Source: an uncultured Acidobacteriota bacterium (GTDB lineage: Bacteria > Acidobacteriota > Vicinamibacteria > Vicinamibacterales > CAVVIG01). From it: DNA of 64,000 nt. Shown in pieces: positions 1 to 64,000 of this stretch. Where the stretch lies: the NCBI GenBank assembly GCA_963794705.1, contig CAWCFI010000003.1:859187-923186 (forward strand). Direction: 5' to 3'. The notes under the pieces are model-generated. The model did not search any database. It worked only from the letters and a program-made list of their open reading frames with translations, and was not told where the DNA came from. A program made the translations under genes and the position numbers. The first letter of the stretch is position 1. Each line of letters opens with the position of its first letter.

Positions 1-132
1 CGCCAGATCCAGGCCGGGCGTCGTGAGCGAGATCTCGCTCGCGCGACGCAGCTTGGATCCGCTTTTACCGGCGGGGCCGACCGCCTGGTACAACGCGACC
101 GGCGTCCGAGGGGCTCGACTGGCTGAAGACAT
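1..132 (-). CDS. 5' end of an unidentified P-loop-like protein (partial, runs off the window)
   Basis: Minus-strand ATG at 130-132 opens MSSASRAPRTPVALYQAVGPAGKSGSKLRRASEISL with a Walker-A-like AVGPAGKS. Only 44 codons are visible, so it is absent from the ORF track. Confidence 0.2.
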   Translation of the reverse strand, partial: MSSASRAPRTPVALYQAVGPAGKSGSKLRRASEISLTTPGLDLA

Positions 133-187
133 CGAGCTAAGTGCTTCTATCCTCGACAAATATAGCACATCGCCCGCTTGTAACTGC

Positions 188-217
188 TTGCCACGTCGCA
201 AGTTCCTAGCCTAAAAT
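188..217 (+). promoter_or_regulatory. candidate sigma70-type promoter of the ppiD-like gene
   Basis: TTGCCA (188-193), 18 nt, TAAAAT (212-217) in the only AT-enriched stretch upstream. An AAGGTG SD-like element (228-233) lies 5 nt before ATG 239. Confidence 0.3.
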
Positions 218-238
218 GAACGTTTCCAAGGTGCCCCA

Positions 239-2221
239 ATGACCATGCTCGATCGGATGCGCCGCCACAGGGACTGGCTCAAGTGGAGCCTCGGCCTGGT
301 GTGCGTGGCGTTCGTCCTTTTCTACATTCCCGATTTCCTGCGCGGCAGCGGCGCCGACGCCGCCTCGGGCGACACCGTCGCCAAGGTCGAAGGCCGCGAG
401 ATTACCGGCGCCGACTTCCGCCGCACCTATCAAGCTCAGCTGCAGGCCTACCGCTCGGCGTACGGCGGCAACATGAGCGACCAGCTGCTCAAGCAGCTCG
501 GCATCGAGCAGCAGATCCTGCAGCAGATGGTCGACGAGCGCGCCGCGCTGGCCGAAGCCGAGCGGCTCGGCATCAAGGTGAGCGACGAAGAAGTGCGGCA
601 GCGGATCTTCGCGATGCCGGCCTTCCAGGAGAACGGCGGGTTCATCGGCGAAGCGCGCTACCAGCAGCTGCTCCGCATGCAGCGGCCGCCGCTGATCGCC
701 GTCCGAGTTCGAAGACAACATCCGCCACGGCCTCGCGGTCGAGAAGCTGCGCGGCTCGCTGACCGACTGGCTGTCGGTCAACGACAAGGATCTCGAGAAG
801 GAATACCGCCGCCGCAACGACAAGGTGAAGCTCGCCGTCGTCAGCTTCACCGCCGACAGCTTCCGCGCCGCAGGTGACCGCCAGCGACGCGGAGGTCGCC
901 AGCTACTTCGACGGCGCACAAGAACGACTTCAAGATTCCCGAGAAGCGCAAGATCCGCTACCTGCTGATCGACGTCGAAGCGCTGCGCGCGAAGACGGTC
1001 GTGCCGGCCGCCGACATCGAGCGCGAGTACAACAACAACAGCGAGCAGTACACGACGCCCGAGCAGGTGCGCGCCAGCCACATCCTGCTGAAGACCGAAG
1101 GCAAGGACGACGCGGCGGTGAAGGCGAAGGCGGAGGCGCTGCTCAAGCAGGCCAGAAGCCGGCGCCGACTTCGCCGAGCTGGCGAAGAAGAATTCCGAGG
1201 ACGAGGCCAGCGCGAAGAACGGCGGCGACCTCGACTACTTCGGCCGCGGCCGGATGGTGCCGGAGTTCGATCAGGCGGTGTTCGCGATGCAGCCCGGCGC
1301 GATCAGCGACCTGGTGAAGACGCCAGTACGGCTACCACATCATCAAGCTGGTCGACAAGAAGAACGCGACGACGCGGCCGCTCGCCGAGGTGCGGCAGCA
1401 GCTGACCGACCAGCTCGCCTACCAGCGCGCCCAGGCGCAGGCGGCCGATCTCGCGCAGAACCTCGAGAAGCAGATCACCAAGCCGGCCGATCTCGACAAG
1501 GTCGCCAAGGCGCAGGGGCTCACCGTCCAGGAGTCGGGCTTCTTCGCGCGCGACGAGCCGATTCTCGGGCTCGGGCCGTCGCCGGAAGCGGCCAACAAGG
1601 CGTTCGACATGAAGACCGAACGAGGTCGCCGGCCCGCTGCGCGCCTCGCGCGGCTTCGTGTTCGAGACGCTGGTCGCCAAGCAGGATCCCTACGTGCCGA
1701 AGGTCGATGAAGTGAAGGACCGCGTGCGCGAGGAGGTCGTCAAGCAGAAGGCGCGCGATCTGAGCAAGCAGAAGGCGGCGGAGCTCGCGGCGAAGCTGAA
1801 GTCGGCGCCCGACTTCGAGAAGGCGGCCAAGGCGGCCGGGCGTCGAGGCGAAGACGACCGAGCTGATCACGCCAGGACTCGCCGATTCCCGACCTCGGCG
1901 TCGCGCCGGCGGTCGAGGACGCGGCGTTCAAGCTGCGCGGTCGGCGCCGTCAGCGATCCGATCCCGACCGACAACGGCACCGCGGTGATCAAGGTGCTCG
2001 AGAAGAAGGCAGTGACGCCGGAAGAGTGGACCTCGTCGAAGGACCGCTTCCGCGAGGAGCTGCTGGCCGACCGCCGCAACCGCTTCTTCTCCGCCTACAT
2101 GGTGAAGGCGAAGCAGAAGATGAAGATCGAAGTCAACCGCGAAGTCGCTGCAGCGCGCGTCGTCGTAACCACGAAACTCACGAAGACACGAACGGCACGA
2201 AACTCACGAAGTAGATCTTGA
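239..2221 (+). pseudogene. ppiD: PpiD-like periplasmic chaperone / parvulin-type peptidyl-prolyl isomerase; frame broken by about nine +1 shifts as sequenced
   Basis: TM anchor WSLGLVCVAFVLFYI, a SurA_N-like region and the parvulin block ASHILLK..GGDLDYFGRGRMVPEFDQAVF..YGYHIIKL. The product can be followed through ORFs 239, 874, 1001, 1254, 1390 and 1658 by shifting frame near 695, 872, 915, 1152, 1323, 1618, 1840, 1871 and 1935. The true stop may be TAA 2166-2168. Confidence 0.8.
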
Positions 2222-2275
2222 GGATCTGTTTCGTGTTTTCGTGCCGTTCGTCTTTTGGTACGTCGTGTGTTTCGT
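2169..2275. terminator. long imperfect inverted repeat between convergent ppiD-like and sppA genes (bidirectional terminator candidate)
   Basis: The left arm is built of CACGAA-type 8-9-nt words (2169-2216), the loop is ttgag, and the right arm is GATCTGTTTCGTGTTTTCGTGCCGTTCGTC... (2222-2275). About 26 of the inner 30 nt are complementary. Confidence 0.5.
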
Positions 2276-2277
2276 GA

Positions 2278-4053
2278 TCAACGGACGAACGTGAACGGCA
2301 GCAGCGCCAGCGGCTCGCCGCGGCGGAACATCGCGAACGGGCCGCGCATGATCCGCAGCGCTTCGATCTCGCCGCTCGACAGGTTGGTGCTCAGCCAGGC
2401 ACTCATCGCCGCGGTCTGCGCCGATTCGCCTGACCCGCTGAACTGCTCCGACAGCAGCTCGTAGAAGCTCTTGCGCGGCGGATAGACGACCAGCTCCACG
2501 TCGCTGTCCGCGGCAATCTTGGCGCGCTGCTTGGCCACCGCGACCGCGCGATCCAGGCCGCCGAGCTCGTCCACCAGCCCGTTCTGCTTCGCCTGCCGTC
2601 CGGTCCACACCCGTCCCTGCGCCAGCGCGTCGATCTTTTCCGGCGTGCTGTGCCGCGACTCGGCGACCTTCTCGACGAACTGGTCGTAGAAGGACTGCAG
2701 CTGCTCCTGCAGCTTCGCCAGCTCCTCCGGGTTGTAGGGGCGGGCCGGCCCGTTGATCTCGGCGTGCTTGCCGATGCTGGTCGATTCGATCTTGGCGCCG
2801 AGCTTCTCGTAGACGCCGCCGGTGACGAACTTGCCGCCGAAGATGCCGATCGATCCGGTGAGCGTCGACGGCTGCGCGACGATCACCTGCGCCGGCATCG
2901 CGATGTAGTAGCCGCCCGACGCCGCCAGATCCGACATCGACACGATCAGCGGCCGATCGGCGCGCTCGGTCCTGGTGATCACCAGCTCGCGCCAGATCGC
3001 GTCGGAGGCGGACGCCGATCCGCCCGGGCTGTCGACGCGCAGGACGATCGCCTGCACCTGGGGATCGCGCCGCGCCTGGCGGATGTACTCGATCAGCGTG
3101 TCCGAGCCGGCGACCGCGCCGTTGACCGGGTCGTAGCCGCTCTTGCCGCCGTTGATGGTGCCGGTCGCATAGATCACGGCGATGCGGGGGCCCTTGTTCA
3201 GACCCAGCGAGGAGAGGCTGACGCGCGCGTAGTCGTCGCCCTCGAGATGGCGCCGCTGCTCGCCGGCGCGGAGCTTGTCGTCGACCTGGTCTTCGTAGGC
3301 AATTTCGTCAACCAGGCCGGCGCTGAGCGCGTCCTCGGGCAGGAACGGCCCATCGTCGATCAGCGCCCGCACGTCGGCCTCGTTCTTCTTGCGGCCGTCG
3401 GCGATGCCGCGCACGATCTGTTCGTAGAGATCGCGGTTCATCGACTCGTCCATCTCCTTGTGCGCGGCGGTGTAGCCTTTTTCCTTGAAGGTGTTGACCG
3501 CGGTCTTGTACTGGCCGATGCGATGGAGATCGGGATAGGCGCCGATCTTGTCGAGGGTGCCGCGCAGGAACAGCTCGTAGGTGGCGACGCCGACCAGGTC
3601 GAGCGGCGCCGAGGGCATCAGGAAAACCTTGTCGGCCGCGGTCGCGAGGTAGTACTCGCGGTCGCCGCCGTTCTCGAGATACGCATACACCGGCTTGCCG
3701 GACTTCTTGAAGTCGAGCACCGCGTCGCGCACTTCCTGCACCTTGGCCCAGAACGGCGACTCGAACCCGGTCGGCTTGAGCAGCACCGCCTTGACGCGGG
3801 GATCGACCTTCGCTTTGCGCAGGTCGTCCACGATCGCGCGGACCGTCGGCGTCCTGGAGCCGCGCAGGTAGCCGACCACGTCGGCCGGCGCGAGCTCGGT
3901 CAGCGAGCCGCCGACCCGCAGGATCAGCGTAGCGTTGGACGGCACCGCCGGCTCGCGGCCGAACAGGACATACATCAGCCCGAAGCCGACGATCGAGACG
4001 ACCAGCGCGAAGCCGAGCAGCGTAAAGAGGATTGCAAATCCACGGCGAGCCAT
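2278..4053 (-). CDS. sppA: signal peptide peptidase SppA, 67K type (protease IV)
   Basis: Two ClpP/crotonase-like halves and an N-terminal TM anchor (MARRGFAILFTLLGFALVVSIVGF). The ORF extends to 4098, but ATG 4053 gives the family-typical N-terminus and avoids overlap with the 4076 gene. Confidence 0.9.
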   Translation of the reverse strand: MARRGFAILFTLLGFALVVSIVGFGLMYVLFGREPAVPSNATLILRVGGSLTELAPADVVGYLRGSRTPTVRAIVDDLRKAKVDPRVKAVLLKPTGFESPFWAKVQEVRDAVLDFKKSGKPVYAYLENGGDREYYLATAADKVFLMPSAPLDLVGVATYELFLRGTLDKIGAYPDLHRIGQYKTAVNTFKEKGYTAAHKEMDESMNRDLYEQIVRGIADGRKKNEADVRALIDDGPFLPEDALSAGLVDEIAYEDQVDDKLRAGEQRRHLEGDDYARVSLSSLGLNKGPRIAVIYATGTINGGKSGYDPVNGAVAGSDTLIEYIRQARRDPQVQAIVLRVDSPGGSASASDAIWRELVITRTERADRPLIVSMSDLAASGGYYIAMPAQVIVAQPSTLTGSIGIFGGKFVTGGVYEKLGAKIESTSIGKHAEINGPARPYNPEELAKLQEQLQSFYDQFVEKVAESRHSTPEKIDALAQGRVWTGRQAKQNGLVDELGGLDRAVAVAKQRAKIAADSDVELVVYPPRKSFYELLSEQFSGSGESAQTAAMSAWLSTNLSSGEIEALRIMRGPFAMFRRGEPLALLPFTFVR

Positions 4054-4075
4054 GTAATCAGTATAGCCTTCCCCC
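4054..4075. promoter_or_regulatory. 22-bp divergent spacer with overlapping -10 boxes (leaderless-type) for sppA and the ADOP permease
   Basis: On minus, TATACT (4065-4060) lies 6 nt before ATG 4053. On plus, TATAGC (4062-4067) lies 8 nt before ATG 4076. There is no room for an SD. Confidence 0.4.
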
Positions 4076-6566
4076 ATGGAGACACTGCTCAAAGACATCC
4101 GCTACGCCGTGGCCATGATGCGGCGCAACAAGGGCTTCACCACGGCCGCGCTGTTGACGCTCGCGCTCGGCATCGGTGCGACGACGGCGGTGTTCTCGGT
4201 CGTCTACGGCGTGCTGCTGCGGCCACTGCCCTATCCGGCCGCCGAGCGGCTGGTGCGCCTCTCTGAAGAACATCCCGGCGGCAACTCCCCGCTGCGCACG
4301 CCGATGCTCAGCAACCTCACCTATTACGCCTGGGGTGAAGCCACTCGAACCGTCGACGCGTTCGCGGCCTACTCTTCCCGGCAGCTGACCGTGGCGCTTC
4401 CCGACGGCCCGGCCCGCCTGGATGGCACGGCGGTCACCCCAACACTCTTTCCGATGATTGGCGCGACACCGGCGCTCGGCAGATTTTTTCAGACGGACGA
4501 AGGCGCCCCCGGCGCTGACGCCGTGATGGTGCTGAGCGACCGCGGCTGGCGCGAGCGCTTCAATGCCGACCCGACCATCGTCGGCCGCGGCGTCAACGTC
4601 GACGGGCGGCCGTTCGTGATTGTCGGCGTCGCGCGGCCGGGATTCCAGTTTCCCGATCGCCAGACCTTGTACTGGACGCCGATGGCCGTGCGCCGGCCAT
4701 CGCCCGACGCCGTCGCCGGACGGTCCGGACAGATGAGCGTGCTCAACGCCGTCGCCCGCATTCGCCCGGGCGTGACGCTGATGCAGGCCGAAGCCGAAGG
4801 TACGACGGCCGCCCGGGCCACCGTCCGCCCGATGGCGGCGAACCTGCTCTTCGGCGTGGGCGGACCGCCGATCGTTCACGTGCGCGGGATGGTCGACGAG
4901 ATGACGGCTGGCATCCGTCCAGCCCTGCTCGTGTTGGCGGCGGGTGTGGGCTGCGTGCTGCTGATTGCGTGCGCCAACGTCGCGAATCTCTTTCTCGCGC
5001 GCGGCGTCGCGCGGCAGCGTGAGCTCACCGTGCGCGCCGCAATCGGCGCCAGCGCGTCGCGTCTGGCGCGGCAGCTGGTCACCGAAAGCCTGGTGCTGTC
5101 GCTGGCGGGGGGCGCACTGGGTCTCGCCCTCGCATGGGCGCTGATGAGGCTCGCCCAGGTCACCGCGGCGCACGACTTCCCCCGGCTCGACGCGATCCAG
5201 CTCGATGGCCCGGTGCTGGCGTTTACCGCGTGCACCTCGCTGTTCACCGCGATCGCGGCGGGTCTTGCGCCGGCGCTGCGCGGCAGCCGGTTCAACCTCG
5301 CCGAGTCGCTGCACGGCGGCGACGGCGCGTCGGCGGGCGGATTCCGCGGGCTGCGCGCCCGCCGGATGCGCGACGGCCTGCTCGCCGCGGAAGGCGCCTT
5401 CGCGGTGCTGCTGATCGTCGCCGCCACGCTGCTGGGGCGCAGCTTCGCGCGTCTGACCCACGTGGATGCCGGCTACACCGCGGATCGCGTGCTGGCGGCG
5501 CAGGTGTACGTGCCAGGCTACGACGCCGCGCCGCTCGCGACCCCGGGCAGCGTCGCCAAGGCCGAGCACATCGGCGCACTGATGTCGGCAATTCTCGCGC
5601 GCCTTCGCGCGACGCCCGGCGTCGTGTCGGCCGGCGCCGGCAACATGATGCCGCTCGACGGCGCCACGCAGATCGCGGGGTTCCCAGCGCCCTGGACGGC
5701 GCCTGGCGCGGCGCCGGCAACCGCACGGTCTCTCACCTACCAGGTCACGCCCGGTTACGCGGAGGCGCTTGCCCTGCGATTGCGGCGCGGGCGGTTGTTC
5801 GTCGACGCCGATCAGGCGAGCGGGACGCGGGCGTGGATCGTCAACGAAGAGTTCGCGCGCCAGTACCTGCCGCCTGATCCGCTTGGCTACCTGTTCGAGC
5901 AGAAGCTGGATACTGGCGCCGTCTCCAACGAAATCGTCGGCATCGTCGGCAACGTGCTGAAGGATGGCAACGACCGGAAACCGCAGGCGGAGGTGTACGT
6001 CATCCCGCGGGACAGCGGCCGGTTCTCAGGACGCTTCGAAATCGTGGTGCGCGCGTCGGACAACGCCCCGGCGCTGGCGCCCGGGGCTGCGCGCGCTGAT
6101 GCGGGAATTGGAGCCGACCGCGGCGGTCGAAACCGTCGCGCTTTCCCAGCGCGTGGCCGCCTCGGTCGATCAGCCGCGCTTCGCCGCCGCGGTGCTCGGC
6201 ACGTTCGCCATCCTCGCGCTCGCGCTCGCATCGGTCGGGCTGTTCGGCGTGCTGTCGTACAGCGTGTCGCAGCGGCGCCGCGAACTCGGCGTCCGCGCGG
6301 CGCTCGGCGCGGCGAAGGCGGACCTCGTGCGTTTAGTGGTGCGCGAGGGTCTCGGCGCGACGATGACCGGGCTCGCGGCGGGTCTGGTGGCCGCCATGTT
6401 TTTGACGCGGCTGATGCAGAGCGTGCTGTTCGGAGTCAGCCCACTGGATTTCGTGGCCTTCGCGGCGGCGCCGACGCTGCTGATCCCGATCGCGGTCGTG
6501 GCCTGCTGGCTTCCGGCCAGCCGGGCCGCCCAGACAGACCCGATTGAGGCGCTGCGCAGTGAGTGA
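4076..6566 (+). pseudogene. ADOP-family (acidobacterial duplicated orphan permease) MacB/FtsX-type ABC permease; one +1 frameshift as sequenced
   Basis: N-terminus [53 protein letters not shown], with two FtsX halves. The C-terminus continues in ORF 5964..6566 (..LRALMRELEPTAAVETVALSQRV..). The extra base sits in the G4 run at 6083-6086. Confidence 0.85.
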
Positions 6567-6608
6567 GGAGCGCGGCGCGGGTACACCCGTTGCAAGGTTG
6601 AGCGGTCA

Positions 6609-7377
6609 ATGAAACCGACATTGACGCGTCCTGTCCCTCTCGCTTTCGCTCGTCTTCGCCGCGCACTCCGCATTCGCGCAGACCCCCCCGGCCGATCCGC
6701 CGCCGCCGCCCCTGTGGGATGCACAGGTCGGCGCATCGTTTGTGGGCACGAGCGGCAACTCCGATGCCTCGTCGACGGGGGTCGATTTCAACGCGCATCG
6801 GCGCGGCGCGATCTGGAAGCTGGAATCGACGGCGACCGTGGTCCACAGCGCCAGCGACGGCGAGACGACCGCCGAGCGCTATCTCGCGATGTTCCGGGCG
6901 CAACGCACGCTGACGCCGCTCCTGGGGCTGGCGACCGGCGTCAAGCTGGAGCGCGATCAATTCGCCGGCCTCGACTTCCGCTCGATGCTCGACGTCGGGT
7001 TGAGTTGGGCGCTGGTGCATCATCCGGAATGGACGCTCGACGGCATCAGCAGCATCGCCTGGCTGCACGAATCACGCACGGACGGCACCGACGTGAACGA
7101 TCCGATCGGCATCCTGCAGTTGCTCAGCCGCATCCCGTTCGGCACCGCGGGCGACACCACGCAGCGCTTCACCTACTATCCCAATTTCAGCACGGCGTCG
7201 GCCTACCGATCCGAGGCGGAGATCACCGCGCAGGCGGCGATGAGCGCGCACCTCGCGTTGAAGATCGGATACCTGCTGCGCTACTCGAACGACCCGGTGC
7301 CGGGATTCAAGAAGACCGACAACACGACCACCGCGTCCGTGGTGCTGCGCTGGAAAGCGGCGACGCCGGCGCGCTAG
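6609..7377 (+). pseudogene. DUF481-family outer-membrane beta-barrel protein; one +1 frameshift in the signal peptide as sequenced
   Basis: MKPTLTR (frame of 6609) joins VLSLSLSLVFAAHSAFAQTPPADPPPPPLWDAQVGASFVGTSGNS (frame of 6742) if one base near 6626 is removed. The rest shows alternating beta-strand sequence. Confidence 0.65.
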
Positions 7378-7433
7378 ATTTCCGCGGTTCGGCTATACTG
7401 AGGTTTCGGCCTGCGAGGTTTTTCTCACCACTT

Positions 7434-7519
7434 GCGGAAGTGGCGGAACGGCAGACGCGCTAGCCTCAGGAGCTAGTTGGAGCAATCCAGTGGAGGTTCG
7501 AATCCTCTCTTCCGCACCA
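7434..7519 (+). tRNA. tRNA-Leu (anticodon CAG), class II with long variable arm, encoded CCA
   Basis: Hand-folded: 7-bp acceptor GCGGAAG/CTTCCGC, 3-bp D stem, anticodon stem CTAGC/GCTAG with loop CTCAGGA, variable stem TGGA/TCCA, T arm GGAGG-TTCGAAT-CCTCT, discriminator A plus CCA. Confidence 0.93.
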
Positions 7520-7578
7520 CTCGACTCGGCCCTTCGGGCCTCGCTCGTGGCAGGCCCGAAGGGCCGAGTCGAGTGGTG
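7515..7578 (+). terminator. 26-bp perfect inverted repeat starting inside the tRNA 3' end
   Basis: CACCACTCGACTCGGCCCTTCGGGCC (7515-7540), 12-nt loop, GGCCCGAAGGGCCGAGTCGAGTGGTG (7553-7578). Each arm also contains its own GGCCC-NNN-GGGCC mini-hairpin. Confidence 0.45.
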
Positions 7579-7628
7579 TCCCGAGCGAGCTTCCGTCCGA
7601 ACCGTCGAGCGAGCCGAGGGGCACCTCG

Positions 7629-7908
7629 ATGTTCTTCTGCTACATCCTCCGTTGCGCGGATAACACGTTTTACGTCGGCCACACCGACGATCTCAACTCC
7701 CGCATCGCTCTGCACAATTCGGGTTTTGGAGCGACTACACCGCCTCCCGACGCCCCGTTGTCCTCGCGCACTCCGAAACATTCACGACGCGAGAGCAAGC
7801 TCTCATGCGTGAGCGTCAGATCAAAAGATGGAGCGGTAAGAAGAAGGCCGCTCTCGTCGCCGGCGATCTTCAGACGTTGAAAGGGCTCAGCCGAAGACGT
7901 CGTCGATA
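7629..7908 (+). pseudogene. small GIY-YIG nuclease family protein (UPF0213/YhbQ-like); one +1 frameshift as sequenced
   Basis: [34 protein letters not shown] continues in the next frame as [42 protein letters not shown]... The shift is near 7728. GAGGGG SD lies 7 nt upstream. Confidence 0.75.
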
Positions 7909-7918
7909 GCGTCGCCGC

Positions 7919-10403
7919 TTATTCCAGATCCACCGCATGCTCGGCGATGAACGCTTCGACCGCCGCGTTGTCCACCGAGGTGAACGCGATGCCCGCCGGG
8001 TAGCGGTAGGGGCGCCCCTTCGCGGTCTGCTCGCGCCGCGCCCAGAGGAGACGGCCCTGGCAGAAACAGGACTCGTCATCCGATAGCAGCGTCAGCGTCA
8101 CCATCGTCCCCACTTCCGGAGAGGTGGCGAAGATCACCTGCGCCCCCGTCAACGACAGATCGACCAGGAGCGCCGGTGCGCGATCGACCTGCACGCGCTT
8201 GAGCGGCTTGAAGCCGTAACGTTTGGCGGGAGTACCGCCGCGCTCGATTGGTGGCACCGCCTCCGGCGGAAGCAGCGATCCCAGTTCGACGTCCGCGTCG
8301 CGAGGCCCGCGGTCGCGCGCGAACAGCTGCAACTCGAGGGCGTGGATCCGCTCGAGCGCGACCTCGAGCTGCTGCGCTGAGTCCGGATCCGCGGCGGCGG
8401 CAGGCGCGGAGGCGAGCGCCGCGAGCTCGGCGGCCAGCGCGTCGCGCTCACGGGTCGCCGCCTCGGCGCGCTCCTGCGCCTGCTGCAGCGCCCGCGCGCG
8501 CTTCGCATCGATCGCGGCCAGGCGCTCGTCGACGGCCGCGTTCATGCCCTGCACCGACTTCACCGCCGCGGCGAGCCGCGACCCGAGCTCGTCGCGATCC
8601 GCGACGGCCTCTTCCGCGCGTTCCTCCGCCTCGAGGCGCGCTTGCTCGGCCGCGGCCAGTTCGCCGTCGATCACGGTCAGCCGGGCGTCGGCGTCGGCCC
8701 ATGCCGCGGCGGTCTGTTTTCGTTCGACGTCGAACGCCGCGGACAACGCGTCGCGGTCCCGGACCGCCGCCGACTCGCGAGCGATCGCCGCATTCGCCGC
8801 CTCTTCGAGCTCGGCGATTCGCCGCGACAACGCAGCGGTGGTCGCGAGCTGCTCCGCGGTTTCGCCGGCGGCCGCGGAAAGCCGCGACGCAAGCTCGTCT
8901 CGATCGGCGATCGACTCTTCGAGCTCCGTGACGCGGCGCTCGAGCGTTTCGACCGTGGCGCGGTGTCCAGCGGACTCCTCGCCGGCCGCCGCGATCCGCG
9001 ACGCCAGCCGATCGCGTTCCGCGGTCGCCTCCGTCACTCGCGCCTCGGCTTCGAGCCAGGCGCGCTCGGCCTCCACCCGTTCGGCATCGACCGCGCTCAG
9101 CCGCGCGTCGGCGGCGGCCGAGGCGTCCGCGGCCTTCTGCCGTTCGGCTTCCAGCGCCGCAGTCAATGCGTCGCGCTCCGTGACCACGTCCGATGCGCGA
9201 GCGCGCGCCTCGGTGCCCGATTCCTCCAGCTCCTCGATCCGATGCTCGAGCGCGGCAATCGCGTTCCGGTGTGCCTGGCCGTCGGTTGCGAGCCGCGTTT
9301 CCGCGGCCTGCCGGGCTTCCGCCAGCTCGCGCTCCAGCGCGGCCTGCGTCGTCGCGGCCTCGGCGGCGGCGGCGCGGTGCGCGGCCAAAGTGGTTTCGAG
9401 CTCGGCGTGCGACGCCGCCATTTCAGCGGCCTCGGCGTGCTGCGCGCGCAGATCGGTTTCGAGCTGCGCATGCCTCGCCGCCATTTCGGCAGCGGCGGTG
9501 CGCTGCACATCCAGATCGGTCTCGAGCTCGGCGTGTCGTGTCGCCAGCTCCGCGGCGGCGGCACGCTGCGCGCCCAAATCGGTCTCGAGTTCGGCACGCC
9601 GCGTCGCCGCCTCGGCGGCGGCGGCGCGCTGGGCAGTCAGGTCGGACTCGAGCGAGGAGCTGCGGGCACGCACGCCCTCGAGTTCCCGATCCAACTCGGC
9701 GAGCTGACGGCTCCGCGCGGCCTCGGCGTCGGTCGCGGACTTGCGCGCCGCGCGCTCGCGCTGAAGCTCGCCTGTACCTCTCGACCCCCGCCTGCCGCGC
9801 CTGGTCGAGCGAGGCGCGGAGGGCCTCGCATTCCTGCTGCAGCCGAGCCGTCGAGGTTCGTTCGCGTTCGAGCGCGGCCTGTTCGCGCTCGACCTCGCCC
9901 CGGAGACCCTGAACGACCGTTCGCTCCGCATCGAGCTCGCGCCGCAGCGAATCGGCGGACTTGCCGCGGGCGTTGACCTCATCGCGCAGGGTACTGATGG
10001 CGCGGTCCTTTGCGCCGGTCTCTGCCCGGAGTGCATCGGCCGCGCCGCGGTTCGCGTCACGCTCGGCTCGCAGTGCCTCGGCGCCGGCGCGCTCGGACTC
10101 GAGCGCCGCCTGCGCTTCGACCACCGCCACGGAAGCCGTCTGCTGCGCGTCCAGCTGGGCCTCGAGGATGGCCCGCGCGGCCGCCGACTCGGCTTCGGCC
10201 GTCGCCACCCGCGCCAGATCGATGACGAGGCGTTCGAGCGAGGTCCGCGAATCGGGATTTGCGAGCGCGGTCTCGAGCGCGGCCAGCTTCACGTCGAGCT
10301 CGGCACGCAGGGCGTCGAGCTCGCGCCGGGCCGTGGCGACGAGCGACGAACGGTGAGTATCCGGCGACGGACCAGTCGATGCGGTTCGGCGTAAATCGGT
10401 CAT
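7919..10403 (-). pseudogene. ~830-aa Ala/Glu/Arg-rich coiled-coil protein with C-terminal PilZ-like domain; one frameshift as sequenced
   Basis: The C-terminus KRYGFKPLKRVQVDRAPALLVDLSLTGAQV..GIAF resembles PilZ (DxSxxG present, RxxxR replaced by KRxxxK). The N-terminal part is in ORF 9423..10457 from MTDLRR (ATG 10403). The frames join if one C of the C5 run at 9785-9789 is removed. Confidence 0.7.
9341..9655 (-). repeat. five tandem 63-bp (21-aa) coding repeats inside the coiled-coil gene
   Basis: Units are SLESDLTAQRAAAAEAATRRA / ELETDLGAQRAAAAELATRHA / ELETDLDVQRTAAAEMAARHA / QLETDLRAQHAEAAEMAASHA / ELETTLAAHRAAAAEAATTQA. Confidence 0.85.
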
Positions 10404-10437
10404 TCGGTGGATGCAGAACGAATTATAGTTTTGGTCT
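10404..10437. promoter_or_regulatory. divergent spacer with overlapping -10 boxes (coiled-coil/PilZ gene and PEGA gene)
   Basis: The core is aATTATAGTt. On plus, TATAGT (10424-10429) lies 8 nt before GTG 10438. On minus, TATAAT (10427-10422) lies 18 nt before ATG 10403. Confidence 0.4.
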
Positions 10438-11535
10438 GTGCCCGTCAACGACGACAACTTGCCAGAGCACGACCGGTTGATTCAGGCGGCCCATGCCGCC
10501 TCGAGCTGGGTGCGCGCCCGCCGGGCCACCTGGGCCAACGAGCCGGAGACGACAGGCCCGGCCTCGCCCGAGGTTGCCGGAGGCGACTTCGAATTCTTGC
10601 CCGCTCCGCCGGCAACGCTCCGCCCGTCCGGCCCCCTTCCATCGCCAATCCCATCCGCCGCGCCCGATCCTCACCGCAGTCCGGACGATCGATTGGATGC
10701 GAAAGCGGGTCGCAGCTCGTTGCCCGAGTTGAGCGAGCGCGTGCGCCGCTGGCTTGCGGGCGGGACGATTGGGCTGGCGGTGATCGGGGCGGCGTTTGCC
10801 GGCGGACGGTATCTCTGGCGATCGTTGCCGGAGCGTCCCGCACGACCGGCCGCGGCGGCCCCCGCGCCGGTCGCGCCGGCGGCTGCGGTCGAACGGAAAC
10901 CGCCGCTTCCTGCCGTCGCGTCGCGCAAAGGCATGGGCTCGCTGAGGGTGAGCTCCACCCCCGCCGGCGCCCAGGTGCTGGTAGACGGCAAGGCCCGCGG
11001 CGCCACCCCCTTGACGCTCGCCGACGTGAGTCCCGGCCGTCACGACGTCGCGCTGCGAAGCGACGCCGGCACGGTCACCCGGACCGTCACCGTTTCGGCG
11101 AATGCGACCGTCGACATCGACGAGGCGATTTTCTCCGGCTTCGTCACCGTCTACTCGCCCTTTGAGGTGACCGTCAGCGAGAACGGCAAAGTGCTCAGGG
11201 CCGACGACCGCCACCAGATCATGCTGCCGGCAGGCGGGCACGAACTCAGACTGGTCAACCGCACGCTCGGATTTGATGCGGTCCGCCAGGTCGAGGTGAA
11301 ACCGGGCGACGCGACCAACCTGCAGTTGACGCCGGACCCGTCGCCGCTCACGGTGACGGCATCGGACGCCGCGGAGGTCTGGCTCGACGGCACCCGGCTT
11401 GGCGAGACCCCGATGAATGCGACGCCGGTGCCTCTGGGCGCCCACGAAATCGTGGTCAAGCGCGCCGCCGGGGGCGAGCGCCGCTTCAACGTCACCATCG
11501 GCGCGAAGCCCTTCACGCTGAACGTCAACTTCTAG
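10438..11535 (+). CDS. PEGA domain-containing membrane protein
   Basis: Pro-rich N-terminal region, TM segment GGTIGLAVIGAAFAGG, then PEGA-type modules (LRVSSTPAGAQVLVDGKARGATPLTLADVSPGRHDVAL; VWLDGTRLGETPMNATPVPLGAHEIVV). Confidence 0.75.
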   Translation: MPVNDDNLPEHDRLIQAAHAASSWVRARRATWANEPETTGPASPEVAGGDFEFLPAPPATLRPSGPLPSPIPSAAPDPHRSPDDRLDAKAGRSSLPELSERVRRWLAGGTIGLAVIGAAFAGGRYLWRSLPERPARPAAAAPAPVAPAAAVERKPPLPAVASRKGMGSLRVSSTPAGAQVLVDGKARGATPLTLADVSPGRHDVALRSDAGTVTRTVTVSANATVDIDEAIFSGFVTVYSPFEVTVSENGKVLRADDRHQIMLPAGGHELRLVNRTLGFDAVRQVEVKPGDATNLQLTPDPSPLTVTASDAAEVWLDGTRLGETPMNATPVPLGAHEIVVKRAAGGERRFNVTIGAKPFTLNVNF

Positions 11536-11558
11536 GGCCCCGACCCGGACCGATTCCC

Positions 11559-11933
11559 TCACGCGGCGAGCCGTCTCGACGGGTCGCGGATCAGCATCGA
11601 CAACGCCAGGCTCACCAGGCTCACGACCAGGGCGCCGAAGAACGCGGCCCAGAATCCGCTCACGTGAAATCCGAGCCCGAGGGTCGACGACAGCGAGCTG
11701 GTCAGCCACAGCATCAGGCCGTTGATGACCAGCGCAAAGATCCCGAGCGTGACGATGATCAGCGGAAACGTCAGGATTTTGGCGAGCGGCCGCAGCGATG
11801 CATTCAGCATCCCGAACACCAGCGCCACACCGAGCATCGGCAGCGGTCCGCCGTCGAAAGTGACGCCCGGCACGATCCGGGTGGCGACCCAGAGCGCCGC
11901 CGCGTTGACGAGCAGTCGAACCAGAAACGGCAT
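11559..11933 (-). CDS. phage holin family IV / DUF360 (YvlD-like) small membrane protein
   Basis: MPFLVRLLVNAAALWVATRIVPGV..LPMLGVALVFGMLNASLRPLAKILTFPLIIVTLGIFALVINGLML shows the typical 4-TM pattern. The ORF can extend to GTG 11948, but ATG 11933 matches the family N-terminus. Confidence 0.75.
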   Translation of the reverse strand: MPFLVRLLVNAAALWVATRIVPGVTFDGGPLPMLGVALVFGMLNASLRPLAKILTFPLIIVTLGIFALVINGLMLWLTSSLSSTLGLGFHVSGFWAAFFGALVVSLVSLALSMLIRDPSRRLAA

Positions 11934-11951
11934 AGGGGTATTATTCACCTC
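11934..11951. promoter_or_regulatory. 18-bp divergent spacer with overlapping -10 boxes (leaderless-type)
   Basis: On plus, TATTAT (11939-11944) lies 7 nt before ATG 11952. On minus, AATAAT (11945-11940) lies 6 nt before ATG 11933. Confidence 0.4.
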
Positions 11952-12635
11952 ATGGCCTCGAAATCACGCCGTTCCTTTCTCTCGAATCTCGGCGTCGCCG
12001 CTTCGGCCGCCAGCGTCACGCTCGCGGGCGGCGCCACGGTCGCGCACGCCCAGACCGCTGCCGACGGCCGCTGGCAGCCCGCCCGCCACGAGAAGGACGA
12101 CTGGTACGATCAGCTGCCGGGCAAGCACCGGCTGTTCTTCGACACCACCAAGCCGGACGCCCTCGAAGACGCGATCCAGTTCGCGGGAAACTTTTATAGC
12201 GCCAACCGGAGCGATTACGGCCTGGAAAATGGCGACCTCGCCGTGGTCATCTGCATGCGCCACCGGTCGGCGCCGTTCGCGTTCAACGACGCCATCTGGG
12301 CCAAGTACGGCGTGACGCTGGCGAAGCGCGCGGAGTTCGTCGATCCGAAGACGCAGGAGCCGCCGAAGGTCAATTTCTTCACCCCGGTAGCGCCGGCCGC
12401 GCCGGCGCGGGCGCGCGGGCTGGCCAGCTTGATGAAGCTCGGGGTGCAGTTCGCGATCTGCAACCTGTCGACGCACGGCATCGCCAGCATGATTGCCGGG
12501 GCCACCGGCGGCACGGCCGACGCCATCTACAAGGAGCTGGCGGCCAACCTGATCGACCAGGCGCGCCTGGTGCCGGCGGGGATCGTCGCCGTGAATCGCG
12601 CCCAGGAGCGCGGCTTCTCGATCACCGGCTCATGA
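11952..12635 (+). CDS. Tat-exported DsrE/DsrF-like family protein
   Basis: Twin-arginine signal MASKSRRSFLSNLGVAASAASVTLAGG..AHA. The body (KHRLFFD..LAVVICMRHRS..LMKLGVQFAICNLSTHGIA..LVPAGIVAVNRAQERGFSI) resembles DsrE-like proteins. Confidence 0.5.
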   Translation: MASKSRRSFLSNLGVAASAASVTLAGGATVAHAQTAADGRWQPARHEKDDWYDQLPGKHRLFFDTTKPDALEDAIQFAGNFYSANRSDYGLENGDLAVVICMRHRSAPFAFNDAIWAKYGVTLAKRAEFVDPKTQEPPKVNFFTPVAPAAPARARGLASLMKLGVQFAICNLSTHGIASMIAGATGGTADAIYKELAANLIDQARLVPAGIVAVNRAQERGFSITGS

Positions 12636-13687
12636 TCCGCCGCACCGACGATCTTCGCATCCGCGACGTCCGGCCACTGATTCCGCCCGCCATCCTGTCC
12701 GAGGAGATCCCGATCAGTGAGCGGGCGTCGAACGTGGTCTCGGACGCCCGGGCCGCGATCACCGCCGTGATCGAAGGCCGGGATCCGCGGCTGGTGGTGG
12801 TGGTCGGCCCCTGCTCGATTCACGACACGGTGGCGGCGCTCGACTACGCCGCGCGCCTCCAGCCGATCGCCGCGCGACTGGCGGACAGCCTGATCGTGGT
12901 GATGCGCACCTACTTCGAGAAGCCGCGGACGGTGGTCGGCTGGAAGGGCCTGATCAACGATCCCGATCTCGACGAGAGCTTCCACATCAACAAGGGGCTG
13001 CGCCTGGCGCGGCAGCTGCTGCTCGAGATCAACGATCTGGGGCTGCCGACCGGCTCGGAATTTCTCGACACCCAGATCCCGCAGCACATCGCCGACCTGA
13101 CGTCGTGGGTGGCGATCGGCGCGCGGACCGCGGAGAGCCAGGTCCATCGCGAGCTCGCGTCGGGCCTGTCGATGCCGGTCGGCTTCAAGAACAGCACCGA
13201 TGGCAGCACCCAGATCGCCGTCGACGCCGTGCTGGCGGCGCGCTCGCCGCACTGGTTTCCGTCGGTGACCAAGCAGGGCGTCTCCGCCATCTTCCATACC
13301 GTCGGCAACGACACCTGCCACGTGATCTTGCGCGGCGGCACCCGCACCGGCCCCAACTACGACGCGGAGCACGTCGCCAAGGTCGGTGCGCGGCTCGCGT
13401 CGAAGGGCCTGCGCGAGAGCGTGATGGTGGACTGCTCGCACGGCAACAGCGTCAAGGATCATCAGAAGCAGGGCGCCGTCGCCGAGGCGGTCAGCGCCCA
13501 GATCGCCGACGGTTCCCGCCGCATTTTCGGCGCGATGCTGGAGAGTCATCTGGTCGACGGCCGGCAGGACTACGTCCCCGGCCGCGCCGCGGTGTACGGC
13601 CAGAGCATTACCGACGCGTGTCTGTCGCTGGAGCAGACGGAGCCGCTGCTCGAGCGTCTGGCGTTGGCGCAGCGCGCCCGCGGATAG
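12632..13687 (+). CDS. aroG: 3-deoxy-7-phosphoheptulonate (DAHP) synthase, class I (AroF/G/H type)
   Basis: Motifs include GPCSIHD, MRTYFEKPRTVVGWKGLINDP, IGARTAESQVHRELASGLSMPVGFKN and VDCSHGNS. The ATGA overlaps the upstream gene. Confidence 0.9.
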   Translation: MIRRTDDLRIRDVRPLIPPAILSEEIPISERASNVVSDARAAITAVIEGRDPRLVVVVGPCSIHDTVAALDYAARLQPIAARLADSLIVVMRTYFEKPRTVVGWKGLINDPDLDESFHINKGLRLARQLLLEINDLGLPTGSEFLDTQIPQHIADLTSWVAIGARTAESQVHRELASGLSMPVGFKNSTDGSTQIAVDAVLAARSPHWFPSVTKQGVSAIFHTVGNDTCHVILRGGTRTGPNYDAEHVAKVGARLASKGLRESVMVDCSHGNSVKDHQKQGAVAEAVSAQIADGSRRIFGAMLESHLVDGRQDYVPGRAAVYGQSITDACLSLEQTEPLLERLALAQRARG

Positions 13688-13711
13688 CGCTTGTCCACGG
13701 ACTGTCCACGC

Positions 13712-13754
13712 ATGTAAGGTGTCTGACACCATGTAAGGGGTCTGACCCCTTACA
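13712..13754. terminator. two tandem palindromic units downstream of the DAHP synthase gene (REP-like or terminator)
   Basis: ATGTAAGGTGTCTGACACC (13712-13730) and ATGTAAGGGGTCTGACCCC (13731-13749). The second extends to a 23-nt perfect palindrome TGTAAGGGGTC-T-GACCCCTTACA (13732-13754). Confidence 0.45.
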
Positions 13755-13769
13755 ACTGGAGGCTGATAT

Positions 13770-14876
13770 ATGAAACGCTTCGTCATCGCCCTGGTTGCGC
13801 TGCTCGGCGCCGCGACCGCGTCCGCGCAGGTTCCGGAGATTCCCTTCGAGGGCAACGTCAACTTCCTCAAGCTGCCGCCCGACATGAACGTCGGCGAAGT
13901 GTCTGGCGTCGCCGTCAATTCGAAGGGCGACGTGGCAATCTTCACCCGGTCCAACAGCGCCGGCGGCCCCGCCTATGGCGCGACCGCCTCGCAGGTGCTG
14001 CTGTTCGACAAGACCGGCAAGTTCCTGCGCGAGATCGGCAAGGGCCTCTACGCCTGGTCCTACGCCCACGCCATCCGCTTCGACAAGGACGACAACCTCT
14101 GGGCGATCGACAAGGGCTCGGACATGATCGTCCGCATCAATCCGGAAGGCCACGTCACGATGGTGTTCGGCCGCAAGAAGGAAGCGTCCGACGATGCGGA
14201 GCCGTGGAAGCGGGTGACGCCGCCGCTGCCGCCGATCAACGGCCAGTTCCGCCAGCCGACCGACGTGGCGTGGGACACCGAGGGCAACATCTACATCAGC
14301 GACGGCTACATCAACTCGCGCGTGGCGAAGTTCACCAAGGACGGCGACTGGGTCGCGTCGATCGGCGAGCCGGGCCGGACCAAGATCGGCGAGCTGAACA
14401 CGCCGCACACGATCTCGTACGACGCCAAGGGCAACATCTACGTCGGCGACCGCGGCAACCGCCGCATCCAGGTGATCGACCCGAAGACCAACACGCTGGT
14501 GCGCGAGATCAAGATCGACGTGCCGGTGCCGCCCGACGCCAAGCCGTGGATGGGTGCGACGCCGACCGCCGAGGGCGCGGCCGCCCAGAACGGCGCGCCG
14601 TGGGCGATCTGCGTCACCCCGCCCAACGCCGCCGGCCAGCAGTTCCTGTACAGCGCGGACGCCTTCCCCGGGCGGGTCTACAAACTGTCGATTCCCGATG
14701 GCAAGGTGCTCGGCTGGCTCGGCAAGTCGGGGCATCAGGCCAAGCAGTTCGGCTGGATTCACGAGATCGCCTGCCCGAGCGAGAACGAGATCTACGTCGC
14801 CGAGCTGCTCAACTGGCGGCTGCAGAAGCTGACGCTGAAGCCCGCCGGCACGAAGAGCACGGCCGCCGGTCAGTAA
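13770..14876 (+). CDS. secreted NHL-repeat six-bladed beta-propeller protein (peptidylglycine-amidating-lyase-like fold)
   Basis: Signal peptide MKRFVIALVALLGAATASA. NHL-type repeats include PTDVAWDTEGNIYISDGYINSRVAKF and PHTISYDAKGNIYVGDRGNRRIQV. GGAGG SD lies 7 nt upstream. Confidence 0.8.
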   Translation: MKRFVIALVALLGAATASAQVPEIPFEGNVNFLKLPPDMNVGEVSGVAVNSKGDVAIFTRSNSAGGPAYGATASQVLLFDKTGKFLREIGKGLYAWSYAHAIRFDKDDNLWAIDKGSDMIVRINPEGHVTMVFGRKKEASDDAEPWKRVTPPLPPINGQFRQPTDVAWDTEGNIYISDGYINSRVAKFTKDGDWVASIGEPGRTKIGELNTPHTISYDAKGNIYVGDRGNRRIQVIDPKTNTLVREIKIDVPVPPDAKPWMGATPTAEGAAAQNGAPWAICVTPPNAAGQQFLYSADAFPGRVYKLSIPDGKVLGWLGKSGHQAKQFGWIHEIACPSENEIYVAELLNWRLQKLTLKPAGTKSTAAGQ

Positions 14877-14975
14877 GTTACAAAGTACAGAGTACGAAGG
14901 CTGAAGTACGAAAGGCTGCGGCGCCAAGCAGCCTCCTGCTTCAGACTTCGTCACCTTCAAACTTCGTCATTCCAC
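14874..14975. repeat. 7-nt-period word array plus imperfect long palindrome between convergent genes
   Basis: TAAGTTA CAAAGTA CAGAGTA CGAAGGC TGAAGTA CGAAAGG (14874-14915). The central hairpin is AGGCTGC-8 nt-GCAGCCT (14913-14934). Complementary-sense words GACTTCG TCACCTT CAAACTT CGTCATT follow. Confidence 0.6.
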
Positions 14976-14982
14976 GCTCCCC

Positions 14983-16509
14983 CTACCAGATCCCCACCTG
15001 TCCTTTGACCGAGTCGATCAGCTTCGCTGGATCGAATCCGACTCCCTGCTTGAACACCGTCTCGACCTTGCGGATATCCGAGATGGTCGTCGCGGGGTTG
15101 CCGGCCACGACCACCAGATCCGCCTGCTTCCCGAGCGCAATCGATCCGATCCGCGCCTCGCGGCCGAGGTATTTCGCGCCGTTCAGCGTGCCGATCGAGA
15201 TCGCTTCGAGCGGCGTGAAGCCCTCCTCTACCAGCAGCTCGATCTGCCGCTGATCCGCGTAGCCCGGCACCACGCCGCCGGCGCCGGTCGGGTCGGTGCC
15301 GGCGACCAGCGTGCCGCCGGCTTTGACGAAGGCGCGCTCGAGCCGCATCGCATTCGGGAACAGCGTCGCGTAGACCGATTGGGTGTTCTGCGACGCGCGT
15401 TCGTACGCCCGCTCGAAGCTCGCCTTGAGCTGCGGCGTCAGGACGTCGAGGCCGGGCGGCATCGGTCGCCCACGCGCGAAGGTCTCGAACACCGTCAGCG
15501 TCGACGTCAGCGCGACGTGCTTCTCCACCAGCTTCTTCACGAGCGCCTTGAACGGCTCGCCGTTCTCGTCGAGCGCCGCAATCGTCTGCTGGCCCTTGGC
15601 CTGGCCGGGACAGATGTCGGGCTGCTTGTCGGTCACGAAATCGGTCGCGGCGAAGAAGCCATGTTCGAGGTTGTCGATGCCGAGATCGGCCGCCTCGCCG
15701 TAGGTCACCGAGCACAGGTGGCCGGTGATCTTCATCCCGCGCTTGTGTCCCTCGTCGATCGCGCCCTTGAGCGCGGCGCGCGAGATCTGCATGTAGGCCT
15801 TGAGCGAGGTGGCGCCCTGCTCCTGCCAGTAGGCGACGTGGGTGCGCGCCTGGCTCGCGCTCTCGACGGCATGCATCTGCAGGAACGTGTTCGGACCGTT
15901 GACGTACGGGGCCGTCGGATCGATGGCCGGACCAGGCATCTCACCGGCGGCGATCCGCCGCGCGACATTGATGTCCATGATCCCGTTCACGTTCCCCGCC
16001 GTCCTCATCGTCGTCACACCGCCGGCGAGATAGAGGCGGGAGAAGCTGACGCCGAGCTGACCGTACACGCCGGGACCGGTGGTGTAGTACAGGTGCTCGT
16101 GGAGCATGACCAGTCCGGGGATCAGGCTCTTGCCGGTCAGGTCGACGACCGTGGCGCCGGGCGGGGTCGCGATCCGCGCGGCGTCGCCGATCGCGGCAAT
16201 GTTGCCGTCGCGAATCACGATCGTCTGATCCTCGCGCGGCGGCGCGCCGGTACCGTCGATCACCCGCGCGTGCGTCAACGCGACGATCGGAGCCTGGACT
16301 TTGATATAAGGCGCGAGCGGGTTCGCGGGCGGCTGCTGGGCAACGGCAGGCCTGAAGGCCTGCACTACGAGTACAAGGGCGATGAGCACGACCGGCCCCA
16401 CCTGCCCCACCTGCCCCGCCTGCCCGTCCTGCCCGTCCTGCCCTTCCCGCCTGTCCTGCCCTTCCTGCCCTTCCCGCCCTGTCCCGCCCTTCCCGCCCCG
16501 CTGTGTCAT
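14983..16509 (-). CDS. amidohydrolase family protein (metal-dependent hydrolase, exported)
   Basis: TIM-barrel amidohydrolase motifs (LIPGLVMLHEHL, GVTTMR, KITGHL, GTDP) and a hydrophobic signal VVLIALVLVVQAF. The N-terminal 38 aa are encoded by a G-rich 9-nt repeat, so the true start is uncertain. The ATGA overlaps the upstream gene. Confidence 0.8.
   Translation of the reverse strand: MTQRGGKGGTGREGQEGQDRREGQDGQDGQAGQVGQVGPVVLIALVLVVQAFRPAVAQQPPANPLAPYIKVQAPIVALTHARVIDGTGAPPREDQTIVIRDGNIAAIGDAARIATPPGATVVDLTGKSLIPGLVMLHEHLYYTTGPGVYGQLGVSFSRLYLAGGVTTMRTAGNVNGIMDINVARRIAAGEMPGPAIDPTAPYVNGPNTFLQMHAVESASQARTHVAYWQEQGATSLKAYMQISRAALKGAIDEGHKRGMKITGHLCSVTYGEAADLGIDNLEHGFFAATDFVTDKQPDICPGQAKGQQTIAALDENGEPFKALVKKLVEKHVALTSTLTVFETFARGRPMPPGLDVLTPQLKASFERAYERASQNTQSVYATLFPNAMRLERAFVKAGGTLVAGTDPTGAGGVVPGYADQRQIELLVEEGFTPLEAISIGTLNGAKYLGREARIGSIALGKQADLVVVAGNPATTISDIRKVETVFKQGVGFDPAKLIDSVKGQVGIW
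16392..16500 (-). repeat. about 12 copies of a degenerate 9-nt G-rich unit (RGGGCRGGN) on the sense strand, G-quadruplex-prone
   Basis: The minus strand reads GGGGCGGGAAGGGCGGGACAGGGCGGGAAGGGCAGGAAGGGCAGGACAGGCGGGAAGGGCAGGACGGGCAGGACGGGCAGGCGGGGCAGGTGGGGCAGGTGGGGCC. It translates as GGKGGTGREGQEGQDRREGQDGQDGQAGQVGQVG. Confidence 0.85.
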
Positions 16510-17354
16510 CGCACTACCTCCGCTGCGATCGCGCCGAGATCGTCCTGGCCATGCCCCTTGGCGATCGCATCGTCCATCGCCTTGGCAATGCCGGGCAGCA
16601 CGGTCAACGGCTGACCCGCGGCGGCCTCGAGCATCAGCCGCATGTCCTTGCGCGCCATGGTCAGCTCGAAGGTGGCGCTGAAGTCGCCCCGTGCCATCTT
16701 GTCGCCGCGCGATTTGATCAGGCCGCCCGGCTGAAACTTGGAGAACACCGTCAGCGCCTCCGCGGCCGGGATGCCGAGCCCCTTGGCCATCGCGAACACG
16801 TCGGCCACGCCGGCCGCGATCACGAACAGCATGGAGTTGCCGAAAATCTTGTAGGCAGCGGCGCGCTCGCCGTCTTCGCCCAGATACCAGACTTCGCCGG
16901 TCATCGCTTCGAGGGTGTCCAGCACCGCGTCGTAGACCGCCTGCGGCCCGGCGGCGAGGATGATGCCGATCGAGTCGCGAGCCATCTGCGGCGACATGAA
17001 CACCGGCGCGTGCAGGAACTTCACGCCGGCCGCGTTCAGCCTGGCCACCCGCGCCTTGGTGCCCCGCGGCGAGGTGGTGGTGTGATCGATGACGATCGCG
17101 TCCTTCGTCAGTTGTGGCGTGAACGCCGCCACGATCTGATCGACGACTTCGTCGTCCGGCAACGTCATATGGACGCGGTCGGCCCCGGCCACCGCGTCGG
17201 CCGGCGTCGCGGCCACTTTCGCGCCGAACGACTGCAGGGCACGCGCCTTCGCCTCGGTCCGGTTCCAGACCGTCACCGAGTCGCCCCGGCGCAGCATCCC
17301 TTCCACCATCGCGCCGCCCAGCATCCCGGTCCCCAGAAACGCCACTCTCGCCAT
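16506..17354 (-). CDS. NAD(P)-dependent beta-hydroxyacid dehydrogenase (3-hydroxyisobutyrate / 6-phosphogluconate dehydrogenase-like family)
   Basis: Rossmann N-terminus MARVAFLGTGMLGGAMV..VWNRT. GGGAGG SD lies 6 nt upstream. Confidence 0.8.
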   Translation of the reverse strand: MARVAFLGTGMLGGAMVEGMLRRGDSVTVWNRTEAKARALQSFGAKVAATPADAVAGADRVHMTLPDDEVVDQIVAAFTPQLTKDAIVIDHTTTSPRGTKARVARLNAAGVKFLHAPVFMSPQMARDSIGIILAAGPQAVYDAVLDTLEAMTGEVWYLGEDGERAAAYKIFGNSMLFVIAAGVADVFAMAKGLGIPAAEALTVFSKFQPGGLIKSRGDKMARGDFSATFELTMARKDMRLMLEAAAGQPLTVLPGIAKAMDDAIAKGHGQDDLGAIAAEVVR

Positions 17355-17368
17355 CGCTGACCTCCCAG

Positions 17369-17382
17369 TAGAATCTACTCCA
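17369..17382 (+). promoter_or_regulatory. -10 box placed for a leaderless transcript of the ABC transporter operon
   Basis: TAGAAT (17369-17374) followed by 8 nt and GTG 17383. No SD. Confidence 0.35.
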
Positions 17383-18942
17383 GTGCTTCGTTCAGTCGCG
17401 CAGGCCGTGAGGCCGGTGGTCGGTGTCGTGTTCGTTGCCGTTCTCGTCGGCCTGGGTCCGGCTAAAGCCGGACACTACGCCTTGGGGATGGGTCCGGCGA
17501 CGACGCTGGCGCAGCCGGGCATCCTGCGCTGGGCCGGCGACCCCGAAGGCGGCGCGCCCTTCGTCGAAGCCGATCCGTCGCATCTCGATCGGGTCACCGG
17601 CTTCGACGTGGAGATCGCGGCGCTCCTCGCTGCCGGCGTCGGCCGCACGCCGCAGTTCCAGAACGTCACCTTCAGGTCGATCGACCAGAGCATTGCCCGC
17701 GGCGACGCCGAGATCGGGATGAGCGGGATCGAGGACACGCCCGCGCGCCGGGCGACGATGGCCGTGACCATCCCGTACTACGAGTTCCGCGAGGTGCTCG
17801 CGGTCCGCGATGCCGACGCGTCGCGCTTCCAGACACTCGCTGACCTCCGCGGCAAGACGGTCGGCACGCTGGAAGCGACGATCGCCTACGACATCCTGCT
17901 GCGCGCCGAGCGCGACTACGGCCTGCGCGTCGTCTCGTACGAAGACGACGTGCATCCGTACAGCGACCTGGTGATCGGGCGCGTCGACGCGGTGCTGCTC
18001 GACAACGTGCTCGCCGAGCGCCGGCACAAGGCGATGCCCGGCTTCACGATTCAGCCGCAGACGGTCGCCACCGGCCACTACGTCGGCGTGCTCTCGGCAG
18101 CCAACGCGCCGCTGCGCGACAGCTTCAACGAGATTCTCCTCGCCGCCATGCGCGACGGCCGCCTCGAGAAGATCCTGCGCCCGTGGTCGGTCTGGAACGA
18201 CGATCAGCCCAAGCTGTACCAGCAGTTGCTCGCCGGTGTGCCGGTCCCGGCCGTGATCGGCTTCGACACGTCGAGCAGCGTCGCCAGCGTCGGCCGCTGG
18301 GAGGCGGCGCGACGCTATCTGCCATCGCTGCTGCGAGCGTCGGTGGTGACCATCGCGCTGTCGTGCCTGTCGATGGCGCTGGCCGTGTCGATCGGCGTGG
18401 TCATCGCGACGGGGCGCGTCTACGGCGGACCGATCCTGCGCACAGCGCTCATCGCCTACGTCGAGCTGATTCGCGGCACGCCGATCCTGCTCCAGCTCTT
18501 CGTGCTCTACTACGGCCTCGCCTCCGCGATTCGGCTGCCGGCGTTCGTGGCGGCGCTGCTGGGCCTGGCGCTGAACTACGCCGCGTACGAGAGCGAGATC
18601 TACCGTTCGGCGCTCGAGGCGATTTCGACCGGCCAGCTCGAGGCCGCGCGCACGCTCGGGCTCAGCGAACGGCAGGTGCTGACGCTGGTGCGGGCGCCCC
18701 AGGCGTTCCGCCTGGCGCTGGCGCCGATGACCAACGACTTCATCGCGCTGCTCAAGGACTCGTCGCTGGTGTCGGTGCTGACCGTGCTCGAGCTGACCAA
18801 GCAGACGCAGATCTTCGCCACCAACCTCGGCAGCTGGGTCATTCCCGGCACTTTGTGCGCCGCCCTGTATCTCGCGATGTCGCTGCCGCTGGCCGCGCTC
18901 GCCCGACGTATGGAGCGGCAGTGGAGGGTGACGCCGCAATGA
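17383..18942 (+). CDS. amino-acid ABC transporter, fused periplasmic substrate-binding (family 3) and permease protein
   Basis: SBP_bac_3-like N-terminal half (GGAPFVEAD..GFDVEIAALLA) and a His/Glu/Gln/Arg-type permease C-terminal half with EAA loop (LEAARTLGLSERQVLTLVRAPQAFRLALAPMTN). Confidence 0.85.
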   Translation: MLRSVAQAVRPVVGVVFVAVLVGLGPAKAGHYALGMGPATTLAQPGILRWAGDPEGGAPFVEADPSHLDRVTGFDVEIAALLAAGVGRTPQFQNVTFRSIDQSIARGDAEIGMSGIEDTPARRATMAVTIPYYEFREVLAVRDADASRFQTLADLRGKTVGTLEATIAYDILLRAERDYGLRVVSYEDDVHPYSDLVIGRVDAVLLDNVLAERRHKAMPGFTIQPQTVATGHYVGVLSAANAPLRDSFNEILLAAMRDGRLEKILRPWSVWNDDQPKLYQQLLAGVPVPAVIGFDTSSSVASVGRWEAARRYLPSLLRASVVTIALSCLSMALAVSIGVVIATGRVYGGPILRTALIAYVELIRGTPILLQLFVLYYGLASAIRLPAFVAALLGLALNYAAYESEIYRSALEAISTGQLEAARTLGLSERQVLTLVRAPQAFRLALAPMTNDFIALLKDSSLVSVLTVLELTKQTQIFATNLGSWVIPGTLCAALYLAMSLPLAALARRMERQWRVTPQ

Positions 18943-19619
18943 GCGCGAACGGCGACGTCGTGCTACGGGTGGACGGGCTGCGCCTGCAACGCGGTGAGCG
19001 CGTCATCCTCGACGGCGTCAGCCTCGAGATCGGACGCGGCGAGCTGGTCGCGGTGATGGGACCGTCCGGATCGGGCAAGACGACGATCCTGCGCGCGGCC
19101 GCCGGCCTGGAGCCGTTTCAGTCTGGGCGAATCGACGTCGACGGCGTCGCCCTGAACGGCGGCGGCCCGATTCCAGCCCCGGTGCTGCGCGAACTGAGGC
19201 GCAAGGTCGGCATGGTATTCCAATTCCATTGCCTCTTCGAGCACCTGTCCGCCATCCAGAATGTCTGCCTCGCGCCGGTGCACGCGCACCATGTCGCGCC
19301 GGCCGACGCGCGCGCGCGCGGGCTGGAGCTGCTGCGCGCGTTCGGAGTTGAGCATCGCGCCGCGGCGCTGCCGCGTCAGCTGTCGGGCGGCGAGTGTCAG
19401 CGCGTCGCGATCGCGCGCGCGCTCGCGGTGGATCCGCCGGTGCTGTTGATGGACGAGCCGACGGCGTCGCTGGATCCCGAGCGCCGCAACGAGCTGGGTG
19501 CGTTGCTGCAGGGGCTGCAGCGCCAGCAGCGAACGCTGATCGTCTCGACGCACGACGAGGACTTCGCGCGCGACTTCGCGACGCGCATCTTGCGCCTGCG
19601 CGACGGCATCGTCGTCTGA
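18939..19619 (+). CDS. amino-acid ABC transporter ATP-binding protein
   Basis: Walker A GPSGSGKTT, signature LSGGECQRVAIARAL, Walker B LLMDEPTASLD. The ATGA overlaps the permease stop. Confidence 0.9.
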   Translation: MSANGDVVLRVDGLRLQRGERVILDGVSLEIGRGELVAVMGPSGSGKTTILRAAAGLEPFQSGRIDVDGVALNGGGPIPAPVLRELRRKVGMVFQFHCLFEHLSAIQNVCLAPVHAHHVAPADARARGLELLRAFGVEHRAAALPRQLSGGECQRVAIARALAVDPPVLLMDEPTASLDPERRNELGALLQGLQRQQRTLIVSTHDEDFARDFATRILRLRDGIVV

Positions 19620-19659
19620 GCGACGACGATCAACACAGAACTCGCCGATTTCTGCGGGT

Positions 19660-20934
19660 TCAGCGTTGTGCGTTGGTCTTGCCGTTGAGGGCCGTGAGCT
19701 GCTCCCTGATCTTCGTCGCTCGCTTGCGCTCCTTCCGATCCGACATCCGGCTCGGGGCGGCCGCATAGAACGCGTTGATGTTCTGACGAAGCGCGTCCGG
19801 AACCGCGGCCGCGTCGTGTCGAGTGAGCCGTCCGAGCAACTCGGCGTAGGTCTCGTCCGCCAGCGAGTATTCGCCGTGGGCGCTGGGCTTGCCGGTGTCG
19901 AAGTCGGTGTTGGGCAGATCGAGCCGTCCGCGTCCGAGTGCGTCGAGCGCCGACCGGAACCGTTCCCTGGTGGTTTTGAAGCTCTCGAGAAAGAGCGCCT
20001 CGGCCTCTTTGGTCGGCGCCTTGAATTGCAGCGGCTTGAGCGGGCCGACCTTCGGCAGCAGCCGGTAGAGGAACGCCAGGAAGCGCGCCAGCAGACCCGG
20101 TTTCTCGTAGTCGGTCCCGTAGGCCTTGTCGTATTCCTGGGGCGACAGGTTGAAGATGAACTTCTCCTCGGCCGCGCCGGGAATGAGCCGCTGGATTTCC
20201 TCACGCTTGTCACGCCAGGCGATCCGCGTGATCTCGGGGATGGTCTGGCTGACGGCATGGCGGTACGAACCGATGGCCAGGTCCTCGCTCATGAACACGT
20301 CCTTCATTTCGAGCCCGTAGGTCGCGAGGAAGGCGCGTTCGAGCACCGGCTTCGCCACCTGGAATCCGACGAAGCTCTGGTACATGTCAGAGACGTAGCC
20401 GCCACCTGCCGCCTGCACGACGTCGAACGAGAACTCCACGAGCACGTGCGTCGCCGGAGAGTCGGCATAAGTGACCGAGTCGCCGTGCTCGGCGCGAAGC
20501 TTGGGATACATCAACGCGACCGCCCGATTGACGCCGTCCGGATGGCCGACGTTGTCCGCCGCGTAGTGCGCCAGCGCGCCGAGCGCAAACGCGTACTCGT
20601 TGACGTCGCGCGACTCGTGGATCAGCGACTGGACGAACTCCCCGGTGCGGACGTAGTGCACGAGGTTGCTGAAGAAGTGGCTGCCAAACGGGTAGTAGCC
20701 CAGATCCTGGATGACCGCCCCGCCGTAGGCGTAGGCGCGTGCCTTCGTTACCTCGTCTCTGCTCGCTCGCGGATAGCGGCGGGCAAGCAATGGGCGCAGG
20801 CTCGTTTCCCAGAGCGCATCGATGTTGGCCTCGTGCGCCAGCACCGAGTATGCGCGCGCCTCCCGCGTCGCGCACACCACGAACGCGAGGAGCAGCCACA
20901 CGGCCCACCACTTCCTCGTACTTCGTACTTCCAC
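19660..20934 (-). CDS. zinc-dependent phospholipase C family protein (exported)
   Basis: AYSVLAHEANIDALW..GGAVIQDLGYYPFGSHFFSNLVHYVRTGEF..GALAHYAADNVGHP. The start is taken at GTG 20934 (VEVRSTRKWWAVWLLLAFVVCA signal); the ORF extends to 20967. Confidence 0.7.
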   Translation of the reverse strand: MEVRSTRKWWAVWLLLAFVVCATREARAYSVLAHEANIDALWETSLRPLLARRYPRASRDEVTKARAYAYGGAVIQDLGYYPFGSHFFSNLVHYVRTGEFVQSLIHESRDVNEYAFALGALAHYAADNVGHPDGVNRAVALMYPKLRAEHGDSVTYADSPATHVLVEFSFDVVQAAGGGYVSDMYQSFVGFQVAKPVLERAFLATYGLEMKDVFMSEDLAIGSYRHAVSQTIPEITRIAWRDKREEIQRLIPGAAEEKFIFNLSPQEYDKAYGTDYEKPGLLARFLAFLYRLLPKVGPLKPLQFKAPTKEAEALFLESFKTTRERFRSALDALGRGRLDLPNTDFDTGKPSAHGEYSLADETYAELLGRLTRHDAAAVPDALRQNINAFYAAAPSRMSDRKERKRATKIREQLTALNGKTNAQR

Positions 20935-20945
20935 CTTCGTACTTC
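20911..20945. repeat. five-unit heptamer array (GTACTTC type) at the M15 peptidase / phospholipase C junction
   Basis: CTTCCTC GTACTTC GTACTTC CACCTTC GTACTTC. The reverse complement GAAGTAC is the same word as in the 14874 array. Confidence 0.7.
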
Positions 20946-20954
20946 CCGTAAGCC

Positions 20955-21911
20955 TTATCCTTTCCACCGAGCGGCGGTGCCGCGGACGTCGATGTGCACG
21001 AACGGCGGGTGCGCTGAAGTGGCGGGATAGAACCCCATGCCGCCCTGAAACCGCGCGAGCTCCTTGGCCGCGAGCATCCGCTCGATCTCGTCGTAGAGGA
21101 ACTTCGAATCCTGGATATCAACCTGGCCGTCGCGGTTCAGATCGGCCATCCGATCCCTCTTCAACGGATCGATGTAGACGTCGGCGGCGCTGCCCCACTG
21201 GTGCATGCTGAACTTCACGTCGCCGATCGCGTGGTTGTAGTACGGCGTGCGAAAGGCGCTCATCACGTGGAGCGTGTCCACGGCGAACCCCATCGCGTTG
21301 ACCCGTTCGAGCACCGCCTCGAGTTTGAGGGGCAGCCGCTCCTTGAACAGCACGTATTTCGGAAAGGTCCTGCTCGTGTCTTCCTTGCAGAGGAACTGCT
21401 TCAACGTGAAGTGCGGCGACAGCCGGGTCTCCTGGTTGTCCTTCGTCACCTCGATGAACCCCGGCGGCGGCAGGTACAGCGGATTCCCCTTCAGCGGCGT
21501 CGCGGGGTACTCGCCGATGCGATAGCCGTTGAGCAGACCGTTTTTGACCTCGGTCGCCGGCACCATGACGAACCCGTGCATCTCGATCGTGTCCTTCTTG
21601 CCCGGGCCCTCGAACGTGATCAGGTAGGTGCCAGGACGATCCGGCGCCGTCCACTTCCATTGGTGCAGCCCCTGCTGCAGCAGCGTGCCGTCATTGGTCA
21701 CCGCCGCGTAGTCGCCAGGCGGCCCGCCCACGGTCTGAAATACGACCGACGCGCCGGGCAGCACAATCACCGCGGCGTCGCGGTATGCCGACGTTTCGTC
21801 GTGGAACGTCACGGCGAAGGATGCCGTCCGGGTGTCGAACTTCTCGTCGGCGGACGCCGCGATCACCATCGGCAGCAGGCACGCCGCGACCGCGAGCCGG
21901 GCGCCCTTCAT
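20955..21911 (-). CDS. peptidase M15A family metallopeptidase (YcbK/MepK-like, DUF882-type) with N-terminal extension
   Basis: C-terminal block SAFRTPYYNHAIGDVKFSMHQWGSAADVYID..PFVHIDVRG (H-x-D..H zinc site). Signal-like MKGARLAVAACLLPMVIAASA from ATG 21911; the ORF extends to 21992. Confidence 0.75.
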   Translation of the reverse strand: MKGARLAVAACLLPMVIAASADEKFDTRTASFAVTFHDETSAYRDAAVIVLPGASVVFQTVGGPPGDYAAVTNDGTLLQQGLHQWKWTAPDRPGTYLITFEGPGKKDTIEMHGFVMVPATEVKNGLLNGYRIGEYPATPLKGNPLYLPPPGFIEVTKDNQETRLSPHFTLKQFLCKEDTSRTFPKYVLFKERLPLKLEAVLERVNAMGFAVDTLHVMSAFRTPYYNHAIGDVKFSMHQWGSAADVYIDPLKRDRMADLNRDGQVDIQDSKFLYDEIERMLAAKELARFQGGMGFYPATSAHPPFVHIDVRGTAARWKG

Positions 21912-23236
21912 TGGCCGCCGGCGGTTGCCGTGTGCCGTCGATCGATGCCGTAGACGTCGGGCACCGTCTCCAGCGCGCCGTTGTTCTCCCACGCCGTGAA
22001 GTAGACGAGGTAGATCGGCAGCGGCTGTTTGAGCGCGACCGAGCGCTCGGTGCCGGCGTCCATCGCCGCCTTGATCTTCTCGTCGGTCCAGTCCGGCTGA
22101 TCGCGCAGCACGTACTGCGCGAGCTTCATCGGCTCGTCGAGGCGGACGCAGCCGTGGCTGAAGTCGCGCTCGATCCGATCGAACAGCGACTGCGCCGGCG
22201 TGTCGTGCAGGTAGACGTTGAAATGGTTCGGAAACAGGAATTTGACCTGCCCGAGCGAGTTGCCGCTGCCGGGCAGTTGGCGGTAGTTGCCGTTGGCGTC
22301 CGCCTCCATGTGATTCTTCTCGAGATACGCCGGATCCTTCGCCGCCTTCGGCAGGATCTCGTGCTGCACGATGTCCTGGGGGATGTTCCAGTACGGGCTG
22401 AACACTACCGTCGTCATTCTATCGGCCAGCACCGGCGTCGGGCTCGCCTTCTTGCCGGTGACGACCTTCATGTCGAGCACGCTCTTGCCGTTCTCGATGG
22501 CGTCGAGCCGGAAGGCCGGGATGTTGACGATCAGATACCGCGAGCCGAGATCGTCCGGCAGCCAGCGCCACCGCTCCATGTTCATCACGATCTGTTCGAT
22601 CGCGGCGGCGTCCTGCTTCTGCCGCGCGATCGCGAGCTGATGCTTGAGGCCGAGGTATTGCGGCGACTGCGGCGCCAGTCGCAGCAGCGACTGGCCGATG
22701 TTGTTGCTGCTCAGCCCGGTCTGCAGCGCATCGCGCTGATAGATGGTCCGCGGCGAGGCATGCCATTCCGGGTTCAGGTCTTCGGGATCGATCGTTCCGA
22801 CACTGAGGTCCGCCGCGTAGCGGAGGTAGGTATAGGTCGCGCGCAGATCGAGCGCAACCGCCTGGTCGGCGTTCAAAGCGGTCCGGCGCGCCGCCTCTAG
22901 CTCGTCGAGGTGATAGTCGGCCGGGTCGAGGCCGTCCTGATCCGCTGCCCGAGCGGCCGTGATCAATCCATCGAGGGTGCCGTGAGGGTGAGCTCCATCG
23001 CTCCACGCCAGCTGATAGCCGTTCTGCTTGTAGAAGCGCTGCGCCTCGTGCCACGCGTGCCGGCCACGTTCTCCTTCGTCGACAAACGCAGCGCTCCGGG
23101 CAGCGATCGCCGTCTTCAGCGCCGAGCTGGTGTCGGGCGGCGTGGGCGGAGGCGTGCTCGAGCTGGGGCGGGAGCAATGCCAGCTGGCGACCGACGCCAC
23201 AACAAGCAGGGAAAGGCGAGCACCTCGGAAAGTCAT
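21908..23236 (-). CDS. L,D-transpeptidase family protein (YcbB/LdtD-like: PG-binding region plus YkuD domain)
   Basis: YkuD catalytic block VVFSPYWNIPQDIV..GQVKFLFPNHFNVYLHDTP..SHGCVRL. Start taken at MTFRGARLSLLVVASVASW (ATG 23236); the ORF extends to 23821. Confidence 0.85.
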   Translation of the reverse strand: MTFRGARLSLLVVASVASWHCSRPSSSTPPPTPPDTSSALKTAIAARSAAFVDEGERGRHAWHEAQRFYKQNGYQLAWSDGAHPHGTLDGLITAARAADQDGLDPADYHLDELEAARRTALNADQAVALDLRATYTYLRYAADLSVGTIDPEDLNPEWHASPRTIYQRDALQTGLSSNNIGQSLLRLAPQSPQYLGLKHQLAIARQKQDAAAIEQIVMNMERWRWLPDDLGSRYLIVNIPAFRLDAIENGKSVLDMKVVTGKKASPTPVLADRMTTVVFSPYWNIPQDIVQHEILPKAAKDPAYLEKNHMEADANGNYRQLPGSGNSLGQVKFLFPNHFNVYLHDTPAQSLFDRIERDFSHGCVRLDEPMKLAQYVLRDQPDWTDEKIKAAMDAGTERSVALKQPLPIYLVYFTAWENNGALETVPDVYGIDRRHTATAGGQ

Positions 23237-23320
23237 CGCTGAGGTGGGGCTGCAAACCCGATGCCCCATCGAGGTTAACAGACGCCAGCCCTGCCGCGTC
23301 TTGATTGGCAGGAGGCGTAT

Positions 23321-23866
23321 ATGACCCGATGCATGCGACCGTTCCTGCTCGCGGCGATCACACTGGCTGCCGTCCTGCTCGCCCGCCCCGCGCTCGCGGG
23401 CCCGCCGCTGCTCTGTTTTCCGTTCGACATCGGTAGCGCCCAATCGCTGCCCATGGGACACGGAAGCTGGCAGGCGACCGACTCCAGCTATGACGTGTCC
23501 CACCTCGTCCCCGACACGCTCGCGCTGCTGACCCCAGCGACACCGGTACTCGTTCGCATGGAGACGATGCGCCGCGCGACCATCTATGCGGCCGCGCACC
23601 CGACACTGGCGTCGGCGCTGGTCGACGCGGTGCAGGCGCGCGCCGCCGCGCCCAGCCCCGACACCGCGGCGCTCGCAATCTTCGACTTCGGGTATCTGGT
23701 CGAGAGCTACAAAGAAGCGAAGTTCCTGTTCAAGCAACCGCTGCCGGCGGTCGATCGTATCGACGGATATCAGCTGGTCCTCCAGGCGCAGGTGCTGCAC
23801 CCTGATCCCGCCATGCAGCAAGCCGCGAGGATGATCGTCGAGGGCTATCCGAGAGCGACAAAGTAG
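23321..23866 (+). CDS. secreted hypothetical protein
   Basis: Signal peptide MTRCMRPFLLAAITLAAVLLARPALA. GGAGG SD lies 5 nt upstream. I recognise no family. Confidence 0.55.
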   Translation: MTRCMRPFLLAAITLAAVLLARPALAGPPLLCFPFDIGSAQSLPMGHGSWQATDSSYDVSHLVPDTLALLTPATPVLVRMETMRRATIYAAAHPTLASALVDAVQARAAAPSPDTAALAIFDFGYLVESYKEAKFLFKQPLPAVDRIDGYQLVLQAQVLHPDPAMQQAARMIVEGYPRATK

Positions 23867-23970
23867 CGCGAGGAGACGAAAGCACTGTGTTACCCTCGCG
23901 GTTTCGCCGCGTCACCTCGCCTCCACACTGGTCACGACAACGAAGGCAGACCGCGGCATGAGGAGGACAC

Positions 23971-24747
23971 ATGCGGAAGAGCCTATCGTGCCTCATGGGT
24001 GTTGTGATGCTGCTCGCCGGCGGCACGGCGCGCGCCGACGACGAGCGATCGTCGGCCTGCCGGGACCTGCCGTCTCACGCGGCGTTGCGGGCCCAACTCG
24101 AGGCGGCACGGGCGCAGGCAAACGGGGGATTCAACCTGGATATGTGGGCGACCGTGGTCAACCGCGACGGCGTGGTCTGCGCCGTCGCGTTCACCGGTAA
24201 CAACCGGGGCGATCAATGGCCCGGAAGCCGGGTGATCTCGGCACAGAAAGCGAATACCGCGAACGCGTTCAGCCTGCCGGGGCTGGCGCTCTCGACCGCG
24301 GACCTGTTCACCGCAACGCAGCCGGGCGGCAGTCTGTTCGGCCTCCAGGAGAGCAACCCGGTGGACACCGGCGTGGCTTACGGAGGCAACCCCTCGAACA
24401 ACGGTCAAAGCAACGATCCGATGGTCGGCGGGCGGATCGGCGGTGTGAACGTGTTCGGCGGCGGGCTCGCGCTGTACAACTCCAACGGAAAGATCGTCGG
24501 CGGCCTTGGGGTCAGCGGTGACTCGTCATGCGCCGACCACAACATCGCGTGGCGGACGCGTCACAACTTGAACCTCGATTTCGTGCCCGGCGGTGTCGGC
24601 CCGGATTCGGCCCGCCCCGACAATATCGTCTACGACATCGTGCCGCAGGCGGGCCAGATGCCCGGCGTCAGCGCGAGCGGATGGGGCCACGCCAGCTGCA
24701 GCGCAGCCGCCACGGCGATTGCGGCTGGTCTGCCACCGGTCAGATGA
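23971..24747 (+). CDS. GlcG/HbpS-like (DUF336) haem-binding-type protein, exported
   Basis: Signal peptide plus the DUF336-like core VVNRDGVVCAVAFTG..SRVISAQKANTANAFS..GGLALYNSNGKIVGGLGVSGDSSCADH. GAGGAGG SD. Confidence 0.65.
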   Translation: MRKSLSCLMGVVMLLAGGTARADDERSSACRDLPSHAALRAQLEAARAQANGGFNLDMWATVVNRDGVVCAVAFTGNNRGDQWPGSRVISAQKANTANAFSLPGLALSTADLFTATQPGGSLFGLQESNPVDTGVAYGGNPSNNGQSNDPMVGGRIGGVNVFGGGLALYNSNGKIVGGLGVSGDSSCADHNIAWRTRHNLNLDFVPGGVGPDSARPDNIVYDIVPQAGQMPGVSASGWGHASCSAAATAIAAGLPPVR

Positions 24748-24769
24748 AGGCGGCTTGAAGATCTAAACG

Positions 24770-24810
24770 CTGAACTCTCAAGTCTCAAGTGCCGAGACTT
24801 GAGAGTTCAG
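24770..24810. terminator. perfect 17-bp hairpin between convergent genes (bidirectional terminator)
   Basis: CTGAACTCTCAAGTCTC (24770-24786), loop aagtgcc, GAGACTTGAGAGTTCAG (24794-24810). The right arm covers the glpF stop codon and is followed by TCTTTC. Confidence 0.7.
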
Positions 24811-25580
24811 TCTTTCGGAAAGCGGTGCCCGACAAAGGCATCGTAGGCCCAGCCGCCCACCACGCCGCCAACGCACGGCCCGACGATCGGCACCCACCAC
24901 CACGCGTTGCCGGCGCGAAACACCTCTCCGCCCCAGCCGGCGACGAACGTGAACAACCGCGGGCCGAAATCGCGCGCCGGATTGATGGCGTAGCCCGCGT
25001 TGAAACCGAATGTCGCGCCAATCAACACCACCAGCAGGCCGACCACGACCGGAGCGAGCCCCGCCGGTGCGGGCGAGTTGCGGCTGTCGGTGATTCCGAA
25101 GATGCCCGCGACCAACAGTGCCGTCCCGACCACCTGATCGATGAAACCGCCAGGAAAAGTGCTGAGGAAAGGCTGCGGATAGGTCGCCCAGATGCCGGCC
25201 GTCCCCTGCGCGCCGAGCACCTGCCGCACGCCGCCGTCGAACGCGTCGATCGCTTCGTGATACGTCAGGAACACCACCGCCGACGCGACGAACGCGCCCG
25301 CGATCTGCGCGACGGTATACGGCAGCACCTTGCCCCACGGCAGCTTGCGGTGCACGGCGAGCGCCAGCGTGACCGCCGGGTTCAGGTGCGCGCCGGTCAC
25401 TCCTGCCGATACGTAGCATCCCATCGTCACCGCAAGGCCCCAGGCGATATTGATCGACAGGGTATCGCCGGCCGTGTGCTTGCTGAGCACCACCTGCGCA
25501 ACCACGCCGACGCCGAAGACGATCAGGATGAACGTGCCGAAGAACTCGGCCAGCACTTCGCGCAAGAGTCCTTTTTGCAT
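24807..25580 (-). CDS. glpF: aquaglyceroporin (MIP family glycerol uptake facilitator)
   Basis: Two NPA motifs (HLNPAVTLA; AINPARDFGPR) and six TM segments. Start at MQKGLLREVLAEFFGTF (ATG 25580); the ORF extends to 25631. Confidence 0.9.
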   Translation of the reverse strand: MQKGLLREVLAEFFGTFILIVFGVGVVAQVVLSKHTAGDTLSINIAWGLAVTMGCYVSAGVTGAHLNPAVTLALAVHRKLPWGKVLPYTVAQIAGAFVASAVVFLTYHEAIDAFDGGVRQVLGAQGTAGIWATYPQPFLSTFPGGFIDQVVGTALLVAGIFGITDSRNSPAPAGLAPVVVGLLVVLIGATFGFNAGYAINPARDFGPRLFTFVAGWGGEVFRAGNAWWWVPIVGPCVGGVVGGWAYDAFVGHRFPKD

Positions 25581-25604
25581 GGGCGCATTGTATAGTGAGC
25601 GGCC
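25581..25604. promoter_or_regulatory. 24-bp divergent glpF/glpK spacer with overlapping -10 boxes (leaderless-type)
   Basis: The spacer is gggcgcATTGTATAGTgagcggcc. On plus, TATAGT (25591-25596) lies 8 nt before ATG 25605. On minus, TACAAT (25592-25587) lies 6 nt before ATG 25580. Confidence 0.45.
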
Positions 25605-27104
25605 ATGCCGTACATCCTCGCGCTCGATCAAGGAACCACCAGCTCACGGGCGATTGTCTTCGACCATGACGGCGCGATCCGCGCGGTCGCGCAGAAGGAA
25701 TTCACCCAGATTTTTCCGTCCACCGGCTGGGTCGAGCACGACCCCGGCGAGATCTGGGCCTCCCAGATCGGTGTCGCCGTCGAAGCGCTCGGGCGCGCCC
25801 AGGTGCGGCCGAAGGAACTGGCGGCGATCGGCATCACCAACCAGCGCGAGACGACCATCGTCTGGGATCGCGAGACGGGCGATCCGGTCTACAACGCGAT
25901 CGTCTGGCAGGACCGCCGCACCGCCGACTACTGCCAGGGTCTCAAGGCGCAGGGCGCCGGCGAGACGATTCAGGCGAAGACCGGCCTGCTCATCGACGCC
26001 TATTTTTCGGCGAGCAAGATCCGCTGGATTCTCGACAACGTGGCGGGCGCCAGGGCGCGTGCCGACGCCGGCAAGCTCGCATTCGGCACCGTCGACTCGT
26101 GGCTGGTGTGGAAACTGACAGGGGGCGCCCGTCACATCACCGACGTGAGCAACGCGTCGCGGACGATGCTGTTCAACATCCACACGCTGCAGTGGGACGA
26201 CGAGCTGTTGCAGCTGTTCGGCGTGCCGGCGAGCATGCTGCCCGAGGTGCGCTCGTCGAGCGAAGTCTACGGCAACGTGTCGGACGTCGCTGGGCATCGA
26301 GAGCGTGCCGATCGCGGGTATCGCAGGCGATCAACAGGCCGCGCTCTTCGGCCAGATGTGCCGCCAGCCGGGCATGTCGAAGAACACGTACGGCACGGGC
26401 TGTTTCCTGCTGCAAAACATCGGGACCACGCCGACCCGCTCGACCCAGCAGCTCGTCACCACCGTCGCATGGCAGATCGGCGGCCGGACCGAGTACGCGC
26501 TCGAAGGCAGCGTGTTCATCGGCGGCGCCGTCGTGCAGTGGATTCGCGATGGGCTCGGCCTGATTCGCACCGCTCCCGAGATCGAGCCGCTCGCCGCCAG
26601 CGTTCCCGACAACGGCGGCGATCTACCTGGTGCCGGCGTTCGCCGGTCTCGGCGCACCGCACTGGGATCCGTACGCGCGCGGCACTCTGGTCGGGATCAC
26701 GCGCGGGACCTCGTCCGGGCACATCGCGCGCGCGGCGCTCGAGAGCATCGCCTACCAGGTCGCTGACCTTCTCGACGCGATGCGGCGCGGATGCCGGCGT
26801 CCCGCTCAAGGAGCTGCGCGTGGACGGCGGCGCCGCCACCAATAACATGCTGATGCAGTTCCAGGCCGATCTGCTCGGCGTTCCGGTGGTGCGCCCCGCG
26901 GTCACCGAAACCACGGCGCTCGGCGCCGCGTATCTGGCGGGGATCGCGGTCGGCTACTGGAAATCGGCCGACGACGTCAGCGGTCAGTGGAAGGTGGATC
27001 GCCGGTTCGAACCGGCGATGCCGCGGGCCGCGGCGAACGCGCTGCGTCAACGATGGACACAGGCGCTGGAACGCTCCAAAGGATGGGAAGTCAGACAGCC
27101 GTGA
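25605..27104 (+). pseudogene. glpK: glycerol kinase; three +1 frameshifts as sequenced
   Basis: MPYILALDQGTTSSRAIVFD..ITNQRETTIVWD.. joins [23 protein letters not shown] (ORF 26305), then [21 protein letters not shown] (ORF 26630), then [30 protein letters not shown] (back in the first frame). Shifts are near 26287, 26620 and 26789. Confidence 0.9.
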
Positions 27105-28045
27105 GCGTCCCTCGCGCCAGCATGCCGCTCCAGGTCGCCGCCGCGATGCTCACGCTGATCGGTCCGATGACGCGCGGGCAACCCGCTGGCAGCCTGGCGC
27201 AACTCGAAGTCGTCGTCAGCGACAAGCGCGGCCAGCCTGTGCTGGGACTGCAGAGGGACGATTTCGACATAAAGGAAGACGGCCGTAGCGTCGCGCCGGA
27301 CGCCGCAACGATGGTCGACGCAGACGAGGATCCCGGCCGGGGCGAGGGCCGCTTCGTCATTCTGGTGCTGGATGATGTCAGCGAGCTGGCGGCGAAGGAT
27401 CCACGCATGACGCCGAGCGTTCAGCGCGTCGCAAGGGCGTTCGTCGACAAGATCAGCAGCTCGAACGCCGTGACGGTGCTGCGCTTGAGCCGCAACGCGA
27501 CTGCCGCGCCGATGACGCATGACGAGGCGCTCATGGCGCTCGCCGCGCCAAAACGGGTCGGCGAAGGTCTTGGACCCGCGCCACTCTTTCGCCACGCCAT
27601 TCAGACGGTTGCGACCATTGCCCGGCAAGTCGCGTCCGCACCGCATCGATGGAAACCTGTGGTCTTGATTGGCGCCGCTGACTACCTCGAGCGCCAGAAC
27701 ACCGATCCGATGTCGCGTGATTGGTTCGGCGCGGCGGAGGCCGCCGCCAGGGCGCATGTCATCACCTACGTGATCGATCCGACCGACCTTGCCCGCACGA
27801 TGCTCCGGCCGGAACCGCGAGTCTCCGGTTCGTTCGGGCTCGCGGCCGAAACGGGAGGCTACGTCTTCGCTGGCGCCAGCGCGGCGGGTGCCGCGGTCGA
27901 ACAGGTCTGGAGCGAGGCGGGCCATTACTATCACCTGGAGTACAAGCCACTGCTCACAGGAAAAGCGCCGCATCGGATCGACGTCCGCGTCAAACGCGCT
28001 GGCGTCAGCGCGCGAAGCAGACAGTCACGATGGGAACCGAGTTAG
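27101..28045 (+). CDS. VWFA-related acidobacterial-domain protein
   Basis: LEVVVSDKRGQPVLGLQRDDFDIKEDGRSV..VLDDVS.. and a C-terminal YHLEYKP..HRIDVRVKRAGVSARSRQ, typical of this family. Start is GTG 27101 (overlapping the glpK stop) or ATG 27122. Confidence 0.7.
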   Translation: MSVPRASMPLQVAAAMLTLIGPMTRGQPAGSLAQLEVVVSDKRGQPVLGLQRDDFDIKEDGRSVAPDAATMVDADEDPGRGEGRFVILVLDDVSELAAKDPRMTPSVQRVARAFVDKISSSNAVTVLRLSRNATAAPMTHDEALMALAAPKRVGEGLGPAPLFRHAIQTVATIARQVASAPHRWKPVVLIGAADYLERQNTDPMSRDWFGAAEAAARAHVITYVIDPTDLARTMLRPEPRVSGSFGLAAETGGYVFAGASAAGAAVEQVWSEAGHYYHLEYKPLLTGKAPHRIDVRVKRAGVSARSRQSRWEPS

Positions 28046-28275
28046 CGTTTCGGGAATCGCGGCACGCCGAAATCGGCGGCTTCCGCGCGGGCCGGATGAT
28101 CGTCCACCAGCTCAGCATAGCCGGCGATGATCAGCACCGATGCGAGGTAGGACGGAACCAGAAATACGCCGCCCACTCGAAAATGGCTCAGGTCGAACTC
28201 GTCAAATTCCCCCGGCGGAGGAAGCGAGGTGAGTCGAATCCTGAGTGCAGATTCGGGTGTATGGTTTTCAGTCAA
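28042..28275 (-). CDS. small hypothetical protein (77 aa) with one hydrophobic segment
   Basis: ORF in a locally GC-poorer pocket. VGGVFLVPSYLASVLIIAGYAELV may be a TM helix. Its stop overlaps the stop of the convergent VWFA gene. Confidence 0.3.
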   Translation of the reverse strand: MTENHTPESALRIRLTSLPPPGEFDEFDLSHFRVGGVFLVPSYLASVLIIAGYAELVDDHPARAEAADFGVPRFPKR

Positions 28276-28393
28276 GAGAACTCTATTGCTGAGCGAGCCC
28301 GCTACACGGATCGCCCTCTTTCTGCCTAGATGCTAGCAAAAAGCAAGAATATTGCCCGATGCCTCATGACGTAGGAATCGCCGGAGAATCCCA

Positions 28394-31300
28394 GTGAAAC
28401 GATCTCATCTGCTCGCGGCCGTATTGCCGCTACTGCTGGCGATGGCCGCCTGGTGGGTGCCACGCACCCCGGCCGCGCAAACCTTCGAAACGACGGCCTT
28501 CGGCGGCGCCATGCGCTGGCGGGCGATCGGGCCGTTCCGCGGCGGCCGCACCAAGGCGATCACCGGCGTGCCCGGCGATCTCCACACCTTCTACATGGCA
28601 CCGGTGAACGGCGGCGTCTGGAAGACGACCGATCTCGGCCGCACGTGGGCGCCGATCTTCGACGATCAGCCGACGGGATCGATCGGATCGATCGCGGTGG
28701 CGCCGTCGGATCCGAACGTGCTCTACGTCGGCAGCGGCGAAGGGCTCGCCCGTCCCGATCTTTCCGTCGGCGACGGCATCTACAAGTCGACCGACGCGGG
28801 CCGCAGCTGGACGCATCTTGGCCTTCGCGACGGGCAGCAGATTCCGTACATCATCGTCGATCCGAGAAATGCGAACCGGTTGTTCGTAGCGGTGCTGGGC
28901 CACCCGTACGGACCGAACGAGGAGCGCGGCGTGTACCGGTCGACCGACGGTGGCGCGACGTTTCAAAAGGTGCTGTCGAAGGACGAGAACACCGGCGCGT
29001 CCGACCTTGAGTTCGATCCGAAGAACCCCGACATCGTCTACGCCTGTCTGTGGGAACAGCGGCAGGGACCGTGGGAAAACGGCGCGTGGGCCGGGACGAC
29101 CGGCGGCATCTTCAAGTCCATCGACGGCGGCACGACGTGGCGGCAGTTGAGCAAGGGGCTGCCCACGGAGGGGATTGTCCAGGCCGACATCGCCGTCGCG
29201 CCGAGCGACGGCAACCGGATCTACGCCACGGTGGCCAACCCGCAGTCGGTCCGAATCTATCGATCCGATGATGCAGGTGACAGCTGGACGCAGATCACGA
29301 CCGACAACCGTCCCGCCGGCCGGATCGGCGGCGGTGACCTGCCGGTGCCGGCGGTCGATCCGAAGAACGCCGACACCGTGATCATCGCGAGCACGGTCAG
29401 CTATCGATCGACCGACGGCGGCAAGACCTGGATCGCGCTGCGCGGCGCCCCCGGCGGCGACGACTATCAGCGGCCGTGGATCAGCCCGGCCGACTCGAAG
29501 ATCATCGCGATGGCGAGCGATCAGGGCGCGATCATCAGCGTCAACGGCGGAGAGTCGTGGAGCTCCTGGTACAACCAGCCGACGTCGCAGATGTATCACG
29601 TCAACGCCGACAACGCTTTTCCGTACCGCGTCTGCGGCGGCCAGCAGGAAAGCGGATCGGCCTGTGTCGCCAGCCGGGGCAACGATGGGATGATCACGTT
29701 CCGCGAATGGCATCCGGTCGGCGTCGAGGAATACGGCTATGCGGTGCCGGATCCGCTGAACGCCGACATCATCTACGGCGGCAAGGTGACGCGCTACAAC
29801 CGCAAGACCGGCCAGGTGCAGAACATCGCGCCAACGCCGGTGCGCCCGGCCGACTTCCGCACGCTGCGCACCGCGCCGGTCGCCTTCTCCGCCGCGGATC
29901 CGCACGTCATGTACTTCGCGTCGAATACGCTGTGGAAGACCGCCACCGGCGGCCGCAGCTGGACCCAGATCAGCAAGGACCTGACGCGCCCAACCTGGGA
30001 CGCGCCCGCGACCATCGGCAAGTACCGGAGCGCCGACAGTGCGAAGCCGACGCAACGCGGCGTGATCTACACGGTGGCGCCGTCGCCGCTCGACGTCAAT
30101 CGGATCTGGATCGGCACCGACGACGGCCTGGTCCAGATGACGGCTGACGGTGGTGCGTCATGGCACGACGTCACGCCCCCAGACCTGAAGCCGTTCATGA
30201 AGGTATCGATCGTCGATGCCGGCCATTTCGATACGCAGACGGCGTACACGGCGATCAACACCTTGCGCCTCGACGACATGCGGCCGCACATCTACCGGAC
30301 GCACGATGGCGGCAAGAGCTGGACCACCATCACCAATGGCATTCCAGACGGGGCGCCGGTCAACGCGGTCCGCGAAGATCCCAACCGCCGGGGTCTGCTG
30401 TTCGCCGGTTCGGAGCGCGCCGTCTACGTCTCGTTCGACGACGGCGAGCACTGGCAGTCGCTCAGGCTGAACATGCCGGCGACCTCGATCCGCGACATCA
30501 TCGTCAAGGGAGACGATCTGATTGCCGGCACGCACGGCCGCGGCATCTGGATCCTCGACGATATCACCCCGCTGCGACAGATGATGGATGATGCCGTGCA
30601 GGCTGTCAGGCCTGCCACCGCAGGGCTGAAGCCCAGCACTACTCTCGACAGACTGTTCAAACCGCAGACGGCGTACCGGGTGCGACAGAATACGAACACG
30701 GACACGCCGATCCCGCCCGACGAAGCCGCGGGTACCAATCCGCCGGACGGCGCGATCATCAACTACGCGCTCGCGGCCGCGGCGACGGGTCCGATCACGC
30801 TCGACGTTCTCGACGCCGCCGGAACCTCGGTTCGCCACTACTCTAGCGGCGATCGCAACGACAACCCGACCGACGCGACCGCGCCGGTACCGCTCTACTG
30901 GTATCGCGCGCCGCAGACGCTGTCCGGCGCGGCGGGAATGCATCGCTTCCTGTGGGACATCCACTATCAACCGATCCCGGGCGGCGGAGGCGGCCGCGGC
31001 GGCCTGCCGATCGCGGCGGTGCCGCACGACACCGTGCCGGCGCCATCGGGTCCATGGGCGCCGCCCGGCCAGTACACGCTGAGGCTGACCGTCGACGGCA
31101 GGAGCTACACCCAGCCGCTGACGCTGAAGATGGATCCGCGCGTCACCACGTCGGCCATCGGGCTGACGCAGCAGTTCACGCTGTCGAAGCAGCTCTATGA
31201 CGGAATCATCGAGGCGCAGAAGGCGCTCGACGAGATCCGCGCGCGCAGGGCGGGGTCGTCAGGCGACGCGGCGGCCGCCCTCCAGGCGCTGGAAGGTCAG

Positions 31301-31499
31301 GCCGGGCGGGCGTGGCGCTGTCGCCGACGGACCCGACACATTCAACAGCGCGATCGGCGGCATGAATCAGCTGATGGGTTTGCTGCAGGGCGCCGACGTC
31401 GCGCCGACGACGCAGCTGGTGGCGGCGGTCGGCCAGCGCCGTGCGGCGCTGGCGAAGCTGATGACGAGGTTTGCAGCGTTGAAGGCGGAGGCGAAGTAG
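28394..31499 (+). pseudogene. ~1035-aa secreted BNR/Asp-box repeat beta-propeller protein (sortilin/VPS10-type, glycosyl-hydrolase-like); one +1 frameshift near the C-terminus as sequenced
   Basis: Signal peptide and many Asp-box motifs (STDAGRSW, STDGGATF, SIDGGTTW, SDDAGDSW, STDGGKTW, VNGGESW, TATGGRSW, TADGGASW, THDGGKSW, FDDGEHW). The C-terminus continues in ORF 31197..31499. The extra G sits at 31308-31310. Confidence 0.85.
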
Positions 31500-31514
31500 A
31501 AGAACGGGATGTAG

Positions 31515-31565
31515 GCCGGGTCCTTTCGGACCCGGCGCACAACGGCGGGTCAAGCAAGACCCGCC
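31515..31565. terminator. twin GC hairpins between convergent genes
   Basis: GCCGGGTCC-TTTC-GGACCCGGC (31515-31536, 9 bp) and GGCGGGTC-AAGCAA-GACCCGCC (31544-31565, 8 bp). The second abuts the peroxiredoxin stop. Confidence 0.7.
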
Positions 31566-32126
31566 CTACTTGCGCTTTGGTACCTTGAGATCCTCAAGCT
31601 TCGCGACGACGTCCTGTCCCGATGTCGCTGGCTTGACGGCCTTGTCGATGAACGCGATCTTGCCGGCCGGATCGATGTAGTAGGTCCACCGCTTCGCGAA
31701 TTGCCGCTCGGGTGGGGCGTCGGTGGGAATCACCTGGTAGGCGAACGCGACCTTCTTGTCCGGGTTCGAGAGCATCGGGAAGTCCGCATGCTCTTTCAGC
31801 GCGAACGCCTTGTTGTCTTCGGGCGTGTCGACGCTGATCATGAAGTACGCGGTGTCGAAGGCGCGAATCAGTCCCCCGCTCTCACGGAGCGAGTTGCATT
31901 CCGCCGTTCAACCACCGGTGAACGCTTTCGGGAACCACCCCAGCACGACCCAATGCCCTTTGAGATCCTTCAGGCTGTAGGTCTTGCCGTCGGTGCCCGG
32001 AAGCGTGAAGTCCGGAGCCGCATCGCCGACCTTGAGCTCCGCGCTCGGGGTCTGGGCGATGGCCGGAGTGGCCAGCAGACCGCACGCGACCAGCGCGAGC
32101 GGCAGCAGCCTTAACGCTTTCCTCAT
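31566..32126 (-). CDS. exported PrxQ/BCP-type peroxiredoxin (AhpC/TSA family) with in-frame TGA at the peroxidatic Cys position: candidate selenocysteine protein (186 aa)
   Basis: ORFs 31908..32126 and 31566..31841 are in the same frame, separated by one TGA (31908-31910) and 22 sense codons. The active site reads [19 protein letters not shown]. Signal peptide [34 protein letters not shown]. Confidence 0.7.
31860..31907 (-). promoter_or_regulatory. candidate bacterial SECIS element downstream of the in-frame UGA
   Basis: The upper stem-loop CUCGCUC-CGUGA-GAGCGGG (31893-31875) starts 14 nt after the UGA and has GU in its apical loop. A lower helix GGCG/CGCC closes the structure. Hand-folded only. 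Confidence 0.4.
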
Positions 32127-32156
32127 CCAACCTCCTCTATGGAGAAGAAGATACCA

Positions 32157-34578
32157 CTAGTCGGCCCGAAGAGCCGATATCGGATCGACCTGCGTGGCGC
32201 GCAGCGCGGGAATGGCGGTGGCGGCCGCCGCGGTCACGATCAGCGCCGCCGGCACGGCCAGAAACACCACCGGATCAGCTGGCGCCACCGCGAACAACAT
32301 TCCGCGCAGCAGCTGCGCCAGACCGTAGGCCATCGCGCAACCGAGCGCGATGCCGGCGGAGGCCAGGCCAAGCCCCTGTCCCATCACGAGCCGCAGGATG
32401 TCGCTCGACGCGGCGCCCATCGCCATCCGCACGCCGATTTCCGCGGTGCGCCGGCTCACCGCGTACACCATCACGCCGTATACGCCGGCGATCGCGAGCG
32501 CCAGCGCGAGTGCCGCGAAGGTGCCGACCAGCAGCGCGCGGAAGCGCGGCGTCGCCACCGACGACGACAGAGTTTCGGTCATCGTCGTCGCGCGAACCGG
32601 TACTTCGGGATCGGCGGTACGAATCGCGTCGCGGAACGCATTGGCCAGCGTCATCGGCTCGCCGCTGGTCCGCGCGACCAGGGTCAGCGACGTGCCGAAC
32701 GACGGGTGCTGGAGATACGGCATGTAGAGCTCGGGCAGCGGCGGCACCGACGGATCGTATGCGCGCACGTTGCCGACCACCCCGACGATGGTCATGAAGC
32801 GTGGCGTGTCGAGACCGCACATGATGCGGCGGCCGATCGGATCGAGACCGGGGAACGCCTGGCGCGCGAGTGCCTCGTTGACGATCGCCACCATCGGCGC
32901 CTCGAACTCGTCGCGGTCGGAAAAATCCCGGCCGCGGCTGATCGGGATCGTCATCGCGCGGAAGTAGCTTGGCGTGACGACGGTGAAGACCGCCTGTGGC
33001 GCCTGGACGCCGGACACTTCTGGACCGGGGCCGCCTTCCAGCCAGTAGCCGCCGTTGGAATGCGTGGATGTCGCGGGCAGGCCGCGAACACCGGCAACGG
33101 ACACCACGCCCGGGAGAGCGCCGAGCCGCGGCAGCAGCGCCGCGTAGGTCGCCGTCGCGCGGCGCGCGCTCGCCTCGTCGCGCGCCGGCACCGTCGTCCG
33201 CACCACCAGCACCCGATCGCTGGCATAGCCAAGATCCACGCGTCCGAGCGCGACGAAGCTCCTCGCGAGCAGCGCGGCGCCGACGACGAGCGCGACGGCA
33301 AGCGCGACTTCAGCGACGACCAGGAGCCCGCGGAAGCGCGCCCCGCTCCCGCCGGCCGCGGCGCCGCGGCCGCCTTGACGAAGCGATCCGTTGAGATCGA
33401 CGCGCGACGCCTGCACGGCCGGCAGCACGCCAAAGAGCAGGCTCGCCGCCACGGACGAGGCGAGGGTAAAGCCGAGCACTCGCCCGTCGATGCCTATCTC
33501 GGACGTCAGCGGCAGACCTGCCGGGGCCAGCGCGACGAACGCAGTGACGCCCCATTTGGCGATCGCGAGGCCCGCCGCGGCCGCGACCACCGCGAGGAGG
33601 AGGCTCTCCGTCATCAACTGCGCCACGATCCTGGCGCGTCCGGCACCGAGGGCGGCGCGCACGGCGAGTTCGCTCGTGCGGCCCGTGGCTCGGGCCAGCA
33701 GGAGATTCGCGACGTTCGCGCAGGCGATCAGCAGCACGAGACCGACGGCGCCGAAGAGGAGATACAGCGTCGGCCGGGTGTCGCCCACGAGCTGTTCCTG
33801 CAGCGGTACCGACCGCCGCGCCCTTGCCTTCGTTCGAGGCTGGATACGCCGCCGACAGCCGCGCGGCCAGCGACGAGAGTTCCGCCTGTGCCTGGGTGAC
33901 CTCCACGCCGTCTTTCAGCCGCGCGACGACCCGATAGTTGTGCGCGGAGCGCGAGGCGGTCTCTCCGGAGGAGGATGGGAAGTACCAGATGTCGGTGCGC
34001 CCGGGAAACCCGAACCCGGGCGGCATGACGCCGACGATCGTCACGGCGCGCTGGCCGAACGTGATCGTGCGGCCGATCGCCCCGGGCGAGCCGCCGAAGC
34101 GACGGCGCCAGAACTCGTGGCTGATCACCGCCGCAGGCGCGTCGCTGGGCGATGCGGTGCGCGCGATGCGCCGGCCGGCCAGCGCGTCCACGCCAAAGAC
34201 GTCGAAGAACTCGGGGGTCACGAGCACGACGGATCCGTAGTCGGCGACTCCGTCGACGTTGACGCTGGTCTCGAAATCGAGGTCGTAGGTGTAGTAGGCC
34301 ATCGCCGCAAACGACGACGTCGAGTCGTGCCAGTCGTGGAAGTCGGGCGCCGAGACGGTGCCGCGGCGCCCCGTTTTCTGCCACTGCGTCGTCAAGGCGA
34401 CGATCCGATCGGGCCGGTAGTAGCCGAGCGGGCGCAGCAGCACCGCGTTCACCACGCTGAAAATCGCGGCGTTGGCGCCGATGCCGAGCGCCAGCGTGCC
34501 GATCGCCAGCAGCGCAAAGGCCGGCTGACGGCGCAGCGAGCGCGCGGCGTAGCGGAGATCCTGAAGCACGGCGTCCAT
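32157..34578 (-). pseudogene. ADOP-family MacB/FtsX-type ABC permease; one frameshift as sequenced
   Basis: N-terminus [51 protein letters not shown] (ORF 33310..34578). The C-terminal part from ..[40 protein letters not shown] is in ORF 32157..33788. The junction is near 33810. AGGAGGG SD. Confidence 0.85.
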
Positions 34579-34659
34579 CGAGTCCCTCCTGAATGGTGGT
34601 TAGACGGGAACCGAGGACCGAGCGTTCAGCGCATAATGACGGATCAGGAGAGGACACTC

Positions 34660-35199
34660 ATGAAGACCGTGAACGCCTGTTCGACGATGGTGATCCTGTG
34701 GGCGGCCATGGCGGCGGCGCAGGCCCCCGCCCCGACCGACACGGGCTATACCGCAACGGTGCGCAACAGCTGGAACAGCGTCAAGCGGTACGTGGCCGCG
34801 TCGGCCGAAAAAATGCCGGCCGAGCAGTATGGATTCAAGCCCACGCCGGAAGTCCGGAGCTTCGGCGAGCTGGTCGGGCATCTGGCCAACGAACACTACC
34901 TGCTCTGCGCGCCGCTGAAGGGCGAAGCGAACCCGATGGCAAAGGTGGACTTCGAAAAGACCACGGCGAAGGCCGACCTCGTGAAGGCGATCAACGACTC
35001 GAACGCCTACTGCGACGCGGCGTACGCGGCGGCGAAAGACGACGCGAAGACGATCGCGCCGTTTTCCGAGACCCGCCGCGACACGCCGTTCCGGACCATG
35101 CTGCTCAACGTCACCCACGACAACGAGCACTACGGCAACATGATCACCTACCTGCGGATGAAGGGGATCGTGCCCCCCTCGTCGACGCCGACCCGATAA
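34660..35199 (+). CDS. DinB-family (DinB_2-like) four-helix-bundle protein, exported
   Basis: Signal MKTVNACSTMVILWAAMAAAQA and DinB-type His triad context (FGELVGHLANEHY..VTHDNEHYGNMITYLR). AGGAGAGG SD. Confidence 0.7.
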   Translation: MKTVNACSTMVILWAAMAAAQAPAPTDTGYTATVRNSWNSVKRYVAASAEKMPAEQYGFKPTPEVRSFGELVGHLANEHYLLCAPLKGEANPMAKVDFEKTTAKADLVKAINDSNAYCDAAYAAAKDDAKTIAPFSETRRDTPFRTMLLNVTHDNEHYGNMITYLRMKGIVPPSSTPTR

Positions 35200-35218
35200 T
35201 CAGCGACCGGCGCCGGCG

Positions 35219-37549
35219 CTAGAACCGGGTGACGAGCGCGAGCCGGAGCGCCCGCGGGGAGCCCGGCGAGATATTAGTGTTGCTGTCGGCGTTGATGTAG
35301 TAGTTCGCGCCCAGCAGGTTCTCGACGTTGAGCTGCAGGCGGGTCTTGGCGGTCACGCCATAGAACAACGCGGCATCGACGCGGGTGTAGGCCGGCAGCG
35401 TCACGGTGTTGTCCACCGCGACGAACATGTCCGAACGGTACAACAGCCCGAGTCCGGCCGACACCTTCGGGTGCAGGCGGTAGTTGTTCCAGAGTGACAG
35501 CGTGTGGTGCGGCACCTGGCCGACCTGGGCGCCGGCCGCGGCGCTCACGGTCGCGCTGGTCACGAAGGCGTTCTGATACGCATAGCCGCCGGCGATCGTC
35601 CAGCCGGGCGTCGGATTGCCGTTGACGCCAAGTTCGTAGCCGTTGGTCCGCTGGCTGCCGGTCTGGATGATCCGCGTCGGATCGTTCGGATCGGTGGATC
35701 GGGTGTTGGTCCGGTCGAGACGATAGAGCGCCGTCGTCAACGCCAGCGACGGCCGCGCGGCCCACTTCACGCCGACCTCGTAGTTGTTGAACCGCTCCGG
35801 CTCGACCTGCTGGGTGATGCTGGTCAGCGAGGAGAACTGATCGCCGGAGCTGGGCAGATACGACACGCTGTAGCTGCCGTAGAGCGAGAGCGGCGCGATC
35901 GGCTTCAGGACCACTCCGGCCCGCGGCGAGACGAGATTGTCGGGCCGCGTCAGCGTGCTGTTGGAGCGATTGTCGTGATAGGTCAGGTCGAAGCGATCGA
36001 AGCGCAGGCCGCCAACGATCTGCAGATGGGCGTTGAGCTCGACCTGGTCCTGGGCGTAGACGGCTCCAAGGCCGGTGGTGAGGTGATTGTCGGCATCGGT
36101 CGCACTCTGGCGGAAGGTAACCGGCGTGGTGATCATCGGGGAGGCGAGCGGCACGAGGATCGACGTCGCGGTGTTGTTGAAGAAGCCGGTGTTGCGGAAA
36201 TTGTCGGTCAGCTGACGGCCGATCTCGGCGCCTACGAGGAGGGTGTGCCGGATCGTTCCGGTCGACGCGAGATAGGTCAGATCGGTCTGGTTGAACAGGT
36301 TGGTGCGGGCGGTCGCGTTGTTGTACGCGGTCATCGCGAACTGCGTCTGGTTGGCCGAAACCGCGCCCGGCACGTAGTTCTGATAGGAGCGATCGTAGCG
36401 CGCCACCGAGCTGTTGTTGCGAATGGACAGGGCGCCCGCCTGATGTTCAATGGTGACGTATGCCAGGTTGACGTTGGCGTCCACATGGCTGTCCGAGGGA
36501 TTGCCGAAATAGGTCGACGGATCGACCACGACCGGCTTGCCCTGCGTCGAGGTGATGCCGCGATCGGCGACCCGCGTGTCGTTGAGATATTCGTAGCTGG
36601 CGACGATCTTGGTGCGGCTGTTCGGCACGAACGTCAGGGTCGGGGTGATGCCGTAACGCTTCAGACCGACGGCGTCGCGAAAGCTGTCCGAATCCTCGAA
36701 CATGCCGTTGACCCGGAACGCCGCGGTCTCGCCAAGTTGGTGATCCAGATCGGTCGTGACCCGCTTGTTGCCGTACATCCCGCCCTGCACGGACACTTCG
36801 TACAGCGGCTGGAACAGCGCCTCCTTGCCGACGCGGTTGACCACGCCGCCGGCCCCGCCACGGCCGAACATCAGCGCGTTCGGTCCCTTGAGAACTTCGA
36901 CCCGGTTCAAGTTGTACAGATCGCGGTAGTACTGGACGTCGTCGCGGACGCCGTTGACGAAGAAGTCGGCTGACGAACTGTTGCCGCGCATGATGATCTG
37001 ATCGCGGTTGTTCTCGCCCTGATGCACCGACACCCCCGGCACGTAGCGCATCACGTCGCCCATGCCCATCATGAGCTGATCCTGAATCTGTCGGCCGGTG
37101 ACGACCGCCACCGACTGCGGCACGTTCAGCAGCGGCGTGGGCGTCTTGGTGGCGGAGCGAATGACGGCGACCGGCTCGGCGGGCGCCGCCGAGACCGATA
37201 CGGTCTCGCGGACGCCCGCCAGCGCCAGCTCAAAATCGAGCCCCTGCGGACGGCTCAACGGAATGCTCACGGTTCGTGCGGCCTCACGAAAGCCGTCCGC
37301 GGTCACGGTCAGCGCATAGGTGCCGGCCGGCAGCGTGAGTTGGAACGCGCCCCGCCGATCGGTGACGACCGCGGCGCCGATCGGGCGGCCGTCGGAGGCG
37401 ACGATGATCACGGCGCCGGCGATCGGCGAGCCGCTCGGATCAGTGACCTGGCCGGTCAGGGCGGACGTTGTCACCGCCTGGGCCGCGGTCAGCCTGGCAG
37501 GTGTCGCGAGCAGCGAGAGCAGAGAGAGGGCGACGAGCCACGAACGCAT
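35219..37549 (-). CDS. TonB-dependent (siderophore-type) outer-membrane receptor with N-terminal carboxypeptidase-regulatory-like domain
   Basis: Signal MRSWLVALSLLSLLATPARLTAAQA, a CarboxypepD_reg-like segment (LTGQVTDPSGSPIAGAVIIV), plug motifs (VEVLKGPNALMFGRGGAGGVVNRV) and a C-terminal ..RLALVTRF. CAGGAG SD. Confidence 0.9.
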   Translation of the reverse strand: MRSWLVALSLLSLLATPARLTAAQAVTTSALTGQVTDPSGSPIAGAVIIVASDGRPIGAAVVTDRRGAFQLTLPAGTYALTVTADGFREAARTVSIPLSRPQGLDFELALAGVRETVSVSAAPAEPVAVIRSATKTPTPLLNVPQSVAVVTGRQIQDQLMMGMGDVMRYVPGVSVHQGENNRDQIIMRGNSSSADFFVNGVRDDVQYYRDLYNLNRVEVLKGPNALMFGRGGAGGVVNRVGKEALFQPLYEVSVQGGMYGNKRVTTDLDHQLGETAAFRVNGMFEDSDSFRDAVGLKRYGITPTLTFVPNSRTKIVASYEYLNDTRVADRGITSTQGKPVVVDPSTYFGNPSDSHVDANVNLAYVTIEHQAGALSIRNNSSVARYDRSYQNYVPGAVSANQTQFAMTAYNNATARTNLFNQTDLTYLASTGTIRHTLLVGAEIGRQLTDNFRNTGFFNNTATSILVPLASPMITTPVTFRQSATDADNHLTTGLGAVYAQDQVELNAHLQIVGGLRFDRFDLTYHDNRSNSTLTRPDNLVSPRAGVVLKPIAPLSLYGSYSVSYLPSSGDQFSSLTSITQQVEPERFNNYEVGVKWAARPSLALTTALYRLDRTNTRSTDPNDPTRIIQTGSQRTNGYELGVNGNPTPGWTIAGGYAYQNAFVTSATVSAAAGAQVGQVPHHTLSLWNNYRLHPKVSAGLGLLYRSDMFVAVDNTVTLPAYTRVDAALFYGVTAKTRLQLNVENLLGANYYINADSNTNISPGSPRALRLALVTRF

Positions 37550-37708
37550 GCATAACTCCTGGTCGTCGCGTGGCTCGCGTGCGCGCTCCAGTAGAATGTG
37601 GAGGCCGAACGCGTCACGCGCCACGCGCGTGATAAACGGTCCTGTTCCGGACGACGGTCGGCAACCCGCCGGGTGTTGGCGCACCCGGCGGGCGCTTAAT
37701 CCATTAAA

Positions 37709-37723
37709 TGAGACTGAGTCTCA
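37709..37723. promoter_or_regulatory. Fur-like 7-1-7 inverted repeat in the divergent TonB-receptor / PIG-L promoter region
   Basis: TGAGACT-G-AGTCTCA flanked by A/T (ccattaaaTGAGACTGAGTCTCAatttcag). It lies in the only AT-rich island of the 229-bp spacer. Confidence 0.4.
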
Positions 37724-37778
37724 ATTTCAGCTCGGTTAGCTTATCTCCGACCTTTTCGGTCGGTCAAGCAGTACGTGC

Positions 37779-38789
37779 ATGAGTAGTAGCTGCCGACGGT
37801 TTGCTGCGACCCTCACCCTCAGTGCCGCGGCCGTGCTCCTCTCCCCCACTGCTGACGGAGCGCCGCCGCCCCGCCAGAGAGCGCATGTCGCGAAGCCACC
37901 GCCCCCGCCGCCTCCCGTCCTCGACGTGCCGGAAGCGACGCGCCTGCTGGTAGTCGCGCCTCACCCCGACGACGAGGTGCTCGGAGCCGGTGGGCTGATG
38001 CAGCGCGTGAAGGCGACGGGCGGAGCCGTCCGGGTGGTGTATCTCACGGATGGCGACGGCTATCCCGAAGGCGTCAAAGAGGAGGATCACGTCGAGGCGC
38101 CGACGGCGAAGGACTACCTGGGATACGGAAAGCAGCGCCGGCGAGAAGCGCACGCCGCGCTCGTGCGCCTGGGCCTGGGAGACGCCTTTCAGACGTTTCT
38201 CGGCTTTCCCGACGGCGGCCTTTGCAAGCTGACGCGCGCCTACTGGTCGGAGCGTCGTTCGGCCTACCGATCGCCGTACACCCGCCTCAACCGGCCGCCG
38301 AAGTCGGAGATGCTCGTGCCGGCGACGCAGTATCGCGGCGAGGATCTGTCGCAGGAGATCGCGCTCGTGATCGGCGACTTCAAGCCGACGATGATCGCGG
38401 TACCGCGCCGCGAGGACCAGCACGCGGACCATTGCGCAGCCTGGTACTTCCTGAACGACGCGCTCAACGACGTGCGCCGTGTCCATCCCGAGTTCACGAC
38501 CGACGAGATCAACTACATCGTCCACTTCAACACCTGGCCGTTCGAGGACGACGGCCCGGCGCTGGAGCCGCCGCCGGGGCTGCGCGGCGGCGCGTCCGGC
38601 TGGATGCGGCTGGCGCTCAGCCCGGCCGAGACCCGCGCCAAGCGTCAGGCGCTGCGGCGCTTCACCACCCAGATGCACGTGATGGACTGGTTTCTCGACG
38701 GCTTCGCGCGGTCCAACGAAGTGTTCTCGAGGCCGCGGCCGTTCAGGGTGATCCTGCCCAGCCGCCGCAGCCCCTGCTGCGATCAGTAA
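37779..38789 (+). CDS. PIG-L (LmbE-like) family N-acetylglucosaminyl deacetylase, exported
   Basis: LLVVAPHPDDEVLGAGGLMQ..VVYLTDGDGY..HADH motifs with a signal-like N-terminus. Confidence 0.8.
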   Translation: MSSSCRRFAATLTLSAAAVLLSPTADGAPPPRQRAHVAKPPPPPPPVLDVPEATRLLVVAPHPDDEVLGAGGLMQRVKATGGAVRVVYLTDGDGYPEGVKEEDHVEAPTAKDYLGYGKQRRREAHAALVRLGLGDAFQTFLGFPDGGLCKLTRAYWSERRSAYRSPYTRLNRPPKSEMLVPATQYRGEDLSQEIALVIGDFKPTMIAVPRREDQHADHCAAWYFLNDALNDVRRVHPEFTTDEINYIVHFNTWPFEDDGPALEPPPGLRGGASGWMRLALSPAETRAKRQALRRFTTQMHVMDWFLDGFARSNEVFSRPRPFRVILPSRRSPCCDQ

Positions 38790-38792
38790 GAC

Positions 38793-39902
38793 GTGACCAC
38801 CGCAGCGCCGCGCCTCGATTCGCTCGACGTCTTTCGGGGCCTGGCGATTGCGGCGATGATCCTGGTCAGCACGCCCGGAACGTGGAACGCGGTCTACACG
38901 CCGCTCGATCACGCGCTCTGGAACGGCTGGACGATGACCGACCTCGTCTTTCCGTTTCTCCTCTTCGCGATGGGGGCGGCGGTGCCGTTCGCGCTGGCGC
39001 GGCGCCGCGGCACGCCGCAGCGGATCGGACGGCACATCCTCAGGCGGGCGCTGATCCTGTTCGCGCTCGGCCTGGTCCTCAACGCGATTGAAGCGGCGAC
39101 GCCGATGCACTGGGCCACGTTCCGGATCCCCGGCGTACTGCAGCGCATCGCCATCGTCTTTCTCGCGGTGGCGTGGCTCACGGAAAACGGATCGCTGCGC
39201 CTGCAAATCGCGGCGGTCGTCGCCGCGCTGGCGGGGTACTGGGCGGCGCTGCTGTTGATTCCGGTGCCGGGCGCCGGAGCTGGCGTGCTGACGCCCGAGG
39301 GCAATCTCGCGTCGTTCATCGATCGCGCGCTGTTCGGCCGCCACCTCCTGAACCGGCTGTCGGATCCGGAAGGGCTGTTGAGCACGCTGCCGGCGATCGC
39401 GACGGCGATGAGCGGCGTGTTCGCCGGAGACTGGTTGAAGGAACGGCGGCAGCCGCACCACAGCGCGTGGCTGTTCGCCGCCGGCCTGCTCGCGATGATC
39501 GTCGGACTTGCGTGGGGGCGCGTGTTCCCGATCAACAAGAACCTGTGGACCAGCTCCTTCGCGCTGTTCAGCGCCGGGCTGGCGGCGCAGGCGCTCGCGC
39601 TCTTCCACTGGCTCGTCGACGTAAGAGGCTGGCGCGCCTGGTCGACGCCGCTCGCGGCCTACGGGCGCAACCCGCTCGCGGCGTATTTCCTCTCGGTCGG
39701 CTTCGACAGCATCCTCACCCGCGTCACCATCACCGGCAGCGGCTCGCTCAAGGGCATCGTCTATCGCAGCGCGTTCGTGCCATGGCTTCGACCGTGCTGC
39801 GGCGCGGAGGCGGCGTCGCTCGGTTACGCGATCGCCTACGTCGCGCTGTGGGGCGTGATTCTCGGGGAGCTGTACCGCCGGCGGGTTTTCATCCGCATCT
39901 GA
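38793..39902 (+). CDS. multi-pass membrane acyltransferase, heparan-alpha-glucosaminide N-acetyltransferase-like (DUF1624/DUF5009)
   Basis: RLDSLDVFRGLAIAAMILVSTPGTWNAVYTPLDHALWNGWTMTDLVFPFLLFAMGAAVPF plus about 10 further TM segments. The start lies 3 nt after the PIG-L stop. Confidence 0.7.
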   Translation: MTTAAPRLDSLDVFRGLAIAAMILVSTPGTWNAVYTPLDHALWNGWTMTDLVFPFLLFAMGAAVPFALARRRGTPQRIGRHILRRALILFALGLVLNAIEAATPMHWATFRIPGVLQRIAIVFLAVAWLTENGSLRLQIAAVVAALAGYWAALLLIPVPGAGAGVLTPEGNLASFIDRALFGRHLLNRLSDPEGLLSTLPAIATAMSGVFAGDWLKERRQPHHSAWLFAAGLLAMIVGLAWGRVFPINKNLWTSSFALFSAGLAAQALALFHWLVDVRGWRAWSTPLAAYGRNPLAAYFLSVGFDSILTRVTITGSGSLKGIVYRSAFVPWLRPCCGAEAASLGYAIAYVALWGVILGELYRRRVFIRI

Positions 39903-39905
39903 AGG

Positions 39906-39919
39906 TATCATCGCCGGCA
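39906..39919 (+). promoter_or_regulatory. -10 box placed for a leaderless MFS transcript
   Basis: TATCAT (39906-39911), 8 nt, ATG 39920. No SD. Confidence 0.3.
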
Positions 39920-41203
39920 ATGACCCACGTCACGCTCGACGCCTCCCCGCAACGCCCGGCCGGCCGCTGGTATCGCGACGTCACCCGCACCCAGTGGAAG
40001 GCGTTCGTCGGCTGCTACCTGGGCTGGGTGCTCGACGGCTTCGACTTCACGATCCTCACCTTCCTGCTGGTCGACATCCAGCGCAGCTTCACGGTGGACA
40101 AGGCGCTGGTCGGATCGCTCGGCACGATCACGCTGATCTTCCGCGTCGCCGGCGGCATCGGCGCCGGCACCGCCGCCGATCGCTGGGGCCGCAAAGGCCC
40201 GCTGATGTTCTCGATTCTCTGGTACTCCGCGTTCTCGTTCCTCGGCGGATTCTCGACCTCGTTCCAGATGCTGTTCGCGATCCGGGCGCTGTTCGGCATC
40301 GGGATGGGCGGCGTGTGGGCGGCTGGCATGCCGCTGACGCTCGAGCACTGGCCCGCGCACCTGCGCGGCACCGCGTCGGGGCTGATGCAGAGCGGCTACT
40401 CGATGGGGTTCCTGCTCTCGTCGCTGGTCTTTGAGTTCGTCTACCCACGCGTGAACCACGGCACCGACCTCGGCTGGCGCTGGATGATGTGGATCGGCAT
40501 CCTGCCGGCCTTCCTGGTGTTCTTCATCATGAGGGGCGTCAAGGAGAGCCCGGTCTGGCTCGACCGCCAGGCGCACCTGAAGAAACACCAGCAGACCGAC
40601 TCGCTGTCACTGCTGCGGCTGTTCAAGCCCGATCTGATCTGGACGACGGTGCACACGTCGCTGCTGATGGGCGCCTTCCTCTTCATGTACCACTCGATCA
40701 CGTATTGGTATCCGACCCTGATCACGCAGATGCACCGCCCGACGCTGCCGTACCTCGCGGCGCTGAACGTCGGCGGCATCACCGGCGGCATCGCCTTCGG
40801 ACGGATTTCGGAGGGCGCGCTCGGCCGCCGCGGCGCCGCGACGATCGCGACGATGGTCGGCATCCTCGCCGTCCCGATTTATGTCTTCACGCAAAGCACG
40901 CCGCTGCTGCTGGCAGGCGCCCTGATGATGGGATTCTTCGGCGCCGGAAATTTCGGCGTGGTCCCCGGCTATCTGACCGAGCGCTTCCCCACCGTGGCCC
41001 GCGCGGTGGGCGCCGGCTTCGCCTACCACGTCGGCGCGGGCTTCGGATCGTTTACGCCGACGCTGGTCGGCGTGCTGCAGGATCGCGGCCTGCCGCTGCC
41101 GACGGCGATGGGCGCCTGCATCGCCGCCTCGGGGACGCTCGTAATCATCCTGATATGGCTCGGCCCGGAGACACGAGGGCGCCACTTCAGCGCGGAGAGT
41201 TAA
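39920..41203 (+). CDS. MFS transporter (sugar-acid/sialate symporter-like)
   Basis: 12-TM pattern with MFS motifs (AADRWGRKGPLMFSIL; LFGIGMGGVWAAGMPLTLEHWP). Confidence 0.8.
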   Translation: MTHVTLDASPQRPAGRWYRDVTRTQWKAFVGCYLGWVLDGFDFTILTFLLVDIQRSFTVDKALVGSLGTITLIFRVAGGIGAGTAADRWGRKGPLMFSILWYSAFSFLGGFSTSFQMLFAIRALFGIGMGGVWAAGMPLTLEHWPAHLRGTASGLMQSGYSMGFLLSSLVFEFVYPRVNHGTDLGWRWMMWIGILPAFLVFFIMRGVKESPVWLDRQAHLKKHQQTDSLSLLRLFKPDLIWTTVHTSLLMGAFLFMYHSITYWYPTLITQMHRPTLPYLAALNVGGITGGIAFGRISEGALGRRGAATIATMVGILAVPIYVFTQSTPLLLAGALMMGFFGAGNFGVVPGYLTERFPTVARAVGAGFAYHVGAGFGSFTPTLVGVLQDRGLPLPTAMGACIAASGTLVIILIWLGPETRGRHFSAES

Positions 41204-41235
41204 TATCTAGAGGCCAGCACCTGAAGGACGTCCCC

Positions 41236-42261
41236 ATGAACGGCACGATTCGCGTCGCCGCGCTCCTCGCCGCTCTCGCCAGTCTTCCGCTTGCGGCGCG
41301 CCAGACCCAGCCGCCGACCTTCGGCGCCGGCAACCGTACGGTGGCGGTCTACGCCACCGTCACCGGGGCGCGCGGCCGGCTGGTGCCGGACCTGACGCGC
41401 GAGGACTTCACGATCGACGACAACGGCAAGCCGCAACCGCTGACCCTGTTCGCCAACGAGGTCCAGCCAATCACCCTGATCATGCTGCTCGATCGCAGCG
41501 GCAGCATGAAGGCCAACTTCGAGCTCGAAGAGCACGCCGCCGAGGCGTTCGTCGCCCAGATGCTGCCCGGCGACAAGGCCCGGATCGGCAGCTTCGCGAA
41601 ATACATCCAGATCGATCCCGAGGAGTTCACCTCGGACCGCGATCGGCTGGTCAAGATCCTGCGGACCGAACTGCAGGAGGACGGCCCGACGCCGTTGTGG
41701 AACGCCGTCGACCGCGGCATCGACAAGCTGCTGATCGAGCAGGGCCGCCGCGTCATCCTGGTCTTCACCGATGGCGTCGACATGCCGCTGAATTTCGCCA
41801 GCCACAACAAGTCGCTCAAGGACGTGATGAAGCGCGCCGAGGAAGACGACGTGATGGTCTACGCGATCGGGCTAGCCGGCCAGAATGGCATGCCGGCCCC
41901 CACAGGCGGGAACGATCGCGGTCGGGGCGGGATGAACCCGGGCGCGTTCGGCGGTATGGGCGGACGCGGGATGGGGATGGGCGCCCCCATCCCAAGCCGG
42001 GGCGGGCTGGAAACCGAGAAGCCAGACGAGGGCCTCCCCAAGATTGCCGCCGCCACCGGTGGCGGCTACTTCGAGCTGACGTCGCCGCGCGATCTCGCGG
42101 CGACCTTCGCCAAGGTCGCCGAGGAGCTGCACCATCAATACGCGCTCGGCTTCACGCCCGAAAAGCTCGACGGCAAGATGCACGAGCTCACCGTTCATCT
42201 CTCGAAGCCGGAATTCGTGGCTCGCGCCAGGAAACGGTATCTCGCGTCGAAGGCCCGATGA
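41236..42261 (+). CDS. VWFA-related acidobacterial-domain protein
   Basis: Signal peptide, VYATVTGARGRLVPDLTREDFTIDDNGKPQ, MIDAS-like LLDRSGSM, and a C-terminal YALGFTPEKLDGKMHELTVHLSKPEFVARARKRY. Confidence 0.8.
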   Translation: MNGTIRVAALLAALASLPLAARQTQPPTFGAGNRTVAVYATVTGARGRLVPDLTREDFTIDDNGKPQPLTLFANEVQPITLIMLLDRSGSMKANFELEEHAAEAFVAQMLPGDKARIGSFAKYIQIDPEEFTSDRDRLVKILRTELQEDGPTPLWNAVDRGIDKLLIEQGRRVILVFTDGVDMPLNFASHNKSLKDVMKRAEEDDVMVYAIGLAGQNGMPAPTGGNDRGRGGMNPGAFGGMGGRGMGMGAPIPSRGGLETEKPDEGLPKIAAATGGGYFELTSPRDLAATFAKVAEELHHQYALGFTPEKLDGKMHELTVHLSKPEFVARARKRYLASKAR

Positions 42262-42262
42262 C

Positions 42263-43382
42263 CTAAGCGCCGCGATTCGCCTTCGTCGTCGCGCTGATCT
42301 GCAGATCGAAGCCGTTCGGCGTCGTGGTGTGGTAGCTCTGGTACGACGCGGTGTGGATGTCGCCCCTGCCGCCGGTATCTTCGCGCGCGGTCAGCCCGCG
42401 TTTCTCGAGCTCGCCTTTCACCTGATCGGGATCGAACGGCGTGATGCCGAACGAAATGTGGCCCATCGCCGCCCGCCGCGCCGGCGGCGTCGTGGGCGGC
42501 GCCGCGCCGCGGTTGCCGCCGCCGCCACGCCGGATGATGATGTCGCCGATGTCGCCGATCTCGCACTGATTCTGGCTGCCCTCGTCGGTGCCCGGCTTCC
42601 AGCCGAGCAGCGCGTGGTAGAACGCGGCGGTCTCCTTGTAGTTCGAGACCTCGAACGAGATGTGATCGAGCCACACGGTCTTCCACGCCGTGGTCGCGTG
42701 AACGGCGCCGGCGCCGACGTCTTGCCGGTCGCGGCTCCCTGACGCCGGTTCTTCCGGTTGCCGTTGCTGATCTGCAGGTCGAACCCGTCCGGATCCTTCA
42801 CGTGGAAGCTCTGGAAATCCTTGCCCTGGTTGTCGGCGACTGGCGTCAGCCCGCGCTTGCGCAGTTCCGCTTCGACGTTCTTCGCGTCCCACGGCTCGAT
42901 GCCCCAGCAGAAGCCGTCGAACGCCGCGAGGCGCGGGAGCGCGCGGCGCGCCGCCGCGACCGCCGCCACGGCCGGCCCGCGGCCGCGTCGGCCACCGGCG
43001 CGGCGGAGGCGGCGCCTCATAGCCGCCGCGGATCACGAGACCACCCCAGTCGCCGATGTCGAGCACCGCCTGCTTGCCGTCGTCGCTCCTGATCTTCCAG
43101 TTCATCAGCGCGGCGTAATAGGCCGCCTCCTTCGGAGTAGTCCACGGCCTGGCAGGAGAAGTGGTCGAGCAGCACCGTGTTCCACCCGGTCGCCTCGAAC
43201 GGCAGCTTGGCCGGCGTGGGATCGCACTCCGGGCTGCCGGCGCGCGCGCCGCCGCACTGGCCCTGCGCCAGCGCCGACACGGGACGAATGGCGACCGCAA
43301 GGCCGAGCGCCTGCAGCAATTGCCGGCGTGACAGCCGTCCGCCATCGAACTCGTTGAAGAGCCTCGAGAGATCGCTACTCAT
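42263..43382 (-). pseudogene. Tat-exported two-domain VOC (glyoxalase/bleomycin-resistance/dioxygenase-fold) protein, paralogue of the upstream gene; three frameshifts as sequenced
   Basis: MSSDLSRLFNEFDGGRLSRRQLLQALGLAVA.. is followed through ORFs 43017..43637, 42263..43345 and 42418..43020 and back. It aligns by eye with the 43379 gene (GWNTVLLDHFS.., PWDAKNVEAELRKRGLTPVADNQGKDFQSFHVKDPDGFDLQISNG, AWKTVWLDHISF). Confidence 0.75.
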
Positions 43383-44509
43383 CGGATGTCCCCCTGTTTG
43401 CCAACGGTCGGCTTCGGCTTGACCGCGTTGGGCAGCGCCAGCCGGTTGTCGTGCGTGACGTAACTGATTTGCAGGTTGAAGCCATTCGGCGTGGCGGTGT
43501 GATAGCTCTTGAACGCCGCGGTGTGAATCTCGTCGGGCACGTAGGTGCCGTCGGGCCCGAGATGCCGGCTGGAGGTGTCGATTTGCGCGCGCAGCCCGCG
43601 CTTCTCGAGCTCCGCCTTCACGCCGTCGGTATCCCACGGCGCGATCCCGAACGAGATGTGATCGATGCGCGCACGGTTACCGCCGCCCTTGCCGAAGTTG
43701 GGATCGAGCGGGTTGCCGCCGCGAATGATGATGTCGCCCACCTCGCCCATCAGCAGCTCGTTCTGGCTGCCTTCGTCGTAGGTCGGCGTCCATCCCAACA
43801 GGTTCATGTAGAACGACGCGCTCTTCTTGTAGTTCGCCGCGTTGAACGAGAAGTGGTCGAGCCACACGGTCTTCCACCCGGTTGCTGCGAACGGCGCGGG
43901 TTCGGACAGTTTCGCGTTCGCCGGTCCCGTCTTGCGGCTCTTCACCAGGCCGCTGCCGTTGCTGATCTGCACATCCCAGCCGTCCGGATCCTTGACGTGG
44001 AAGCTCTCGAATCCGTGGCCGTCGTTGTCGGCGACAGGAGTCAGCCCCCGCTCGCGAAGCGCCGCTTCGACCTTCGCGGCGTTCCATGGATCGATGGCAA
44101 ACGCGAACGACTCGACCGTCACCGTTACCGGGCCGCCGCGGCCGCGACCGCCGTCGCCGGCCGTGGCGTCGAAGGCGCCTGGTGCAGCCTGCTTGAAGAT
44201 CGCCGATCCCCAGGGGCCCATGTCCAGCACGGCCTGCCTGCCATCGTCGCTTCGCAGCGTCCACCCCATGAGCGCGATGTAGAAGGCCGCTTCCTTCTTG
44301 TAGTCGGCGGCCTGAAAGGTGATGTGGTCGAGACCAACGGTCTTCCAGCCGGTCGGCGCGAAAATCGGTGCGATATCGGTGGTGTTGCAGGCCGGCGAGC
44401 CGAAAGTCAGCATGCAGCGACCTTGGGCGACGGACGATCGCGGCGTCAGCACCGCCAGCAGCGCCGTGGCGGCCAGCGTCTGCACCGCGCGTCGTGACAT
44501 CAGAGTCAT
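43379..44509 (-). CDS. Tat-exported two-domain VOC (glyoxalase/dioxygenase-fold) family protein
   Basis: MSRRAVQTLAATALLAVL signal. Two repeats are of the type GWKTVxLDHxxF..Y..LLGW..G..HFHVKDPDGxxxQIS. The ATGA overlaps the downstream paralogue. Confidence 0.75.
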   Translation of the reverse strand: MTLMSRRAVQTLAATALLAVLTPRSSVAQGRCMLTFGSPACNTTDIAPIFAPTGWKTVGLDHITFQAADYKKEAAFYIALMGWTLRSDDGRQAVLDMGPWGSAIFKQAAPGAFDATAGDGGRGRGGPVTVTVESFAFAIDPWNAAKVEAALRERGLTPVADNDGHGFESFHVKDPDGWDVQISNGSGLVKSRKTGPANAKLSEPAPFAATGWKTVWLDHFSFNAANYKKSASFYMNLLGWTPTYDEGSQNELLMGEVGDIIIRGGNPLDPNFGKGGGNRARIDHISFGIAPWDTDGVKAELEKRGLRAQIDTSSRHLGPDGTYVPDEIHTAAFKSYHTATPNGFNLQISYVTHDNRLALPNAVKPKPTVGKQGDIR

Positions 44510-44537
44510 GGAATGGCTCCTCTCGTGCGCGTGCGAA

Positions 44538-45254
44538 TCAACGACGGCGGCCGCCGCCCTGCAGGCGAAGCAGCATCAGGAACAGGTTGACGAAGTCGAG
44601 ATACAGCGCCAGCGCGCCGACGATGGCATAGGAGCCGGTCTCGCCCGCCGAGGTCATGAGCGCCATCGCCTTGAGCCGCTGTGCGTCGTAGGCGGCCAGC
44701 CCCGTGAACACGATCACGCCGATGAAGCTGATCACGAACTGCAGGGCGTCGCTGTGCCAGAACATTCCCACGATCGATGCGATGACAACGCCGATGAGCC
44801 CCATGAAGAGGAATTGGCTCCAGCCCGCGAGGCTGCGCTTCGCCACCGTCCCGTAGAGCGCCATCGATCCGAACATCCCGGCGGTCACGACGAAGGTGGA
44901 CGTGAGCGTCTGGCCGGTGTAGACGAGCATCACGAACGACAGCGTGACGCCCGTGAGCACGGAGTAGCCGATGAACAACAGCGAGGCGGTGGACGCCGAC
45001 AGGCGCTGCACGCGGGAGGACAAATAAAAGACGATGCCCAGCTGAGCCGCGAACAGCCCGAAGTACAGCAGCTGGTTCTGCGCGATCATCCGCAGTAACG
45101 ACGGGGATGAGGCGACCATCCAGGCCGTGGCCGCCGTGATCGCCAGGCCCGCGCACATCCATCCGTAGGCCGCGCGAAGAAAGGCGGCAATGCGATCGGC
45201 GCTCGCGGCCGTAGCAGGAAACGCGGAACCGTGCGCGATGTCGATGTCAGCCAT
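44538..45254 (-). CDS. Bax inhibitor-1/YccA family membrane protein
   Basis: Seven-TM pattern with the family C-terminus (AIVGALALYLDFVNLFLMLLRL). GAGGAG SD. Confidence 0.85.
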   Translation of the reverse strand: MADIDIAHGSAFPATAASADRIAAFLRAAYGWMCAGLAITAATAWMVASSPSLLRMIAQNQLLYFGLFAAQLGIVFYLSSRVQRLSASTASLLFIGYSVLTGVTLSFVMLVYTGQTLTSTFVVTAGMFGSMALYGTVAKRSLAGWSQFLFMGLIGVVIASIVGMFWHSDALQFVISFIGVIVFTGLAAYDAQRLKAMALMTSAGETGSYAIVGALALYLDFVNLFLMLLRLQGGGRRR

Positions 45255-45364
45255 GGAGTTGCTCCTCAGCGCTAACGATAACGCATTCCCGCGCCGGCAA
45301 GGAGTCTCCGAACGTCACCGAGGCCGCGGCCCCGCCGCGGTGGTCTGGATATCGCCGGGGCGAA

Positions 45365-47386
45365 TCACGGTTGAAACCGGACGCTTTGCCACAGCGCCGC
45401 CGCCTCGTAGACGCGGCCGCCGCTGATCGTCCAGCGCACGCGGCGGATGTTGCGGATCGCATCGAGCGGGTTGGCGTCGAGCACCACCAGGTCGGCACGT
45501 TTGCCGCGCTCGATGGTGCCGAGTTCCCCATCCATCTTCATGGCCCGCGCCGACACGATGGTCGCGGCCTGGAGCGCCTCCATCGGCGTCATCCCGGCCT
45601 CGACGTAGAGCTCGATCTCGCGATGGACGCTGTGGCCCGGAATGCCTTCGTCGGTTCCGGCGACGATCGGGACGCCGGCGTCGTGCAGCGCCTTGACGAT
45701 CCGCAGACCACGCTCGAGGCGCGTTCGCGCGGTCGCGGCATCGATTCCGGCCGCGCCGGCATTCGAGAACACCCGGTTGAGCGGCGCCGGAATCTTCAGC
45801 ACGCCCGGTTGAAACGCCGCAATCGGCGTCCCCACTGCGTGACCGAGCAGCTCGTTCCACGATTGCGTCGGATCCAGCACCGTGTGGTGCGCTTTCAGGA
45901 ATGCAATCGTCGCGTTCACGTCGTCGGAGCCCGCCTCGCCGCGAATGCCCAGGTGCGCGATGTGATCCATTCCGGCGGCGGCGGCCTGCTCGATCGTCAT
46001 GCCGGTGGGAATGTGGCCGGTGACGGTCATGCCCAGGCGATGCGCTTCGGCGCAGATCGCCTCGACAATCGGCGGCGTGACCAGGCTATAAATCTTGATC
46101 TGCTGAAAGCCGGCGTCGTGATACTTCGCCACCGCCTGTTTCGCTTCCGCCGGCGTCGCCGCGTAGTACACCCCGAACGCGTTGGGGCCGCCGCCGTCGA
46201 TCAGGCCGGCCGCGAGCATGCGAGGACCGACGGCGCGCCCGGACATGATCGCGTCTCGCAGCGGCACGAGGAACTCGAACTCGTTCCCCATGTCGCGCAC
46301 CGTCGTCACGCCGGCGCCAAGGTAGACCGGCGCCCACTCGACCTGGGTGACGTGGGTGTGCATGTCCCAGAGCCCCGGGACCACGGTCTTGCCGTCCACC
46401 GCAACGGACGGCAGATCCGGCGGAATGGCGACGGACGAGCGCGGCCCGGCGTCGGCAATCCGCCCGTCGCGGACCACGATCACGCCGTTCGCGATCGGCG
46501 GACGGCCGGTGCCGTCGACGATGGTCGCGCCGACCAGGGCATAGCTGCCGCTGTGGAGCGGCGCCACGCGCCGGGTAATCGCTTCGAGATCCGTGATGCG
46601 GTCGCGCGTCCCCCGCTGGACGAACTCGACCAGCGCCGGCTCGAGATCCTCGCGCACCGCTTCGAAGCTCAGCCCGCCGGCGCGGGTGATCGCCGCGGCC
46701 AGGACGTCGTGATCGTCGAGCCACACCGTCTCGCGCCCCCAGACCACGCCGTCGATCGCGTAGCGCTGGAGCCGCACCTCCGTCGATCCGATCCGGATCA
46801 CGTCGGCGCCACGCGCCTCAATCCACACGTCGTTGGTGGGCAATCCCGGCACCGTGTGGATGAGGGGCGGCTGACCATGCCGCTTCCAGTAACGCAGCAG
46901 CAGCATCTGCGCCGCGAACGGCGCGTAGCCGTCGACGGTGTAGAACGGCCCCGGCACCGCGATTCGCGATTCGGTGCCGTCGGCCCTCACGATCGCGTCA
47001 GCACCATCAATCCGGACCTCGGAGTCGACGTTGACGAAGCGGTAGCTCTTGCCGCTGGCTTTGAACGACAGCGGCGTGAAGTCCGGCCTCGTGCGCAGCG
47101 TGGCGGCAAGCTGGACGCGCCCGCCGCGATCGGTGAAGTCGAAGTCCGAAGTCAGCGTCAGCGCGTCACCGTCGGGGACAATCTGGTAACGCTCGTAGCC
47201 GATCGCCTTCTGCACGTAGTGGAGCCGCAGGGTGCCGCGCTCCGTCGGCTGCGGCTGCAGCAGGACGCTCCCTGCGCCGCCTGGAAGAAGTCCGGCCGCG
47301 CCTGCGTTGGTCGGAAGCCGGACCATCGTGGATAGCAACGCCGCCGCGGCGGTCGTGACGAGAATCAGTCGCACGGCGCGCATCAT
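45365..47386 (-). CDS. amidohydrolase family protein with large N-terminal beta-rich domain (exported)
   Basis: C-terminal half shows GLWDMHTHV..GVTTVRDMG..VTGHIP..MDHIAHL..VAGTDEG and KRADLVVLDANPL. Signal MMRAVRLILVTTAAAALL. Confidence 0.8.
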   Translation of the reverse strand: MMRAVRLILVTTAAAALLSTMVRLPTNAGAAGLLPGGAGSVLLQPQPTERGTLRLHYVQKAIGYERYQIVPDGDALTLTSDFDFTDRGGRVQLAATLRTRPDFTPLSFKASGKSYRFVNVDSEVRIDGADAIVRADGTESRIAVPGPFYTVDGYAPFAAQMLLLRYWKRHGQPPLIHTVPGLPTNDVWIEARGADVIRIGSTEVRLQRYAIDGVVWGRETVWLDDHDVLAAAITRAGGLSFEAVREDLEPALVEFVQRGTRDRITDLEAITRRVAPLHSGSYALVGATIVDGTGRPPIANGVIVVRDGRIADAGPRSSVAIPPDLPSVAVDGKTVVPGLWDMHTHVTQVEWAPVYLGAGVTTVRDMGNEFEFLVPLRDAIMSGRAVGPRMLAAGLIDGGGPNAFGVYYAATPAEAKQAVAKYHDAGFQQIKIYSLVTPPIVEAICAEAHRLGMTVTGHIPTGMTIEQAAAAGMDHIAHLGIRGEAGSDDVNATIAFLKAHHTVLDPTQSWNELLGHAVGTPIAAFQPGVLKIPAPLNRVFSNAGAAGIDAATARTRLERGLRIVKALHDAGVPIVAGTDEGIPGHSVHREIELYVEAGMTPMEALQAATIVSARAMKMDGELGTIERGKRADLVVLDANPLDAIRNIRRVRWTISGGRVYEAAALWQSVRFQP

Positions 47387-47394
47387 CGCACACT

Positions 47395-48039
47395 ATGATG
47401 AGCGCCATGCCCTACCCGGTGTCGACGGCCATCGAGCCGCAGTTGGGGGAGCGCAACCGCCTGACCACGGCATTGCGGCTGGTGCTGGCGATTCCGCACC
47501 TGATTCTGGTGGGCGGCGTCGGCGTCGGGTTCGCGGCCAACAGCAGCCGCCGCGATCTGCTCTCGTTCGGGGGTGAGACCGGGCTGCTCGGCAGTATCGC
47601 CTTCCTCCTGGCCATCGTCAGCTGGTTCACCATCGTCATCACGAGCGAGCACTACACGCCGATCCGTCGCTATACGGGCTACTACCTGCGCTGGCGGGTA
47701 CGCGCGTTGGCCTATCTGATGTTGCTGACCGACGTCTACCCGCCGTTCGGAGACGGGCCCTACCCCACCACACTGACGCTCGAAGCGCCGACCGGGCCAC
47801 GCGATCGCGTGAGCGTCGGGCTGAGGCTGATCATCGCCATCCCGCATTTCATCGTGTTGTTCTTCGTGTTGTGCGCCTGGTGGGTGACGACGGTCGTCTC
47901 GTGGTTCGCGATTCTGATTGGCGGACGCTACCCGCCAGCCCTGTACGACTTCGGCGTCGGCGCGCTGCGATGGCTGATCCGGGTGGAAGCGTTCGTGCTC
48001 CTGCTGGTGGACGAGTACCCGCCCTTCGCACTGACCTGA
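47395..48039 (+). CDS. DUF4389 domain-containing membrane protein
   Basis: Duplicated motif LRLVLAIPHLILV / LRLIIAIPHFIVL and C-terminal GRYPPALYDFGVGALRWLIRVEAFVLLLVDEYPPF. Alternative start ATG 47407 is preceded by TATGAT (47394-47399) and 7 nt. Confidence 0.75.
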   Translation: MMSAMPYPVSTAIEPQLGERNRLTTALRLVLAIPHLILVGGVGVGFAANSSRRDLLSFGGETGLLGSIAFLLAIVSWFTIVITSEHYTPIRRYTGYYLRWRVRALAYLMLLTDVYPPFGDGPYPTTLTLEAPTGPRDRVSVGLRLIIAIPHFIVLFFVLCAWWVTTVVSWFAILIGGRYPPALYDFGVGALRWLIRVEAFVLLLVDEYPPFALT

Positions 48040-48083
48040 CAACCACAGGGGCGGTGCATCTCGTCTAACCGGCGAGGGACTTT

Positions 48084-50525
48084 GTGTCGACATTTTTCCA
48101 AGATCTTCGCTTTGCGCTCCGCGGTCTGGCCAAGCAGCGGGGCTTCACGCTCGTCGCGCTGCTGACCCTGGCGCTGGGAATCGGCGCCAACACCGCCATC
48201 TTCGGCATCGTCAACGCCGTGCTGCTGAGGCCCCTGCCTTACCAAAATCCCGATCGGGTGGTGCTGCTGTGGAGTCACTGGATCAACTGGTCGAAGACAT
48301 GGGTGTCGCAGGGCGAGCTGGTCGACTATCGGGAGCAGTCCCGGTCGCTGGAGCACGTCGCTGCCTTCAGCGCGACCTCGTTCAATCTGACCGGCGGCGG
48401 CGATCCCATGCGGGTCCGGGCCGCGCAAGTGCAGCCGGAGATCTTCGCGGCGCTCGGCGCGCAGCCGATTGCCGGGCGCGTGTTCTCCGCGGCCGAAGAT
48501 GAGCCCGGGCACGAGCATGTGGTGATGCTCACGGAAGGCCTGTGGCGGACCCAGTTCGGATCGGATCCCTCGATTGTCGGACGCGCCATTCAGCTCGACG
48601 CCGAGCCCTACACCGTCGTCGGCGTGCTGCCGGCGTCATTGCGGCTGCCGCTCGACTACGCGAGCCGGACCTTTACCCAGATCTGGGTACCGCTCGCGCT
48701 CGGCCCGAACGACCCGCAGCAGCGCGGCAATCACGGTCTGAATGCGCTCGGGCGCCTGCGCGCCGGTGTGCCGCTGGCGCGGGCGCAGGCCGAAATCGAC
48801 ACCATCACCAGAGGCTTTCAGCAGAAATATCCGAACAACTACGACCGGGAATTCGGCCTCACGCTGGTCACCGCCCCGCACGAGGTGTTCGGCGACGTCC
48901 GTCCTGCGCTGCTCGTGCTGCTGATGGCCGTCGGCGCGGTGCTGCTCATCGCCTGTGCCAACGTCGCCAACCTGCTGCTCGCGCGATCGGAGGCTCGTCA
49001 GAAGGAGCTCGCCATCCGGGTCGTGCTCGGTGCCGGCCGCGGCCGCATCGTCCGCCAGTTGTTGACGGAGTCGATGGTGCTGTCGTCGCTCGGTGGCGCC
49101 GCCGGTGTGGCGCTCGCCTACGGATTGACCCGCGGGCTGATCGCGCTGGACCCGCTGAAGATCCCGCGCGTGCAGGACATCGCGATCGACGGCAGAGTGC
49201 TCGCGTTCACCGGCGCGATCGCCCTCGTCACCGGCATCCTGTTCGGCATCGTGCCGGCGATCCAGTCGTCTCGCGCGGATTTGCAGCCGGTGTTGAAAGA
49301 AGGCGGGCGCGACTCTCGCGTGGCCACGGGATGGCTGCGCCGCATCCTGGTCGTGGGCGAGGTGGCCGCCTCTGTCGTGCTCGTGGCTGCCGCTCTATTA
49401 CTGGCGCGCAGCTTCGCGCGGCTGCTCGACGTCGATGCGGGCTTCAATCCAGCCCACGTGCTGACGCTGCGCACCTCGCTCCCGCCAACCACCTACACCA
49501 GCGGTGCCGCAACGGTTCGCGCCTATGTGGAGGTGGGACGCCGGTTGCGCGAGTCCCCGGGCGTTCAGTCGGCAGGCGGCGTGACCGGTCTGCCGCTGGC
49601 GACGACGCGGGGCGATTGGGGCGTTCGCATCGAAGGCCAGCCCGCGCCGACCGCTCAGACCAACACCGCCGCGGACTGGCAGGTAATCACCCCCGGGTAT
49701 TTCGAGGCGATCGGCACGCCGCTGAAGGCGGGACGCGCAATCACCGACGCTGATGCCGCGGACACGTTGCCGGTGATCGTCGTCAACGAGACGATGGCGA
49801 AGAAATACTGGCCGGGTGTCAGCCCTGTCGGCCGCCGGATGATGATGGGCGGCAACGGCGTGTGGCTCACCGTCGTCGGCGTCGTCGCGGACGTGCACCA
49901 TCGCGGGCTGGATGTGCTGCCGCGGCCAGAGATGTATCGACCGCACACCCAGTTCCGCTACGGCAACACCTCCGCGCCGGCCGTCAGCTCGCTCACCTGG
50001 GTGCTGCGCACGGCGGCCGATCCGCTGGCAGCCACCGGGCACGCGCGCGCCGCGATCCATGCCGTGGACCCGAGCCTCGGCATCTCCGACGTGGCGACGA
50101 TGGAACAGGTGATGTCGGACTCGACGTCCGACCGGCGGCTCAACCTGCTGCTGTTCGCGCTGCTCGGCGGGCTGGCGCTCGCGCTGGCAACGGTCGGCGT
50201 CTACGGCGTCGTCGCCTACTCGGTAACGCAGCGCACGCACGAGATCGGCGTGCGGATGGCGATCGGCGCCAGGCCGGGCGATGTCGTGCGCATGGTGCTC
50301 GGCGAAGGGGGACGGCTCGCGCTGGCGGGCGTCGCGGTGGGATCGGTGGTGGCGATGGCCGGCGCGCGGCTGATCCGCGGCCTGCTGTTCGAAGTCAGCG
50401 CCAGCGATCCGTTGACCTTCGCGGGTGTCGCCGTCGGGCTGCTGGGCGTGGCGCTCCTCGCAAGCTACATCCCGGCGCGCCGGGCCACCCGCGTCGATCC
50501 GATGATTGCGCTCCGCGGCGAGTGA
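48084..50525 (+). CDS. ADOP-family MacB/FtsX-type ABC permease (intact)
   Basis: [53 protein letters not shown], two FtsX halves, C-terminus ..[13 protein letters not shown]. Confidence 0.9.
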
Positions 50526-50542
50526 ACCTGGGGGCTCGGGGC

Positions 50543-51214
50543 TTATTTGAGCGAAACGCCCGCGGCGATGATCAGCAGTGTCTGGCGGGGCGTCGCCGGA
50601 AAAATGTACGCGAAGCCTGGACTGATCGCGTAGAAGCGGACGTCGAAGCTGAAGGCGAGATGCGGCTTGATGAACCATCGCCCGCCGCCGCCGTAGTTGA
50701 GCGTTTTCAAGCGGTCGCTGTTGGGCGGATACTCGCCCAGATCGTCCGGCGCCAGGAACCATATCGTCTGCCCGAGGCCGGCGCTCAGGTAGCTCCAGCC
50801 AGAGCCGTTGCCGAAGTTCAGCGAGAGCTGTGGCGAGAACGAGGTGATCCGCTCTTCGGTCGGACGAAGGGGCGTCCCGTCCGGCGCCGCGGCGCCGGGC
50901 AACGGCGTCTGGCTCGACCGGGCCATGGCGAGCTCCCCGCCCAGGCCAACCGTCACCACACGGGTATGCAGCGGATAGAAGTGCACGCCGATCTGCAGGC
51001 CCAGGCCCGTACCCGGCAGCTCCGCCAGACTCTGGAGACCGCGGCTGTCGGCGAGCGCCTGGTCGTCGTTGTGAAAACGCGCGACCGAGCCATGCAGATC
51101 GACCACGACCCATGGAATCGGCGGCGGCGGATCCTGCGCGGAGGCCGGACGAGCGAGCGAGACGAGGACCACGACCAGAACTGCCGCGAAGGCGCGCATG
51201 TAGACGCGAGACAT
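50543..51214 (-). CDS. putative outer-membrane beta-barrel protein
   Basis: Signal MSRVYMRAFAAVLVVVLVSLARPASA, alternating-hydrophobicity strands and Gly/aromatic-rich turns. It starts 6 nt after the upstream stop. Confidence 0.5.
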   Translation of the reverse strand: MSRVYMRAFAAVLVVVLVSLARPASAQDPPPPIPWVVVDLHGSVARFHNDDQALADSRGLQSLAELPGTGLGLQIGVHFYPLHTRVVTVGLGGELAMARSSQTPLPGAAAPDGTPLRPTEERITSFSPQLSLNFGNGSGWSYLSAGLGQTIWFLAPDDLGEYPPNSDRLKTLNYGGGGRWFIKPHLAFSFDVRFYAISPGFAYIFPATPRQTLLIIAAGVSLK

Positions 51215-51219
51215 TGTAC

Positions 51220-53643
51220 TCACGGATGCGGATTCGCCGCGAGACGCGACCGCAGCAACATCTGAAGATCGTCGGTCACGACGAGGCGCGACAGGTCGCG
51301 CGCGCGCCTGGCCCTGGCATCCTCTTCCGCGCACGCCGACGGATCGACGATCAGGTGGCGTCCGAGATCGTGGCAGGAGGATTGGCCGTCACCCGCGAGA
51401 AAGAGGTGAGTCGCGTCGAGCCAATCGCCGTACGGACGAGGCACCGGGCGATCCTCAACCGCGCCGAGCAGGTTGCGTCCGAGATAGGGCAGCGGTGCGG
51501 GATCTATCCCCAGCAGCGCAAGCAACGTCGGCGCGACGTCGGTCTGCCCGGCCGGCCGGCCGCGCGCGCCAGCGAGCGTCGTACCGTCCGTTTCCCCTCC
51601 AGCCCTTCCTGCCCCTCCCGCCCTTCCCGCCCTGATAAACAGCGGAATCCGATCGTTCAGCGTCCACGCCGCGCCGTCTGTTCCGATGCCGATGGTCCGC
51701 GCCAGCGACGCGTCGCGCGCAAAGCCGGCATCGTGATCGCCGAAGACGACCAGCACGCTGCTGTCGAGCAGCCCGTCTCGCGCGAGCGCGGCCTTGAAGT
51801 CTTCGAGCGCGGTGTCGAAGAAGCGCATGGTGTGGAGATAGTTGCCGAACGAGGTCCCTTCGAGCGCGCCGAGCTTCAGCACCTTGTGCGCGTCGGGAAA
51901 CGACTCGAACGGATGGTGGAGTGACAGCGTGATCAGCCACGCGGCGAAAGGCCGGTGCTGCTGCTCCAGCCGCGGCACCATCTGCTGGAGGAAATCGTGA
52001 TCGTTGAGCCCCCAGCCGATCTGCTCGGTCATCTGGAAATCGGGCTCGAACAGACTGTGCTGGAAGCCGTAGGCGGGGTGCATGACCTGCCGGTTCCAGA
52101 AGCCGGGCTCGAAGGCGACCGCCGAGAGCGTGGCGTAGCCGCGCTCGGCCAGGACCCGGGGCAGCGCGGCGTAGTGATTGCCGGGAAAGCGGAACGCGAC
52201 CGCGCCGTGATCGAGCGGCAGCAGCGACGTCAGCGTCGAGAACTCGGCGTCGGAGGTACGCCCTTCGCTCGTCTGATCCGTGACGTTGGTGAAGCGAAGG
52301 CTGTCGCCGCTCCAACGCCGCAGGTGCGGCATCACCTCCTGGCCGCCGATCGTGAAGTCGACCACGAAATCCTGGAGCGATTCCACCTGCACGACGATCA
52401 GGTTCTTGCCTTGCGCGGCGGCGAAGCCGGCGCCGGCGGCGCGCAGCGGCGCGCGCTCCTGCAGCCACGCCACCGCCTCGTCGACCTGTGCGGCAGTGGC
52501 CGGGCGGCGCAGCCAGGTGCCGCGCAGGTAATTCCAGGTGTCGTAGGCGTGGTAGCCGAACGGCCCGAGCTGTTCAACGACGGAGCGGGCGCGAAACATC
52601 TGATCGAGCGGCGTCGAGGTGAGCACGCGCGGCGCCGACAGCAGCAGCGCCGACAGCGCAAGCCCTGCGACTTCCACCACCATCACCCCGAATCGCCACG
52701 TGACCGCCACGGGCTCGTCTGTTTCGCGGGAGAGGCGCACCGCGAGCCAGGCCGCGAGGGGCCAGTCGACCACCAACCAGAACAGGCCCGGCGTGAACAG
52801 GCTGCCGATCGAGCCCCACACGTGGCCGGTCTGACGTGCCGCGAGCATCGCCGATGCTGAAAGTACGTCGCCGAAGAACCGGTAATAGACCACGTCGGCC
52901 AGGATCAGCGTCGAGCAGAAGATGCCGATCAACAGCAGCACCCACGGTCGGATGCGGCGAGGCACGATCAGCCACGCCATCTGCGGTACGAGGATCGCGA
53001 AGGCCAGAATCAGCCAATACGCCACGGCCGTAGGTTCGAGCAGCGCCTCGTGAGCCAGAATCAGCGGCTTCACCGCCAGCGTTGCGACGCACCACCAGAC
53101 GTCGCCGTCGGCCGATCGCCGCCCGAACAGCGCCACCAGAACGAGCAGCAACGGCAGCGGCGCGAAGATCCACGCCGGCGGAGGAACGACGACCACCAGC
53201 GCTCGCGGCTGGCGAGGCGCGACCTGCGCGAACCAGGTGACGCCCTCCTCCACCATGTCCCACTGCAGCCAGTAGACGCCCGGCCAGGCGGGCGCGAGGA
53301 TTCGCCCCTGCCGCGCCACCCGCGCGCCCGGAGCGATCGGCGCGTCGCCCAGATCGGTGCGGATCCCATCGTGGTACGGGACGGTGCGAGAGCGGTGCGC
53401 GAGCTCGCGCGGCACCAGCCACAGCCAGTGATACGAGAGGTGAATGCGCGCCGGATCCCACGAGCGATCGCCGATGTTGGCCACGGCCACCGGCACGGCG
53501 ACTTCCTGAGACGTCTGGAGCAGGCGCGGCGAGGCTGCGTCGAGGGAGAACGCCAGGTGATACGGCGGCTGGAGGCGGGGACCGCACGCCGAGGCGATCA
53601 GCGCGGCGCTGAGCGCCGCCGCCACCGCCCATCGTCTCGGCAC
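51220..53643 (-). CDS. LTA synthase / phosphoglycerol-transferase family sulfatase-fold membrane protein with extra N-terminal soluble module
   Basis: Sulfatase block NLIVVQVESLQ..TSDAEFSTLTSLLP..ITLSLHHPF..VVFGDHD..GQTDVAPTLLALLGI preceded by multi-TM region. Start taken at GTG 53643 (MPRRWAVAAALSAALIASAC); the ORF extends to 53829. Confidence 0.8.
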   Translation of the reverse strand: MPRRWAVAAALSAALIASACGPRLQPPYHLAFSLDAASPRLLQTSQEVAVPVAVANIGDRSWDPARIHLSYHWLWLVPRELAHRSRTVPYHDGIRTDLGDAPIAPGARVARQGRILAPAWPGVYWLQWDMVEEGVTWFAQVAPRQPRALVVVVPPPAWIFAPLPLLLVLVALFGRRSADGDVWWCVATLAVKPLILAHEALLEPTAVAYWLILAFAILVPQMAWLIVPRRIRPWVLLLIGIFCSTLILADVVYYRFFGDVLSASAMLAARQTGHVWGSIGSLFTPGLFWLVVDWPLAAWLAVRLSRETDEPVAVTWRFGVMVVEVAGLALSALLLSAPRVLTSTPLDQMFRARSVVEQLGPFGYHAYDTWNYLRGTWLRRPATAAQVDEAVAWLQERAPLRAAGAGFAAAQGKNLIVVQVESLQDFVVDFTIGGQEVMPHLRRWSGDSLRFTNVTDQTSEGRTSDAEFSTLTSLLPLDHGAVAFRFPGNHYAALPRVLAERGYATLSAVAFEPGFWNRQVMHPAYGFQHSLFEPDFQMTEQIGWGLNDHDFLQQMVPRLEQQHRPFAAWLITLSLHHPFESFPDAHKVLKLGALEGTSFGNYLHTMRFFDTALEDFKAALARDGLLDSSVLVVFGDHDAGFARDASLARTIGIGTDGAAWTLNDRIPLFIRAGRAGGAGRAGGETDGTTLAGARGRPAGQTDVAPTLLALLGIDPAPLPYLGRNLLGAVEDRPVPRPYGDWLDATHLFLAGDGQSSCHDLGRHLIVDPSACAEEDARARRARDLSRLVVTDDLQMLLRSRLAANPHP
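51594..51633 (-). repeat. 4.5 copies of the same 9-nt G-rich unit as at 16392-16500, in frame inside the LtaS-like gene
   Basis: The minus strand reads AGGGCGGGA AGGGCGGGA GGGGCAGGA AGGGCTGGA GGGG and encodes RAGRAGGAGRAGG. Confidence 0.8.
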
Positions 53644-53744
53644 ACCAGGTTCGATCAACGTGCCGGCATGCCGCGCCGCGCGACCATTCGATCGCCGGCG
53701 ATCAATACTGACGTTTTCATTATGCCGTCTCTCATGATAGCAGC

Positions 53745-54329
53745 GTGATAATGCCACCCATGCAAATCGAATTGTGGCGCCACATGTTCGTGCTGAGCCT
53801 GCCGATCGCCGAGAAAATCGTTCGGCCAATCCTGGTGTACGCGTTCCTGATTGTCGGGCTCCGACTCGCGGGCAAGCGCGAACTGGCGCAGCTCAACCCG
53901 TTCGATCTGGTCGTGCTGCTCACGCTCTCGAACACCGTCCAGAACGCGATCATCGGCGACGACAACAGCGTGACCGGCGGCCTGATCGGGGCCACCACCC
54001 TGCTGGTCGTCAACTATGTCCTGGTCCGGTTCGTGTCGAGTCACGAATCGCTCGAACGGTTCGTCGAAGGCGATTCCGATATGCTGATCGAAAATGGCCT
54101 CATCAAGCATGACTGCCTGAAGAAGGAAGCGATCACGGTCGCCGAACTGCTGGGCGCGGCGCACAAGCAGGGCTTCGCCTCGCTGGAAGAGATCGATAAC
54201 GCGGTGCTCGAGCCGAGTGGCAGCATCTGCTTCTTCGGCAAAAAGCCCGGGCCGGATACCATGCGGCATGACGAGATCATCCGTCGGCTCGATCAGATGG
54301 CCGCGCAGCTGGCAGCGCTGAAAGCATGA
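53745..54329 (+). CDS. DUF421 (YetF-like) membrane protein
   Basis: ILVYAFLIVGLRLAGKRELAQLNPFDLVVLLTLSNTVQNAI.. Alternative start ATG 53760 (MQIELW) is preceded by GATAAT (53747-53752) and 7 nt. Confidence 0.8.
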   Translation: MIMPPMQIELWRHMFVLSLPIAEKIVRPILVYAFLIVGLRLAGKRELAQLNPFDLVVLLTLSNTVQNAIIGDDNSVTGGLIGATTLLVVNYVLVRFVSSHESLERFVEGDSDMLIENGLIKHDCLKKEAITVAELLGAAHKQGFASLEEIDNAVLEPSGSICFFGKKPGPDTMRHDEIIRRLDQMAAQLAALKA

Positions 54330-55501
54330 TGACGTTCCGGAAGGAATCGCGGAGGCCGCAGGGCGCGCAAGGCATCGTGCGGGGACTGTTGGTGTTCGCG
54401 ATTTCTGCGGGGCTTACGTTGATGGTCGCGGCCCAGAGCAGGCCGCGGGCGCGCGATCTCGGCATCGTGATCGGCATCTACCCGAGCGGGGCGCGCGATG
54501 CCATCACCGACGTCGACGGGGTCCGGGTCGGACACACCACGATCGTCGAGGGCGATCGGGTGAGGACCGGCGTGACCGCGATCGTGCCGCATGGCGGCAA
54601 CGTGTTCCAGGACAAGGTCGCCGGCGCGGTCTTCGTCGGGAACGCCTTCGGGAAGCTGGCCGGCTCGACCCAGGTGAACGAGCTGGGCACGATCGAGACG
54701 CCGATCGTGCTGACCAACACCCTCAGCGTCGGCACCGCCATGGACGCGGTCGTCCGCTACACGCTGGCGCAGCCGGGCAACGAACAGGTGCGGTCGGTCA
54801 ACGCGCTGGTCGGAGAAACCAACGACGGCGGGCTCAACGACATCCGCGGGCTGCACGTCACCCGCGAGCACGTACTCGCGGCGATCACGGCGGCGACGGC
54901 CGGTCCGGTGGCGGAGGGCACGGTCGGTGCCGGCACCGGCACGATCAACTACGGCTGGAAGGGCGGCATCGGCACCGCTTCGCGGATGATCGCGGCGCAG
55001 CCTGGCGCCGCCGGCCGGGATTACACCGTCGGCGTCCTGGCCCAGACCAACTTCGGCGGCAACCTGACGATCGCAGGCGTGCCGATCTTCCGCAGCCTGC
55101 AGCCGCCGCGGGCGCGCACTGCCGCGGCCAACGCCGGTGACGGGTCCTGCATGCTGGTCGTGGCCACCGATGCGCCGCTCGACGCGCGCGACCTTCACCG
55201 GCTCGCGGCACGCGCCATTTTCGGCCTCGCCCGCACCGGATCCTCCTACAGCAACGGCAGCGGCGACTTCGCGATCGCCTTTTCGACGTCGCCCGAGATG
55301 CGCGTCCGATTCAACGAAACCGCGCCGCGTGCGCGCGCCATCCTGCCGGCCGAGGCGACCTCGCCGCTGTTCGAGGCCGCGCTCGAGGCGACGGAAGAAG
55401 CCGTCTACAATTCCCTGTTTCAGGCGACCACGGTCCGCTCGGCCAACGGCACGGCGGAAGCCATTCCGATCGAGCGCGTGCGCGAGCTGCTGAAACGCTG
55501 A
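54326..55501 (+). CDS. P1/S58 family peptidase (DmpA-like L-aminopeptidase/D-esterase)
   Basis: ITDVDGVRVGHTTI..TGVTAIV..TPIVLTN..GSCMLVVATDAPL..ARTGSSYSNGSGDFAIAFST. The ATGA overlaps the upstream gene. Confidence 0.85.
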   Translation: MMTFRKESRRPQGAQGIVRGLLVFAISAGLTLMVAAQSRPRARDLGIVIGIYPSGARDAITDVDGVRVGHTTIVEGDRVRTGVTAIVPHGGNVFQDKVAGAVFVGNAFGKLAGSTQVNELGTIETPIVLTNTLSVGTAMDAVVRYTLAQPGNEQVRSVNALVGETNDGGLNDIRGLHVTREHVLAAITAATAGPVAEGTVGAGTGTINYGWKGGIGTASRMIAAQPGAAGRDYTVGVLAQTNFGGNLTIAGVPIFRSLQPPRARTAAANAGDGSCMLVVATDAPLDARDLHRLAARAIFGLARTGSSYSNGSGDFAIAFSTSPEMRVRFNETAPRARAILPAEATSPLFEAALEATEEAVYNSLFQATTVRSANGTAEAIPIERVRELLKR

Positions 55502-55547
55502 CTACCGACCAACGACTAACGACCAACGACCAACGACCAATGACTAT
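55499..55547 (+). repeat. seven-unit heptamer array (CGACCAA type) spanning exactly from one gene's stop codon to the next gene's start codon
   Basis: TGACTAC CGACCAA CGACTAA CGACCAA CGACCAA CGACCAA TGACTAT. The TGA of unit 1 is the dmpA-like stop. ATG 55540 is formed at the unit 6/7 junction. Confidence 0.85.
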
Positions 55548-55968
55548 CTATCTGGCCTGTACCGTGCGCGGCGACCGCGGCGGCGTGCTCGCCGGGCGCG
55601 CGATTTGCGAGCGGCTGCAGCACAACGGCCACCGCGTGCTCACCACGCACCTGCTGGCCGACAACGTTGAGACTGCGGAGTCGCAGATCACGGAGGTCGA
55701 AGTGTTCCGGCGCGACCTCGAGTGGCTGGCCGCGTGCGACCTGCTCGTCGCGGAAGCATCGGGCTCCAGCTACGGCGTCGGGTTCGAAGTCGGCTACGTG
55801 CTCGGCCGCGCCGCCACGTCCGGTCAGCGGGTGATCCTGGTCTACGACACCGCCCGCCGCAACCAGGTCTCGCGCCTGATCACCGGCAACGACGCCGCCG
55901 CCTGCACCACCTTCGGCTACGGATCGATCGAGGAGCTGACCGCGTTCATCGACAAGACTGTCGGCTGA
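55540..55968 (+). CDS. 2'-deoxynucleoside 5'-phosphate N-hydrolase (DNPH1/Rcl-like, nucleoside 2-deoxyribosyltransferase superfamily)
   Basis: IYLACTVRGDRGG..RDLEWLAACDLLVAEASGSSYGVGFEVGY closely parallels the DNPH1 signature (IRGGR..DLEWL..AEV..LGVGYELG). Confidence 0.75.
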   Translation: MTIYLACTVRGDRGGVLAGRAICERLQHNGHRVLTTHLLADNVETAESQITEVEVFRRDLEWLAACDLLVAEASGSSYGVGFEVGYVLGRAATSGQRVILVYDTARRNQVSRLITGNDAAACTTFGYGSIEELTAFIDKTVG

Positions 55969-56001
55969 CGGCCTGCGGCGAGGCGGCCGTGGCCCGGCAG
56001 C

Positions 56002-57006
56002 ATGGACGAGGCGCGCGAATCGAGTTACGATCCGGAACTCTTGGCGACCAATGTATCGTCCCGCCTCATCACGCTTGCCGCGATCCGCGATGCCGCCGGC
56101 GCCGTCTACGACGCCGCGATCCGGACGCCGCTGATTCACGTCGAGTTGCCGGACGTCGATCTGTACCTCAAGCTCGAGGCATTGCAGCCGATCGGCTCCT
56201 TCAAGATCCGCGGCGCCTACAACGTCGTCCGGCAGTTGACGCCGGCGCAGTTGCAGGACGGCGTCTGGACGGTCAGCGCCGGCAACGCGGCCCAGGGCGT
56301 GGCGTTCGCGGCGCGCAAGGCGGGCGTGCGCTGTTCGGTGATGGTGATGGACACCGCGCCCGACACCAAGATTCGCGCGATCGAGCGGCTGGGCGCGTCG
56401 ATCGTGCGCGCCAGCTACGACGAGTGCTGGAAAACCGTCGAGGCGCATGCGTCCGATCGGATGAGCGGATATTTCGTGCACCCGTTCGACGACGACCGCT
56501 TCATCGCGGGCAACGCGACCGCCGGCCTCGAGATCCTGGAGGACCTGCCCGACGTCGCCGCCATCGTCGCGCCGCTGGGGGGCGGCGGCCTGCTGGCCGG
56601 CCTGGCCGCCGCGACGCGGGCCTTGAAGCCGGACACGCGGATCTACGCCGCGGAGCCAGACACGGCGGCGCCGCTGTCGGCGTCGCTCGCCGCAGGACGG
56701 CCCCTGTATTTCGACAACTGGACGGCCTCCTTCGTCGACGGCGCCGGCGGCAAGTCGGTGCTGACCACGATGTGGCCGCTGCTCGCGCCGCTCGCCGGGT
56801 CGATCGTCGTCTCGCTGGACCAGGTCTCGCGCGCGATGAAGCTGGCGGCGGAGCGGGCGCGGGTGATTGCCGAAGGCGCCGCCGGCTGCGCCATCGCCGC
56901 CGCGCTCAGCGGACGCGCCGGCTCCGGAAAAATCGTCGCCGTCGTCTCGGGCGGCAATATCGATCTCGCAAGGTTCGCCGCACTCATCGGCGCATGTGAC
57001 CAATGA
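56002..57006 (+). CDS. PLP-dependent threonine/serine dehydratase family enzyme
   Basis: LKLEALQPIGSFKIRGAYN (PLP lysine), SAGNAAQGVAFAARKAG, GGGGLLAG glycine loop. Confidence 0.8.
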   Translation: MDEARESSYDPELLATNVSSRLITLAAIRDAAGAVYDAAIRTPLIHVELPDVDLYLKLEALQPIGSFKIRGAYNVVRQLTPAQLQDGVWTVSAGNAAQGVAFAARKAGVRCSVMVMDTAPDTKIRAIERLGASIVRASYDECWKTVEAHASDRMSGYFVHPFDDDRFIAGNATAGLEILEDLPDVAAIVAPLGGGGLLAGLAAATRALKPDTRIYAAEPDTAAPLSASLAAGRPLYFDNWTASFVDGAGGKSVLTTMWPLLAPLAGSIVVSLDQVSRAMKLAAERARVIAEGAAGCAIAAALSGRAGSGKIVAVVSGGNIDLARFAALIGACDQ

Positions 57007-59153
57007 TTCCAGACGGTACCGCCCTGTTGCTCCCTGAACGCATCGCTCGACTGCACGACCTCGCCGGCGACCTGTGGTGGAGCTGGCACGCCGAAGCGCG
57101 CGAGGTATTCCGCCGTCTCGACTACGGCGTCTGGCGCTCGACGGCGCACAATCCGGAACGGATGCTGCGGCTGATCGCCCGCGACAAGCTCGAACAGGCG
57201 GCCGCCGACCCGGCGTTTCTGGGCATCTACGATCGCGCCATCACCGCGCTCGACGCCGCGCGCACCGCGCACAACACCTGGTGGACGAACACCATGCCGC
57301 AGTCGAGCGGCCAGACCATCGCCTACTTCTCCGCCGAGTTCGCGCTCCACCAGTCGCTGCCCATCTACGCCGGCGGCCTCGGCGTGCTCGCCGGCGACCA
57401 CTGCAAGGAAGCGAGCGATCTCGGGGTACCGCTGATCGGCGTCGGCTTCATGTACCCGCAGGGCTACTTTCACCAGCACATCTCCGCCGAAGGCTGGCAG
57501 GAAGAAAGCTACGAGCGCCTGAACTGGGCCGACGCACCGATCGAGCCGGCGCTCACACCCGACGGCAAGCCCTGCATCACCGCGGTGCCGCTCGGCGACC
57601 GATCGGTCCTGGTCGCGGTCTGGCGCGTCCTGCTCGGGCGCGTGACGCTGTACCTCCTCGACACCAGCCTCGAAGAGAACGCGCCGTGGGACCGCGAGCT
57701 CTCGGCGCGCCTCTATGGCGGCGACCGCGAAACGCGTATTCAGCAGGAGATCATCCTCGGCATCGGCGGCGTGCGCGCGCTGAAGATGCTCGGTCTCGAA
57801 CCAGGCGTGTTCCATCTCAACGAGGGGCATGCCGGCTTCGTGGTGCTGCAGCGGATCCACGATCTGATCGCGCGCGGCATCTCGTTCGACGACGCGCTCG
57901 CGGAAATCCGCAAGACGACGATGTTCACGACCCACACCCCGGTGCCGGCCGGACACGACGCGTTCCCGTTCAGCCTGGTCGAGAAGCATCTCGCCGGCTG
58001 CTGGGGCTCGCTGGGCGACAACCGCGAGCGGTTCCTCGCGCTCGGGTCGTACGACAATGGCGGCGGCATCCAGTTCAACATGACCGCGCTCGCCATCCGA
58101 TCGGCCGGCTCGACCAACGCCGTGAGCCAGCTTCACGGCGAGGTCACGCGCGCGATGTTCGCGCCGATGTGGCCGGACCTGGCCGAGGCGGACCGGCCGG
58201 TGTCGGCGGTGACCAACGGCGTGCACGTGCCGACCTGGATCGCCGGCGATCTCACCGACCTGTTCACCACCTACCTCGGCGCTGGCTGGATCGAACGCCA
58301 CGACGATCCGGCGCTCTGGGACGGCGTGCTCGCGATTCCCGACGAAGAGCTGTGGAGCGTCCGCCAGTCGCTGCGCGGCTATCTGTTCACGTTCATCCGC
58401 GAACGCGCCCGCCAGCGGTGGGTCGAGGAGCACGTCGGCATCCCGCGGGTGGTCGCTGCCGGCACGTTGCTCGAGCCGGAGGCGCTGACGCTCGGATTCG
58501 CGCGCCGCTTCACCGGCTACAAGCGCCCCGAGCTCGTCTTCCACGATCCCGATCGCCTGGCGCGGATCCTGAACGCCGCCGGCCGGCCGGTGCAGATCAT
58601 CTTCGCCGGAAAATCGCACCCGGCGGACGACATCGGCAAACATCACCTGCAGCGGGTCTACAAGCGCGCGCTCGATCCGCAGTTCGGCGGACGCATCGCG
58701 TTCGTCGACGACTACGACCTGCACGTCGCGCATTTCCTCGTCCAGGGTTGCGACGTCTGGCTCAACAACCCGCGCAAACCGCTCGAGGCGAGCGGCACCA
58801 GCGGCATGAAAGCGGCCATCAACGGCGTGCCGCACCTGAGCATCGGCGACGGCTGGTGGGCGGAAGGCTTCACCGGCGCCAACGGCTGGGTGATCGACGG
58901 CGCCGCGCCGGCGGACAACCCGGACGCCGTCGACGCCGCGGATGCCAACGCGCTCTACCGCCTGCTCGAAGAGGAGGTCGTGCCGGCCTTCTACGACCGC
59001 GACCGTTCGAACGTCCCGCACCGCTGGATCGCGACGGTCAAGGAAGCGATTCGCACGGTGGCGCCGCGGTTCTCGGCGCGCCGGATGGTCAAGGACTACG
59101 CGTCGCGCCTCTACACGCCCGCCCTGGAAAAGAAGTTAGAAGTGAGAAGTTAG
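57003..59153 (+). CDS. glgP: alpha-glucan (glycogen/maltodextrin) phosphorylase, alpha-glucan-family type
   Basis: YFSAEFALHQSLPIYAGGLGVLAGDHCK..TNGVHVPTW..GKSHPAD..EASGTSGMKAAINGVPHLSIGDGWW. The ATGA overlaps the upstream gene. The last codons lie in a heptamer array. Confidence 0.9.
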   Translation: MIPDGTALLLPERIARLHDLAGDLWWSWHAEAREVFRRLDYGVWRSTAHNPERMLRLIARDKLEQAAADPAFLGIYDRAITALDAARTAHNTWWTNTMPQSSGQTIAYFSAEFALHQSLPIYAGGLGVLAGDHCKEASDLGVPLIGVGFMYPQGYFHQHISAEGWQEESYERLNWADAPIEPALTPDGKPCITAVPLGDRSVLVAVWRVLLGRVTLYLLDTSLEENAPWDRELSARLYGGDRETRIQQEIILGIGGVRALKMLGLEPGVFHLNEGHAGFVVLQRIHDLIARGISFDDALAEIRKTTMFTTHTPVPAGHDAFPFSLVEKHLAGCWGSLGDNRERFLALGSYDNGGGIQFNMTALAIRSAGSTNAVSQLHGEVTRAMFAPMWPDLAEADRPVSAVTNGVHVPTWIAGDLTDLFTTYLGAGWIERHDDPALWDGVLAIPDEELWSVRQSLRGYLFTFIRERARQRWVEEHVGIPRVVAAGTLLEPEALTLGFARRFTGYKRPELVFHDPDRLARILNAAGRPVQIIFAGKSHPADDIGKHHLQRVYKRALDPQFGGRIAFVDDYDLHVAHFLVQGCDVWLNNPRKPLEASGTSGMKAAINGVPHLSIGDGWWAEGFTGANGWVIDGAAPADNPDAVDAADANALYRLLEEEVVPAFYDRDRSNVPHRWIATVKEAIRTVAPRFSARRMVKDYASRLYTPALEKKLEVRS

Positions 59154-59172
59154 AAGTTCGAAGTTACAATTA
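59131..59172 (+). repeat. heptamer array (AGAAGTT type) covering the glgP stop and the promoter of the next gene
   Basis: AGAAGTT AGAAGTG AGAAGTT AGAAGTT CGAAGTT ACAATTA. It contains the glgP TAG (59151-59153) and TACAAT (59165-59170), which lies 6 nt before ATG 59177. Confidence 0.8.
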
Positions 59173-59176
59173 AGGG

Positions 59177-59638
59177 ATGTCACGCAAGGCTGCTGTCGCC
59201 AAGACGCGGTGCGCGCTGTGCGGCGCCAAAGAGGTGTCGGAGCCGCGCGGCGAGGAACGGTACTGCCGCGACTGCTGGGACAAGAAGATCGCGGTCGAAG
59301 AGATCGTCGCGCGCGAGTTCGCCATCAAGCGCTACATCCGCGCCCAGAGCGCGGAGAAGTACCTCATCTACCACTCCACCCAGAAGCGTCCCTGCGGTCA
59401 GCTGATCGTGGTCGACGACGGCTACGACCTGTTCCTGACCCTGATGCTCTATCCGATGTTCGGCTGGGATGAGCCGGCCTACCACCTCGAGGGGGATCCG
59501 GAGGGCCGGCTGTTTTCCGAGATCCTGGTCGACGTGATCGCCGCCGAGGTGATCGAGCCCTGGGGCGGCGGCAAGTGGCATATGGAGATCTTCCGGTCGG
59601 TCGCGCCCGAGCCCGAAGACTGGAACGGGGAGATGTAA
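59177..59638 (+). CDS. hypothetical protein with N-terminal CxxC..CxxC zinc-ribbon
   Basis: MSRKAAVAKTRCALCGAKEVSEPRGEERYCRDCWDKK.. I recognise no family. The start has leaderless-type geometry. Confidence 0.55.
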   Translation: MSRKAAVAKTRCALCGAKEVSEPRGEERYCRDCWDKKIAVEEIVAREFAIKRYIRAQSAEKYLIYHSTQKRPCGQLIVVDDGYDLFLTLMLYPMFGWDEPAYHLEGDPEGRLFSEILVDVIAAEVIEPWGGGKWHMEIFRSVAPEPEDWNGEM

Positions 59639-59692
59639 TATAATTCCGCCGTTTTTGTCCTGTTTCTGCTTGTCCACTTCCGGGAGGAATTT

Positions 59693-60172
59693 ATGAACCG
59701 CGCGCGCCTGATCCTTGCCGCGACGCTTGTGGGCGCCAGCCTGGTCGCCGCCCACGCTCAAACGCCAGCCGCTCCGCCGATGACGTCAGTCCTCGCCGGC
59801 AAGAAGTTCACGCCGCCCTTCAAGGGTCAGGCCGAGGTCGACTTCACCAAGCCCGTCTCGAAGAACGAGAAGGGGATGGTCACCACGACCATCATGGTGA
59901 AGAACAACGCCGCCGGCCCGCTGCTCCGGCTGACGGTCGACGAGACCTGGTACGACGCCGCGGGCGGACTCGTTACGGGCGGCAAGGGCATCATCAACCG
60001 TCTCGAAGCCGGCGAAGTCGGCACCATCAAGATCGAGACGCCCTACAACCCGAAGATGAAGGCGAACAACTACAACTTCACCCACGCCAACGGCACGATC
60101 AAGCCGCATGCGGTCGCGAAACTGACCGCGGCCGGCGAGAAAGAGCCGGCGGCTACGACGAAGAAGAAGTAG
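59693..60172 (+). CDS. secreted hypothetical protein, possibly FxLYD-domain-like
   Basis: Signal MNRARLILAATLVGASLVAAHA. The core VTTTIMVKNNAAGPLLRLTVDETWYDAAGGLV..LEAGEVGTIKIE resembles the FxLYD beta-sandwich pattern. GGGAGGA SD. TAATATAAT lies at 59636-59644. Confidence 0.55.
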   Translation: MNRARLILAATLVGASLVAAHAQTPAAPPMTSVLAGKKFTPPFKGQAEVDFTKPVSKNEKGMVTTTIMVKNNAAGPLLRLTVDETWYDAAGGLVTGGKGIINRLEAGEVGTIKIETPYNPKMKANNYNFTHANGTIKPHAVAKLTAAGEKEPAATTKKK

Positions 60173-60217
60173 GAACGTAGAACTCAGAACGTAGAACTTG
60201 GAACTTAGAAGTACGGA
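60169..60217 (+). repeat. seven-unit heptamer array (CNTAGAA type) starting at the stop codon
   Basis: GTAGGAA CGTAGAA CTCAGAA CGTAGAA CTTGGAA CTTAGAA GTACGGA. The array runs straight into a GC hairpin. Confidence 0.8.
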
Positions 60218-60251
60218 GGGCGCGCTTCCACTGGGGGCGCGCCCTTTCTCG
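60217..60251 (+). terminator. rho-independent terminator
   Basis: AGGGCGCGC (60217-60225), 11-nt loop, GCGCGCCCT (60237-60245), followed by TTCTCGTTTC. Confidence 0.7.
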
Positions 60252-60278
60252 TTTCGGCGCGTATAATCCGGCTGCTCC

Positions 60279-62969
60279 ATGCCCCTCGCCGACGGTGCCC
60301 GCCTCGGACCGTACGAGATTCTGTCCGCCGCCGGGGCCGGCGGAATGGGAGAGGTCTACCGCGCCCGGGATACGCGGCTCGATCGCACCGTCGCCATCAA
60401 GGTGCTGCCGTCGGCATTGGCCGGCGACGCCGAGTTCCGGGCCCGCTTCGACCGCGAGGCGCGGGCCGTCTCCTCCCTCAACCATCCCCACATCTGCGCG
60501 CTCTACGACGTCGGCTGCGAAGCCGGCATCGACTTCCTCGTCCTCGAATTCCTCGAGGGAGAAACCCTGGCCGGCCGAATCACCCGGACCGGAGCCCTGC
60601 CGCCGAACGAGGCGCTGAAGATCGCCAGCGAGGTCGCCGGCGCGCTCGACTGGGCGCACCGCGCCGGCATCGTGCATCGCGATCTCAAGCCCGCCAACGT
60701 CATGCTCACCAAGTCGGGCGCGAAGCTGCTGGACTTCGGCCTTGCCAAGAGCGCCGCACCGGTGGTCGCCGCCACAGGCCTGTCGATGCTGCCGACAACG
60801 CCGCATGGCGTGACGGCGCAGGGCACGATCCTCGGGACGTTTCAGTACATGGCGCCGGAGCAAATCGAGGGGCTCGAAGCCGACGCGCGCACCGACATCT
60901 TCGCCTTCGGCGCCCTGCTGTTCGAGATGATGACGGGACGGCCGGCGTTCGAAGGCAAGACCCGGGCGAGCCTGCTCGGCGCGATTCTGAAGGACGAGCC
61001 GCCGCGCATCTCGTCGCTCAAGCCGCTCTCCCCCGCCTCGATTGATCGCATCGTCGCCACCTGCCTCGCCAAGGATCCCGACGATCGGTGGCAGAGCGCG
61101 CGCGACGTCCTGCATGAACTACGGTGGGCGGCGTCGGGTCCGCCCGATTCGGACGCGAGACCGGCGGCGGCGGCCGCCGCCAGTCGCACGCCATGGCTGG
61201 TGGCCGGCGCGCTCGGCCTCGCGCTGCTGGCGTCGAGCGCCCTCGTCGTGCGGCACGCTCGCGAGACGCCAGGTGAAGCCCTGCAGTTCAACGTGGCCCC
61301 GCCGGAGACGACGCTGTTCGGCGGACTGCCCGGCGGCGGTACCGGTATCGCGCCGCAACTGGCGGTCTCGCCTGACGGACGTCACATTGTCTTCGTGGCC
61401 GGCGGTCCGACAGGCTACCGGCTCTGGCTGCGTCCGCTCGGAAGTCTCGAGTCCAGACTGCTTGCCGGCACGGAAGAGGCTGCGTTCCCCTTCTGGTCGC
61501 CCGACAGCCGTTTCGTCGCATTCTTCGCGGCGGGCAAGCTGAAGAAAGTGCAGATCAGCGGCGGACCTCCCATTGTGTTGTGTGATGTGGCCCGGGGCCT
61601 TGGCGGCACCTGGAGTCGCGACAACATCATCCTGTTCAGCGTCACGCCGGACTCAGGCGGCAGCGTCCTGTTGCGCGTGCCGGCCGCAGGAGGCGTACCA
61701 GTCGCGGCCTCGGTGATCGACAAGACGAACGGTGAGACAAGCCATCGGTGGCCGCACTTTCTGCCGGACGGCCGTCATTTCCTGTACACCGCGGCGACAG
61801 GCACGTGTTGTCCCGCGGCAAAGCCGTCGATCATCCGTGCCGGCACGCTCGACTCCACCGAATCGGCCAACGTCTTCGTAGCGGAGTCGTCGGTCGCGTA
61901 CGGCGCGGGCCACCTGCTGTTTTTTCGTGCCCCAGGCACATTGATGGCACAGCGGTTCGATCCGGCCACTCGGCAACTGACTGGTGATGCATTTCCGGTG
62001 GCGGACCATGTCGCCAACGAGGGCTCGCGCTATGGCAGCTTCGGCATGTCCGAGACTGGCGTCCTGGTGTACGCGCGCGGCGCCGCGCGGCCGACGACGC
62101 GTTTGATGTGGTTCGATCGTGCCGGAAACGTCACCGGTACAGTCGGCGAACCGGCCGGCTACTACGCGCTGGCGCTCGCGCCGGACGAGCGGCGCATCGC
62201 CGTCTCCCTGCCGAGCGGGACGAGCGAGAACCGGGCGATCTGGATCATCGACTCGGCGCGCGGCGGCGCGATGTCGCGGGTGACGTTCGACTCGGTCGAT
62301 GACACGGCGCCCCTGTGGTCCCCCGACGGTTCACGGCTCGCGTTCCAGTCCGTCCGGGTGGGCGAATCGAGCCTCCGGCAGAAAGCCCTGAACGGCACCG
62401 CGACTGACGAACCACTGCTGGTCGGACAGCAATTGTTTCCCACCGCCTGGTCCCAGAACGGGCGCTTCATCGCGTATACGCGCAACAACAGCGGCTCCCC
62501 CGATGTCTGGATCCTGCCGCTGACCGGCGATCGCAAGCCGTTCGCGTTCGCACAGACATCGTTCGCCAAACGCACGGCGGCGTTCTCGCCGGACGGACGG
62601 TGGCTCGCATACGAATCGAACGAGTCCGGACAGTCGCAGGTGTACGTCCAGCCCTTTCCCGCGACCTTCGAGAAGCATCTGGTGTCGATCAGGGGTGGAC
62701 AAATGCCGTCGTGGCGCGGCGACGGCAAGGAGCTCTTCTTCCTCGGGTCCGATTCGAAGATCATGGCCGCGACGATCGACACAGCGACCCAGTTCGAGGC
62801 GGGCGTCCCTCAGGCGTTGTTCCCGGTTGCGATTTCAACCGCGATCACGAGTCGCCAGTTCGCGGTGAGCGGGGACGGCCAGCGGTTTCTCGTGAACGTC
62901 CGCACCGCGCCGACCACCGTCGAGCCGCTGACCGTCGTCGTCAACTGGCTCGCATCGGTGCAGAAGTAG
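60279..62969 (+). CDS. serine/threonine protein kinase fused to a TM segment and TolB-like (PD40/WD40-like) beta-propeller
   Basis: Hanks kinase motifs GAGGMGEVYRA, AIKVL, HRDLKPANVML, DFGLA, APEQ. TM segment PWLVAGALGLALLASSALVV. PD40-type repeats (PFWSPDSRFVAF, PLWSPDGSRLAF, AAFSPDGRWLAY). TATAAT (60262-60267) lies 11 nt upstream. Confidence 0.9.
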   Translation: MPLADGARLGPYEILSAAGAGGMGEVYRARDTRLDRTVAIKVLPSALAGDAEFRARFDREARAVSSLNHPHICALYDVGCEAGIDFLVLEFLEGETLAGRITRTGALPPNEALKIASEVAGALDWAHRAGIVHRDLKPANVMLTKSGAKLLDFGLAKSAAPVVAATGLSMLPTTPHGVTAQGTILGTFQYMAPEQIEGLEADARTDIFAFGALLFEMMTGRPAFEGKTRASLLGAILKDEPPRISSLKPLSPASIDRIVATCLAKDPDDRWQSARDVLHELRWAASGPPDSDARPAAAAAASRTPWLVAGALGLALLASSALVVRHARETPGEALQFNVAPPETTLFGGLPGGGTGIAPQLAVSPDGRHIVFVAGGPTGYRLWLRPLGSLESRLLAGTEEAAFPFWSPDSRFVAFFAAGKLKKVQISGGPPIVLCDVARGLGGTWSRDNIILFSVTPDSGGSVLLRVPAAGGVPVAASVIDKTNGETSHRWPHFLPDGRHFLYTAATGTCCPAAKPSIIRAGTLDSTESANVFVAESSVAYGAGHLLFFRAPGTLMAQRFDPATRQLTGDAFPVADHVANEGSRYGSFGMSETGVLVYARGAARPTTRLMWFDRAGNVTGTVGEPAGYYALALAPDERRIAVSLPSGTSENRAIWIIDSARGGAMSRVTFDSVDDTAPLWSPDGSRLAFQSVRVGESSLRQKALNGTATDEPLLVGQQLFPTAWSQNGRFIAYTRNNSGSPDVWILPLTGDRKPFAFAQTSFAKRTAAFSPDGRWLAYESNESGQSQVYVQPFPATFEKHLVSIRGGQMPSWRGDGKELFFLGSDSKIMAATIDTATQFEAGVPQALFPVAISTAITSRQFAVSGDGQRFLVNVRTAPTTVEPLTVVVNWLASVQK

Positions 62970-63428
62970 CTACTTCTCCGCCTTTTCGAACTTCACGTCC
63001 TTGACGTCGACTCTGGGGATCGCCACCAGATGAAACGGAAACGTCAGGACCTGGGCGCTGATGCTGCCTGGCGCGGGGAGCTTCTCGGCATAACGCACGA
63101 TCAGCGCGCCGTTGGCCGCGGTGACACTGACGATGGCCGTGCTGAAGCCCGCATTCGGCCGGCTTCCCATGAACACGCCGACGACCATCTCCTTCGAGAA
63201 GTCGACGGCCGGGCGCGGCTTGTCGGGGTGGTGCTGGCGCCAGAGCGTGGTCCACTCGGCATCGGTCCGCACCAGCACCCGCCTGGCATCGTCGATGTTG
63301 CTCTGGTCGCCCTTTTCGATGGTCCGGGTGTTCGGTGCTTCCAGCATCATCTCGCCCGGGTTGGCTAACCCGCCCGGATGGGGCGGCTGAACCAGCATCG
63401 CCGCGAGCGCGAGGCCCAGGGCGATCAT
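62970..63428 (-). CDS. PrcB C-terminal-domain family protein (protease-complex subunit PrcB-like), exported
   Basis: VRTDAEWTTLWRQHHPDKPRPAVDFSKEMVVGVFMGSRPNAGFSTAIVSV..ALIVRY fits the PrcB_C pattern. The ATGA overlaps the upstream gene. Confidence 0.6.
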   Translation of the reverse strand: MIALGLALAAMLVQPPHPGGLANPGEMMLEAPNTRTIEKGDQSNIDDARRVLVRTDAEWTTLWRQHHPDKPRPAVDFSKEMVVGVFMGSRPNAGFSTAIVSVTAANGALIVRYAEKLPAPGSISAQVLTFPFHLVAIPRVDVKDVKFEKAEK

Positions 63429-64000
63429 CGCGTCGGCCCCGTCCGCGGCGCCTCCACGGTGAACTGCAGCTCGCGCGCGACCGGCGGCGTGTCCTTCAGC
63501 CGGGACTTCGCTTCGACCTTCAGCACGTAACTGCCGAGCGCCAGGTCCTTCATCGGGATGCGCGTGGTGTAGCCGTAGCCTCCGCGCTTGCCGCCCAGGT
63601 CGGCGGAGTCGCGCACCTCGTCGGTCTTGAACAGCACCTTGCCCTCATCGGTCGTCACCGTGGTCACGATGTCGACCTTGTGCGGTGTCGCGCCGGCGTT
63701 GTCGTAGACCTCGGTGAAGAGCGCGATCTCGTCGTTCTGCGGAAAGGCGCGCAGCGCCACCGGCGGGCCCGGCATCATCGGCTTCAGCTGCTCGTCGGGC
63801 TTGACCGTCGGGAACGCCGAGCCCGCACCGGATGTCAGGACCAGCCCGCTCATGCTGAACGGCGCCTTGGCGTAATCGGGCACGTCGAGGTCGTACTGCA
63901 CCGAGCCGACGTTGCCGCCGGACGGATCGTGCGCGGCGATGCGGAGCTGATACTTGCCGGGCGGGAGATCCAGCCGGTTCAGCATCCGCAGACCGGTCTG
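63425..64000 (-). CDS. C-terminal part of a VWFA-related acidobacterial-domain protein (5' end outside the window)
   Basis: LPPGKYQLRIAAHD..GSYVLKVEAKSRL..LQFTVE is the C-terminal beta-sandwich typical of the family. The frame is open to the window edge. Confidence 0.6.
   Translation of the reverse strand, partial: QTGLRMLNRLDLPPGKYQLRIAAHDPSGGNVGSVQYDLDVPDYAKAPFSMSGLVLTSGAGSAFPTVKPDEQLKPMMPGPPVALRAFPQNDEIALFTEVYDNAGATPHKVDIVTTVTTDEGKVLFKTDEVRDSADLGGKRGGYGYTTRIPMKDLALGSYVLKVEAKSRLKDTPPVARELQFTVEAPRTGPTR

Follow-up and report, generated by a model that had tools for sequence, protein, structure and literature searches.

A conserved 10-bp element between divergent glpF and glpK genes of Vicinamibacterales as a candidate bidirectional promoter of two leaderless mRNAs

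In a genome of the order Vicinamibacterales (Acidobacteriota), the genes for the aquaglyceroporin GlpF and the glycerol kinase GlpK diverge from a spacer of only 24 nt, GGGCGCATTGTATAGTGAGCGGCC, which is their entire intergenic region. Within this spacer lies the composite 10-mer ATTGTATAGT, with the skeleton AnnnTAnnnT, in which a -10-like hexamer on one strand overlaps a -10-like hexamer on the other. The 10-mer is conserved in orthologous loci, where it keeps a fixed spacing to the ATG wherever it adjoins a gene. We consider it probable, from its geometry and conservation, that ATTGTATAGT belongs to the known 23-bp class of sigma-70/sigma-A-type bidirectional core promoters and gives rise to two leaderless mRNAs. 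Herein, we describe the locus, its relatives and similar gene pairs in the same 64-kb stretch of DNA (64,000 nucleotides), which is referred to as the window.

The glpF/glpK spacer and its relatives

The spacer is bounded by CAT at 25578-25580, the minus-strand ATG of glpF, and by the glpK ATG at 25605-25607. The products belong to the MIP family (Pfam, E 1.2e-49) and to the FGGY kinases (Pfam FGGY_N, E 4e-78; FGGY_C, E 4e-15), respectively. An earlier note on this DNA had given the length of the spacer, the positions of both hexamers (Table 1) and their spacings of 6 and 8 nt to the two ATGs, all of which are correct to the base. It had also claimed that there is no room for a Shine-Dalgarno sequence (SD), and GGAG, GAGG and AGGA are indeed absent from the 24-nt spacer. 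Both of its start codons were upheld. The glpF ATG at 25580 lines up with the start codons of 40+ orthologues, many of which have their own SD before it, while a glpK start 5' of 25605 is barred by an in-frame TGA (25596-25598), 6 nt 5' of the ATG. The sole alternative start in the glpF open reading frame is a TTG at 25631, the frame being open upstream to 25643; this candidate was rejected on the basis of the orthologue alignments.

A consensus -35/-10 scan of 25300-25900 on both strands found no TTGACA-like hexamer 16-18 bp 5' of a -10. The -35 positions lie within the partner gene's coding sequence and match TTGACA poorly. High-GC bacteria with many leaderless genes commonly lack such a -35, yet its absence weakens a promoter call made from sequence only; since the scan was empty, the call draws on the -10 elements and the comparative data only. 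Compared with the orthologous loci L001, L003, L006 and L008, glpK of the window carries three 1-nt insertions that disrupt its reading frame, near 26285, 26621 and 26783-26786. Thus, the promoter may drive a broken gene here, or the assembly may contain errors.

Of 53 related loci with divergent glpK and glpF, 34 keep the 10-mer in the form ATTGTA[T/G/A]A[G/C/T]T, while its surroundings vary and the information content drops to background level on both of its flanks. The claim that the paired -10-like hexamers are no coincidence is thus supported by a 10-bp unit shared among orthologous divergent loci with only background outside it. Both hexamers are conserved in the 34 loci regardless of which gene adjoins: the plus-strand hexamer is TAnAnT in 34/34, including the loci in which it abuts glpF alone, and TACAAT is retained even where glpF has an SD-bearing leader. 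The ATTG portion is not an extended -10 TG and so would have no role in a promoter serving glpK only; its conservation therefore argues for the minus-strand hexamer.

The 10-mer adjoins both ATGs in seven loci besides the window's own, glpK alone in 16 and glpF alone in seven (5-8 nt). The spacing to the glpK ATG is 8 nt in 19 orthologous loci, namely in all seven that abut both genes and in 12 of the 16 that abut glpK only, the other four having 6, 9, 11 and 11 nt. In 14 orthologous loci, 5-8 nt lie between TACAAT and the glpF start. An identical or near-identical spacer of 24-25 nt is present in L001, L002, L003, L006, L008, L024 and L025. No second copy of the 10-mer exists in the 64-kb window at <=1 mismatch. 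The two genes diverge in the window as in the 53 related loci, and are co-directional, glpF then glpK, in nine more distant loci. In a more distant clade, the middle of the spacer is occupied by a palindromic core, GTATAC.

The orthologous series comprises four states: both genes of leaderless type, either one leadered, and both leadered. Where glpF is leadered, GGAG, GAGG or AGGA (a GGAGG-type SD) precedes it in 19 of 20 loci, while a glpF adjoining the 10-mer would have no SD inside its transcript. This contrast is absent on the glpK side, since leadered glpK orthologues mostly have no SD either. The fixed spacing, together with an SD on the glpF side only where a leader is present, is the signature that would be expected of leaderless versus leadered expression. 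Leaderless-type starts are all ATG, and GTG or TTG occurs in leadered orthologues only. However, this association is confined to one distant clade and is confounded by clade; therefore, it was not taken as independent evidence.

Proposed mechanism and rival readings

In the proposed mechanism, the pseudo-symmetric ATTGTATAGT would present TATAGT as a -10 on the plus strand and TACAAT as a -10 on the minus strand. The two hexamers have 2 bp in common, the palindromic TA step at 25591/25592, so that T-12/A-11 of one would be A-11/T-12 of the other. The RNA polymerase holoenzyme would bind in one orientation or the other, but never in both simultaneously. It would then melt the AT-rich core and initiate at the first purine 7-9 nt beyond the hexamer. 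On either side, the purine predicted to be used is the first base of the ATG (C-A at 25604/25605, glpK; C-A at 25581/25580, glpF), and both mRNAs would thus be leaderless or carry a leader of <=1-2 nt. With its hexamer at 8 nt, glpK lies at the long end of start-site selection, and its true start could be 1-2 nt upstream. The ribosome would bind the 5' AUG directly, without a Shine-Dalgarno, and one 24-bp segment would co-express a glycerol channel and its kinase. The housekeeping sigma factor is the presumed partner of both hexamers.

The earlier note had proposed that RNA polymerase competes for the two directions. Mutually exclusive orientations, as we infer them from the overlap, agree with this proposal; it is tempered by the finding that at bidirectional promoters of E. 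coli competition is measurable only when one direction is strongly activated (PMC12825309).

Three other readings were weighed against the bidirectional promoter. The element may be a leaderless promoter in one direction only, likeliest that of glpF, with the other gene transcribed from a promoter inside the neighbouring coding sequence through an SD-less leader, and with the second hexamer a by-product of -10 symmetry. The optimal 6-nt spacing and near-consensus TACAAT of glpF fit this reading, as does the 8-nt distance of TATAGT from the glpK ATG, which is beyond the optimum. Furthermore, -10 elements are inherently near-symmetric (bioRxiv 10.1101/2020.01.31.928960), and the scarcity of SDs before leadered glpK suggests that the lineage can apparently translate this gene without one. 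We nevertheless regard it as unlikely, because a by-product would have to account for the identical 8-nt spacing to glpK in 19 loci, for the 16 loci in which the element adjoins glpK alone, and for a plus-strand TAnAnT kept in all 34 loci, the glpF-only ones included.

Less probable still is that the 10-mer is mainly an operator for a transcription factor, glycerol-responsive or other, the real promoters lying elsewhere or being only partly defined by it. ATTGTA is kept exactly, which is more uniform than the loose TAnnnT that high-GC genomes usually show, and the GTATAC palindrome of the more distant clade would also suit an operator. Yet conservation does not reach beyond 10 bp, neither a direct repeat nor an extended dyad accompanies it, and the window holds no second copy at the mismatch limit given above. 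The neighbouring genes are not regulator-like (one has no Pfam match and the other is HbpS-like only), the fixed distances of 8 nt or 6-7 nt to the ATGs would be needless for an operator, and the same AnnnTAnnnT skeleton occurs at unrelated gene pairs. A transcription factor binding over the promoter could in any case add to the promoter reading without replacing it. Least probable of all, and already largely refuted, is an artefact of chance AT-rich hexamers or of misplaced starts, such as the glpF TTG at 25631. The upstream glpF frame that contains this TTG is open, but in long-spacer orthologues the aligned ATG is immediately preceded by stops and an SD, the TGA closes the glpK frame, and the shuffle and Fisher tests given below speak against chance. 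The GlpF of E. coli has a similarly short N-terminus before its AEFLGT motif, a further point against misplacement.

Known systems compared

The glp locus resembles the symmetric bidirectional sigma-70 promoters of Warman, Grainger and co-workers (bioRxiv 10.1101/2020.01.31.928960, PMC10268837, PMC12825309), whose two -10 hexamers, one on each strand, have key positions in common. Start-site distances of 18, 10 and 23 bp are common among these, and a class with a common -10 region and divergent starts spaced by about 23 bp has been described (PMC12825309; bioRxiv 10.1101/2020.01.31.928960). By our own arithmetic, at a separation of 23 bp the -12/-11 positions of both strands coincide in two shared base pairs, and the reciprocal -10 overlap that marks bidirectional promoters is found between TATAGT and TACAAT. 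The inferred start sites are 25 bp apart here and 23, 19 and 21-24 bp apart at the other pairs of the window, within the 7-25 bp of the published definition. At the published promoters a short pseudo-symmetric sequence is enough for both directions and the two polymerase orientations exclude each other, as would be the case here. However, the published promoters were derived from mapped starts in E. coli, Salmonella, actinobacteria and firmicutes, whereas the present one is predicted from sequence. The 18-bp class is dominant in E. coli, where one direction frequently yields a non-coding or antisense RNA. Here, in contrast, both products would be mRNAs that start at the start codon, and the promoter core makes up the whole intergenic region. 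Unlike in the ideal 23-bp geometry, the discriminator on the glpK side is 2 nt longer.

In an in silico study, 13.3% of the genes of Acidobacteria were predicted to be leaderless (range 9.7-19.4%, 3/3 genomes), their start codons being preceded at a distance of about 12 bp by TANNNT (Zheng et al. 2011, PMC3160421). As in the leaderless genes of high-GC genomes (PMC3160421), a TAnnnT stands 6-8 nt before the ATG with no SD and no recognisable -35, and such starts coexist with SD-led genes in one genome. Unlike the present data, which come from Vicinamibacterales, those sources report genome statistics for three other Acidobacteria or experimental work on Actinobacteria, and pairs of leaderless genes with a common -10 core are not described in them. 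Literature searches returned no explicit report of a bidirectional promoter serving two leaderless genes and no transcription start-site maps for Acidobacteria. For Mycobacterium tuberculosis and M. smegmatis, start-site maps with leaderless genes have reportedly been made by Cortes (2013) and Shell (2015).

In the glpFK operon of E. coli and Bacillus subtilis, glpF and glpK are co-directional and co-transcribed. The window has the facilitator and kinase genes likewise adjacent and presumably co-expressed, but divergent and, as proposed, with a common promoter. PRM and PR of phage lambda are also divergent promoters of which one gives a leaderless mRNA. They are, however, separate promoters with starts about 80 bp apart, governed by operators, and only cI is leaderless; their -10 elements do not overlap, while those of the glp locus do and both of its mRNAs would be leaderless.

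Since leaderless genes in Acidobacteria and symmetric bidirectional promoters have both been published, the glp locus is a clear, conserved example that introduces no new mechanism and leaves the current understanding of transcription or translation initiation unchanged. It indicates that a whole intergenic region may be reduced to one common -10 core for two protein-coding genes, in a barely studied soil phylum, and its orthologues offer a natural experiment on the gain and loss of 5' leaders and SDs around a fixed promoter. Gene callers and annotators of Acidobacteria should expect SD-less starts and divergent ATGs only 18-25 bp apart. More tentatively, and with some doubt, we suggest that AnnnTAnnnT may act in Vicinamibacterales as a 10-bp bidirectional core that is stable over evolutionary time, beside which leaders with or without SD have apparently been acquired and lost repeatedly, even where the GlpF proteins of two genomes are >90% identical, and that leaderless divergent pairs may be a regular alternative to the operon. 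If so, the loci form a natural series for the interconversion of leaderless and SD-led genes and for the choice of polymerase orientation at a minimal promoter.

Other leaderless-type starts in the window

Three further divergent pairs in the window have spacers of 18-23 nt and paired -10 hexamers (Table 1), so that four pairs in the 64 kb are predicted to have no leader on either side. The strict pair pattern, CAT/CAC-N5-9-AnnnTAnnnT-N5-9-ATG/GTG, gave eight matches at five sites in the window, while 200 Markov-shuffled windows gave a mean of 0.43 and none of them (0/200) reached eight. A TAnnnT ending 5-9 nt before the 5'-proximal ATG or GTG was present at 8/118 candidate starts of the window versus 6/686 internal codons (Fisher p = 2.4e-4). 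In the pooled related loci, double-leaderless pairs outside the glp and DUF4389 loci showed no excess over chance, in a comparison of low power whose ORF filters were overstrict, even L001 having failed them.

Table 1. Coordinates of the glpF/glpK locus and of other leaderless-type starts in the window (-10 hexamers are predicted)
Feature	Position	Strand	Remarks
glpF CDS (aquaglyceroporin, 257 aa)	24807..25580	-	Pfam MIP; ATG 25580 aligned with orthologue ATGs in L001-L068
glpK CDS (glycerol kinase)	25605..27104	+	Pfam FGGY_N, FGGY_C; ATG 25605
glpF/glpK spacer GGGCGCATTGTATAGTGAGCGGCC, 24 nt	25581..25604	both	entire intergenic region; no SD on either strand
Composite 10-mer ATTGTATAGT, AnnnTAnnnT	25587..25596	both	proposed bidirectional core promoter; conserved in orthologous loci
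Predicted -10 of glpK, TATAGT	25591..25596	+	8 nt upstream of ATG 25605
Predicted -10 of glpF, TACAAT	25592-25587	-	6 nt upstream of ATG 25580
Second pair, AGTATAGCCT, 22-nt spacer	4054..4075	both	ATGs 23 bp apart; no room for leaders
Second pair, TATACT 6 nt before ATG 4053		-	peptidase S49
Second pair, TAGCCT 6 nt before ATG 4076		+	MacB/FtsX permease
Third pair, 18-nt spacer with TATTATT	11934..11951	both	ATGs 19 bp apart, geometry of the 18/19-bp class
Third pair, AATAAT 6 nt before ATG 11933		-	holin-4_2 family membrane protein
Third pair, TATTAT 7 nt before ATG 11952		+	protein with twin-arginine signal
Fourth pair, 20- or 23-nt spacer	47384..47406	both	amidohydrolase (-) / DUF4389 (+)
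Fourth pair, TATGAT 7 nt before ATG 47407		+	DUF4389
Fourth pair, CATAGT or TAGTGT upstream of start 47386 or 47383		-	amidohydrolase
Single start, TATCAT, 8 nt, ATG 39920	39906..39922	+	MFS transporter
Single start, TATAGT, 8 nt, GTG 10438	10424..10440	+	PEGA-domain protein
Putative single start, TAGAAT, 8 nt, GTG 17383	17369..17385	+	solute-binding/permease fusion
Single start, TACAAT, 6 nt, ATG 59177	59165..59179	+	high-GC3 ORF

The earlier note had listed eight recurrences of a TAnnnT-like hexamer shortly before a start codon. All eight are in the sequence and precede real genes, seven with Pfam domains and the one at 59177 with a sub-threshold Pfam match and a high-GC3 ORF; the element at 53747-53762, however, is GATAAT, not a strict TAnnnT. 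Two of the eight need corrected starts: the ATGs of the recurrence at 11934-11954 are at 11933 (-) and 11952 (+), and the minus-strand amidohydrolase start beside 47394-47409 is probably at 47386 rather than 47383. The nine SD-led starts listed alongside them have GGAG, GGAGG or AGGAG 5-9 nt upstream in 9/9 cases. The mixed regime of leadered and leaderless-type starts proposed from these genes is real in the window and agrees with the in silico estimate for Acidobacteria (PMC3160421).

The spacer of the amidohydrolase/DUF4389 pair is conserved in its 20-nt form in L083, L084, L086 and L095, and its sequence is identical in L081, a relative of the window (96.3% identical, 143 gap openings). 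An independent gene call in L081 places the DUF4389 start at the same ATG as in the window and gives the same 427-aa product for the MFS transporter at 39920. DUF4389 orthologues from many metagenomes have TATGAT, TATAGT or TATCAT 6-8 nt before the ATG, while distant ones have AGGAG instead.

Start codons and hexamers of the glpF/glpK spacer

Direct reading of window positions 25400-25800, together with a script check of the hexamers, showed that the earlier note had described the spacer, the two ATGs and the -10-like hexamers exactly. The 24 nt separating the ATGs, GGGCGCATTGTATAGTGAGCGGCC, lack GGAG, GAGG and AGGA on both strands, and base pairs 25591/25592 are common to TATAGT and TACAAT. 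One flanking ORF encodes a channel of the MIP family (E 1e-49), the other an FGGY kinase (N-terminal domain, E 4e-78). Since an in-frame TGA (25596-25598) stands two codons 5' of the glpK ATG, and since that ATG leads directly into YILALDQGTTS, the conserved N-terminus of the kinase, no alternative glpK start is left. The glpF frame is open upstream of its ATG to a TTG at 25631. The window ATG aligns with the orthologous starts in 80 related loci, many of which have a strong Shine-Dalgarno (SD) and unrelated sequence immediately 5' of the start; from this alignment, and from the SD directly 5' of the aligned start, the ATG at 25580 is the true start of glpF.

Positions of start codons, hexamers, divergent pairs and repeats in the window
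Feature	Position	Strand	Details
glpF ATG	25580-25578	minus	direct read of 25400-25800
glpK ATG	25605-25607	plus	direct read of 25400-25800
TATAGT	25591-25596	plus	then 8 nt, then glpK ATG
TACAAT	25592-25587	minus	then 6 nt, then glpF ATG
Divergent pair	4053/4076	minus/plus	22-nt spacer; core AGTATAGCCT; TATACT and TAGCCT each 6 nt from ATG; ATGs 23 bp apart
Divergent pair	11933/11952	minus/plus	18-nt spacer; core TATTATT; AATAAT and TATTAT; ATGs 19 bp apart
Divergent pair	47386 or 47383/47407	minus/plus	20- or 23-nt spacer; minus hexamer ambiguous, plus TATGAT; ATGs 21 or 24 bp apart
Heptamer array	59131-59166		AGAAGTT x5
Heptamer array	60173-60210		GAACTTA x5.4
Heptamer array	55506-55544		CGACCAA x5.6
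Heptamer array	20916-20945		TCGTACT x4.3
63/126-nt tandem repeat	9358-9653		4.6 or 2.3 copies; within long GC-rich ORF 7919-10288 (minus), on the opposite strand
9-nt repeat	16401-16501		CCTGCCCTT, ~11 copies

Relative to four orthologues, glpK (25605-27104) carries three separate 1-nt insertions (~26285, 26621 and 26783-26786); ~500 nt (26284-26786, some 170 codons) are out of frame before the frame is restored. The 499-codon ORF is still open only because the high-GC alternative frames have no stops. Either the gene is disrupted or assembly errors cluster here, and the remainder of the 2.3-kb glpF-glpK alignment is gap-free. The ~950 bp (27105-28045) between glpK and a large BNR/sortilin-like gene are missing in the closest relative (L001), where these genes lie ~15 bp apart. 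A 352-aa ORF in this segment 3' of glpK (26987-28045) had no Pfam match.

The spacer 10-mer among related loci

The scan for related loci, with one genome per species, gave the 80 loci, nearly all from Acidobacteriota, order Vicinamibacterales. Of these, 53 share the window's divergent arrangement of glpK and glpF, and nine more distant loci have the two genes co-directional. The 10-mer of the window (25587-25596), in the form ATTGTA[T/G/A]A[G/C/T]T, occurs in the spacer of 34 of the 53 divergent loci; its expectation from base composition is ~3e-6 per position. It adjoins both ATGs in seven loci and the window (6-7 nt to glpF, 8 nt to glpK), glpK alone in 16 (at 8 nt in 12 cases; glpF leader of 17-470 nt), glpF alone in seven (5-8 nt; glpK leader of 14-82 nt) and neither gene in four. 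In a more distant clade, AGTATAC(AGT) lies mid-spacer, and several of those loci retain the skeleton AnnnTAnnnT.

Is the 10-mer an operator or a promoter? In alignments anchored on it, information content is at background right outside, and no wider dyad surrounds it. Both strand-specific hexamers are intact whichever gene adjoins, the element keeps a constant spacing from the ATG wherever it adjoins a gene, and a GGAG-type site precedes 19 of 20 leadered glpF orthologues, whereas none lies inside the possible transcript of glpF orthologues adjoining the element. For these three reasons, the comparison points to a putative promoter, not an operator. The ATTG half does not form an extended -10 TG motif and so would have no role in a promoter serving glpK only. 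Leaderless-type starts are all ATG, while GTG/TTG occurs in leadered orthologues only; this contrast is limited to one clade and carries little weight. Most leadered glpK orthologues lack a recognisable SD. Four leadered glpK loci (L009, L012, L014, L029) have a perfect GC-rich hairpin, GTCCGGCT[C/G]AAGCCGGAC or similar, beginning a few nt past the predicted start site.

A proposed bidirectional core promoter and its known counterparts

The best-supported reading of the spacer is a candidate core promoter that the housekeeping sigma factor would use in both directions. Two -10 elements would lie back to back, with the palindromic TA step common to both, and polymerase in one orientation would occupy the site that the opposite orientation needs. 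Initiation at the favoured pyrimidine-purine step would fall on the A of each ATG, at position 7 past TACAAT (glpF) and position 9 past TATAGT (glpK). Both transcripts would then lack a leader, and translation would begin at a 5' AUG. These start sites are inferred, as are the sigma factor and the translation mode. A consensus scan of 25300-25900 found no -35, so the promoter call depends on the -10 hexamers together with the comparison of loci. A missing -35 is usual in high-GC, leaderless-rich bacteria. The sequence description in the earlier note is confirmed, and its reading as back-to-back leaderless promoters is supported indirectly, by strong comparative evidence.

Grainger and co-workers showed that the near-symmetry of the -10 element often makes bacterial promoters bidirectional (bioRxiv 10.1101/2020.01.31.928960). 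The most frequent distance between divergent start sites is 18 bp, and distances of 10 and 23 bp are common too (PMC12825309; bioRxiv 10.1101/2020.01.31.928960); small deviations are permitted, and the definition of a bidirectional pair spans 7-25 bp. By simple arithmetic, a 23-bp separation puts -12/-11 of one strand on the two base pairs that hold -12/-11 of the other. This arrangement of the 23-bp class of bidirectional sigma-70 promoters is shared by glpF/glpK and 4053/4076, while 11933/11952 matches the 18/19-bp arrangement. The competition between polymerases suggested earlier becomes conditional, since the Grainger group found it negligible at basal activity and saw it only under strong activation of one direction (PMC12825309). 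From TANNNT ~12 bp 5' of the start, leaderless genes were predicted in all three then-available Acidobacteria genomes (9.7-19.4%; PMC3160421). Our literature search returned neither an explicit description of a single -10 core serving two leaderless protein-coding genes nor a start-site map for Acidobacteria; such a pair follows directly from two known phenomena. Of most interest is the evolution of the element: leaders appear to be gained and lost among close relatives around a stable 10-bp bidirectional core, which in the window stands in for the classical glpFK operon.

Leaderless-type starts and repeats across the window

A mixed leadered/leaderless regime had been proposed from eight recurrences of the geometry and nine SD-led starts. 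All eight recurrences were found, each 5' of a real gene (Pfam domain matches for seven; the gene at 59177 has a sub-threshold match only and is supported by a high-GC3 ORF), and at three of them two divergent starts lie too close together for leaders to fit. The SD-led starts all (9/9) have GGAG-type sites 5-9 nt upstream.

The strict pattern CAT/CAC-N5-9-AnnnTAnnnT-N5-9-ATG/GTG gave eight matches at five sites versus 0.43 expected, a number reached in none of 200 shuffles. TAnnnT ended 5-9 nt upstream of 8/118 5'-proximal start candidates versus 6/686 internal codons (p = 2.4e-4), and in the pooled related loci, with glp starts masked, of 22/818 versus 20/5027. Relative to neighbouring offsets the enrichment is only ~2-3 fold; therefore, leaderless genes are a minority.

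The 20-nt form of the 47386/47407 spacer is kept in four metagenomic contigs, and L081, a 96%-identical relative, is the same as the window throughout the 47383-47407 pair region. In gene calls made independently on L081, the ATGs of the DUF4389 and MFS genes correspond to those at 47407 and 39920 in the window. Among DUF4389 orthologues (80 metagenomic contigs), TATGAT, TATAGT or TATCAT lies 6-8 nt 5' of the ATG in several clades; distant orthologues have AGGAG instead. The product of the plus-strand gene 11952-12635 carries a twin-arginine signal (MASKSRRSFLSNLG...). Its start lies an 18-nt spacer from a divergent holin-like gene, and GC3-based ORF picking missed it because of a longer alternative upstream start in the same frame.

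L081 (ENA metagenome contig ERZ25039606 contig_4882, 787 kb) is 96.3% identical to window 37415-57977, and the 20.6-kb alignment has 143 gap openings. An FtsX permease is split (556 + 250 aa) in the fragmented L081 gene calls versus one 819-codon ORF in the window. Indel errors must be frequent in one of these assemblies, if not in both. The heptamer arrays are intergenic, and that at 59131-59166 leads straight into the TACAAT hexamer of ATG 59177. Other metagenomic contigs have different heptamer arrays 5' of orthologous genes, such as the DUF4389 gene in contigs L094 and L098.
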